Below, one piece after another: positions 1-41,538 of a stretch of DNA of 41,538 bases; the first letter of the stretch is position 1; each line of letters opens with the position of its first letter. The translations under genes were made by a program, and so were the position numbers. The notes beneath the pieces are model-generated. The model worked only from the letters and a program-made list of their open reading frames with translations, was not told the DNA's origin and made no database searches. The DNA lies in NCBI GenBank assembly GCA_045598865.1, contig JAZRVA010000013.1, positions 1 to 41,538 of the forward strand, read 5' to 3'. The DNA is from Clostridia bacterium (GTDB lineage Bacteria; Bacillota; Clostridia; Christensenellales; UBA1242).

Positions 1-2
1 TA

Positions 3-31
3 TTTACAAAAAATGTAAAAAAATGTAGAAT
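3..31 (+). promoter_or_regulatory. Sigma-A-type promoter, probably giving a leaderless transcript
   Basis: TTTACA (3-8), 17 bp, TAGAAT (26-31). The GTG start is at 38 and there is no Shine-Dalgarno. Confidence 0.65.
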
Positions 32-37
32 AATGTT

Positions 38-814
38 GTGAAAATTTTAAAAGATTTACAAAGATATTTTAAAGTATTATTTGTATTTTTATTTGTTTGT
101 GTAGTTTCTTTTACTGTTTATGGGTGTGGTGACCCGCAGACGGTTTTTTATTTTAGTTTTAAATCTAGAAATTTTAATATGGAAGTGGGGCAGGAAATAA
201 TGTTAGAAGACATAAATATTAGCTCTAACTTGCAAACATATGAGCATATGCACATGTTTTGTGAAGATGAAGAAATTGCAAAGATTTTTGGGTTTAAAAT
301 AACTGCACAAAAAGAGGGGACAACCAAAATAACACTTGCTGGTTTTGAAAATGGGCAGTATTTGCACGATTATTTTTATTTGACTGTTTCTGCATCTAGT
401 GGAGAGGGGAATAATGAAGGCTCAAATTTAGATCCAAGCGGTGAAGATTCAACTAACCCAGGTGGTGAAGGTTTAAGCACAGACCCAAGTGTAAACCCGG
501 GCGGTGAAGGAACAAGTGGTGAAGATGCTGAGGGTGGCAATAGTGGTGAAACAGAAGAATTAATTATTTACATTGATAATTATGAATTTCTTGAAGATGA
601 AGGTGAATTTATATACTCTTTTAATGTTTACAAAAATGAAAGTTTGTATCAGAATATAGCATATAGTTTTGTGAAAGGGAAAGAAGACGTTTTGAGCCAT
701 AGAAAAACAGGTGGGAATATTGAAATTGTTTGCTCTTCTAATGCTCAAATATCGGTTATGATAACAGACAATATAACCTCTAAAAGTATTACAGTTAATT
801 TGCCAAAAGAATAG
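38..814 (+). CDS. Putative lipoprotein with an Ig-like (Big_2-like) domain and a Gly/Ser/Glu-rich linker
   Basis: Basic N-terminus, hydrophobic stretch, lipobox-like VYG-C. 'IAKIFGFKITAQKEGTTKITL' resembles bacterial Ig-like group 2. The low-complexity linker has NPGGEG twice. Confidence 0.7.
   Translation: MKILKDLQRYFKVLFVFLFVCVVSFTVYGCGDPQTVFYFSFKSRNFNMEVGQEIMLEDINISSNLQTYEHMHMFCEDEEIAKIFGFKITAQKEGTTKITLAGFENGQYLHDYFYLTVSASSGEGNNEGSNLDPSGEDSTNPGGEGLSTDPSVNPGGEGTSGEDAEGGNSGETEELIIYIDNYEFLEDEGEFIYSFNVYKNESLYQNIAYSFVKGKEDVLSHRKTGGNIEIVCSSNAQISVMITDNITSKSITVNLPKE
455..510 (+). repeat. Intragenic direct repeat (39-bp period) encoding NPGGEG x2
   Basis: aacccaggtggtgaagg at 455-471 and aacccgggcggtgaagg at 494-510. 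Confidence 0.75.
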
Positions 815-845
815 ATTTAAAAGTTAAACAAAAGTTGTCAATTGT

Positions 846-886
846 TTGACTTTTTTTTGTTTTAAAAGTTATACTATTTGTATAAT
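846..886 (+). promoter_or_regulatory. Sigma-A-type promoter(s) for the giant surface protein gene
   Basis: TTGACT (846-851), 18 bp, TATACT (870-875). A second -10, TATAAT, lies at 881-886. Confidence 0.55.
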
Positions 887-916
887 TGATGTTCTGCAAA
901 ATACACTTATTTTTAC

Positions 917-932
917 ATGTTCATATGCACAT
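917..932. promoter_or_regulatory. Palindromic candidate operator ATGTTCATATGCACAT in the 5' UTR
   Basis: Matches ATG-NN-CATATG-NN-CAT, also found at 240-255 and 6370-6385. It lies between the promoter and the GGGAG RBS. Confidence 0.5.
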
Positions 933-950
933 GCTAAATGGGGAGTTTTT

Positions 951-3900
951 ATGAAGCGAATTTTAAAAACAATTTTGATATCGTTTCTTTGCGTAATTGG
1001 AGCCGTTGGCCTTTTGGTTGGTGGTTTTTATTTGTTTGGCGGAAACGAAGAAAAAGTGGTTTATGCAGAAGATTTGTATTTTAACATTACAAACACTGTT
1101 GTTGATGGGCCGTTTTCGCTAAAAGTTTCTACGAACACAGAGGGTGTTACAAAAAAGAAAGTAAGGCTGAATGTTTCCACTGGTGGGAATAGAATTTTGG
1201 ATATTCCACAATATGCAAACATAGATGAACCTGTTACAATTTATTTAAAGAAAGATGATAAAAACAATAATGTTGGTGGAAGTGTGCAAATTACTGCAAC
1301 GTATGATGATGATAATGCAAACGTGTCTGCCGTTGGAAAATGTGAAGTTTTGGTTGATGTGGGTGTGGTTTCTGCAACAATTTCTGTTTCTAGTGTTAAT
1401 GTTGTTCCAAAGCAGAGTATTTTGCTTTGCCCAGAAGATGAAGATATTTCTAAGTTGTTAAGCATTTATCCTTTAAAATCTTTAATACCTAACATGTATG
1501 AAGCTAGTGCCTTAAATCCTCAGAAAAAGAAACAAATTTGGATTGAAATGGTGGATTTGGTTACTGGAAATGCTTTGAATTGTGAAAGCACAAATTATGA
1601 TGCAAGGTTTATTGTTAATGGTGAGGAAAAGACTTCCAACATAATTGAAGTTAATTATCATTATGTTAGTTCGCTTAGCAGCCAAGCCGAGCCAAAACTT
1701 GTTTTTGATGACTCTGTTTACATAAAGGCAGGGCAAAGCCCTTGCAGTGTTAAGATTAATGCTTATGTTTGTTCAACCTTTAAAGAACAAGAAAAAATTG
1801 AAACAGAAGAAAAGCCAATAAATCAGGTGGCAACAGTTACGGCCTCCACTGGGTTTGAAATTGGAAATATTCAAATTTCTAATTTTAATTTTGATGATTC
1901 CACCAAAGAAATTTATTTGGATTTGAGAGAGAATAATAACAAGGCAGATGATGACTGCATTAATATTTTTGTTAACAACGAAGATGCTGGCAGTGGTGAT
2001 ATAAACCTTGGGCTTACGCTTGCTTCTAGCTCCGAAGGTGTGGAGATTGGGCAATATTATTTGTGGAACATGTATTTGAGCATTGACAATAAAGATTATA
2101 GGCTACTTTGCAATGGCAACAATGAGAAAGATTCTGAGCTTTTGACGGAATTTGTAAGGCTTAAATATGAAGGCATTTCTAGCTTAAAAGAAGACTGGTG
2201 TTGGAAAATTAAGTTAAACAATTTTTTGGCATACGAAAACGAAACTTTGTTTAACGCTCAACTTAAATACATAGAATATGAGAAAAATTCTGACGGAACA
2301 GAAGATGTAAGCAACATAAAAATTGAATTGCCTGTTCAAACTTTTAGAATTAAACCTATTGTTAATGAGGTAACGAATTTAGATGTTGTTTATAAAGCGC
2401 AGGCGGATGAATCTTTTAGGGTAAAGAGTGGAGAAAAATTTAGTTTGGCTGCAACTGATTTTAGGGTTACGCCGAACACTGCAACATTTGTGAAAGACAG
2501 GACAAATTATTTGCAATATTATTTGTCTGGGGCGGAAAATGATGACCTTTCTGCTTTGCCAAGCGCCTTTGTTAAAGATGTTTATTACAAAGCTACGTTT
2601 AGTTTTACAATAGATGAAAGTGCTAGCATTTATTTGGCAAATTTCTCTTATGGAAACTTGGTTTATTTGTATTTAAAACAACGTGGTTCGGACTTGGAAT
2701 ATTACAAGGACTATGTGGAAAATGATGAATCTTTAAACGAGACGAAACATTTTGACGCAGAGAATATTATAGACGGGTTTATAATTTTTAAAAATAGTGC
2801 TACAACTGCTGTTTTGGAAGAAGAGTTTTCTATTAATTTGGAATTCTGGAAGGAAACATCCACAGAAATATTTGCTGTTAACATCAACAAATTAATTGAT
2901 TATTCTGTGAAAGTTTATGAGGGCACAACCTATGAAAGCACGAAGGATGTTGTTAAGGGCTTTTCTAATTTCCCTTATCTTAGCGTTGATGGGTTGAGGT
3001 ATTACGCCGATTTTGATTATACAATTTATGATGCGGACCCAAGTGTTAAGTATTTAAGGTTGAAAAAATTTGCAGAATTTGAATCCAACTTAACCGCAGA
3101 AGAGGAAGCAAAGGTTTTTGAAATTGATGGCATTGGCAAGTTTACTATAACGGCGATTTTGGTTTTTGAGGACGTTGACGGGACGATTTATTGGTTAGAT
3201 AAAAGTTGTTTGGTTGATGTGGAAGTGTATCAAACGCTAAATTCTATTGTGGCTTATTCCTCAAAAGATGGTGGTGTGTTTGAAACAAACTACACAGAGA
3301 ACGACGAGAATAAATATTGGGTTTATGTTTCATCTAGCACAATGGACGTGCTTAAAAACTATGTGGATTACAACAAGCTTGAAGTTGGGTTTAACCAAAT
3401 TTTTGACGCAGACGCTTTAATAAATCAGCAGATTATTGACGAACACGAGGGGATAGAAAATATTAATGCTGACGCTATTATTTTTGACAGCAACTGGACG
3501 GCCGTTTATGACGAGGGCGTGCTGGTTGGGTTTAAAATTGGTTACACAATTAATGAAGTTAAAACAATTAATATTGGTTTGACGGAATACTCGCCTAAGT
3601 TTGAGATTTTTGTTAGAGTTAAAGTGGATGAAGAATATGTTTACTGCAACTTCTGCAACAATGAAGTGGGTGGTGTTAAAGATTTTGAAACTGGGAAGTT
3701 GACCGTAAACATAAAAGACGGCGTTGTTACAGAATCTTTTGTGTTATATGATGGCAATGCAAAAACACAGAGTGAGCCACTTGTTATTTACGCTTCGGTT
3801 GATAGTAACAAGGTTGTTTATCAAAACTTTAACGATGCGGATTTGAGTTATGGGTTTAAGAACGCTGATTCATCACTAAAAACAACAAACACATTAGACC

Positions 3901-5585
3901 TTGAACCATTAAATTGCAACAAAAACATTAATTTTACTGAACTCTACAATTTTGAGAGAAAAGATAATGGCATAGGTGGTTTGAGCTTTAAAAACATTCC
4001 TTATTATGATGACGGTGTTTTGGTTGAAATGGGTGTGAGTTCTTCAACAATAATGTCGTTTAATAGTTATTGGAAGTGGAACGGAACGGGTTTTGAAGAG
4101 ACGATGTATGATTTGACAAGCAGTATTTTTATTAAAATTTATGGGCTTGATATAACCATTACAGACAAAGAAAACGAAGTTAAAGGCAAAAAAGATGAAG
4201 AAGTTGACTTGTTTGGTTCTGGCGGATTGTTTGGCATAACCGTTAAGGGTGGAAGTTCTAAAACAACTTATACATCTATAAATGATTACTCAAACATTTT
4301 GGCGGTTAATAGTTTTAATAAGAACTTGGTGGTAAATGATAGCCTTACAAAAGTTACAATTAAACAAGATATTTTGCAAGACACATTGGCAAGCTTTAGG
4401 TTTGATGCGGGTGCTTTATCTGAAAGAAACTCTATTAAAGTAAATGGTAATTCGCAGGCAAGCGTGAGTGTGGTTTCTCCTTTTGTTGTAACATATACAG
4501 TAGGGTTTGATTGCCCAAATACTAATCAGCAATTTTATGAACTAACATATGATGGCTCTGCTGATTTGCCTGAGAATATTTCTACAATACTTTCTATTGT
4601 TCCATACAAAATTGATGGGACAGACGATGATTCGGGTGATTATTACAAAGATTTAAGTGGCAATGTGATTAATGATATTGCAAACTTGGCGACTCTTAAT
4701 GAAGATAAGACATTAAACTTTAAAACATACACTAAGGCCTATTGTTTTAATTTGAAATTTCAGATTATTCAAACAATTATTGACGAAGAAACAGAAGAAG
4801 AAACTAATAATTCAACATCTTCAATTTACAGATTAGTAACTATTACACCTATTTTGGAAGATACAGATTTGGTGGTTGGCACTTTTGACAATGTTAATAA
4901 TAAGTATTATTTAACCTCTGGTGAAACTTATTCTTTTGTTGATGGTGGAATAACGTATGGCACTAACTTTACACCGGAAATAAAAGACATGGTTAACTCT
5001 TTGCAGATTACTGCCGAAGATTTAAGCGAATTAACAGAAGATGACTGCGCAACGGTTGACAAACATGTTAAAATTGTTATTCCAACAAATGTTAGTGGAA
5101 AGCAGAAGATGGAAGGGTTTTCTATTGGCTTATATGACTTGAATTTTGACAAAGATGTTAAGTTTACATTTACATTTACGTTTAGTGATGGCGGATATTA
5201 CGTGTTTGAAAAAGTGGTTGAAATAAGAAAGAACACAGAGATTAACCTAAATCAAACAACACTGATAATTGGTGATGCTAACAACAATTACATAAAATTA
5301 AACGATGACAATGCTTATTTTGTTACAATTAGCGGAGCTCCTGCAAGCATTGACTTTGCAAATAAATTTTCTTTTGAAGGTGAAGACCCTAACACTTATA
5401 GTGAGAACAGCTTTGAATTTGATTCCACAATATTCTCGCCGGGGAAAGTTATGAGCACGTATAGGATTACATTAATTGGCACGCAACCAGGGGAGACTCA
5501 AATTAAATTTAAATACAAAGTTGAAGGCAACCAAGAATATATTCTTACGTTTGTGTTTAATGTGGAAATTGTTAATGCAGCTTAA
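951..5585 (+). CDS. Very large (~1544 aa) acidic, beta-rich extracellular protein with an N-terminal membrane anchor; function unknown
   Basis: GGGAG RBS at 941-945 places the start at ATG 951 rather than 846. One N-terminal TM (ILISFLCVIGAVGLLVGGFYLF); the rest is hydrophilic, rich in Asn/Asp/Glu/Thr/Tyr, with an alternating beta-strand pattern. Confidence 0.8.
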   Translation: MKRILKTILISFLCVIGAVGLLVGGFYLFGGNEEKVVYAEDLYFNITNTVVDGPFSLKVSTNTEGVTKKKVRLNVSTGGNRILDIPQYANIDEPVTIYLKKDDKNNNVGGSVQITATYDDDNANVSAVGKCEVLVDVGVVSATISVSSVNVVPKQSILLCPEDEDISKLLSIYPLKSLIPNMYEASALNPQKKKQIWIEMVDLVTGNALNCESTNYDARFIVNGEEKTSNIIEVNYHYVSSLSSQAEPKLVFDDSVYIKAGQSPCSVKINAYVCSTFKEQEKIETEEKPINQVATVTASTGFEIGNIQISNFNFDDSTKEIYLDLRENNNKADDDCINIFVNNEDAGSGDINLGLTLASSSEGVEIGQYYLWNMYLSIDNKDYRLLCNGNNEKDSELLTEFVRLKYEGISSLKEDWCWKIKLNNFLAYENETLFNAQLKYIEYEKNSDGTEDVSNIKIELPVQTFRIKPIVNEVTNLDVVYKAQADESFRVKSGEKFSLAATDFRVTPNTATFVKDRTNYLQYYLSGAENDDLSALPSAFVKDVYYKATFSFTIDESASIYLANFSYGNLVYLYLKQRGSDLEYYKDYVENDESLNETKHFDAENIIDGFIIFKNSATTAVLEEEFSINLEFWKETSTEIFAVNINKLIDYSVKVYEGTTYESTKDVVKGFSNFPYLSVDGLRYYADFDYTIYDADPSVKYLRLKKFAEFESNLTAEEEAKVFEIDGIGKFTITAILVFEDVDGTIYWLDKSCLVDVEVYQTLNSIVAYSSKDGGVFETNYTENDENKYWVYVSSSTMDVLKNYVDYNKLEVGFNQIFDADALINQQIIDEHEGIENINADAIIFDSNWTAVYDEGVLVGFKIGYTINEVKTINIGLTEYSPKFEIFVRVKVDEEYVYCNFCNNEVGGVKDFETGKLTVNIKDGVVTESFVLYDGNAKTQSEPLVIYASVDSNKVVYQNFNDADLSYGFKNADSSLKTTNTLDLEPLNCNKNINFTELYNFERKDNGIGGLSFKNIPYYDDGVLVEMGVSSSTIMSFNSYWKWNGTGFEETMYDLTSSIFIKIYGLDITITDKENEVKGKKDEEVDLFGSGGLFGITVKGGSSKTTYTSINDYSNILAVNSFNKNLVVNDSLTKVTIKQDILQDTLASFRFDAGALSERNSIKVNGNSQASVSVVSPFVVTYTVGFDCPNTNQQFYELTYDGSADLPENISTILSIVPYKIDGTDDDSGDYYKDLSGNVINDIANLATLNEDKTLNFKTYTKAYCFNLKFQIIQTIIDEETEEETNNSTSSIYRLVTITPILEDTDLVVGTFDNVNNKYYLTSGETYSFVDGGITYGTNFTPEIKDMVNSLQITAEDLSELTEDDCATVDKHVKIVIPTNVSGKQKMEGFSIGLYDLNFDKDVKFTFTFTFSDGGYYVFEKVVEIRKNTEINLNQTTLIIGDANNNYIKLNDDNAYFVTISGAPASIDFANKFSFEGEDPNTYSENSFEFDSTIFSPGKVMSTYRITLIGTQPGETQIKFKYKVEGNQEYILTFVFNVEIVNAA

Positions 5586-5606
5586 AAACAAAGGAGAAAG
5601 ATCTTT

Positions 5607-6326
5607 ATGAATTTGTTTGAAAATCAAAATTATTACAACAAGGAAGAATATGACAAACTAAGTTATGACGACCAAAAGGAACTTTTTATTAGGATAAGGT
5701 CTTGGGTGGCTACGGCTGACAATGACATAAGGTATAACAAAGAGAGATTTAAGAACCTTGTTATTAAAAAAATTGAACAAATTTGCGCCTATGCTTGTTC
5801 TGGGCATATTCCTTCCCAGGATTATATGGGATACATATACAAAAGAGGGTTTGATGAGTTTTTTCCGGTGAACTACAAAAGGTCGCTGGAATGGAACATT
5901 GTTGCTGCTGCAAATTGCAGCAAACTTGCTCCTCAAAAAATGAAAACTTTTATGAACCCTGCCATTGACATGATTATGATGAGTGAAAGGTGGGGGCAAA
6001 TTATTAAGTATAACGACCTTAATTTATCTAACTACTTTTGGTTTTTAAGCCAATATGTTTGCGATATTTTGTATAAAGAGTTGGATTTAAACCCTGTGGA
6101 GATGGCAAAGAAAGATTTGATTGAAGAAGACACAAACGAAAGGCGAACAAGAATATTTTTTGACAGGTTCCGTGACAGGAGTGTTGAAAAGGCAATAGAG
6201 GTTTTGATTAAGCAATTGCCAGAAGACATGCCTGTTGAAGAGGAAGAAGGGTTTGGTGAAGATTTGCTTAAAGATGAGAATGGCAACGACCCAGACGACA
6301 TTGACGTTAATATTGAAGATATTTAA
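5607..6326 (+). CDS. Hypothetical protein with a Sel1-like repeat and an acidic C-terminal tail
   Basis: AAGGAG RBS. 'GHIPSQDYMGYIYKRG...VNYKRSLEWNIVAA' fits a Sel1 repeat. It starts 21 bp after the giant gene, so is likely in the same operon. Confidence 0.7.
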   Translation: MNLFENQNYYNKEEYDKLSYDDQKELFIRIRSWVATADNDIRYNKERFKNLVIKKIEQICAYACSGHIPSQDYMGYIYKRGFDEFFPVNYKRSLEWNIVAAANCSKLAPQKMKTFMNPAIDMIMMSERWGQIIKYNDLNLSNYFWFLSQYVCDILYKELDLNPVEMAKKDLIEEDTNERRTRIFFDRFRDRSVEKAIEVLIKQLPEDMPVEEEEGFGEDLLKDENGNDPDDIDVNIEDI

Positions 6327-6327
6327 T

Positions 6328-6359
6328 AAAGACATGCCCAAGGTTTTGGGCTTGTTTTT
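6328..6359 (+). terminator. Intrinsic terminator
   Basis: aaagaca-t-gcccaa / ttgggc-t-tgttttt hairpin directly after the stop. Confidence 0.65.
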
Positions 6360-6369
6360 ATGATAAAAC

Positions 6370-6385
6370 ATGCACATATGTGCAT
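6370..6385. promoter_or_regulatory. Perfect 16-bp palindrome ATGCACATATGTGCAT upstream of rdgB (candidate operator)
   Basis: Fully self-complementary, intergenic, third copy of the ATG-NN-CATATG-NN-CAT motif. Confidence 0.55.
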
Positions 6386-6420
6386 TTAAAGTGTAAAACT
6401 TTTTTAGAAAACTTTTAAAG

Positions 6421-7011
6421 GTGGAAAATTTTATGATTTTTGCTTCGGGAAACAACTACAAAGTTAAACAGATAAAAGATTTGTGCAAAGGAAAAGTTGA
6501 TATTTGCGGGCTTAAAGATGTGAATATTAGCATTGAGGTGGAGGAAGATGGTGCAACGTTTGAAGAAAACGCAAAAAAGAAAGCTCTTGCAATTTTTAAC
6601 TTAACTCACGAGGAAGTTTTGGCTGATGATAGTGGGCTTTGCATAGATATTTTTGATGGTTGGCCGGGTGTTTACACTCACAGGTTTATTCCAAATTCCA
6701 CGGCAGAGGAAAGGAACAAAGAAATTCTTGAAAAGATGCAAAACGTTGATGACTCGCTTAGGGGGGCAAAGAACATTTGCGTTTTATGTTACTGCAACAA
6801 ACAAGGCGAAACGAAGATTTATAAAGGCGTTGTGAAGGGCAGTATTGCAAAAAGTCCTAAGGGGGACAATGTGTTTGGTTTTGACCCGATTTTTTTGCTT
6901 GAAAACAATAAAACTTTGGCAGAGCTTAGTGACGAAGAAAAAATTACTGTAAATGCCCGGAGCCTTGCATTTAAGGCATTTTTGCAGGACTATGAAGAGC
7001 AAAAAAGATAA
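6421..7011 (+). CDS. rdgB: HAM1/RdgB-family non-canonical purine NTP pyrophosphatase
   Basis: FASGN, EEDGATFEENAKKKA, ADDSGL, PGVYT, FGFDPIF motifs. An alternative start is ATG 6433, with RBS AAGGTGG. Confidence 0.9.
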   Translation: MENFMIFASGNNYKVKQIKDLCKGKVDICGLKDVNISIEVEEDGATFEENAKKKALAIFNLTHEEVLADDSGLCIDIFDGWPGVYTHRFIPNSTAEERNKEILEKMQNVDDSLRGAKNICVLCYCNKQGETKIYKGVVKGSIAKSPKGDNVFGFDPIFLLENNKTLAELSDEEKITVNARSLAFKAFLQDYEEQKR

Positions 7012-7019
7012 ATTTTGTA

Positions 7020-7048
7020 TTGACAAAATTCGCCGTTTATTTTAGTAT
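7020..7048 (+). promoter_or_regulatory. Sigma-A promoter of metK
   Basis: TTGACA (7020-7025), 17 bp, TAGTAT (7043-7048). Confidence 0.8.
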
Positions 7049-7054
7049 TATTAT

Positions 7055-7149
7055 ACCTATAAAGAGTGTGTGAGGGACAAGCCCGTTTGTAGCACACAGC
7101 AACCTAACAAATACTGTTTGTTAAGGTGCTAATGCTTGTATGATGGGAT
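7055..7149 (+). ncRNA. SAM-I (S-box) riboswitch aptamer, variant lacking P4
   Basis: P1 CCTAT...ATGGG, AAGAG, P2 GTGTG...GAGGGA...GCCC...CACAC, AGCAACC...AAGGTGCTAA core. Located directly upstream of metK. Confidence 0.9.
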
Positions 7150-7164
7150 AATATTTTTAGGTTT

Positions 7165-7193
7165 AAAAAAATCCCACGTTTGTGGGATTTTTT
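7165..7193 (+). terminator. Riboswitch expression-platform terminator
   Basis: aaaaaatcccac-gttt-gtgggatttttt. The P1 3' strand TGGGAT can alternatively pair with ATCCCA to form an antiterminator. Confidence 0.85.
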
Positions 7194-7213
7194 GTTTTAA
7201 AAGGAAAGATTTT

Positions 7214-8311
7214 ATGAAAAAGATTGTTACTAGTGAAAGTGTTAATTGTGGGCACCCAGACAAGACATGCGATTTAATTGCAGACAGTTTTTTGGATGAA
7301 GCTTTGAAGGTGGACCCAACATCTCAGATGGCTGTGGAGTGCGCCATAAAAAATGATGTTTTGATGATTTATGGTGAGGCTACAACAAAGGCAGACATTG
7401 ATTATGATGCCGTGGCAAAAAGAGTTTTGAAAAACGTGGGTTACACCAACGATTTTAAAATTATAAAGGAACTTTCTTGCCAATCTCCTAACATTGCAAA
7501 CGCGGTAAAGCAAGAAGAACTTTGTGCAAACGATCAGGGCATTATGTTTGGTTATGCAACTAACGAAAATAGATACTACATGCCATATTCCATTGTAATT
7601 GCGCACAAATTGGTTGAAAAATATGATGAATACAGGCGCAAAACGGACTGCTATTTTGCTGATGCAAAAAGTCAGGTTTCAATTGAATATGAAAACGACA
7701 AGCCAAAGAGTATAAACACGATTTTGCTTTCTGTTTCTCACAAAAAGGGTTTGCCACATACAAAGATTGTTGAGGATATGAAAAGTTTTGTGATAAAACC
7801 TGTGCTTGAAATGTTTGCAGAATTAGATAACGCCAACACAAAATTTATTATTAACCCGAGTGGGGAGTTTTATATTTGGGGTAGTTTTTCGGATAGCGGT
7901 TGTGTTGGCAGAAAAATTGTGGTTGACACATATGGTGGAGTAGGCAGAGTTGGTGGGGGATGTTTTAGCTCTAAAAACGCAACAAAGGTTGACAGGAGTG
8001 GGGCATATTATGCAAGGTATGTGGCAAAGAATTTGGTTGCAAACAATTTGTGTGACAAGTGCGAAATTGGGCTTAGTTATGCCATAGGACTTAAAGGGCC
8101 TATTAGCATAGAAATTAACACCTTTGGCACAGAAAAGGTGAGCCTTAATGGGATTTATGAAATTGTAAAAAACAACTTTGATTTTACAGTTCAAAGCATG
8201 ATTGACGAGCTTGACTTGCTTAAACCAATTTATGCCAAAACTGCTTGTTATGGGCACTTTGGCAGAGAGGAATTTCCTTGGGAAAAGGTGAAGAAGTTAA
8301 AAATTAAGTAA
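7214..8311 (+). CDS. metK: S-adenosylmethionine synthetase (divergent)
   Basis: TSESV..GHPDK, DQG, GRKIVVDTYGG, KVDRSGAY, YGHFGR. RBS AAGGA supports ATG 7214. Confidence 0.93.
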   Translation: MKKIVTSESVNCGHPDKTCDLIADSFLDEALKVDPTSQMAVECAIKNDVLMIYGEATTKADIDYDAVAKRVLKNVGYTNDFKIIKELSCQSPNIANAVKQEELCANDQGIMFGYATNENRYYMPYSIVIAHKLVEKYDEYRRKTDCYFADAKSQVSIEYENDKPKSINTILLSVSHKKGLPHTKIVEDMKSFVIKPVLEMFAELDNANTKFIINPSGEFYIWGSFSDSGCVGRKIVVDTYGGVGRVGGGCFSSKNATKVDRSGAYYARYVAKNLVANNLCDKCEIGLSYAIGLKGPISIEINTFGTEKVSLNGIYEIVKNNFDFTVQSMIDELDLLKPIYAKTACYGHFGREEFPWEKVKKLKIK

Positions 8312-8339
8312 TTGATTAATATATTAATTCAACAAATCT

Positions 8340-8377
8340 AAATATATTTGACTATTTTAAATATGTTTAACTATTTT
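8340..8377. repeat. Tandem 19-bp imperfect direct repeat
   Basis: aaatatatttgactatttt / aaatatgtttaactatttt (2 mismatches). Confidence 0.55.
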
Positions 8378-8467
8378 AAAAAGAGATTAACAATGTGGTT
8401 GGGGTTATTTTTGGCAATAATGAAATGAATTAAAACAATTTTAATATTTAAATATAATTTTTAACAA

Positions 8468-8507
8468 CAAAAAAAAGAATCTTTAAAAACAAAGGTTCTT
8501 TTTTTTG
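8468..8507. terminator. Bidirectional intrinsic terminator between metK and the TIR gene
   Basis: caaaaaaaaagaatcttt-aaaaac-aaaggttctttttttg, with an A tract on one side and a T tract on the other. Confidence 0.75.
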
Positions 8508-8515
8508 AATTTTTA

Positions 8516-10420
8516 TTATTTCTCAAATGCTTTTTTTACAAGAGAAATTGTGTTCCCGTTTATTTCGGCGGATTGAGGCCTTGCTGGATTATTTGTTATT
8601 AAACTATACCCATATTGAGAACCTTGATATTGTAACCCTATTTCATTTTCATCACTGGTATAATATATTGTAATATTTCTATTTAAAGAAAATAGCCCAA
8701 AAGATTCATCAACTAAATCTATAGTTATGGGAAAAAGACTATTGTCGACATAGATTTCTGAGAAACTTGTATTTGTTACCGTTAAAGATGCTCCGCTATA
8801 ATAATTTTTAGGGATTACAATTGTGTCAACAGTTTTTGGTATATAATCATAAGAGCAGTAATATACTGGTGTGTTTTTTATTTCATCTGGCATTACAAAA
8901 TATTCTTTTCCATCTTTTTTGTATATGTAATTCTTGTAAATTTTTGAGTCGTAAGAGCAAATGCTTGCGGCAACCACTGGTGAGCTATTTCCATTTGAAC
9001 CTATGCCGTATGTGTAAGTTCTATAATATAAGCCATTATGATAACTATATGCGTGACCGGTCATTTGACTTGATGTTTTGCCAGAAAGTGTAACTGGAAT
9101 AAACAGCGTACACAAAGCATAAATTCCAACAAAAATAAAACTTAGACTAACAGGCAAAACTGTTTGCACGAACACTTTTAGATTATATCTTCTTGTGTGG
9201 ACAATGGAAGTTATAATTGCTGTTATTAACATAAAAAGGTCTAGAAAAATAATTACATAAAACCCTGTTGATGCGATAAGCCATATGGGTTTGTTGCAAA
9301 GCATAATTAAAGTTGATGCCAAAAGAATAAATGGCAAACTTAAAAACAAATTATAGAAAAATCTTTTTGCTTTTTTGTTTTTATTTGTTTGCAAATCTAC
9401 CCAATTTTTGTGTTTTAATTCCTTTAGTTTTTGTTTTCTTATTTTTTCAAACTCTATAAAGTTGTTAATATCATTAAAAGTTTCTATAACATTTTTTTCT
9501 TCTTGCGGTTTGCAAATTCGCTCTACCGCATCACCAATGGCCACTTCAAAACCAATTTTGGAAGCATCTATGCCCTGAATAAATTGGTTGTTAACTTTGG
9601 GCATATCATAAGGGCTCATGCCTTCAAAAACAGGAATAAAACTGCTGTTTGTTAGGTCTTCCTCATTATTTTTAATTCTTTCTATAAATCTGGACCATTC
9701 GTTTCTTACCCATGGGGACTCCACATTTTCCTTTGAAGTGCCCACTAAAATAAAAATTTTGGAAGTGTGAAGTGCTTTAAAAATTATTGGTTCAAACTCG
9801 TTGCCAAGTTTATTTTCTAGTGTTTTTTGGGCAAAGAATACTTTGTAGTTTCGTTTTACAAGTTCATTATAAATTTGGTTTGCCAAAACGGAATCTTTGG
9901 TTGCTTCGCCATTTTTATTTGTTGATTTGTAAGATAAGAATACATCATATGATTCTTCTTTTTCTAACTGCTTTGAAATTGCATTTTGAAGTTTATCTAT
10001 TTCTTTTGATCTAATTTCAATGGATTCTTTTTGTTCTTCATTTGCGAGTTGCAGAAGGGTTTTGTAATATTCATTTTCGGTTATGCTGGTAAAGTGTGCT
10101 CTGTGGCAAGTGGGAATATATCTGCCTGTGTAAGAATCCTTTACATATTCAATGCCGTATTCAGAGAGCAATATGCCTTCATATGCGGAAAGCTCGTTTG
10201 AATCCTTTTCTAAAACTAGTTGATAGGTTTTGATTGCCAAATCGTAATTAAAACTTTCTCTGTATAATCTTGCTGTGTTGAGTAGAGAAATTATTTCTTC
10301 ATTTTGTTTTGGCATGAGCATGGTTGACGAGCAGTGATTACACTTGCAGATGCCGTTTTCCATTGTTTTTACATCACTAGAACCACAACTTTGACACCTG
10401 ATAACTTTTATATTTTTCAT
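8516..10420 (-). CDS. Zn-ribbon / TPR-like / TIR-domain membrane protein with 3 TM helices and a C-terminal extracellular domain
   Basis: CQSCG...CNHC ribbon; helical 'YDLAIKTYQLVLEKDSNELSAYEGILL'; TIR motifs YDVFLSY, YKVFFA, IFKALHTSKIFILVG, SPWVRNEW; three hydrophobic segments. RBS AAAGGA. Confidence 0.88.
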   Translation of the reverse strand: MKNIKVIRCQSCGSSDVKTMENGICKCNHCSSTMLMPKQNEEIISLLNTARLYRESFNYDLAIKTYQLVLEKDSNELSAYEGILLSEYGIEYVKDSYTGRYIPTCHRAHFTSITENEYYKTLLQLANEEQKESIEIRSKEIDKLQNAISKQLEKEESYDVFLSYKSTNKNGEATKDSVLANQIYNELVKRNYKVFFAQKTLENKLGNEFEPIIFKALHTSKIFILVGTSKENVESPWVRNEWSRFIERIKNNEEDLTNSSFIPVFEGMSPYDMPKVNNQFIQGIDASKIGFEVAIGDAVERICKPQEEKNVIETFNDINNFIEFEKIRKQKLKELKHKNWVDLQTNKNKKAKRFFYNLFLSLPFILLASTLIMLCNKPIWLIASTGFYVIIFLDLFMLITAIITSIVHTRRYNLKVFVQTVLPVSLSFIFVGIYALCTLFIPVTLSGKTSSQMTGHAYSYHNGLYYRTYTYGIGSNGNSSPVVAASICSYDSKIYKNYIYKKDGKEYFVMPDEIKNTPVYYCSYDYIPKTVDTIVIPKNYYSGASLTVTNTSFSEIYVDNSLFPITIDLVDESFGLFSLNRNITIYYTSDENEIGLQYQGSQYGYSLITNNPARPQSAEINGNTISLVKKAFEK

Positions 10421-10565
10421 AATATTCCTTTTTATAACTTTATTTTACTAAAAATATTAAAAATTTCAAACAAAAAATTTTGCATAAAAATTTTAAAAAC
10501 AAAAATTAAAAGTAAATATTTTTTTTTAATTTTCAAACAATAGTTGTGTAGGAGAGTTTAACTTT

Positions 10566-11063
10566 ATGAAATGTGGCATGGTTAGAAAGGTTGACGAACT
10601 GGGAAGGGTGGTTATTCCCAAGGAAATTAGAAGAATTTTAAACATAAAAACTGGAAGTAGCATTGAAATGTTTATTGAAAAAGACAATCAAATTGTGCTT
10701 AAAAAGTTTTCGGAAGTTAAGAACATTTTGGATTATACGGAAATTCTTTTGGAGCTAGTGGGGGATTTGGTGGACTGCCCTATTTTTGTTTGTGACGAAG
10801 ATGAAATTATTGGGTGCAAAAACACATCTAAAAAAGATTACATAGGAAGGAAAATAGAAACTGAAAAATTGGAGAATATGGGTGGTAAAATTTTTGATAT
10901 TTTAAACCTAAAAGAATACAAAAAAAGTTTTGTTTTTGGGTTAAAATCTTCTGGTTTTGTTTGTGGATATGTGGTGTTGTGTTGCAAGGAAGACTTGAAA
11001 AAAGATATCATTGAAAACATAGAAATTTTAACAAAGTTTATTAGTAAAATTTTGGAGTATTAA
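10566..11063 (+). CDS. spoVT: Stage V sporulation protein T (AbrB-type DNA-binding domain plus C-terminal GAF-like domain)
   Basis: GMVRKVDELGRVVIPKEIRR N-terminus, 165 aa, followed by a SpoVB/YabM-type flippase as in Bacillota. Confidence 0.85.
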   Translation: MKCGMVRKVDELGRVVIPKEIRRILNIKTGSSIEMFIEKDNQIVLKKFSEVKNILDYTEILLELVGDLVDCPIFVCDEDEIIGCKNTSKKDYIGRKIETEKLENMGGKIFDILNLKEYKKSFVFGLKSSGFVCGYVVLCCKEDLKKDIIENIEILTKFISKILEY

Positions 11064-11064
11064 A

Positions 11065-12660
11065 ATGAAAAAGAACTCCTTTATATTTGGGGCAATTGTT
11101 TTGGGGCTTAGTGGAATTGTGTGCAAAATTTTGGGCGCGTTTTACAAAATTCCACTTGCTAACATTTTGGGCTCACAGGGCATTGGGATTTATTATTTGG
11201 TTTTTCCTGTTTATGCATTTTTGTTAACTTTAACTTCTGCCAGTTTTACAATTGTTATTTCAAAGAGGGTGTCTAAATGCGTGAGCATTGGGGAGAATGA
11301 AAAGGCCCACAGCACGTTTGTTGCTGCATTTTTTTTGTTGTTAATTCTTGGTGTTGTGGCGAGTGTGTTACTGGTTGTGTTTTCAAAAATAATTGCTGGT
11401 TTGCAGGGGGTGGAAACCAGCTTTGTTTGTTATTTGGTTATTGCGCCTGCAATTTTATTTGTGGCAATTTCTAGCGCTTTTAAAGGGTTTTTTCAAGGCT
11501 TGCAAAACATGCTGCCCACTGCAACTTCGCAAATTTTTGAGCAGGTTATAAAATTATTGATTGGCTTTGTTTTGGCAAAAATGCTTATTAAAAACAGTGT
11601 TGTTTTTGGCGTATTTGGGGCGCTTATTGGTGTTACTATTTCTGAGGGGTTGACAAGTGTTTATTTTGTGATTTGGTATTTGATTTTTAAAAAGAAAAAC
11701 AAAGAATATCGAAATTTTAAATTTAAAATAGATAAAACTATTTTTAAAAAAGAGGCAAAAGGAATTTTAAAAGAATCTGTGCCATTTACATTAAGTTCCA
11801 TAATAATGCCAATGTCTTTAATAATAGATAGTTTTTTGGTGATAAATCTGCTTAAAACCATGAATTTTAACAAAGTTTTTGCAACGACACTTTTGGGGTT
11901 AAATTCGGGTGTGGTTAACACATTGGTTGGGTTGCCTTCTACCATTTCGGTTGCCATCTGCGTGGCTATTGTGCCGTATATTGTTTTTGCTTTAAATCAA
12001 AAGGATTATGCTGCTATTTCTCAAAAGGTGGAACTTGCGCTAAGGTTGTGCGCGTTTGTTTCCTTGCCGTGTGTTTTTTTGTTTTTATTTTTTTCAAAAG
12101 ATATTTTGCTTTTGTTATTTTCTCATAGTTTTTCAAGTGTTTATGAACTTGATGTTGCGGCAAACTTACTGAGCATATCTTGCATAAATGTTTTGTATTT
12201 AACATTTGTGCAAATAACAACTTCTCTTTTGCAGGCGGTTAACAGAAGTTATGTGCCGGTTATTAGTTTGTCGGTTTCACTGTTAATAAAAGTTTTTTTT
12301 GAAGTTGTTTTAATTAGTAACCCATACCTTAACATTGCGGGGGCGGTTGTTTCTAATTGTGTTTGTTACTTTTTATCCTGCTGCATTAATATTGTGTTTT
12401 TTAAGAGGGAAGTGGAAATAAAGTTTTCTGTTTACAAAATGGCTGTTTGCCCGCTGGTTGCAAGCATGGTCATGTGTGCAACTATTGTTGTTTGCAAGCA
12501 GATTTTTGTTAATCTTGCTTTTTTGCCACAGTTTTTAGTTTGTTATTTGCTTGGTGCGGTTGCGTTTTTGGCAGCTATGGCGGCGTTGAAATGTTTTTCA
12601 AAGGAAGAGATGGGTTTGCTGTTTAAAACTAGAAAAAATTTTAAAAAACAAGCTGAATAA
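11065..12660 (+). CDS. SpoVB/YabM-type MATE/MurJ-like polysaccharide or lipid II flippase
   Basis: About 14 TM segments; KILGAFYKIPLANILG, GFFQGLQNMLPTATSQIFEQ; immediately after spoVT. Confidence 0.88.
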   Translation: MKKNSFIFGAIVLGLSGIVCKILGAFYKIPLANILGSQGIGIYYLVFPVYAFLLTLTSASFTIVISKRVSKCVSIGENEKAHSTFVAAFFLLLILGVVASVLLVVFSKIIAGLQGVETSFVCYLVIAPAILFVAISSAFKGFFQGLQNMLPTATSQIFEQVIKLLIGFVLAKMLIKNSVVFGVFGALIGVTISEGLTSVYFVIWYLIFKKKNKEYRNFKFKIDKTIFKKEAKGILKESVPFTLSSIIMPMSLIIDSFLVINLLKTMNFNKVFATTLLGLNSGVVNTLVGLPSTISVAICVAIVPYIVFALNQKDYAAISQKVELALRLCAFVSLPCVFLFLFFSKDILLLLFSHSFSSVYELDVAANLLSISCINVLYLTFVQITTSLLQAVNRSYVPVISLSVSLLIKVFFEVVLISNPYLNIAGAVVSNCVCYFLSCCINIVFFKREVEIKFSVYKMAVCPLVASMVMCATIVVCKQIFVNLAFLPQFLVCYLLGAVAFLAAMAALKCFSKEEMGLLFKTRKNFKKQAE

Positions 12661-12689
12661 AAAGCTTGTTTTGTGTAAATATTTCTACT

Positions 12690-12956
12690 ATGAATAAAAA
12701 AGAATTTATTGGGTTGTTGAGTAATAGAACAAATTTAAGTGCTAGCAGATGCAACGCGCTGCTAAGTGAAATTAAGGGGCTTATTGTTGAAAGTTTGAAA
12801 ACTGGGGAAGAAGTTAAATTTGCTGGCTTTGGCAGGTTTTTTGTGAAATACAAAAAAGAGCAAATTTGTTGTTTTAAAAATGGCACAAGGTTGCTGCCTG
12901 CAAAAAACGTTGCAAAATTTACGGCGTCAAAATGTTTTAAAAACATTGTAAGATAA
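12690..12956 (+). CDS. hup: HU/IHF-family DNA-binding protein (divergent)
   Basis: MNKKEFI start, GEEVKFAGFGRF, PAKNVAKFTASKCFK; conserved position in the spoVT cluster. Confidence 0.8.
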   Translation: MNKKEFIGLLSNRTNLSASRCNALLSEIKGLIVESLKTGEEVKFAGFGRFFVKYKKEQICCFKNGTRLLPAKNVAKFTASKCFKNIVR

Positions 12957-12974
12957 CAAAAAAAATGTTAAAAT
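12946..12974 (+). promoter_or_regulatory. Sigma-A promoter of dusB (leaderless)
   Basis: TTGTAA (12946-12951), 17 bp, extended TG-n-TAAAAT (12966-12974). ATG follows 6 nt later with no SD. Confidence 0.65.
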
Positions 12975-12980
12975 TTTTTT

Positions 12981-13919
12981 ATGTTTATTAAAGATGTGGA
13001 AATTAAGAACAATTTGCTTTTAGCGCCCATGGCAGGAATAACTGATGTTGCGTTTAGGACTTTATGCAAAGAAAATGGGGCGGGGTTAACCTGCACAGAG
13101 ATGGTTAGTGTTAAGGGCCTTTTTTACAAGAGCAAAAATACTTTTAAGCTTCTTGAAACCTCAGATATTGAAAAGCCAGCGGCGGTTCAACTTTTTGGGC
13201 ATGAGCCAGAAATATTTGAGAAGGTTTTAAAAAGTGGGTGCTTAGACAAATTTGATATTATAGACATTAACATGGGTTGTCCCGCACCAAAAATTGTAAA
13301 AAACTTTGATGGCAGTGCAATACTAAAAGATTTTGAACTTGCAAGGGCAATAATAAAAACGTGCGTTAATTCTACAACCAAGCCAATTACTGTTAAATTT
13401 AGGAAAGGGTTTGAGAAAAATGACGACTTTTTGATTGAATTTGCAAAATTGTGTGAGGAGTGCGGTGCAAGTGCAATAACCATTCACCCAAGAACGAGGG
13501 CGCAAATGTTCTCTGGGAGTATTGATATTGAAGACATAAAAAAGGTTAAAGAGGCTGTTAAAATCCCCGTTATTGCAAGTGGGGATATTGTGGACAAATC
13601 TTCTTACGAAAAGATTTTAAAAAGCGGCTGTGATGGTGTGATGATTGGTAGGGCAAGCCTTACAAATCCGCAGATATTCAACGAGCTTTTGCTTGGCAAA
13701 AAGCAGAAAACCCAACTTGAAATTGTGAAAAGGCATTTGCAACTTTTAAAGATGTATTACCCAGAGGAGGTTATTGCAAAAAATTTTAAGAAACATGCCC
13801 TTTATTATTTAAGTGGTTTTAAAAATGCAACACAGGCAAAGAGGGAGGTTGTTTTAAAACAAACTTTGCCAGAAATTGAAGAGATTTTGTTTGATTTTTT
13901 TGAAAACGAAAAAGAATAG
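12981..13919 (+). CDS. dusB: tRNA-dihydrouridine synthase DusB
   Basis: LAPMAGITD, TEMVS, VQLFG, DINMGCP, TIHPRT, GVMIGRA. Confidence 0.93.
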   Translation: MFIKDVEIKNNLLLAPMAGITDVAFRTLCKENGAGLTCTEMVSVKGLFYKSKNTFKLLETSDIEKPAAVQLFGHEPEIFEKVLKSGCLDKFDIIDINMGCPAPKIVKNFDGSAILKDFELARAIIKTCVNSTTKPITVKFRKGFEKNDDFLIEFAKLCEECGASAITIHPRTRAQMFSGSIDIEDIKKVKEAVKIPVIASGDIVDKSSYEKILKSGCDGVMIGRASLTNPQIFNELLLGKKQKTQLEIVKRHLQLLKMYYPEEVIAKNFKKHALYYLSGFKNATQAKREVVLKQTLPEIEEILFDFFENEKE

Positions 13920-13923
13920 ATTT

Positions 13924-13952
13924 AAGCAATCACAATAGTGGTTGCTTTTTTT
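13924..13952 (+). terminator. Intrinsic terminator
   Basis: aagcaatcac-aata-gtggttgctt followed by a T tract. Confidence 0.85.
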
Positions 13953-14089
13953 GAAATTTAACTTAATAAAAAAAGAAAACAAAAATTAGAAAGTGGTTAA
14001 AATTTATATACAAATTTTTGTAAAATTGATAAAATACTATGTATTAAAATACATTATTAATAAACAATTGTTTTAAAAGGATATTTATA

Positions 14090-15274
14090 ATGAAAAAGAG
14101 TATAAAAGATATTGATGTTAAAGGTAAAAAGGTTTTGTTAAGGCTTGACCTTAATGTTCCACTTAACAAACAAACTGGTGAGATTTCTGATGATACTAGG
14201 ATTATGGAATCACTTTCTACCATTAACTATTTGTGTGATAATGGTGCAAAGGTTATTATTTGCTCGCACCTTGGCAGGCCAGAAGGTGTTGACAAAAAGT
14301 TTTCTTTAAAGGTTGTGGCAGACAGGCTTGCAAAAATTTTGAAGAATAAGGTTTATTTTAGCACAGACACAGTTGGTGATGATGCAAAGGCAAAGGTTAA
14401 AACATTGGAAGATGGCGAAGTTTTGCTTTTGGAAAACCTAAGATTTGACAAAAGAGAAGAGGAAAATGATGAAAAGTTTTGCAAAGAACTTGCCAAACTT
14501 GCCGACATTTATGTTAACGATGCTTTTGGAACTGCTCACAGAAAACATGCATCTACTTATGGCGTTGCAAAGTTGCTACCAAACGCTGTTGGGTTTTTGA
14601 TGAACAAAGAAATTAAGGTTATAACTGAAATTTTGGAAAATCCAAAAAGACCTTTTGTGGCAATTTTGGGTGGGGCTAAAATTAAAGATAAAATTCCTGT
14701 TATTGAAAATTTGATTAACAAGGCAGATACAATTTTGATTGGTGGCGGCATGGCTTACACTTTTGTGAAGGCACTTGGCGGCGAAGTGGGGAGCTCTCTT
14801 GTTGACGATGAAAAACTTGACCTTGCTAAAAAACTTGTAAAAAAGGCAAAGGATAAAAATATCAACTTTATTTTGCCGGTTGACAACGTTTGCAACAAAG
14901 AATACACAAACGATGGAAAACCTAAAAAGTTTGCTTCAAACAAAATACCAAATGATTATATGGGGCTTGATATTGGGCCAAAAACAGTTAAAATTTTTAA
15001 GAAATACATTAAAAATGCTGGAACAATTGTTTGGAACGGGCCACTTGGTGTTTTTGAATTTTCTAAATTCTGCAAAGGAACAAACAGCATTGCAAAGGCA
15101 ATTGGAAAAACAAAAGCGTTTTCCTTTATTGGCGGGGGAGACAGCGCATCTGCAATAATAAAATCTGGCTATGCAAAGAGGGTAAGCCACATTTCAACAG
15201 GTGGAGGAGCTAGTTTGAATATGCTTGAAGGTAAAATTTTGCCGGGTGTTGACGTTATATCGGAAGTAAAATAA
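14090..15274 (+). CDS. pgk: Phosphoglycerate kinase
   Basis: [53 protein letters not shown]. Confidence 0.98.
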
Positions 15275-15287
15275 GAAAGGGTAAAAG

Positions 15288-16808
15288 ATGGACAAAAAAC
15301 TAACTGCTTTAATTATCATGGACGGGTTTGGAATTCCAAAAGATTTTGAAAGAAGTGGAATTACACCGGATAACACAAAAAATTTGCAGGAACTTAAAAA
15401 CAAATTTTCTTACACAACAATAAAGGCTAGTGAAGAATATGTGGGGCTTCCTGCTGGTCAAGCGGGAACTAGCGAAGTGGGGCATGCGACTATTGGCAGC
15501 GGAAGGGTTACTTATCAACCACTTGTTAAAATTAACATGGAAATTAAAAGTGGAGATTTCTTTAAAAACGAAGTTTTGTGTGATGCAATAGATTATGCTA
15601 AGCAAAACAAAAAGAAACTTCATTTGATAGGTTTGCCAAGCGATGGCGGAATACATGGACACATTAATCACCTGTTTGCCTTACTTGATTTGTGCAAGCA
15701 GAAAAATTTTGAAGACGTTTATATTCATTTTATTGGTGACGGCAGGGACACTCCACCAAAAAGTGCAAAAAAATATTTGAAACAAATATTCGATTACATT
15801 AACAAAATTGGTGTTGGCAAAGTTGTTTCCTGCGTGGGCAGGTTTTATGCCTTAGACAGGGATAAGAACTTTGACAGAAACAAAATTGCTTACAATGCTT
15901 GGGTTTTGGGTGAAGGCGAAAAGACCAATAATTTTGAATCTGCCATAGACAAACAATATGCAGATGGTGTTACAGACGAGTTTTTAAAACCAATTGTTTT
16001 GCAACAAGATGGACAACCTGTTGGGCTAATAGAAAGCGAAGATTGCGTTATATCTTACAATTTTAGGGCAGACAGGGAAAGGCAACTTGCTTATGTTATG
16101 GTGGAAGATAACGACCTTGATTTTGTTAAAGATTTGAACTTATATTTTGTTACTATGACAGAATATGATGAGCATTTTAAAAAAGTTAAGATTGTTTATA
16201 AAACAGAAAAGCCAACAAACATTTTATCGCAAGTTTTAAGTAAAAATGGTTTGAAGCAAGTTAAGATTGCGGAAACTGAAAAATATGCGCATTTAACTTT
16301 CTTCTTCAATTCTGGCAAGCAAGACACGTATGATTTGGAAGATAGAATTTTGATTAACTCTGAAAAAATGGCAAGCTATGCAAACTTTCCAGAGATGAGT
16401 GCAGAAAAGATTATGCAAAAAGCTTTGGAGTGCATGGATAAATATGGCTTTATTGCAATAAATTTTGCAAATACCGACATGGTTGGTCATAGTGGAGTGA
16501 AGGGTGCTGCAAGAATTGCCACCAGCGTTGTTGACAAATGTGTTAAAACAGTGGTTGATGAAGTTTTAAAAAGAGGTGGTCAGGGGATTGTTACTGCTGA
16601 CCATGGCAATGCAGATATTATGGAAGAAGTTGATGGCACGCCAAACACGGCACACACAACGGCGGAAGTTCCACTTATATTGTTTGACTCTTCTTGCCCA
16701 AAAAGAGATTTAAGAACAGATGGCACTTTGGCCGACATTGCGCCAACACTTCTTAAAATGATGAAAATTGAAGTGCCAAAAGAGATGACAGGCAAAAGTT
16801 TGTTTTAA
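15288..16808 (+). CDS. gpmI: 2,3-bisphosphoglycerate-independent phosphoglycerate mutase
   Basis: IIMDGFG, SEVGH, DGRDTPP, GRFYALDRD, NFRADR, AETEKYAH, DMVGH, TADHGN. Confidence 0.97.
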   Translation: MDKKLTALIIMDGFGIPKDFERSGITPDNTKNLQELKNKFSYTTIKASEEYVGLPAGQAGTSEVGHATIGSGRVTYQPLVKINMEIKSGDFFKNEVLCDAIDYAKQNKKKLHLIGLPSDGGIHGHINHLFALLDLCKQKNFEDVYIHFIGDGRDTPPKSAKKYLKQIFDYINKIGVGKVVSCVGRFYALDRDKNFDRNKIAYNAWVLGEGEKTNNFESAIDKQYADGVTDEFLKPIVLQQDGQPVGLIESEDCVISYNFRADRERQLAYVMVEDNDLDFVKDLNLYFVTMTEYDEHFKKVKIVYKTEKPTNILSQVLSKNGLKQVKIAETEKYAHLTFFFNSGKQDTYDLEDRILINSEKMASYANFPEMSAEKIMQKALECMDKYGFIAINFANTDMVGHSGVKGAARIATSVVDKCVKTVVDEVLKRGGQGIVTADHGNADIMEEVDGTPNTAHTTAEVPLILFDSSCPKRDLRTDGTLADIAPTLLKMMKIEVPKEMTGKSLF

Positions 16809-16840
16809 ATAAATTAAAAACTAAAAAAGGAGTTTTTTAT

Positions 16841-17623
16841 ATGAAAGATAGATATGTTATGGCTAATTTTAAGATGAACAAAACGGATAAGGAAGTGGAA
16901 GAATATTTTGAAGCACTTGTGCCAAATGTTAAAGATTCCAAAACTCAAATTGTTGTGGGGGTTCCGTTTACTTCGCTTAAAACAGCTGTTTGCAAGGCAA
17001 AGGCTAAAAACATTATGGTTGCCGCACAAAACATGAACGAGAATGATAAGGGTGCTTTTACTGGTGAAGTGAGTGCAAGCATGATTTTGGGCACAGGTGC
17101 AGAGGCGGTTATTGTTGGCCACAGCGAGAGAAGGAGCATTTATAACGAAACAGATGAGATTGTTAACAAAAAAATATTAAAGGCTCTTCAAACTGGTTTG
17201 TTCTGCATTTTTTGTGTAGGTGAAACTTTGTATGAAAGAAAAAATCAACTCACAGAGGAAGTTTTAACAAGGCAAGTAACACAGGGGCTAAAATCTATTT
17301 ATGCAAATGAACTTTCAAACATTGTTATTGCATACGAACCTGTTTGGGCAATTGGCACAGGGGTTACTCCTATGGATGTGGAAATTATTGAAACATTGAA
17401 GGTTATTAGAAAAGTTCTTGCATCTATGTATGACGAAAAAATTGCAAACGAGGTTGTTATTGCCTATGGTGGCAGTGTTAATGAACAAAATTGCAAAGAG
17501 ATTTCTAAACTTGAAGGTGTTGATGGAGCGCTTGTTGGTGGTGCATCATTAGACCCACAAAAATTTGAAAAAATTGTGGCAGCATTTGAGCCAAAATGCA
17601 CAAAAAAACCAGCAAAAAAATAA
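16841..17623 (+). CDS. tpiA: Triosephosphate isomerase
   Basis: NFKMN, GAFTGEVS, GHSERR, AYEPVWAIGTG, YGGSV, LVGGASL. Confidence 0.97.
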   Translation: MKDRYVMANFKMNKTDKEVEEYFEALVPNVKDSKTQIVVGVPFTSLKTAVCKAKAKNIMVAAQNMNENDKGAFTGEVSASMILGTGAEAVIVGHSERRSIYNETDEIVNKKILKALQTGLFCIFCVGETLYERKNQLTEEVLTRQVTQGLKSIYANELSNIVIAYEPVWAIGTGVTPMDVEIIETLKVIRKVLASMYDEKIANEVVIAYGGSVNEQNCKEISKLEGVDGALVGGASLDPQKFEKIVAAFEPKCTKKPAKK

Positions 17624-17692
17624 TTGAGTATTGAAATTTTGCCCCATGTATTGTATTATAATTGTGTAATTTAAAAATAAAGGGAAACATGC

Positions 17693-17899
17693 ATGGAAAT
17701 TACAACGAACGAAATTTTTGTGTATTTGAGGCAAAATTTCTTTTATGATTTAAGGTCAAGCATTTTAACACTTTGTGCTGTTATTGCAGTGTTTTATCTT
17801 TTTAAACTTATGAAAGATAAGGGTGACAAAATAAGGATTACATTAAAGTATTTAACTTGCATTATTGTGTGTTTTTCGATATTTGTTTTACTTTATTAA
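17693..17899 (+). CDS. Small 2-TM membrane protein of unknown function
   Basis: Own promoter TTGAAA (17631), 17 bp, TATTAT (17654); AGGGA RBS; two hydrophobic segments. Confidence 0.65.
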   Translation: MEITTNEIFVYLRQNFFYDLRSSILTLCAVIAVFYLFKLMKDKGDKIRITLKYLTCIIVCFSIFVLLY

Positions 17900-17963
17900 A
17901 GTTGATTTTTATTAGTTTATGTGTTAAACTTTGTATTGTTTTTAATAAAAAGGAGTTTATTTG

Positions 17964-18287
17964 ATGTTTAATTTGTTGGCAGATGGTGGTTTAACACCGG
18001 AGTGGATTAGCAAATCTTTTCCTATTATAAAATTTATTTTGCTTGTTTTGATTGTTCTTGCAGCTATTGCTCTTATTGTGGTGGTTTTGATGCAGGAAAC
18101 AGATAATGAAAATGGCGGAAATGCAATTACTGGAATAAAAGACACATATTATTCTCAAAACAAAGGCATGAATAAAGAAGGCAGACTAAAAAAAATAACA
18201 CTTATTCTTTCAATTTTTATTGCCGTTGCTGTTATTGTTTTCTTTGTTCTAACAGAGATATATCCAAAAAGCATTTGGAGTGTTTAA
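17964..18287 (+). CDS. secG: Preprotein translocase subunit SecG
   Basis: TM-VVLMQ...GGNAITG...loop-TM pattern, upstream of rnr-smpB. AGGAG RBS; promoter TTGATT (17902), 17 bp, TAAACT (17925). Confidence 0.9.
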   Translation: MFNLLADGGLTPEWISKSFPIIKFILLVLIVLAAIALIVVVLMQETDNENGGNAITGIKDTYYSQNKGMNKEGRLKKITLILSIFIAVAVIVFFVLTEIYPKSIWSV

Positions 18288-18314
18288 TTAAAACTTAACA
18301 AAGGTTTTAATAAT

Positions 18315-18354
18315 TAAAAAAACATTTTGTTTTTAAAAACAAAATGTTTTTTTA
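18315..18354. terminator. 40-bp perfect AT-rich palindrome, probable terminator after secG
   Basis: taaaaaaacattttgttttt|aaaaacaaaatgttttttta. Confidence 0.6.
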
Positions 18355-18469
18355 TACTAAAAAGTTTGAAGAATTTATGTTTATGTAGCACAAATTGTTA
18401 TTATTTTGTGTTATTGCCTTGCCATAAGGCAAACATTATCTTGTAAAAATGTGTATTTTAAAGATAAGT

Positions 18470-18498
18470 TTGACATTTTTTTATATCTTTTTTAAACT
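18470..18498 (+). promoter_or_regulatory. Sigma-A promoter of rnr (leaderless or near-leaderless)
   Basis: TTGACA (18470-18475), 17 bp, TAAACT (18493-18498). ATG at 18507 with no SD. Confidence 0.75.
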
Positions 18499-18506
18499 AG
18501 AAACAT

Positions 18507-20618
18507 ATGGAAGAATTAAAACAACAAATAACTAATATTCTTGAAACAAAGTTTATTAACTACAAGGGAATAAACAAGCTTGCTGATGCATTAACAAAAC
18601 ATATTAAAAAAGATTATGGCAGCATTTTGGAAGCTTTAAAACAAATGGAAGAAGATGGCGATATTTTTGAATTTACAAAGCACAAATATGCACTTTCGTC
18701 TTCACTGGGGCTTGTGAAGGGAAAGGTTAGTTTTTCTGACAAAAATTATAGTTTTGTTTTAAACCCAGGAGGCGACATTTTTGTTAGCCGAAAAAACTTG
18801 CTTAACAGTTTTGATGGCGATATTGTTCTTGTAAAAATTTTAACAAAACCTATGGGGGGCAAAAAAAGTGAAGGCAAGGTTGTTAAAGTTTTAAAAAGAA
18901 GTGAAGACAGCATTGTTGGAACTTTTACAAGGATTAAAAGTTATGGTTACGTAAGGCCAGATAAAAAAAGATTTGACAGAGATATTTTTATTGATGTTGC
19001 CAACATAAATGGGGCAAAGGATAATGACAAAGTTGTGGTGGATTTGATTGGGTTTAAATCTGGCAACCCAGTTGGCAAGGTGGTGGAGGTTATTGGTTCG
19101 CCAAATGATGTGGGCACAGACATAAAATGCATTTTAAGGTCTTACAGAGTTGTGGAAAAGTTTTCTGACGACGTTTTGCAAGATGCCAGAAAAATTCCAC
19201 AAACAGTGGATAAAACTGCTTTTAAAAATAGGCGCGATTTAACGGATTTAATGCTTTTTACAATTGATGGCAAAGACGCAAAGGATTTGGATGATGCGGT
19301 TAGCATTAGCAAAAATAATGATGGAACATATCTTTTGGGTGTTCACATAGCTGACGTTGGGCAATATGTAACTTTGGGTAGCAGGTTGGACGAATCTGCC
19401 TTTGAAAGGGGAACTAGCATTTACTTTTTAGACAAGGTAATTCCTATGTTACCAAAGGAACTTTCAAACGGCATTTGCTCGTTAAACGAAGGTGTGGACA
19501 GGCTGGCACTTAGTGTGTTTATGACCATTGATAAAACCGGCAGTGTTATAAAAAGTGAGATTTTTGAAAGTGTTATAAACAGCAAGCATCGTCTTAACTA
19601 TGACGAAGTTTTGGAAGTGTTGGAGGGTAACAAACAAACACAAGAAAGATTAAAAGACATTAAAAATGATTTGTTTTTAATGCTTGAACTTTCCGAAATT
19701 TTGGACAAACGCAGAAAACAGTTTGGTTCGCTGGATTTTGACATACCAGAAGGTAAAGTTATTGTGGACGAAAACTTTAAGCCTATTAGGGTGGAAAAAA
19801 GGTCTTCCACAAAATCCACAAAAATAATAGAAACTTTTATGGTGGCGACCAACGAAGTTGTTGCAAAAAAATTCTGCGAACTTAAAATTCCTTTTGTGTA
19901 TAGAATTCACGAAAAACCAGACCCAGAAAAAATGGCATCTTTTTTGAATTTTTTAAACACAATTGGTGTGAGTGCAGATTTGAACAAAAAAGATGTTGAG
20001 CCGCTTGACTTACAAAAAATATTGTTGCAAACAAAGGATTTACCAATTAACAGTGTGGTTAATATGGTGATGTTAAGGTCGCTTAAAAAGGCAAAATATT
20101 TTGATGAGTGCTTGGGGCATTTTGGCATGGCGCTTAACTATTATTGTCACTTTACATCTCCAATAAGAAGATACCCAGATTTGTGTATTCACAGGATTAT
20201 TAAACAGTTTTTATGTGGAAACAGGCAGGCAATAACTTCACCCAAGGCAATTGGATTTGTGGAAAAGGCTTCAAGCAAATCTAGCGAAATGGAAAAGATT
20301 GCAGAGGACGTGGAAAGGGATATAACAGACTACAAAAAATGCGAATACATGAGCGGCTTTGTTGGACAAACTTTTGAAGGTATAATAAGCGGTGTTAATG
20401 CCAGAGGGTTTTATGTGGAACTTGATGACACTTGCGAAGGTTTTGTGAGTGTGGCTAGTTTGACTGACGATTTTTATAACTTTGATGAACAATCACTTAT
20501 GCTTGTTGGCAAGGGCAAGTTTTACAAAATTGGAGAGAGAGTTAGAGTTAAACTTTTAAATTGTGTTTTATCAGATAGAAAAATAAACTTTGAAATTGTT
20601 AAAAAATTGAATAGCTAG
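18507..20618 (+). CDS. rnr: Ribonuclease R
   Basis: Cold-shock domains, FTIDGKDAKDLDDAVS, VHIADV, RGTSIY, HFTSPIRRYPDL, C-terminal S1 domain. Confidence 0.97.
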   Translation: MEELKQQITNILETKFINYKGINKLADALTKHIKKDYGSILEALKQMEEDGDIFEFTKHKYALSSSLGLVKGKVSFSDKNYSFVLNPGGDIFVSRKNLLNSFDGDIVLVKILTKPMGGKKSEGKVVKVLKRSEDSIVGTFTRIKSYGYVRPDKKRFDRDIFIDVANINGAKDNDKVVVDLIGFKSGNPVGKVVEVIGSPNDVGTDIKCILRSYRVVEKFSDDVLQDARKIPQTVDKTAFKNRRDLTDLMLFTIDGKDAKDLDDAVSISKNNDGTYLLGVHIADVGQYVTLGSRLDESAFERGTSIYFLDKVIPMLPKELSNGICSLNEGVDRLALSVFMTIDKTGSVIKSEIFESVINSKHRLNYDEVLEVLEGNKQTQERLKDIKNDLFLMLELSEILDKRRKQFGSLDFDIPEGKVIVDENFKPIRVEKRSSTKSTKIIETFMVATNEVVAKKFCELKIPFVYRIHEKPDPEKMASFLNFLNTIGVSADLNKKDVEPLDLQKILLQTKDLPINSVVNMVMLRSLKKAKYFDECLGHFGMALNYYCHFTSPIRRYPDLCIHRIIKQFLCGNRQAITSPKAIGFVEKASSKSSEMEKIAEDVERDITDYKKCEYMSGFVGQTFEGIISGVNARGFYVELDDTCEGFVSVASLTDDFYNFDEQSLMLVGKGKFYKIGERVRVKLLNCVLSDRKINFEIVKKLNS

Positions 20619-20665
20619 AAATGTTTTAAAACTTTAATTAACTAAACAAAAAATATTATATGTTT

Positions 20666-20698
20666 AAAAAAAGTGCTTTTTAATAAGGCACTTTTTTT
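20666..20698 (+). terminator. Intrinsic terminator
   Basis: aaaaaaagtgcttt-ttaat-aaggcacttttttt. Confidence 0.8.
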
Positions 20699-20838
20699 AT
20701 AAATAATTTATAAATAATAAAGCAAAAAAGTATTGTTTTTGTTGCTCTTAAACATAATTTAATTTTTATGTTTTTTGTTTTAAACATATATTTTTTGTTT
20801 TTTTGCAAAAACTAAAACTAATAAAAGGAGTTTTAGTT

Positions 20839-21792
20839 ATGAAAAAAAGATTTTTAAGCGCATTTTTATGCTTTTGTTTTTTAGTACTTTCTTGCTTTGT
20901 TTTGGGTGCTTGTGATGAACAACCACAACCAGAAGCTCCAATTTTGCAAGAAAACTTTGCAATGATTGGCAACACTGTTTACAAAAATTTTGCGGAGGCT
21001 GTTAGCGCAGTTCCGTTTAATGGCGAGCAAACCACCATAAAACTTGTTTCCAATGCAACAGGTGGCGGAAGCAAGGTGAACGAAGGTGAATCTTTAGAAA
21101 ACTACCAAAACATTGTTTTTGACTTTAATGGCTTTACTTACTATATGGATCAACCAACCGTGGGATCTGCTGGCACAGAAACAAATGGGTTTCAGCTTTT
21201 GCAAGGGGGAAAGGTTACGTTTAAAAATGGAAGGTTGCAGAATAAACCAAGAGGTGCAAAAATTATGCTTCAAAACTACTGTGATTTAACTTTGCAAGAT
21301 TTTACTGTTGACAACTCTAAATCAGAAAGTTTTGTTGACGAAAATAACAAAAATCAGGTTTATGGCCAATATGCAGTGAGCAATAATTTTGGATCTTTGA
21401 CGGTTAAGGGCAACAGCAACATTATTGCAAGAGAAAATTTTGTTGCGTTTGACCTTTGGTTTGGTTTAAAAGACAAATACAAAACAGGGGTAAATGTTAA
21501 CATAGACCCAACCTTTACTGGCAGTGTGTATGGTAAAATAGAATATGGTTGCTCTAACACAAGAGGAGTAGAAAATTGGAGAGAATTAACTAATTTGGAA
21601 ATAAATGCAGGCAATTTTTATGACTTTTCGCTTGCAAGTTCTAGCACAAATGCATTAGAAGGGGCATCGATTAGCATAAAGGGAGGCAAGTTTGTTTTGG
21701 CTGAAAACACAACATTTGATCAGAGCTTTGTGCCTTCTGGATGCTCTGCAAGGCAAGATGGCAACACATGGATTGTGGTTAAGAATGCTTAA
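20839..21792 (+). CDS. Putative lipoprotein with a beta-helix-like extracellular domain
   Basis: AAGGAG RBS gives ATG 20839. MKKRF + hydrophobic stretch + LGA-C lipobox. Short Gly/Asn-rich beta repeats (VTFKNG, LTLQD, LTVKG, LEINAGNF, ISIKGGKF). Confidence 0.78.
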   Translation: MKKRFLSAFLCFCFLVLSCFVLGACDEQPQPEAPILQENFAMIGNTVYKNFAEAVSAVPFNGEQTTIKLVSNATGGGSKVNEGESLENYQNIVFDFNGFTYYMDQPTVGSAGTETNGFQLLQGGKVTFKNGRLQNKPRGAKIMLQNYCDLTLQDFTVDNSKSESFVDENNKNQVYGQYAVSNNFGSLTVKGNSNIIARENFVAFDLWFGLKDKYKTGVNVNIDPTFTGSVYGKIEYGCSNTRGVENWRELTNLEINAGNFYDFSLASSSTNALEGASISIKGGKFVLAENTTFDQSFVPSGCSARQDGNTWIVVKNA

Positions 21793-21801
21793 ACATAAAT
21801 T

Positions 21802-21832
21802 AGGCAAAGGAATTAAACCCTTTGCTTTTTTT
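21802..21832 (+). terminator. Intrinsic terminator
   Basis: aggcaaagg...cctttgctt followed by a T tract. Confidence 0.75.
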
Positions 21833-21868
21833 ATAGTTTGTGTTATTATTCTTTTTGGAAAGTATATT

Positions 21869-22309
21869 ATGAAGGTTGTATCAACAAACAAATTTGCACA
21901 TTTTAATTATTTTATAGAAGAAACTTTTGAAGCGGGCATTGTTTTGAATGGGAGTGAAATTAAGTCGATAAGAGCAAACGGAATTACTTTAAACGAAAGT
22001 TTTGTTTTGGTGTCAAATAACCAAGTTTGGCTTAAAAATAGCTTTGTAAAGACTTATCAAACCAAGAACAATTTTACTCCAAAACCGGACAGAGATAGAG
22101 CACTTCTTCTTAACAAAAAAGAAATATTAAAAATTAAACAAAAGGTTAACGAAAAGGGTTATACAATTGTGCCAATAAAGGCATATTTTAACGGGGAAAG
22201 GTTGAAACTTGAAATTGGCCTTGGCAGAGGTAAAAAACTTTTTAACAAAAAAGAAGATAAAAAAGAAAAAGACATTGCAAGGGAGACCCAAAGAATTTTG
22301 AAAAATTAA
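21869..22309 (+). CDS. smpB: SsrA-binding protein SmpB
   Basis: NKFAHFNYFIEETFEAGIVLNGSEIKSIR, R.LLLNKKEI, GYTIVP, GRGKK. True start ATG 21869 (MKVVST). Confidence 0.96.
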   Translation: MKVVSTNKFAHFNYFIEETFEAGIVLNGSEIKSIRANGITLNESFVLVSNNQVWLKNSFVKTYQTKNNFTPKPDRDRALLLNKKEILKIKQKVNEKGYTIVPIKAYFNGERLKLEIGLGRGKKLFNKKEDKKEKDIARETQRILKN

Positions 22310-22383
22310 ATTAGATGTTTTGCACATTGACCTTATTACAAAAAAATGGTAGTATACAATAACAAAAGTGAGGTGTAAAAACT

Positions 22384-22941
22384 ATGAAACCAGGATATGA
22401 TATTTCAAACCCTACAATGAAAGATTGGTTTAGGATAGAAAGAGACTATGAGAGAACATTTAAAAAATTTAACGAAAGTGGGATATCTAGACCTAACCTT
22501 GCAATAGGAATTGTTAATGATATGTATACAAATCAATATGAAAAAGAACTTAACAAATCTTTTGCAAAAGGGAAAAATGATATTTCTCCAATTGCAGAAT
22601 GGCGTTTTGATGTTTTAAGAAAAATAACAGAAATAAAAATTTATGAAGCTGTGATGAAATTAAATAATCCTGATGATTGTTTAACATTTTCTTTCCTTAA
22701 TGGTAAGCCAGACGAACAAACAAGTGAATTTTTAAATTTAAGCGATAATTCTGGCAGACCAATAAACATTGCAAGAACTGGCTCTTTGGAATATCCAAAA
22801 GGATTTACATCTTTTGATGATGAAGCTGCAAGAGTGGACCTGAAAGTTTTTAAAGATGGAGAGATTCTTGCTGTTCAGAATAAGCAAGGTGAAGAAATTT
22901 ATAACTTTAACTCTTTGCCAATGAATTTTCAAGAACAATAA
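22384..22941 (+). CDS. Hypothetical soluble protein inserted between smpB and ssrA
   Basis: Promoter TTGACC (22327), 17 bp, TG-n-TAGTAT (22350); GAGGTG RBS; no motif recognised. Confidence 0.75.
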   Translation: MKPGYDISNPTMKDWFRIERDYERTFKKFNESGISRPNLAIGIVNDMYTNQYEKELNKSFAKGKNDISPIAEWRFDVLRKITEIKIYEAVMKLNNPDDCLTFSFLNGKPDEQTSEFLNLSDNSGRPINIARTGSLEYPKGFTSFDDEAARVDLKVFKDGEILAVQNKQGEEIYNFNSLPMNFQEQ

Positions 22942-22967
22942 TTTGTGTTTAATCACAAATTATTCTT

Positions 22968-23340
22968 GGGGGTGCACCGGTTTCGACAGGGCAGTCTAGA
23001 AGCAAAATAAGCGAGATGTGGTTTTTATGTTTTGGCGTCCACACAAAACAAACTAAAACAGATTTTTTAAGTGCAAACTTAAATTCTAATGCTAACTCTG
23101 TAGCTTGTGCTGCTTAGTTAACCGTTTAAGAAAATAGTTTTTCTTGTAGCTTTTTCTTAGGCGTCAGTTATACAAGGAACTTTGTTTGATTTGTCTGTGC
23201 CAAACAATTTTATTAGCAGGCTTTGCCTTAAAACATTGTTAACTTTTGTTTTAAAGTGAATTCTTTAAAGTTAACTGTTCTCGAAGAAAGTTTTGTTTTT
23301 GCTGTTTTGGACATGAGTTCAATTCTCATCACCTCCACCA
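22968..23340 (+). ncRNA. ssrA: tmRNA
   Basis: 5' GGGGGTGCACCGGTTTCGAC pairs with 3' CACCTCC-ACCA (G:U wobble at position 3). T-arm ATGAG-TTCAATT-CTCAT. Tag reading frame 23073-23117 is ANLNSNANSVACAA*. Confidence 0.97.
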
Positions 23341-23347
23341 ATAGCAT

Positions 23348-23372
23348 AAAACCCGCTAAAATAGCGGGTTTT
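23348..23372. terminator. Intrinsic terminator after ssrA (probably bidirectional)
   Basis: aaaacccgcta-aaa-tagcgggtttt. Confidence 0.85.
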
Positions 23373-23557
23373 ATTATTTGTTGGGTTTTATATAAGGAAC
23401 AAGTTTTTGGAAAAAAAATAGAAAATAAGAAAAGTTTTATTTATTAATAAAACAAAAGTTCTTAAAATACTTGTGAATAGTTATAAGTATTTATACTAGA
23501 ATTTGTAAGCGAACAGATCAGAAAATATAAAAATTTTATATAATAAGAGTTTTTAAT

Positions 23558-24712
23558 TCATAATTTTTTTGGATTGACTTGCGGCCAAGTTCTGTTTTGT
23601 TTAAACCAATCACTTTCTTTTAGAATTGTGTTGTTGTTTGAGCAACTTATTGTGCAAGTTGTGTTGTCGCACAAGAAAACAATGTTTCCGTTAAAGGATG
23701 TAAATTCATTGTTTTTATAATTTACACATAGAGTTGTGACATAAATCTTGTCGGTATATGGTGCGACCCTATTAATAAAATCCTGAGTAGGGAATTGATT
23801 TTTTGGCTCATTAGCGTATTCTGGGCTACCAGCACAGCAACAAACACAAACTATTGATGGTTGAATTGTTTGCAGTAGCTCTTCTGATGAAGAAGTTTTT
23901 GATCCGTGATGACCGGCTTTGTATAAATCTACTTGTGGTAGAGAGTTTTTGGATATCAAATATTCCTCACCGTCTTCTTCCAAATCACCAGTAAAAAGCA
24001 TATTTATTGTTTTTGTTGGCGATTGCTTATAACTAAAAAGTGTGCAAACAGAATAATTGTTTTCTGATGAAGAATGATTTGCTGGGTCATAATAATAGCT
24101 GTTTAAAACTTTCATTTTGGTGTTTGTGCCAATGTTAAACTCTTCACCCGCACAATCAATTGCCTTATAATGTATGGCACCATTGTTTATTTCGTCTTGC
24201 AATTCTCGTTTGTAATTTGAATAAGTTTTGGAATCTTCGCTTTGGTTTGTGTTACTAAAAGTTATTATGTTATTACACTCAAAAATATCAAAAATGCTAT
24301 CCACATTTTCGTTTGTTGCAAAACCTGCATAGTGGTCTTGGTGTGCATGAGTTATTATTACATATTCTAATGTATTATCGGTAACATATTTGTTTAAATA
24401 TTCTACAACATAGGGGATACTATTTGATTTTGACCCGCAATCTATTAAAATATCACAAGTGTCGGTTTTTATGTATGTGCAATCGCCTGTGTATTTGTTA
24501 CCAAGTTCTATAAAATGAACAGATAAGTTTGCCTCGTCAACCGGAATAACAGTGCTTAGTTCGATATCACTTTTTGAATAAAATATTTCTTCCGAAACAG
24601 CAACAGAATCTGTTGTTGGTAGCTTTAAGTATGTAATACCACAAAAGCCAATAATAATGCCTAAAACCAAGCAAAAAAACGATGAAATGGGATTTGTTTT
24701 TTTCTTGCTCAT
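23558..24712 (-). CDS. Membrane-anchored ComEC/Rec2-like metallo-beta-lactamase-fold hydrolase
   Basis: N-terminal TM; GDCTYI, LIDCG, THAHQDH, NNYS, LFTGD, KAGHHGS. Confidence 0.88.
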   Translation of the reverse strand: MSKKKTNPISSFFCLVLGIIIGFCGITYLKLPTTDSVAVSEEIFYSKSDIELSTVIPVDEANLSVHFIELGNKYTGDCTYIKTDTCDILIDCGSKSNSIPYVVEYLNKYVTDNTLEYVIITHAHQDHYAGFATNENVDSIFDIFECNNIITFSNTNQSEDSKTYSNYKRELQDEINNGAIHYKAIDCAGEEFNIGTNTKMKVLNSYYYDPANHSSSENNYSVCTLFSYKQSPTKTINMLFTGDLEEDGEEYLISKNSLPQVDLYKAGHHGSKTSSSEELLQTIQPSIVCVCCCAGSPEYANEPKNQFPTQDFINRVAPYTDKIYVTTLCVNYKNNEFTSFNGNIVFLCDNTTCTISCSNNNTILKESDWFKQNRTWPQVNPKKL

Positions 24713-24714
24713 TT

Positions 24715-25209
24715 TTATTCCACCTCCGGTTCCATAGCTTCGCCATTTTCAACAAAGGTAACAAGCTTAATCTTTTTTATTTTAAAAATTTTGCCGTATT
24801 TTAAGGAATCTATTGTGTATTCAACATAAAAAGTACCAACTTCATTTGAGAAACCTCTGGAATCCAAATTTAAATTGCTGTTTATCATAACGTCGCTGCT
24901 TATGTCTTTTCCAAACTCAACGGCTTTTGCTCCGGTTTCTATGTATTTTTCATTTAGAGTTAAAGTTATTTCCTCTGGTCCATTTATTTCAAAAGTGTCG
25001 TTTCTGCAAACCACAAAAAAGGCCGCAATCCCGATAACTGCACCTATAATTAAACATAAAAATGCAACAAATAATGTTTTTGGGCCTGAAGTTTTGATTG
25101 TTTTTTCAACCTGTTTTTCTTTCTTTTTATTCTGTTTTTTATTGCCCCAAATTGGCAGGTTTAAGGTTGCCCTTGAACTTGTTTTTGTGGCATTTTTTCT
25201 GGTTGCCAT
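24715..25209 (-). CDS. Single-TM membrane protein with a DUF5011/HYR-like Ig domain
   Basis: Basic N-terminus, TM, 'INGPEEITLTLNEKYIETGAKA...DISSDV...VGTFYVEYTI'. AAAGGAG RBS; 2 bp from the downstream hydrolase gene. Confidence 0.75.
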   Translation of the reverse strand: MATRKNATKTSSRATLNLPIWGNKKQNKKKEKQVEKTIKTSGPKTLFVAFLCLIIGAVIGIAAFFVVCRNDTFEINGPEEITLTLNEKYIETGAKAVEFGKDISSDVMINSNLNLDSRGFSNEVGTFYVEYTIDSLKYGKIFKIKKIKLVTFVENGEAMEPEVE

Positions 25210-25344
25210 AACAACGTCTCCTTTCTATTTAAAAACAATTTTACCAAACTTTATTCTTTTTACAAAATAAAAATTTTTTTGTAGCTAACAAATTTTTGCG
25301 GATTTTATTGAGAATAAAAATTTAAAAAAAATTATTATTTTTTA

Positions 25345-25374
25345 TTGATATCAAAAAAAAGTTTGTGATAGAAT
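25345..25374 (+). promoter_or_regulatory. Sigma-A promoter of pyrG
   Basis: TTGATA (25345-25350), 18 bp, TG-n-TAGAAT (25366-25374). Confidence 0.65.
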
Positions 25375-25398
25375 ACTTCTGTTTTTAAAAATGAATAT

Positions 25399-25449
25399 GA
25401 GAGTTTTTTCTTTATGGAAACACAGGTCCATAAAAAAAACTCTCTTTTT
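25399..25449 (+). terminator. Terminator-like hairpin (attenuator) in the pyrG leader
   Basis: gagagttttt..tttatgga / tccataaa aaaaactctc followed by ttttt, between the promoter and the AGGAGG RBS. Confidence 0.65.
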
Positions 25450-25469
25450 GTTTTTAGGAGGTTTTATTT

Positions 25470-26174
25470 ATGACAAAGTATATTTTTGTAACCGGCGGGG
25501 TTGTTTCTGGTATTGGCAAAGGAATTATTGCAGCAAGTTTGGGAAGATTGCTTAAAATGAGGGGTTTTAAAATTGGGGTGGAAAAGTTTGACCCATACTT
25601 AAATGTGGACCCAGGCACAATGAATCCAAATGAGCATGGGAAAGTATTTGTTACAGATGATGGGGTGGAAACGGATTTGGACCTTGGCCATTACGAGCGA
25701 ATTATAGATATTAACTTAAATAAATTTTCCAACTTAACAAGTGGCAAAGTTTTTTGGAGTGTTTTGAACAAAGAAAGAAATGGTGATTTTTTTGGCAAAA
25801 CAGTGCAAATAATTCTATATGTTACAAATGAAATAAAAAGTTTTATTAAGCAAAATGTGGATTGTAACAAGCCAGACATATTAATAACAGAAATTGGTGG
25901 AACAATTGGAGACATAGAAAGTCAGCCTTTTATTGAGGCTATAAGGCAGTTTTCTATTGAGGTTGGGATTGAAAATTGTTTGTTTGTTCATGTGTGCTTG
26001 GTTCCATTTATTTCTGGCATAAACCCAAACAAAAATATTGTTGAAACAGTTGAATATAATAATAAAAACCAATATTTTATTGGCGTGCAGTTCCACCCAG
26101 AATTAAAAAGCAGACCAACAAATCCACACCCACTTTTTGTTAACTTTATAAAAGCTGCAAAACTTTTAAAGTGA
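25470..26174 (+). pseudogene. pyrG: CTP synthase with a large in-frame internal deletion (probably non-functional)
   Basis: Synthetase N-terminus ([49 protein letters not shown]) is joined at VPFISG to the extreme C-terminus ([17 protein letters not shown]). 234 aa versus ~530 aa normal. Confidence 0.88.
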
Positions 26175-26282
26175 GTATTATAAAACATTTGCAAATATCA
26201 CTTTGCTATTTGTTTTGTTAAAAATGTTTTGTGTGATATTCTATGTTTATAAAACTAAAACAATAATAAAAAGGTTTTTGAT

Positions 26283-26990
26283 ATGGAACTTATAAAACAA
26301 AATTGGACAGATGACGATATAACCCAATTTTACGTCTACGAAAAAACGCTTAAATCCAACTTAAATGATTGCACATGGGAACAAAAAATTGTTAACACAA
26401 CTCTTGATTGTTATGGCAAAACGTCATACAAAGCCAAACAAACGGCAAAAAAAATAAAAAAGGGTAATTACATAGAGTTTGTATCAAAACTAAAAGTTAA
26501 AACTCATTTTGACAGCTTGGTCTTGTCTTATTTAATTTGTAGTATAAAAGATTTTGAAATCTTTGAGCATTATTTGGACTTATTTGTTGAAACAATTGAT
26601 AATTGGGCAAGTGCCGACACATTGAAGTTTGAAAAAAGGGATAACGAAAAACTTGTTGCACTTTCAAAAAAATACTTGCAAAGCAGCAAGCCCTTTGTTC
26701 GTCGGGTTGGCGTGAATATTTGGTTTGAACTAATAAAGCACGAGAATTATTTTAACATGTCTTTTGACGTTTTAAATAGTTTAAAAAACGAACAAGAATA
26801 TTATGTTAATATGTGTGGGGCTTGGCTGCTATCTTGTTGCTTTGTAAAAAACAAACAGAGAACTTATGAATTTTTTAAAAATAATCACACAAATAGCTTT
26901 ATAATAAACAAGGCAATTTCTAAGTGCAGAGATAGTTTTAGGGTGAGTGAAGAAGATAAACAAAATTTATTAAATTTTAGAGTTAGATAA
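26283..26990 (+). CDS. DNA alkylation repair protein (AlkD-like HEAT-repeat family)
   Basis: IDNWASAD, FVRRVG, EYYVNMCGAWLLS, NKAISKCRDSFRVS. Confidence 0.85.
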   Translation: MELIKQNWTDDDITQFYVYEKTLKSNLNDCTWEQKIVNTTLDCYGKTSYKAKQTAKKIKKGNYIEFVSKLKVKTHFDSLVLSYLICSIKDFEIFEHYLDLFVETIDNWASADTLKFEKRDNEKLVALSKKYLQSSKPFVRRVGVNIWFELIKHENYFNMSFDVLNSLKNEQEYYVNMCGAWLLSCCFVKNKQRTYEFFKNNHTNSFIINKAISKCRDSFRVSEEDKQNLLNFRVR

Positions 26991-27028
26991 AAAATATTGT
27001 CTAAAAAATATTAGGCAATATTTTTTTT
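26990..27028 (+). terminator. Intrinsic terminator
   Basis: aaaaatattgtctaa-aaaata-ttaggcaatatttttttt. Confidence 0.75.
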
Positions 27029-27069
27029 AGTTGGTATAATGTTATGAATTAAAAAAATAGGAGTTTGTA

Positions 27070-28104
27070 ATGGTAGAATTTAAGGGTACGCTTTCAGAAG
27101 ATGTAAAACACAAGGCTTTTTTGTATCATCAAAGAAAAATTGCAAAAAAAGTTTTAGTTGGAACTTTTGTTGTTGCGTTTTTGACACTTGCTTATTCGCT
27201 TTTATTTGGTTTTAATTTTGATTATTTGTTTAAAGAAAGTTCGTTGTTTTTGGCACTTTTAACAGCAACTGTAATTCTTCTTATATTTTCAATTGTTTAT
27301 TTTTTAAAACCTGTGTCAAAAACTATTATGCAAAAAGAATACAATTTTTCAATTTTGTTTGATGGTTCAAAGGTTATTTATGCTCCTTTGTCGGCTAGTT
27401 ATGGCAAAAGAGAATTTGGCACTGTTATGATTAACAAATTTGAGGAGTTTGACGATTTTTATTACCTAAAAACAGAAGGTAGAAATGAACCTTACATCTG
27501 TGAAAAACGCCTTCTAGTGCAAGGTGATTTTGAAGAGTTTAAAGCAATTCTTAAAAATGCAAAATTTAAGAAAGTGGAAACTTCGCCTGTCAAGAAAGAA
27601 GACGCAGAAAATGCCTCATCGCAAACTGCAAACTTGGAGGGCTCTCAAAACTTGCAAACAAATTTAAGCGGTGAAGAAAAGGTTAATAACTCTTTAGCAA
27701 AAACAAGATTTGGCAGAAAAATTAGGCAAAGATTGCCAAGAGAAAAAGAATATAGATGGGCAGTTGCTTCAATAATTTGTTCTATTGCCTCGGTGGCACT
27801 TGTTCAACCGTTTTTAACAGTTGGTTTTAGCGTTATTGATGTGTTAATTCCCAAAATAGCAACGTTCTTTTTTAGCCACGTTGTAGAGTTGTTTACAGCC
27901 GTGTTTGCCGTGGTGGGAACGGCTGTGAGCACGTTTGTGCTTGTTTTTGGTCTGCTTCTTTTAATGCCAATAGGTGGCCTTTTAAGTTTAATATTTTCCA
28001 TTGTTCAGCTTACCAGAAACAGAAGATGGTGGAGTTGGTTTTCGTTTGCAGTTTCGCTTGCTTCGATAGCAGTAATTTTTGTTCAAATTGCAACCTTTAA
28101 TTAG
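27070..28104 (+). CDS. Membrane protein: 2 TM + YcxB-like domain + linker + further C-terminal TM helices
   Basis: AGGAG RBS. 'INKFEEFDDFYYL...YICEKRLL..GDFEEFKAIL' resembles YcxB-like domains. Hydrophobic C-terminal third. Confidence 0.65.
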   Translation: MVEFKGTLSEDVKHKAFLYHQRKIAKKVLVGTFVVAFLTLAYSLLFGFNFDYLFKESSLFLALLTATVILLIFSIVYFLKPVSKTIMQKEYNFSILFDGSKVIYAPLSASYGKREFGTVMINKFEEFDDFYYLKTEGRNEPYICEKRLLVQGDFEEFKAILKNAKFKKVETSPVKKEDAENASSQTANLEGSQNLQTNLSGEEKVNNSLAKTRFGRKIRQRLPREKEYRWAVASIICSIASVALVQPFLTVGFSVIDVLIPKIATFFFSHVVELFTAVFAVVGTAVSTFVLVFGLLLLMPIGGLLSLIFSIVQLTRNRRWWSWFSFAVSLASIAVIFVQIATFN

Positions 28105-28157
28105 TGAAAATAATAAAAAGATATAAAAAGAAATATATAAAAAAGGAAATTTAAAAC

Positions 28158-29810
28158 ATGACAGATATAGAAATTGCAAATAGTATTACTCCAAAAAAAA
28201 TTACAGAAGTTGCAAAAACCTTGGGTGTAAAAGAAGAAGATTTGGAGTTATATGGCAACTATAAAGCAAAAATAAACAATTTTAACTTAAACCCAAACGC
28301 AAAATTAGTTTTGGTAACTGCCATTAACCCAACCAGTGCAGGCGAAGGAAAAACAACTGTTTCAATAGGTCTTGCAGATGGCATGAAACTGCTAAATAAA
28401 AACGTGTGCTTGGCATTAAGGGAACCTTCACTAGGCCCTGTGTTTGGTGTTAAAGGTGGTGCAACCGGTGGCGGTTATAGTCAGGTTCTTCCAATGGAAG
28501 ATATAAACTTGCATTTTACGGGAGACTTTCACGCCATTACAAGCGCAAACAATCTCCTGTGTTCTTTTATAGATAACAGCATTTTTCAGGGTAATTTGCT
28601 TGGCATTAATCCAGAAAAAATTGTTTTTAATAGATGTTTAGATTTAAACGATAGAGCATTAAGAACTGTTCAAGTTGGTTTGAGTGGCAAAACAGAAACT
28701 CCAAGGTTAGACAGATTTAATATCACCGCCGCAAGCGAAATTATGGCAATTTTGTGCCTTTGCAAGGATATGCAAGACCTAAAAGAAAGGTTAGGCAATA
28801 TTTTGGTTGCTTACACTTATGATAATAAGCCTGTGTATGCAAAAGATTTAAAATGCAATGGTGCAATGGCAGTTATTTTAAAGGATGCAATAAAACCAAA
28901 TTTGGTTCAAACTTTAATTGGAACACCGGCAATTGTTCACGGTGGCCCTTTTGCAAATATTGCACACGGATGTAACACAATAATTGCCACAAAACTTGCC
29001 ATGACTTATGCTGATTATGTGGTAACAGAAGCAGGGTTCGGCGCGGATTTGGGCGCACAAAAGTTTTTAGACACAAAATGTAGAATAGCAGGCTTAAAAC
29101 CAAACGCTGTTGTGGTTGTTGCCACAATCAGGGCTCTTAAATTGCATGGCGGGGCAGAAAAAGATAGTTTAAACCAAGAAAACTTGCAGGCACTAAAACT
29201 TGGTTTGCCAAACCTGATTAAACATGTGGAAAATATAAAAGATGTTTACAAGCTTCCAGTTGTTGTTGCTATTAACAAATTTACTTTTGATACAGAAAAA
29301 GAAATTGAACTTGTAAAAGAAGAAGTGAAAAAACTTGGCGTTAAAGCAATTTTAAGTGATGTTTGGGCAAAGGGTGGCAACGGCGCCACAGACCTTGCGC
29401 AAGAAGTTTTGAAGTTGTGTGACGAAGATAATTCAAAATTTAGTTTTAGTTATAACTTAGAAGACACAATAGAAAACAAAATACAAATGATTGCAAAGCG
29501 AATTTATGGTGCAAAAGGCGTTGTGTTTACTGACAACGCAAAAGAAAATTTAAAAGACATAAAGTCATTAAAAGTTTACAATAATCTTCCAGTTATCATA
29601 GCAAAAACGCAATATTCTTTAAGTGATAACCAAAAACTTGTTGGCCGTCCGCAAGATTTTGAAATTACAATAAACGAGGTGCAATTAAGGTCCGGGGCAA
29701 ACTTCTTGGTTGCAGTTGCGGGTTCCATGATGTTAATGCCGGGGCTTTCCAAAAACCCTGCCGGTGCAAACATGGATATAAACAATGGCATAATAACAGG
29801 TTTATTTTAA
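28158..29810 (+). CDS. fhs: Formate--tetrahydrofolate ligase
   Basis: TAINPTSAGEGKTT, LREPSLGP, INLHFTGD, HGGPFANIAHG, VTEAGFGADLG, AKTQYSLSD, MPGL. Confidence 0.98.
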   Translation: MTDIEIANSITPKKITEVAKTLGVKEEDLELYGNYKAKINNFNLNPNAKLVLVTAINPTSAGEGKTTVSIGLADGMKLLNKNVCLALREPSLGPVFGVKGGATGGGYSQVLPMEDINLHFTGDFHAITSANNLLCSFIDNSIFQGNLLGINPEKIVFNRCLDLNDRALRTVQVGLSGKTETPRLDRFNITAASEIMAILCLCKDMQDLKERLGNILVAYTYDNKPVYAKDLKCNGAMAVILKDAIKPNLVQTLIGTPAIVHGGPFANIAHGCNTIIATKLAMTYADYVVTEAGFGADLGAQKFLDTKCRIAGLKPNAVVVVATIRALKLHGGAEKDSLNQENLQALKLGLPNLIKHVENIKDVYKLPVVVAINKFTFDTEKEIELVKEEVKKLGVKAILSDVWAKGGNGATDLAQEVLKLCDEDNSKFSFSYNLEDTIENKIQMIAKRIYGAKGVVFTDNAKENLKDIKSLKVYNNLPVIIAKTQYSLSDNQKLVGRPQDFEITINEVQLRSGANFLVAVAGSMMLMPGLSKNPAGANMDINNGIITGLF

Positions 29811-29821
29811 TAATAAAAAAC

Positions 29822-29868
29822 AAACAAAAAAGAACATTCTCCTTTTAAGAGAGTGTTCTTTTTTGTTT
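29822..29868 (+). terminator. Intrinsic terminator
   Basis: aaacaaaaaagaacattctc-cttttaa-gagagtgttcttttttgttt. Confidence 0.85.
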
Positions 29869-29975
29869 ACTCTCGTTAGAGTTCAGTTCTAGAAATTTTA
29901 TATAAACAATATTTAAATTATTCTTGTTTAATTTTGTTAGGTTAGTTATATTATATAACATAAAAGGGTTACGTT

Positions 29976-30866
29976 ATGAAAAAGTTTGAAGTAAGCGCAG
30001 ATAGCACTTGTGACCTTTATGCACAAGAAATTAAACAAATGGGAATAGAGGTTGAGCCAGTAAGTTTTGTTTTAACAAAAGACGATGAACTGATAGACGA
30101 AAAAGATGCCTTTATTTCTTTTGAAGAGTATGAAAATTTTTATCAAAAACTTGCAAATGGATATATTGCCAAAACTTCTGTTTTAAATGTTCAATCGCAC
30201 GTGGATTTGTTCACAAGATGTGCAAAAAAAGGAATTAAAAAACTCTTACATATTTGCATTAGTTATGGCCTGAGCCCATTTTTAGATAATGCAAACAAGG
30301 CAATAGAAATTGTTAAAAAAGACTTTCCGGGCATAGAGTATGTGGCAATAGATGCAAACACCACAACGTGCACCGAAGGTTTTATTGTAAAAGCAGCTGT
30401 AAAACTTCGTGACGAGGGCAAATCTTTGCAAGAGGCAGCAGAAATAATAACTGGATTAAGAAATAAAACTCAACATTTTATTTTGGCAAATGACCTCAAA
30501 TTTTTGGCTCGTGGCGGAAGAATAAGCGCAGCGGCTGCAAGCATTGGTTCTTTATTCCAAGTAAAGCCTGTTATTTGTTTTAACAAACAGGGTAAACTTC
30601 AAATTGTGAGAAAGGAAATTGGCCTTAAAAAGGCAATGATTTCTGTTGTAAATGAGTTTAAAAGTTTTACACTTAACAAAGATTTTCCATATGTTACAAT
30701 TGTTCACACAGGAAACATAACTGCCGCAAAAGAAATGCAGCAAATGTTTAAACAAAAGTATGGGTTAGAAGTGGAAATAAGATATATGGGTCCAATAATT
30801 TCTGCCCACGTGGGGCCAAATGGCGTTGCCTACACGTTTGTTTCAAACGAAGAAAGACCTTTTTAG
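29976..30866 (+). CDS. DegV/FakB-family fatty-acid-binding protein
   Basis: ADSTCDL, AKTS, LKFLARGGRIS, VKPVI, ISAHVGPN. Confidence 0.93.
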   Translation: MKKFEVSADSTCDLYAQEIKQMGIEVEPVSFVLTKDDELIDEKDAFISFEEYENFYQKLANGYIAKTSVLNVQSHVDLFTRCAKKGIKKLLHICISYGLSPFLDNANKAIEIVKKDFPGIEYVAIDANTTTCTEGFIVKAAVKLRDEGKSLQEAAEIITGLRNKTQHFILANDLKFLARGGRISAAAASIGSLFQVKPVICFNKQGKLQIVRKEIGLKKAMISVVNEFKSFTLNKDFPYVTIVHTGNITAAKEMQQMFKQKYGLEVEIRYMGPIISAHVGPNGVAYTFVSNEERPF

Positions 30867-30996
30867 TTAAAGCAAGCAATGTGTCTCTAACTTCTTTTAA
30901 TCAAAATAATTAGAGTGTAAAATTAGTTTTAAAAAAAACATATATCACATTTTGCAAAAAGTGTGATATATTTTTTTGTGTAAGGAAAATGTTTTT

Positions 30997-31872
30997 ATGA
31001 TTTGTAACGATTGCCCAAGAAAGTGCAATGTAAATTTGAATAACGCAGTTGGTTTTTGTTCCAAGCAACAAAACACAATTAGGGTTGCCAAGGTTATGCG
31101 CCATTTTTGGGAGGAACCAACGATTGTAGGCAAAAATGGTAGCGGGGCGGTGTTCTTTAGCCATTGCAATTTAAAATGCAAGTTTTGTCAAAACCACCAA
31201 ATTTCTTTTGATGGTCAAGGCAGAGATTTTAGCATAAAAGAGTTTGCAAATCTTTTAAAAAGAATAGATGCCACAAAGGTGGAGAATATAAATCTGGTAA
31301 CTCCCACTCATTACACATCTCAAATTTTGCAGGCATTTAATATTTATAAGCCACAAAAAACAATTGTGTGGAATACCAGCGGTTACGAACATAATTTAGA
31401 ACGATTAAAAGGTATCGTGGATGTTTTTTTGTTTGATGTTAAATATTATGATAATAATTTGGCTCTTCATTGTTCTAAGGCAGGCAACTATTTTGAAATA
31501 TGCCTAAAAGCATTAAAACAAGCAAGAGAAATTGTGGGCCCAGACGTAATAGAAAATTCTGTTATGAAAAGGGGTATAATAGTTAGACACTTAATTTTGC
31601 CAAACCACACAGAAGACAGTATAAAAATTTTTGAAAATATCAAAAAAGAAATTGGCACAGACGTTTGCATAAGCTTAATGAGCCAATATGTTCCAATGCA
31701 TTTAGCAAAACAAGATGAAAGTTTAAACAGGCCTATTAGCAAGTTGGAATATAAAAAAGTTTTTAATTCTATTATAAAAATGGGTTTTAAAAACGGTTTT
31801 TGGCAAGAATTTTCAAGTGCCACAAAGGAATATACACCAAATTTTAGCCAAGATAAATTTTTTGAACTTTAA
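30997..31872 (+). CDS. PflX-like radical SAM protein (pyruvate formate-lyase activating enzyme-related)
   Basis: CNDCPRKC, HFWEEP, GAVFFSHCNLKCKFCQN (CxxxCxxC), NINLVTPTH, IVRHLILP, SLMSQYVP. AAGGA RBS gives ATG 30997. Confidence 0.9.
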   Translation: MICNDCPRKCNVNLNNAVGFCSKQQNTIRVAKVMRHFWEEPTIVGKNGSGAVFFSHCNLKCKFCQNHQISFDGQGRDFSIKEFANLLKRIDATKVENINLVTPTHYTSQILQAFNIYKPQKTIVWNTSGYEHNLERLKGIVDVFLFDVKYYDNNLALHCSKAGNYFEICLKALKQAREIVGPDVIENSVMKRGIIVRHLILPNHTEDSIKIFENIKKEIGTDVCISLMSQYVPMHLAKQDESLNRPISKLEYKKVFNSIIKMGFKNGFWQEFSSATKEYTPNFSQDKFFEL

Positions 31873-31917
31873 AAAAATGGTTAAAAATGTGTAAAATATC
31901 CAAATTTATTTTTGATA

Positions 31918-31946
31918 TTGACTTGACAATGCTTGTGTGTTAAAAT
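31918..31946 (+). promoter_or_regulatory. Sigma-A promoter
   Basis: TTGACT (31918-31923), 17 bp, TG-n-TAAAAT (31938-31946). Confidence 0.75.
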
Positions 31947-31983
31947 TTTATCGTTAGAAATTTTTTGTTTTTCGGAGGGCAAA

Positions 31984-33147
31984 ATGCTTCAAACATTCTT
32001 AAATATTTTAAGTATAATAGGAATCATTGCAGTTGCAGCTTTTGTTATAATATTTTTGTCGGATTTGTTCATAACAATCATAGATGGAACAAACGGCATA
32101 TTTTTTAAAAGAAATAAAAACAAAAACTTTTTTGAAGAGGAAAAATCTGTAAAAAGGCCAGTGTTACTTAATAGTCCAAAAGAATATCAAAATGGGCAAG
32201 AAACCTTGCAAGAAAATCAAAGTTTAATCAACAATCAAGCAGCACAAAACAAGTTTGATAACGAAGTTGATATGGATGAAGCTGCAAGGGAAGAACAACT
32301 TGCAAAACAAAGAGCAGAAGAAAGCAGAAAAAATGTTGTAGAAGCAAGAACCGCCACCCCAACACCTATCATCACACCAGCACCTGCTCAAACCATAAAG
32401 GTTGAAAAAGAAGAAGAACCAGAAGAAGACATAGATAAAATTATAAGTGAAATTTCAAAACAAACATTAGTTTTGTTAGAACAAGAAAAACCAACCGTTG
32501 TTGAAGTTAAAGAAGATGAAACACTTAAACAAAAACAAAAAGAACTTGAAGAACAAATAGAAAAACTTAAAAACCAAATAGAAGAAGACAAATCAACTAT
32601 TGCCAACCTTGAAGAAAAAGTAAAAAATGCTCCAACAAAAACAGAGGTTAAAACAGAAATTAAAACAATTAAAGTTGTAACAGGAAATAAAGAAGATTTA
32701 GAAAAACGTTTGGAAGATTTAAAACAAAGGCTTAAAGAAAACGAAAAAGAACTTAGTATAAACAGAAAAGAGTTTGTTCCTCTAAGACGTGTTAACATGA
32801 CGTTGGAAAGTGACAAAAAGAAGTTAAGAAGAAGAGAAGCCATTGTTGCAAAACAAAAAGTTGTTTTGTATGGCGTAAACAATTATGTTGATATTAACGA
32901 AGAAAAGGCAAAAAAATTGTCTGAGGAACTTGACTTGTTAGAAGGGTTAAGACTTTCCGTTCAACACTGTGAAGAAGTTATGCAAAAGAATAAGGATAGA
33001 TACCCAATTTTGGAAAGAGCAAACAAATTCTTGGTTAAAAATAATGAAGATTTAAAAACAGATATCAAAAACTTAGAAGAACAAATAGCAGAACTTGAAA
33101 AGCAAGAAAACAATTCAGATTCTGACGATGCAAACACAAACGAATAA
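31984..33147 (+). CDS. N-terminally membrane-anchored coiled-coil protein
   Basis: GGAGG RBS gives ATG 31984. Hydrophobic first ~35 aa, Pro/Thr linker, long Glu/Lys heptad repeats. Confidence 0.8.
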   Translation: MLQTFLNILSIIGIIAVAAFVIIFLSDLFITIIDGTNGIFFKRNKNKNFFEEEKSVKRPVLLNSPKEYQNGQETLQENQSLINNQAAQNKFDNEVDMDEAAREEQLAKQRAEESRKNVVEARTATPTPIITPAPAQTIKVEKEEEPEEDIDKIISEISKQTLVLLEQEKPTVVEVKEDETLKQKQKELEEQIEKLKNQIEEDKSTIANLEEKVKNAPTKTEVKTEIKTIKVVTGNKEDLEKRLEDLKQRLKENEKELSINRKEFVPLRRVNMTLESDKKKLRRREAIVAKQKVVLYGVNNYVDINEEKAKKLSEELDLLEGLRLSVQHCEEVMQKNKDRYPILERANKFLVKNNEDLKTDIKNLEEQIAELEKQENNSDSDDANTNE

Positions 33148-33153
33148 TTTTAG

Positions 33154-33193
33154 TATAAAAAAAACCCTGCCTAGCTGTGCAGGGTTTTTTATA
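33154..33193 (+). terminator. Intrinsic terminator
   Basis: tataaaaaaaaccctgc...gcagggttttttata. Confidence 0.85.
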
Positions 33194-33279
33194 CTTAAAT
33201 TTAGTTTTTTAAAAACGTTGCAAAAAGTTTTAATAAATGCAAATTTATGATATCATAATTTTATAAAAGGAATATTTTT

Positions 33280-34152
33280 ATGGCGTTTAAAATTGCTTTT
33301 TGGAAGAAACAGCCCGTAAAACATAAAAAAGTTAAAGTCGGTTTGGCACTCGGTGGCGGTGCCGCCAGAGGCATTGCTCACATCGGAGTTATAAAAGCCT
33401 TCCAGGAAAGGGGCATAGATTTTGACTTTGTTGCTGGCACAAGCGCAGGTTCTGTGATAGGTGCATTTTACGCAGCTGGCACCAGTGCAGAGCAAATGAT
33501 TTCTATTGCAAAGTCACTCAAAGTTAAAGATATAAGAAAAAGCAAATTTTTCATGCCATCAAAAACAACGGGAATAGAAAGTTTAATAACAGAAAATTTA
33601 GGAGAAATAAACATAGAAGACCTCAAAAAACCATTTTGCGCTGTCACTGTGGATTTGGTTGCCGCTAGGGAGGTAGTTTTTACTCACGGACCATTGGCAA
33701 AAATCGTTGCGGGAAGCTGTGCAATACCTGGTGTTTTTAATCCAGTGGTCTTAGATAATTTCCACTTGGTAGATGGTGGGTTGCAAAATAATATTCCTGC
33801 TGATGTGCCAAGATATTTTGGGTGTGACTATGTGGTGGCGGTAGATGTCAATTCCACCCGTGGTGGCGGAACAGAGTCTTTAAAACTCGTGGATGTTTTA
33901 AAAACCACAATTGGCATAATGAATAAGGCAAATTCTGTAAAAGGTTACTTGGATTCCGACATAATAATTCTGCCTAGTATGAAAAAATATAAATCCACAA
34001 AATTAGACGAAGTTGACGAAATGATAGCAGAAGGATATAAAGCCGGCTTGGATTGCGCAGACAAGATATTAGAACTAATAAGCAAAAGGCCAAAAAGATT
34101 TTTAAGAAAGAAAAACAAACTAATCCAAAAACAGAAACCTCAAATAGATTAA
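33280..34152 (+). CDS. Patatin-like phospholipase (RssA/NTE-type)
   Basis: LGGGAARG, GTSAG (catalytic Ser), SCAIPGVF, LVDGG (catalytic Asp). Confidence 0.93.
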   Translation: MAFKIAFWKKQPVKHKKVKVGLALGGGAARGIAHIGVIKAFQERGIDFDFVAGTSAGSVIGAFYAAGTSAEQMISIAKSLKVKDIRKSKFFMPSKTTGIESLITENLGEINIEDLKKPFCAVTVDLVAAREVVFTHGPLAKIVAGSCAIPGVFNPVVLDNFHLVDGGLQNNIPADVPRYFGCDYVVAVDVNSTRGGGTESLKLVDVLKTTIGIMNKANSVKGYLDSDIIILPSMKKYKSTKLDEVDEMIAEGYKAGLDCADKILELISKRPKRFLRKKNKLIQKQKPQID

Positions 34153-34155
34153 GTT

Positions 34156-35250
34156 ATGAACAAAATTCAAAATAGAAAAACCAAATTTGTTTTAAAATTA
34201 AGCATATATCTTTGTATATGTTTAATTTTGCTGTGCAGTTTGTTTTTTACAAATCAAATAGAGGCTATTTTAAATAATAATCAATTTTTCTATTCTCAGC
34301 AGTTTAAATCTTCAAATTTAAAAATTAGTTTTATTGATGTGGGGCAGGGGGATTGCACTTTTATTCAAGTAGAAAATAAGTCTGTTATGATAGATTGCGC
34401 CACAAATGATAATGCAGACAAAGTAATAAGGTATTTAAAAAATTTGGGCTATAACAAATCTTCCACAATAGACTATTTAATTTTAACCCACCCAGATTCA
34501 GACCACATTGGTGGCGCTAGCAAAATTTTGCAAGAATATAATGTTAAAAACATATTTATTCCAGAAGTATATTCACAATTTGAAGTTAAAAACAATTTGG
34601 CAGTAAACGATTTTTGGGTGGATTATTCACAGGTGTGGGAACAAACAATAAAAGCGGTTTACCAAGAAGTTGGGCAAAATCACTTGTTTTATAACTTTGC
34701 CGGCAAAACAATAGAAGGCGAAAACTTCCGTTTTGAGTTTTATTACCCAACTTTACATAAAATAAAAGAGGAATATTCGTCAAACGATTACAGCCCAATT
34801 ATAATGCTTTCTGCGTTTAATGTTAAAACGCTGTTTACAGCAGATATAGATTCAAACATAGAAAACTTATTTGTCACACAAAACCAAACCTTGGTAGATG
34901 AAGATTATTTTGATTGCGATATTTTAAAGGTTGCCCACCATGGCAGCCGGGGCTCTACGTCTCAAAAATTCTTAGATGCCACAAGGCCAGATATTGCAAT
35001 AATCAGCAGTAGTTGGGATAATTCCTATAATCACCCAACAAACGAAGTAATAAATAGGTTAGATGGCATAGGTGCCACAATATTAAGAACCGACACCATG
35101 GGCACAAGTGTTGTTTATCTTCAACAAAATCTGTTACAAATCAAAACAAATTTTTGTTTTGTTGGAAACTTTTATTTTGAGTGGTTGCCATTTGTCGTCG
35201 GCATAATTTTTTGTTTAGGCGCTATACTTACTTTTAAAATTAAGGGGTAA
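34156..35250 (+). CDS. ComEC/Rec2-like metallo-beta-lactamase-fold hydrolase with N- and C-terminal TM
   Basis: FIDVGQGDC, LTHPDSDHIGG, NDYS, KVAHHGS, YNHP, ILRTD. Confidence 0.88.
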   Translation: MNKIQNRKTKFVLKLSIYLCICLILLCSLFFTNQIEAILNNNQFFYSQQFKSSNLKISFIDVGQGDCTFIQVENKSVMIDCATNDNADKVIRYLKNLGYNKSSTIDYLILTHPDSDHIGGASKILQEYNVKNIFIPEVYSQFEVKNNLAVNDFWVDYSQVWEQTIKAVYQEVGQNHLFYNFAGKTIEGENFRFEFYYPTLHKIKEEYSSNDYSPIIMLSAFNVKTLFTADIDSNIENLFVTQNQTLVDEDYFDCDILKVAHHGSRGSTSQKFLDATRPDIAIISSSWDNSYNHPTNEVINRLDGIGATILRTDTMGTSVVYLQQNLLQIKTNFCFVGNFYFEWLPFVVGIIFCLGAILTFKIKG

Positions 35251-35320
35251 AGTTATTGTTTTAAAACTAAAAAATACATTTTGCACAAATATTATTTTTG
35301 TGCAAGGTTTACAAAATAAA

Positions 35321-35369
35321 CCACAATATATAGTGCTTGTGGTTTTTTTGTTGACACTAAATATTGTGG
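35321..35369 (+). promoter_or_regulatory. Tandem NrdR boxes overlapping the nrdD promoter
   Basis: ccacaatatatagtgc (35321-35336) and acactaaatattgtgg (35354-35369) match acaCwAtATaTwGtgt, 33 bp apart. TTGACA at 35351. Confidence 0.9.
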
Positions 35370-35452
35370 TGTGATAAATTCAAGGCAGTTAAGCTTTATT
35401 TTGGCAATCAGCCTTAAAACTTAAAAATAAAAAAATAAGGGACTATAAAAAA

Positions 35453-37597
35453 ATGATTAAGCAAGTAAGAAAAAGAGATGGACAAATTCAAGATTACAAC
35501 AGAACAAAAATAGCCGATGCAATTTACAAAGCAGCCGTTGCATGTGATGGCAGCGATAGAGCAAAAGCAGAAGACCTAGCAAAACAAGTAGAGGATATCT
35601 TAGTTGAAAGATATGGCAACAAAATTCCAACCGTTGAACAAGTGCAAGACGTTGTTGAAAAGGTTTTAATTGAAAACAGGCACGCACAAGTTGCAAAAGC
35701 ATACATTTTGTATCGTGAAAAACGTAGTGCTGCAAGGGAGAATAATGCACTTGCCGGTGCAACAATAGATTTGTTCTCAAAATATTTGGACGACACAGAC
35801 TGGGCAACCAAAGAAAATGCAAATATGCAGCACAGTGTTGCAGGTCTTAACAACTATGTTAGAGAATCTTTTACAAAAAAATACTGGCTTAATGAAATTT
35901 ATCCAACAGAAGTTAGGGAAGCCCATGAAAGCGGAGCAATCCACTTGCACGACCTTGGTTTCTTTGGCGCATATTGCGTTGGTTGGGATTTAAGGCAAAT
36001 CTTAACTGATGGTTTTACAGGAGCAGCAAAAAAGGTTTCTAGCAAACCACCAAAACACTTAAGATCCTTCTTAGGACAAGTTGTAAATGCAACATTCACA
36101 ACTCAAGGCGAAACAGCAGGTGCTCAAGCATGGAGCAGTTTTGACACATATTGTGCACCATTTGTTAAACTTGACAATTTAACATACGATCAAGTTAAAC
36201 AATGCTTGCAAGAATTTGTTTTTAACATGAACGTTCCAACTCGTGTTGGTTTCCAATGCCCATTTTCAAATATCACACTTGATATTAAATGCCCAAAAAC
36301 ATTAAAAGACCAACCAATTATTATTGGTGGCGTTATGCAAGACACAACTTATGGTGATTACCAAAACGAAATGGATATAATCAACAAAGCTTTCTGTGAA
36401 GTTATGTTGGAAGGAGATTCCAAAGGCAGAGTTTTCACTTTCCCAATTCCAACAATCAACGTTACAAAAAATTTCGATTGGGATAGCCCAGTTGTAAATT
36501 CCATTATGGATATTACTTGTAAATATGGTATTCCTTACTTTGCAAATTATGTAAATTCCGATTTGAGCCCAGAAGACGCAGTTTCTATGTGTTGCAGGCT
36601 AAGACTTAACGTTAAAGAGCTTAGAAAACGTGGCGGCGGCTTGTTTGGTTCAAACCCACTCACAGGCTCAATTGGCGTTGTAACAATCAACTTGCCAAGA
36701 ATTGGCTACCTTGCAAAAGACGAAGCAGAATATTTCGCTCTTCTTACCAAATATGCCGACATTGCAAAAACCTCTCTTGAAATAAAGAGAAAAATAATTG
36801 AAGATCAAACCGATAAAGGCTTGTATCCATATTCAAGATTCTATTTGAGGTCTGTTAAAGCAAGAACAGGCGGTTATTGGTCAAATCACTTCAACACAAT
36901 TGGTATTGTTGGCATGAACGAAAGTTTAATGAACTTCTTAGGGAAGGATAAAAACATCACAACCCCAGAAGGCCAAGCATTTGCCTTAAAAGTTATGAAC
37001 TATTTAAGACAAAAAATGGTTGAATACCAAGAAGAAACAGGCAACCAATATAACTTAGAGGCAACCCCAGCAGAGGGAACAGCAGCCAGACTTGCAAAAA
37101 TAGACAAAAAACGTTTCCCAGAAATTATAACCGCTGGTAAAAACGCAGTGTCATATACAAATTCCACACAAATCCCAGTAGAATTTAGTGATGATATTTT
37201 CAAAGTTGTTTCTTTGCAAGACGAACTTCAATCCCTTTACACCGGCGGAACTGTTCTTCACTTGTATTTGGGTGAAAGAATAGAAGACAAAGAAGTTTGC
37301 AAAAAACTTATCAGAAAGATTTTTGAAACTTCAAAAATGCCATATGTTTCCATCACTCCAACTTTCAGTGTCTGTGAAAATCACGGCTACATTGCTGGCG
37401 AGCACTTTGAGTGCCCAGAGTGTGGTGCAAAAACAGAGGTTTGGTCAAGAGTTGTTGGTTACTTAAGGCCAGTTCAAGACTATAACGATAGCAAATACGA
37501 CGAATACATGAATCGTAAAAAATTTGTTTTGCCTGTTGAAGACGAAATAGATGAAGAATTTATAGAATGCGAGTGCAAAAAAGATAGATTGTCTTAA
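35453..37597 (+). CDS. nrdD: Anaerobic (class III) ribonucleoside-triphosphate reductase with ATP-cone
   Basis: VRKRDG ATP-cone, HLHDL, SMCCRL finger loop, LEATPAEG, CxxHG...CPEC Zn site, glycyl-radical loop SRVVGYLRP. Confidence 0.96.
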   Translation: MIKQVRKRDGQIQDYNRTKIADAIYKAAVACDGSDRAKAEDLAKQVEDILVERYGNKIPTVEQVQDVVEKVLIENRHAQVAKAYILYREKRSAARENNALAGATIDLFSKYLDDTDWATKENANMQHSVAGLNNYVRESFTKKYWLNEIYPTEVREAHESGAIHLHDLGFFGAYCVGWDLRQILTDGFTGAAKKVSSKPPKHLRSFLGQVVNATFTTQGETAGAQAWSSFDTYCAPFVKLDNLTYDQVKQCLQEFVFNMNVPTRVGFQCPFSNITLDIKCPKTLKDQPIIIGGVMQDTTYGDYQNEMDIINKAFCEVMLEGDSKGRVFTFPIPTINVTKNFDWDSPVVNSIMDITCKYGIPYFANYVNSDLSPEDAVSMCCRLRLNVKELRKRGGGLFGSNPLTGSIGVVTINLPRIGYLAKDEAEYFALLTKYADIAKTSLEIKRKIIEDQTDKGLYPYSRFYLRSVKARTGGYWSNHFNTIGIVGMNESLMNFLGKDKNITTPEGQAFALKVMNYLRQKMVEYQEETGNQYNLEATPAEGTAARLAKIDKKRFPEIITAGKNAVSYTNSTQIPVEFSDDIFKVVSLQDELQSLYTGGTVLHLYLGERIEDKEVCKKLIRKIFETSKMPYVSITPTFSVCENHGYIAGEHFECPECGAKTEVWSRVVGYLRPVQDYNDSKYDEYMNRKKFVLPVEDEIDEEFIECECKKDRLS

Positions 37598-37618
37598 TCC
37601 TAAAAATTCTAAAAAATT

Positions 37619-37657
37619 TTTGCCAAAAAGTTAAATTGCTTTTTGGCAAAGTTTTTT
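37619..37657 (+). terminator. Intrinsic terminator between nrdD and nrdG
   Basis: tttgccaaaaag-ttaaattg-ctttttggcaaa followed by gtttttt. Confidence 0.75.
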
Positions 37658-37696
37658 ATAACGGCTTTGTAAAAGCCCTAAAAAAACAGTGCTCAC

Positions 37697-37724
37697 CAAA
37701 ATGTAAACAAAATGTAAACAAAAT
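37697..37724. repeat. 11-bp tandem direct repeat (TGTAAA-N5-TGTAAA) upstream of nrdG
   Basis: caaaatgtaaa caaaatgtaaa caaaat. Confidence 0.65.
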
Positions 37725-37784
37725 AAAAAGCATTATGCAAACTAAATAAAAATATTATATTTAATTTTTACAAGGAATAAAAAT

Positions 37785-38465
37785 ATGAAAATTGGCGGAT
37801 TTGTAAAAAACTCATTTGTGGATTATCCAGGCAAAATTGCCTGTACAATATTCACTGTGGGTTGTAATATGAGGTGCTGGTATTGCCACAATTCACACTT
37901 GTTTAACAAAACAAAAAATTTAATACCAGAAAGTGAAATTGTAGATTTTTTGGTAACTCACCAAGGTTTTTTAGATGGCGTTTGCATTAGTGGCGGAGAG
38001 CCAACGTTGCAACCAGACCTAACAGACTTTATAAAAAAAGTTAAAAGTTTGGGCTACCATGTAAAGCTGGATACAAACGGCACAAATTTTGAAATTTTGC
38101 AAAATTTAGTTAATAGCAAACTTGTCGATTATGTGGCAATGGATATCAAAGCCCCCCTTGATAAATATAAGGAAATTACACAAGTTAATTCTAATATGCA
38201 AAGCATAACTTCCAGCATAGAATTTCTTTTGCAAAATAATGTGGATTATGAGTTCAGAACCACGTTTTCACCCGATTTATCCTTAGCAGATTTAGAAGAA
38301 ATTTGCAAAACAATTAAGGGCGCAAAGTGTTACTCTGTGCAAAAATATAATATTGTTGAATATAACAAAATTAATATGTTACCAAGAAAGTTGGAAGATT
38401 TTGATATCGCCAAGGAAATTGCACTTAAATATGTTCAAAAAGTTATAATAAAAGGGGTTAATTAA
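37785..38465 (+). CDS. nrdG: Anaerobic RNR activating protein (radical SAM)
   Basis: SFVDYPG, GCNMRCWYCHN, ISGGEPTLQ, KLDTNG, AMDIK, YEFRTT; adjacent to nrdD. Confidence 0.93.
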   Translation: MKIGGFVKNSFVDYPGKIACTIFTVGCNMRCWYCHNSHLFNKTKNLIPESEIVDFLVTHQGFLDGVCISGGEPTLQPDLTDFIKKVKSLGYHVKLDTNGTNFEILQNLVNSKLVDYVAMDIKAPLDKYKEITQVNSNMQSITSSIEFLLQNNVDYEFRTTFSPDLSLADLEEICKTIKGAKCYSVQKYNIVEYNKINMLPRKLEDFDIAKEIALKYVQKVIIKGVN

Positions 38466-38478
38466 CCCCTCTTTTTTT
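38453..38478 (+). terminator. Intrinsic terminator overlapping the nrdG stop
   Basis: aggggttaa|ttaacccct followed by cttttttt. Confidence 0.75.
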
Positions 38479-38708
38479 ATAAAAAATTGTCTCAAATAAC
38501 CCCATTTATTTTTGTTTATTTTACCCAATATTTTTTAAAAATTTGGGTATTTATTTTTTTACAAATGTGTGTTACAATAAAAGCGTTTATTAAGCTATTA
38601 TTCTAAATAAAAAACAAAAATATTAATGGTTTTACTGCAAAAACAAACAAAAAATTACAAAATTTTTGTGTAAAACAATTGTTTTGTAATGCATACAAAG
38701 GAAGTAGT

Positions 38709-39746
38709 ATGGGAAATTTAATGTGTGTTTCATGGGTTTCTTCTTGGCTTTGGCTTATTATCTTATTAGTTGCCTTAATAACTTTTGTAGTGGTAATTTT
38801 AATATTATTACCATTTAAAGTTTGGCGCAAAACACTTGTTAACAAATGTCATATTGGTATGTTTAAGTTAATTGGTATGAAGCAAAGAAAGGTTGACCTT
38901 AATTTAATTGTGGATTCCTATATTTTTGCAAAAAAATCAGGTGTTTTCATAACCTTGCAAGAGTTGGAAAATCACTTGCTTGCCGGCGGAAACATAAAGA
39001 AGGTCGTAGATGCCGTTGTTATTGCAAATAGCGCAAATATAGATTTGTCTGTTGACACAGCAAAAGCCATTGATCTTAGCGGCAAAGACGTGGCAAAAGA
39101 AGTTAAAAACTGCATAAATCCTTTTGTTTTAGACAGTGAAACAATAGGCGCCGTGTGCCTAGACGGTGTGGAACTTAAAATAAAATTAAAACTTACAATC
39201 AAGCAGAATATTAATAAAATTGTGGGTAGTGTGGGCAAGGAAACAATCTTGGCCAGAATTGCCGAAAGTGTTATTTCCTGCGTTTCTGGGTTTGAAAATC
39301 ACAAATTGGCAATGAAATCTTCTTCTATTATTTCAAACTTTGTTTTAACTCAAAAAGTTTGCAAAGATAGTTGTTTTGAAATTGTTTCTTGTGATGTTAC
39401 AAGCGTTGAAATAGGCAGAGATTTTGCATCTGTTTTAAGAATTGCAAAAATAGAGGAAGAAAATAAACTTGCTTCTTCTAAGGCGGAGCAAAGAAGATTG
39501 CAGGCACTTGCTGATGAGCAGGAAATGAAAGTTAAAGTTCAGCAAATGAATGCAGATAAAGTCGCTGCCGAAATGGAAGTTCCAAAGGCAATTTCTAAGG
39601 CCTGTGAAGAGGGCAAATTAAATATCATGGATTATTACAAAATGCAAAATATTATTGCCGACACAAATATGAGAAAGGCAATTGCAATGGGCAGTTCTAA
39701 TAATGACAACTCGGACGATAATAAAATTAATATGTTTGATGACTAA
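38709..39746 (+). CDS. floA: Flotillin-like protein FloA (YqfA family)
   Basis: N-terminal TM, LIGMK.RKV, LENHLLAGGN, AIDLSGKDV, ETILARI, MDYYKMQNIIADTNMR. AAGGAAG RBS gives ATG 38709. Confidence 0.92.
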   Translation: MGNLMCVSWVSSWLWLIILLVALITFVVVILILLPFKVWRKTLVNKCHIGMFKLIGMKQRKVDLNLIVDSYIFAKKSGVFITLQELENHLLAGGNIKKVVDAVVIANSANIDLSVDTAKAIDLSGKDVAKEVKNCINPFVLDSETIGAVCLDGVELKIKLKLTIKQNINKIVGSVGKETILARIAESVISCVSGFENHKLAMKSSSIISNFVLTQKVCKDSCFEIVSCDVTSVEIGRDFASVLRIAKIEEENKLASSKAEQRRLQALADEQEMKVKVQQMNADKVAAEMEVPKAISKACEEGKLNIMDYYKMQNIIADTNMRKAIAMGSSNNDNSDDNKINMFDD

Positions 39747-39764
39747 CTAAAATAGGATTAGTGT

Positions 39765-40502
39765 ATGGATTATAATTTTTATATAATTTTGTTTAGTGTA
39801 ATTTTTGCAAGCAGTGTTTTTTTGTTGTGTTTGCCTAAAATTGTTTTGTTTTTTAAAAATAAAATAAAGAAAAATAAGAGCAAAAAACAAAAAAAACAAA
39901 AAGAAAACGATAGGGTTATTTACAAATCTTCGCAAACTCAGTTAAGGCCTGTTGTTAAACCACCACAAATTAAATTTGAAGAAAAAAAAGAAGATAACGA
40001 ACCTACCATTGAAGAAGAAATTGAGGATATTGATAACAAATTATCATCAACAACCCCAATTAAAATAAACAAAGATATCGAAAGTGATTTTGTTGCTCCT
40101 AACAGTATTAGGTTGGTTGAAAATCCAAATAGGGCAAAAGCAATGTCCGATTTAGATAAGGAGTTTGAAGAAATTAGAAAGTTTTTGGAAATTCCAAGCG
40201 AAAAGGAAGCCAAGCCCGCAAGAAAATTTAGCGATTTCGTGGTTCAGCCCGCTGCTAATAAAAACAAAAAAAATTATGACGAAATAGACTATGACGATTA
40301 TATTATGGGAGGAGAAAAACCAACTTTTAGTAATAAAAACACCATAAGTAAAGATAATAATATTAAGCAAAAAAGTAAGAGTGTTAACACTCAAAGTTTT
40401 GTTGAAGTTGATGGTGAAAAGGTGGACCTTAACAAACTTCCAACAAACCTTAAAAAGATTTTAATATCAAACGTCTTATCACGAAAAAATTTTGACGATT
40501 AG
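39765..40502 (+). CDS. Membrane-anchored, largely disordered hypothetical protein (YqfB-like position)
   Basis: N-terminal TM, charged low-complexity body, C-terminal 'LKKILISNVLSRK' helix; 18 bp after floA. Confidence 0.65.
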   Translation: MDYNFYIILFSVIFASSVFLLCLPKIVLFFKNKIKKNKSKKQKKQKENDRVIYKSSQTQLRPVVKPPQIKFEEKKEDNEPTIEEEIEDIDNKLSSTTPIKINKDIESDFVAPNSIRLVENPNRAKAMSDLDKEFEEIRKFLEIPSEKEAKPARKFSDFVVQPAANKNKKNYDEIDYDDYIMGGEKPTFSNKNTISKDNNIKQKSKSVNTQSFVEVDGEKVDLNKLPTNLKKILISNVLSRKNFDD

Positions 40503-40580
40503 AAATTTTTAATAGTTGTGATATTTTATTGACAAAAAAAAATGCTTTTTGTATTATTTTTATATAAAAAGAGGTGTTGT

Positions 40581-41270
40581 ATGGAACCTTATTTTTCAAA
40601 AGATTTATCTGAAAGACAAATTCAGGTTGTTGCTCATACAATGAATTTGATTGGTGCAGAGCCAGAAGGCATTGCATATTTTAAGGCAGAAGAATATATT
40701 TATGATATTTTTCCAATTGATATTGCCGTTTTTGCCCCAACAGAGGTTTTTGATTATTATATAATCCAAACAGTCGGGCTTAGTTCTTATAGGTTTGATA
40801 AGAATTTTGCAAGAAGCGAGTTATTAATGGTCTTGCCAAACACTTGGAACCTTGAAATAGAAAAGGAAAGCTCTGTTTGGCCAATTAAGTTGTTGCAAGA
40901 TATTGCTTATTCCGTTGTTGATAACAAAGAAGGTGTAATGGTTGGCAGCATTTATGGCCCACAATCCTGTGAAAGATACACCGAATATTCCGATGCTGTT
41001 GGTGGAATTATCACCCTTGCAGAAAATTTCCCACTTGAAATGTATGAAGAAAAAATTGGCGAAACATACACAAGGTTCTTCCAAGTTGTGCCAATTACAA
41101 AAGAAGATGTTTCCAAAATTAAAGAAATGGGTTCCGCCAAATTTATCAAATTTGATTTGCATGATTCCGAAGGACCACAGTTTGTGGTAAATATAGAAAA
41201 TAATGCCCCTGTTGGAATAGAAAAAATTATTACTCAAAACGAAAAAACACTTATGGGCTCAAAAAAATAA
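40581..41270 (+). CDS. Suppressor-of-fused (SUFU)-like domain protein
   Basis: IDIAVFAP...YYIIQTVGLS...RSELLMVLP..W...WPIKLLQDIA...FFQVVPITKED. GAGGTG RBS gives ATG 40581; promoter TTGACA (40529), 17 bp, TATTAT (40552). Confidence 0.75.
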   Translation: MEPYFSKDLSERQIQVVAHTMNLIGAEPEGIAYFKAEEYIYDIFPIDIAVFAPTEVFDYYIIQTVGLSSYRFDKNFARSELLMVLPNTWNLEIEKESSVWPIKLLQDIAYSVVDNKEGVMVGSIYGPQSCERYTEYSDAVGGIITLAENFPLEMYEEKIGETYTRFFQVVPITKEDVSKIKEMGSAKFIKFDLHDSEGPQFVVNIENNAPVGIEKIITQNEKTLMGSKK

Positions 41271-41400
41271 TTATCTCAAAAAGTTATAATTAAAAAAAAC
41301 AATTCTCTCAAATAATAATTAGAATAACAAGAAAATCAATAATCAATTATTACAAGAATAAAAATAACTAACTGCCACATGATTATCATGCTTTACTGCC

Positions 41401-41428
41401 AAAAAAGTCGACTTATTAGTCGACTTTT
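41401..41428 (-). terminator. Intrinsic terminator of the minus-strand gene at the window end
   Basis: aaaagtcgact-tatt-agtcgactttt with the A tract at 41401-41406 (a U tail on the minus strand). Confidence 0.8.
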
Positions 41429-41538
41429 CCTTTTGAATAGTATGGTTCTACATAAGCTGGAATTCCACCTTCATATATTATCTTAGGAGATCTAGCAATT
41501 AAAGGCCTAATATAATCATAAGCTTCTTTACTAATTCC
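41416..41538 (-). CDS. 3' end (partial) of a probable clostridial-type 6-phosphofructokinase (PPi-dependent type)
   Basis: Open frame GISKEAYDYIRPLIARSPKIIYEGGIPAYVEPYYSKGKVD* resembles the '..Y..PLI.G.P....GLP.' C-terminus of this PFK group. Only 40 codons are visible. Confidence 0.55.
   Translation of the reverse strand, partial: GISKEAYDYIRPLIARSPKIIYEGGIPAYVEPYYSKGKVD

Follow-up and report, generated by a model that had tools for sequence, protein, structure and literature searches.

A membrane TIR protein with a mosaic, predicted LRR-like C-terminal half may sense threats at the surface of a small-genome gut bacterium

A stand-alone TIR gene among housekeeping genes

The stretch of DNA analyzed here (the window) is the 41,538-nucleotide contig JAZRVA010000013.1 of a Clostridia bacterium known only from metagenome bins. 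The genome of this organism has 949 kb and is 95.7% complete, and genomes in the whole family are around 1 Mb in size. Positions 8516..10420 of the minus strand, on which all features of the gene given below also lie, encode a protein of 634 amino acids plus a stop codon (P0001), starting at an ATG. Just eight more codons are open upstream of this ATG, and homologues begin at the same methionine. Between 38 and 22941, the gene is the sole minus-strand ORF of at least 120 aa that is not contained in a longer plus-strand ORF. It is flanked by metK, which has three S-AdoMet synthetase domains, and by a SpoVT-type gene with a MazE/AbrB N-terminus and a SpoVT_C domain. An earlier note on this DNA had described a lone gene running against the local orientation between metK and spoVT, and both the ORF map and the domains of the neighbors agree with this description. 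The wider neighbors in the window include a MurJ/SpoVB-like gene, dus, and glycolysis genes; these are housekeeping genes, and we saw no defence island around the TIR gene in the window.

A Shine-Dalgarno-like AAGGA is seen in the sequence 5 nt 5' of the start codon (10426..10430). The earlier note had also given the gene a promoter and a terminator of its own. A promoter-like TTGAAA-16 nt-TAAAAT (10442..10469) lies 22 nt 5' of the ATG, with 10/12 matches. However, the AT-rich stretch holds 14 such sites, against 12.1 +/- 3.6 in shuffles, and hence the evidence is weak and the promoter indistinguishable from chance. On the other side, 204 nt separate the stop codon of the TIR gene from metK. 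Between the convergent ends of these two genes lies an A/T-rich palindromic hairpin of 17 pairs (8468..8507, not assigned to a strand), which is likely to be a two-way terminator for both. The hairpin itself is present, but the region has 1 hairpin-type site versus 1.0 +/- 1.1 in shuffles, so that the evidence for a terminator is weak as well.

A conserved N-terminal module followed by a TIR domain

The order of domains that the earlier note had read in the protein (Zn-ribbon, TPR-like helices, TIR domain, three hydrophobic helices, and a Y/S/T/N-rich C-terminus) is real overall. The Zn-ribbon, CxxC...CxxC as first described, occupies residues 1-38 (10307..10420) and has the pattern C9-x2-C12 ... 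C27-x2-C30, with strands at 17-19, 24-27, and 33-35 in the AF2 model. All four cysteines are invariant in 41/41 full-length homologues. Among 75 wider relatives, three of the four (C12, C27, and C30) never vary, and at least 90% also have C9.

The Zn-ribbon is followed by three TPR-like helices at residues 39-88 (10157..10306; AF2 helices 41-55, 59-72, and 77-87). In this protein, Pfam gives subthreshold TPR matches only (TPR_6 at residues 45-73, E 0.018, 16.1 bits versus a cut-off of 26.3). At the aligned position of relatives, TPR_14, TPR_2, and TPR_1 pass the Pfam cut-offs, e.g., TPR_14 with 34.4 bits versus 23.5 in P0099 and TPR_2 with 35 bits versus 27 in P0070. Among the fold matches listed is one TPR protein, at Z 9.2 over residues 41-150, a weak value for helical folds. 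A beta-hairpin comes next, at residues 89-112 (10085..10156; AF2 strands 90-94 and 101-105), with the motif G89-I-E-Y92...P103-T-C-H-R107..F110. This hairpin (PTCHRAHF) is the most conserved stretch of the protein and has invariant columns in the homologues. The helices of residues 113-156 (9953..10084) include a long one, 128-153 in the AF2 model, which leads into the TIR domain.

The TIR domain spans residues 157-300 (9521..9952) and is supported by Pfam TIR_2, Foldseek, and VIA-align. The earlier note had placed it at ~9520-9955, and the TIR_2 match (PF13676, residues 160-287, nt ~9560-9943, E 8.5e-11) falls inside this interval and passes the curated cut-off (42.8 bits versus 28). PF01582 is also above its cut-off (27.1 versus 21.3). 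The sole match in PADLOC-DB 2.0.0 is PDC-S66, a generic TIR, over the TIR region (E 2.3e-6, 25 bits). The flavodoxin-like TIR fold is backed by the AF2 model (pLDDT 86). When this model was compared by VIA-align, 124 chains had Z of at least 8, with TIR domains at the top of the list. The SARM1 TIR matched at Z 14.4 (rmsd 2.3 Å over 122 residues), and there were matches to TIR-STING (14.1), TIR-SAVED (11.6), ThsB (10.7 and 9.2), the SpbK filament (10.4), and Cat1 (10.2). Foldseek gave E values of ~1e-4 to the TIRs of SARM1, AbTir (7uxu, E 1.6e-4), TIR-STING, RUN1, and SPARTA, and a probability of 1.00 to many TIRs.

The glutamate that had been pointed out in WVRNEW is residue 241 (W237-V-R-N-E241-W, codon 9698..9700). 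It is invariant in 41/41 homologues and in 75/75 wider relatives, and the W-x3-E motif is kept in 120/120 of the relatives listed, across several phyla. In 3jrn and 3ozi, it aligns with the glutamate of S-x-W-C-L-x-E-L, a motif of plant TIRs; the closest solved TIRs by sequence are plant TIRs with the same residue. In NADase TIRs such as SARM1, AbTir, plant TIRs, and ThsB, the glutamate at this W/C-x3-E position, which follows strand beta-C, is the catalytic residue. The Zn-ribbon/TPR/hairpin module would be a highly conserved, uncharacterised regulator of a TIR domain.

Membrane segments and fold of the C-terminal part

The TIR domain is followed, at residues 301-352 (9365..9520), by a low-confidence loop (pLDDT below 50 at 309-319 in the AF2 model) and a Lys/Arg-rich helix (321-345), residues 330-352 holding 8 K+R just before the membrane. 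A Kyte-Doolittle scan then identified three hydrophobic helices in residues 353-446 (9083..9364), at 354-375, 380-407, and 416-445 (nt ~9086-9361). The loop between the second and the third is basic (HTRRYNLK). In 43/43 three-TM homologues, the inside loops exceed the outside loops in K+R, which indicates an N-in/C-out orientation. This orientation comes from a crude hydropathy scan and the positive-inside rule rather than from a trained predictor. It agrees with the earlier reading of three helices, an odd number, with the TIR domain inside and the C-terminus outside. Computation thus supports a predicted cytoplasmic location of the N-terminal ~345-350 aa and an outside location of the C-terminal ~190 aa. 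One wider relative, P0093, has FtsK_gamma, a normally cytoplasmic domain, after three predicted TM helices; either the TM prediction is off in this protein, or the part after the TM helices is not always outside.

The C-terminal part, residues 447-634 (8519..9082), counts 188 aa with 23 Y, 22 S, 15 T, and 15 N, in line with the ~190-aa Tyr/Ser/Thr/Asn-rich C-terminus of the earlier note. Charged residues make up 0.21 of it versus 0.30 of the cytoplasmic part, and Y/S/T/N/G residues 0.37 versus 0.27. AF2 models it as an all-beta, LRR-like solenoid, predicted to be extracellular (pLDDT 82, pTM 0.80), of ~4 rungs as judged from the model strands. Of 48161 chains, the best five VIA-align matches of this ectodomain are 4gt6 (Z 7.2), 4oju (7.0), 6mlx (6.9), 4fs7 (6.7), and 4cp6 (5.3), with alignments of 105-132 residues at rmsd 3.2-4.4 Å; none reaches Z 8, and values of this size are, according to the tool, often seen in models without a true relative. 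By title, four of these five are bacterial LRR or surface proteins and the fifth, PcpA (4cp6), is a vaccine antigen. We take PcpA to be an LRR protein too, and all five, including TpLRR (6mlx), to belong to the LRR_5 family. The other rows among the VIA-align matches listed are mostly LRR proteins by title.

The earlier note had seen in this part what looked like a worn BspA/LRR_5 cap plus first repeat. On the structural side, the nearest neighbors of the model are bacterial surface LRR proteins of the BspA type (Z 5.3-7.2); by sequence, membership in LRR_5 was not found. Pfam found no LRR_5 (PF13306) in the whole protein at E <= 1, nor in any of ten ectodomains at E <= 10. A profile of the ectodomains found no LRR structure by sequence, and Foldseek with the ectodomain model returned nothing better than E 0.29. 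In hhalign, the comparison with P0099, a relative with a true LRR_5 ectodomain after its TM, reached a probability of 8%; there, the beginning of the P0099 LRR_5 region is matched by a conserved 'F-x-x-P-x-x-I-x-x-x-x-V ... I-P-x-x-V-D-x-I-V-x-P-K'. With structural matches of middling strength, the C-terminal ~190 aa can be read as a predicted LRR-like beta-solenoid outside the cell.

Mosaic alleles among homologues

A new finding of this analysis is that the cytoplasmic 345 aa are conserved, whereas the TM and ectodomain parts are mosaic. Mean pairwise identity is 0.61-0.84 from the Zn-ribbon to the TIR domain (0.79 in the TPR-like helices and 0.84 in the hairpin, both more conserved than the TIR itself), 0.29 in the TM helices, and 0.23 in the ectodomain. 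Alleles that are 98-100% identical inside fall sharply to 25-45% at the first TM helix or just after the third, with breakpoints at residues ~355-361 or ~444-460 (identity from 1.00 to 0.25-0.45). Five of the seven groups with N-termini at least 95% identical contain two or more ectodomain types, and in several allele pairs the TM helices are swapped along with the ectodomain. The same can be seen in the DNA: between L026 and L030, identity is 82-97% as far as nt 1076 and ~50% beyond it, with an upstream flank that is still alignable. The earlier note had itself proposed to ask whether the Zn-ribbon/TPR/TIR part is constant while ectodomains vary, and this is what the homologues reveal.

We considered a polymorphic toxin-type locus and rejected it. 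The C-terminal swapping is real, but only 204 nt lead to metK, tblastn with C-terminal halves against the window and 17 loci matched nothing but the main genes and hence no orphan cassettes, and the variable part is a solenoid rather than a known toxin. Hypervariability of this kind could also be explained by host antibody pressure on a surface protein.

Distribution and the wider family

The TIR gene occurs in 6/100 other genomes of the family, 0/2 genomes of the genus, and 22/299 genomes of the class, and it is rare in phage collections. The close relatives all come from gut or rumen bins. Their genes have different neighbors, and their neighborhoods share no gene. The genome of the window has only one TIR above the cut-off.

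Among 8000 candidates scored, 852 database relatives were found at E <= 1e-3. They point to a wider Zn-ribbon/TPR/TIR membrane family of gut Firmicutes, which is unnamed and carries the database label 'TIR domain-containing protein'. The wider relatives share the N-terminal ~300 residues (35-47% identical), with the same cysteines and WV(R/K)NEW, and 110/120 have at least one hydrophobic segment after the TIR domain. They differ from the protein of the window in having one or more TM helices, extra TPRs, other C-terminal domains, and often tandem paralogues. These C-terminal domains are LRR_5, RCC1_2, DUF6273, SH3_3, DUF6591, FtsK_gamma, and SHOCT; the first five are among those found after the TM, where GW and PASTA are matched weakly. 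LRR_5 and SH3_3 domains are typically extracytoplasmic.

Comparison with known TIR systems

The earlier note had called the architecture that of a Toll-like receptor. The computed parts and topology partly bear this out: as in animal Toll-like receptors, an outside solenoid, here predicted to be of LRR type, a membrane span, and an inside TIR are joined in one polypeptide, and activation is expected to come from the ligand-driven approach of TIR domains. Membership is ruled out by the reversed order, here with an N-terminal TIR and a C-terminal LRR-like part, and by three TM helices instead of one; the likeness is hence one of convergent architecture. The protein also lacks a signal peptide, has the extra Zn-ribbon/TPR/hairpin module, and has a short LRR-like part (~4 rungs) closer to bacterial surface LRR proteins than to the LRRs of TLR type. 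Moreover, it keeps the catalytic-type glutamate, whereas the TIRs of Toll-like receptors act as scaffolds. The Discussion of PMC11350192 describes TM and LRR features as seemingly absent from bacterial TIR systems.

The protein resembles single-protein TIR NADase defence systems (SpbK of B. subtilis, the E. coli one-gene TIR systems, and AbTir) in being a stand-alone TIR with a catalytic-type glutamate and no linked effector. We know of no description of any of these with an extracellular domain. Published work reports single-protein TIR antiphage proteins (SpbK, PMC12847820; also PMC11350192), some E. coli one-gene systems with TM or TPR parts (PMC11350192), and sensing of the cytoplasmic phage protein YonE by SpbK (PMC12847820). 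Such single-protein systems sense cytoplasmic phage proteins, whereas the variable and presumably sensing part is here outside the membrane. In TIR-STING, TIR-SAVED, Pycsar/Pucsar TIR, and Cat1, a sensor is likewise fused to a TIR, and a ligand-driven filament or oligomer is reported to switch the activity on. Their ligands, however, are cytoplasmic nucleotides from a partner cyclase or CRISPR; here there is no partner gene, and the candidate sensor is extracellular.

A tentative surface sensor and its alternatives

The reading that we favor, tentatively and with somewhat less than even confidence, is that of a one-component surface sensor in which clustering would switch on NAD+ cleavage by the TIR domain. 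The function is inferred: a stand-alone accessory gene would encode a sensor and effector spanning the membrane, with no need for a partner protein. A multivalent ligand outside the cell, most likely a phage receptor-binding structure or a surface molecule of a competitor or of the host, would gather the ectodomains. Clustering would drive the TIR domains into an active oligomer, NAD+ would be cleaved, and the cell would halt its growth or die before the invader profits. PMC9402430 and 10.64898/2026.09.16.751991 describe activation of TIR enzymes by multimerisation. Recombination between strains has replaced the outside half again and again, in some cases together with the TM helices, which fits a surface module in an arms race. 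A more specific version of this sensor is possible, and we regard it as doubtful: a bacterial surface immune receptor whose recombining LRR-like ectodomain would capture a phage tail or a structure of a rival and force the TIRs together, causing NAD+ to collapse before or as the invader enters. Its two components would be those of Toll-like receptors, but put together in an independent origin.

An unlikely alternative, with evidence of its own in distant relatives, is a sensor of the state of the envelope. The ectodomain would only tether the protein to the wall or surface, and a change in membrane or wall (damage, depolarisation, or lysin attack) would be read via the TM helices, and in relatives via SPFH partners, with NAD+ cleavage or signalling by the TIR as output. 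A Band_7_1 (SPFH) gene adjoins the TIR gene or genes on the same strand in 36/63 distant-relative loci (36/75 overall), which suggests sensing of the membrane state rather than ligand capture in the wider family. This partner often has Zn-ribbons or SHOCT and usually comes with a gene for a ~235-aa 4-TM protein; a PADLOC search of the partner genes of distant relatives gave no match. In the same genome family, distant copies have an AAA ATPase on one side and a Band_7_1 gene on the other, and the genome of the window has two unlinked Band_7_1 genes. SH3_3, GW, and PASTA domains, the last two weakly matched after the TM of relatives, bind the cell wall, and the swapping of TM helices with the ectodomain in several allele pairs also fits this alternative. 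PMC8581546 and PMC13713150 place the B. subtilis SPFH protein YdjI/SamI in membrane-stress surveillance. However, the Band_7_1/4-TM pair adjoins the TIR gene neither in the window nor in any of the 12 close-homologue loci, the subfamily of the window (3 TM and a solenoid of ~150-190 aa) standing alone where the wider family is often beside Band_7_1. A pure tether would not need such a rate of allele replacement. Finally, modules of the LRR-like, RCC1, and DUF6273 kinds more typically bind ligands than anchor a protein to the wall.

It is improbable that the protein serves in adhesion or cell-cell recognition at the surface of a bacterium that has a reduced genome and depends on a host or partner. 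In this case the ectodomain would bind kin, a partner cell, or the mucus of the host, its variation would reflect antibody or partner pressure, and the TIR would tune the cell's own metabolism on contact, with no immune device involved. The small genomes of the organism and its family, the gut or rumen origin of the close relatives, and the best structural matches, which are LRR proteins on the surface of gut and oral bacteria, speak for it. So do the only proteins outside the family with the ectodomain core unit, six large repeat proteins, of which the three that were read have signal peptides. Yet a conserved cytoplasmic enzyme module of 350 aa, here the most conserved part (0.78-0.84 identity) and with an invariant catalytic-type glutamate, would be superfluous in an adhesin. 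The TIR gene is also missing from 94/100 family genomes and is hence not core to a host- or partner-dependent way of life.

We consider it quite improbable that the TIR makes an ADPR-derived messenger, as in Thoeris, with no NAD+ depletion and an effector encoded elsewhere in the genome. The best NCBIfam match is indeed ThcB4 of Thoeris type III (E 6e-7), ThsB structures are among the fold matches, and 10.64898/2026.04.20.719644 indicates that TIR domains often make signalling nucleotides. But ThcB4 scores 28.6 bits versus a cut-off of 220, and no candidate effector adjoins the gene in the window or in the close relatives, whose neighborhoods have no gene in common. As the earlier note had stated, no ThsA-like gene adjoins the TIR gene in the window, the neighbors being metK and spoVT. 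SIR2_2, the only ThsA-type domain searched, was not found in the 95.7% complete genome. ThsB, moreover, is not known to have a TM or ectodomain. Membership in Thoeris (ThsB with ThsA) was rejected on the lack of an adjacent ThsA-type effector gene, which would encode SIR2 or TM/Macro with SLOG, and on the ThcB4 score. A non-enzymatic scaffold, in which the TIR would only bring proteins together, like the TLR adaptors of animals, and the Zn-ribbon/TPR/hairpin module would recruit a cytoplasmic partner, is very improbable: MyD88, TIRAP, and IL-1R family TIRs score level with SARM1 (Z 13.4-14.3), and the hairpin and TPR surpass the TIR in conservation, as expected of a binding surface, but the W-x3-E glutamate kept across several phyla is hard to explain without catalysis, and the closest solved TIRs by sequence are the plant TIRs that share it.

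Implications

In this gut bacterium, whose genome is very small, a membrane protein joins an inside TIR domain of the NAD-cleaving type to a fast-changing repeat domain predicted to lie outside. It looks like a bacterial analogue of Toll-like receptors and may detect threats from its place at the surface of the cell. The bacterial TIR systems known to us sense in the cytoplasm, where they detect phage proteins, nucleotides, or guide-target duplexes. If the surface sensor is true, a TIR enzyme wired to a hypervariable outside domain would add the cell surface as a new place of sensing. It would be a natural, convergent counterpart to Toll-like receptors, i.e., outside-in pattern recognition in bacteria, and the wider family would be a receptor toolkit with interchangeable outside domains (LRR_5, RCC1, DUF6273, and SH3_3). 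The mosaic alleles are a built-in experiment: since the outside half is all that sets natural alleles apart, ligand specificity could be mapped by swapping natural cassettes. Even if the protein is only an adhesin with a metabolic switch, the analysis defines a large unnamed protein family. As this family is widespread among gut Clostridia and is retained even in genomes of ~1 Mb, it may influence how phages and hosts, or cells and other cells, interact in the gut.

Gene and genomic setting

The TIR gene (8516..10420, - strand) encodes 634 aa from an ATG that has AAGGA five bases 5' of it and only eight open codons upstream. It is the sole unnested - strand ORF of at least 120 aa across 38-22941, nested meaning inside a longer + strand ORF. 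Together with the domains of the neighbours, this map bears out the earlier note, which saw the gene as running against the local orientation between metK and a SpoVT-type gene. The gene had also been credited with its own promoter and terminator. An A/T-rich hairpin (8468-8507) does lie between the convergent ends of metK and the TIR gene, and a promoter-like site is present on the - strand (10469-10442), but shuffled sequence contains such sites just as often. At 1579 aa, the ORF at 846-5585 (+) is the window's largest gene; we could assign it to no Pfam family (E <= 0.1) and match it to no PDB sequence (E <= 0.01). In another genome (G008), an ORF of 1603 aa that carries Chlamydia PMP repeats is a few genes distant from the TIR homologue. 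Four further + strand ORFs of the window, of 185-329 aa (38-814, 5607-6326, 20803-21792 and 22384-22941), matched no Pfam family at E <= 1e-5 and gave chance-level matches only at E <= 0.1.

The gene occurs sporadically and stands alone. Its family of genomes consists of strongly reduced gut Clostridia that retain spoVT- and spoVB/MurJ-like genes; 100 sampled members span 0.8-1.6 Mb, and the genome that carries the window has 949 kb in 65 contigs, with 95.7% completeness. Of 100 other genomes of the family, 6 have a homologue of the TIR protein; neither of the two same-genus genomes does, and both have metK and spoVT on separate contigs. Across the class, 22 of 299 sampled genomes have the N-terminal module. 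Close homologues occupy unrelated housekeeping contexts (between relA and dnaI-dnaB in one case, beside an M16 peptidase in another), and their neighbourhoods revealed no conserved partner gene. A tblastn search found the protein in none of 50,697 phage records; IMG/VR held three loci.

In the window's own genome, at its 95.7% completeness, no other TIR passes the cut-off and SIR2_2 was not found. One weak TIR_2 match (20.8 bits, sub-cut-off), at the N-terminus of a 409-aa ORF on another contig, was rejected as a TIR; the ORF presumably encodes a CinA-type protein, judging by its sequence. At the start of a further contig, an ORF (L002 1-570, -) encodes a CxxC...CxxC ribbon and helices that match residues 5-71 of the TIR protein with an E-value of 1.3e-4. 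Its first 190 aa show no TIR, and the contig ends before the ORF does.

A predicted cytoplasmic TIR module on three membrane segments

By sequence, Pfam and hydropathy, each element that the earlier note had named lies where it had been placed in the protein. The order begins with Zn-ribbon-type cysteines (C9-x2-C12...C27-x2-C30) and a helix pair with subthreshold TPR scores in Pfam. The TIR domain was recovered by HMM search as Pfam TIR_2 (residues 160-287, 42.8 bits against a cut-off of 28), and the glutamate of WVRNEW is, as proposed, Glu241 (codon 9698-9700). An AlphaFold2 model of residues 1-350, which rests on 75 relatives and has a mean pLDDT of 86, comprises a three-stranded ribbon, three helices (41-87), a beta-hairpin (90-105) that bears the invariant motif G-I-E-Y...P-T-C-H-R, a long helix (128-153), the TIR fold, and a basic helix (321-345) that runs toward the membrane. 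The modelled TIR resembles that of SARM1 (VIA-align Z 14.4, rmsd 2.3 A, 122 residues), followed by MyD88 (Z 14.3), TIR-STING (14.1), TIR-SAVED (11.6), ThsB (10.7) and SpbK (10.4), and Foldseek matched it to the TIRs of SARM1, AbTir, RUN1 and SPARTA at E ~1e-4. Glu241 aligns with the glutamate of the plant TIR motif S-x-W-C-L-x-E-L, the residue that is catalytic in NADase TIRs, and the W-x3-E motif is retained in all 120 listed relatives. Because TIR matches filled the VIA-align list for residues 1-350, the fold of residues 1-156 was barely probed by it. For this pre-TIR module, which falls in no named family, the ESM Atlas yielded just unnamed Bacillota proteins of ~160-178 aa.

The hydropathy scan recovered the three hydrophobic stretches noticed earlier, at residues 354-375, 380-407 and 416-445. 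Three such segments are also found in 65 of the 120 listed relatives and, past residue 300, in 43 of the first 45 homologues from the relative search. Lys/Arg-rich loops face the cytoplasm according to the positive-inside rule. We counted these residues in the 43 homologues, leaving out one fragment and one protein with two segments. In 43 of 43, the stretch before the first segment and the loop between the second and third together have more Lys and Arg than the first loop and the stretch after the third segment (means of 4.14 + 2.84 for the predicted inside vs 1.40 + 0.91 for the predicted outside). By this rule, the bias predicts a cytoplasmic N-terminus and an extracellular C-terminus, a topology with which a Zn-ribbon and a TIR lacking a signal peptide would be compatible. 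One relative, P0093, runs counter to a blanket reading of the family as having its C-terminus outside: it has an FtsK_gamma domain, which is normally cytoplasmic, after three predicted segments.

The predicted outside domain has an LRR-like model

The C-terminal tail is, as the first reading had it, rich in Tyr, Ser, Thr and Asn (75 of its 188 residues). Its model (residues 440-634, 40-row alignment) is all-beta, with a pLDDT of 82 and a pTM of 0.80. Foldseek found nothing better than E 0.29 in the PDB and at best E 0.039 among viral models, hence no sign of a phage receptor-binding fold. Against 48161 chains, the best VIA-align match was 4gt6, a leucine-rich protein from the Faecalibacterium cell surface (Z 7.2 over 117 residues, rmsd 3.6 A), followed by 4oju (Z 7.0), TpLRR 6mlx (6.9), 4fs7 (6.7) and PcpA 4cp6 (5.3); the other 45 matches listed were mostly LRR proteins of varied kinds (Z 3.4-4.7). 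Since all values are at most 7.2, and Z under 8 is common by the tool's own warning, we term the modelled fold LRR-like; its nearest neighbours are bacterial surface LRR proteins, and we withhold membership in their family.

For the suggested degenerate BspA/LRR ectodomain, the modelled fold is LRR-like at middling scores (Z 5.3-7.2), and sequence homology was not found. No LRR_5 was found by Pfam on the protein and ten ectodomains, by a profile against PDB sequences, or by hhalign against P0099, a relative with a true LRR_5 region; this last comparison gave a probability of 8%, pairing the stretch singled out earlier, GKEYFVMPDEIKNTPVYY...IPKTVDTIVIPKN, with the start of that region. ESM Atlas features gave no usable match for the ectodomain. 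When 1.84 billion representative proteins were searched with a profile of ten ectodomains, only 20 came up at E <= 1e-3. Fourteen of these are members of the TIR family, fragments thereof, or short fragments. The other six are repeat proteins of 880-1250 aa that share the GKEYFVMPDEIKNTPVYY...IPKTVDTIVIPKN unit alone, in 3-5 copies each. In these proteins (P0128, P0129, P0131, P0133, P0134 and P0135), the ~40-aa unit corresponds to the ectodomain's conserved core; signal peptides are present in the three that were read (P0128, P0133 and P0134). The six repeat proteins have no Pfam family, and the same is true of all 15 newly found proteins.

Mosaic replacement of the outside half

The outside half of the protein is replaced in mosaic fashion. 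Over 41 full-length homologues, mean pairwise identity is 0.61 in the Zn-ribbon, 0.79 in the TPR-like helices, 0.84 in the hairpin and 0.78 in the TIR, against 0.29 in the TM region and 0.23 in the ectodomain, which confirms the expectation of a constant Zn-ribbon-TPR-TIR part and a variable ectodomain. Allele pairs that are 98-100% identical at residues 1-345 are just 25-72% identical outside, and at least two ectodomain types occur in five of the seven groups whose N-termini are at least 95% identical. In twenty-residue windows, identity along allele pairs falls in steps rather than slopes. It drops from 1.00 to ~0.35 at residues ~355-361, the start of the first segment, in P0026/P0033, P0005/P0031 and P0007/P0017, and from 0.9-1.0 to 0.35-0.6 at ~444-460, directly past the third, in P0009/P0019 and P0020/P0025. 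The DNA of two orthologous loci is 82-97% identical to nt 1076 and ~50% past that point; the 300 nt upstream of the two genes are 75-82% identical. These steps and the DNA-level break show that strains exchange the outside half through recombination and that the breakpoints fall at the borders between domains.

A tblastn search of the window and 17 loci found no spare or orphan C-terminal cassettes near TIR genes. We rejected a polymorphic-toxin reading given the lack of such cassettes, the 204 nt from the stop codon to metK, and a variable part whose model is a solenoid and not a known toxin.

A large family of membrane TIR proteins

The protein belongs to the TIR_2 family and to a large, unnamed Zn-ribbon/TPR/TIR membrane family, with at least 852 relatives among 8000 candidates scored. 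At least one hydrophobic segment follows the TIR in 110 of the 120 listed relatives, and some of those with none are fragments. The hosts are Clostridia from gut and rumen that belong to many families; scattered records come from Erysipelotrichaceae, Acholeplasmataceae, Synergistaceae, Sphaerochaetaceae and Bacteroides. In 36 divergent relatives scanned with Pfam, the domains past the membrane segments include LRR_5 (P0099, E 6e-17), RCC1_2 (five proteins), DUF6273 (three), SH3_3 (two) and DUF6591, with weak PASTA and GW matches; FtsK_gamma and SHOCT are present too.

When the neighbours of 75 loci were clustered, TIR genes often turned out to lie in tandem with paralogues. In 36 of these loci, a gene for a Band_7_1 (SPFH) protein, usually plus one for a ~235-aa four-TM protein, adjoins the TIR gene on the same strand (L038 7864-11112, L066 3471-8964, L084 3646-9840, L058, L047, L076, L087 and others). 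All 36 are within the 63 distant loci, none among the 12 close ones. The three genes may form an unnamed module; the two partners had no PADLOC match. The Band_7_1 proteins often bear Zn-ribbons or SHOCT, and at L038 a cNMP-binding protein follows.

Two genomes of the window's family encode distant homologues of 800-930 aa, with N-termini 42-43% identical, in identical gene order (L021 4147-10815 and L022 3807-9759, in G084 and G040). They are flanked by an AAA ATPase (in L021 IetA-like, PADLOC E 1.5e-41), two unassigned ~200-aa proteins, a 133-aa protein and a Band_7_1 protein. At L020 (G054), two divergent paralogues (6886-9168, -, 760 aa; 11937-14144, +, 735 aa) lie ~3 kb apart, with a 1239-aa helicase-nuclease (HRDC, DUF4011, AAA_11/12, MTES_1575 endonuclease) ~1 kb downstream.

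Relation to known systems and possible function

The earlier note had called the architecture Toll-like-receptor-type. The layout is functionally alike, but membership in that family fails on three counts: the domains come in the opposite order, the protein has three TM helices, and its TIR is an enzyme-type one. We found no description in the literature of a bacterial TIR protein that crosses the membrane and bears an ectodomain, LRR or other, outside the cell, although supplements may list such proteins. The accessible part of PMC7075850 mentions no such architecture, and according to a 2024 survey of TIR systems in E. coli, TLR-type TM and LRR features seem absent from bacterial TIR systems (PMC11350192).

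We tentatively favour a surface sensor, at slightly below an even chance, in which a multivalent ligand clusters the ectodomains and brings the TIRs together. The TIR would cleave NAD+ once TIR domains meet, as in other TIR enzymes, for which activation by multimerisation has been described (PMC9402430; 10.64898/2026.09.16.751991). The outside domain would supply the clustering by binding the ligand.

That the protein instead senses the state of the envelope seems unlikely; this reading draws on the Band_7_1 gene beside the TIR gene in distant loci, and on the role of such SPFH proteins in membrane-stress surveillance in B. subtilis, as described in PMC8581546 and PMC13713150. A protein that acts as an adhesin or senses contact we regard as quite improbable. 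It is doubtful to a high degree that the TIR makes a Thoeris-like signal; by the tests run, the protein is not Thoeris, CBASS, Pycsar or a PADLOC-listed system. A pure scaffold is very improbable indeed.

In the surface-sensor reading, the ligand would come from an antagonist; this would account for the turnover of ectodomain alleles.
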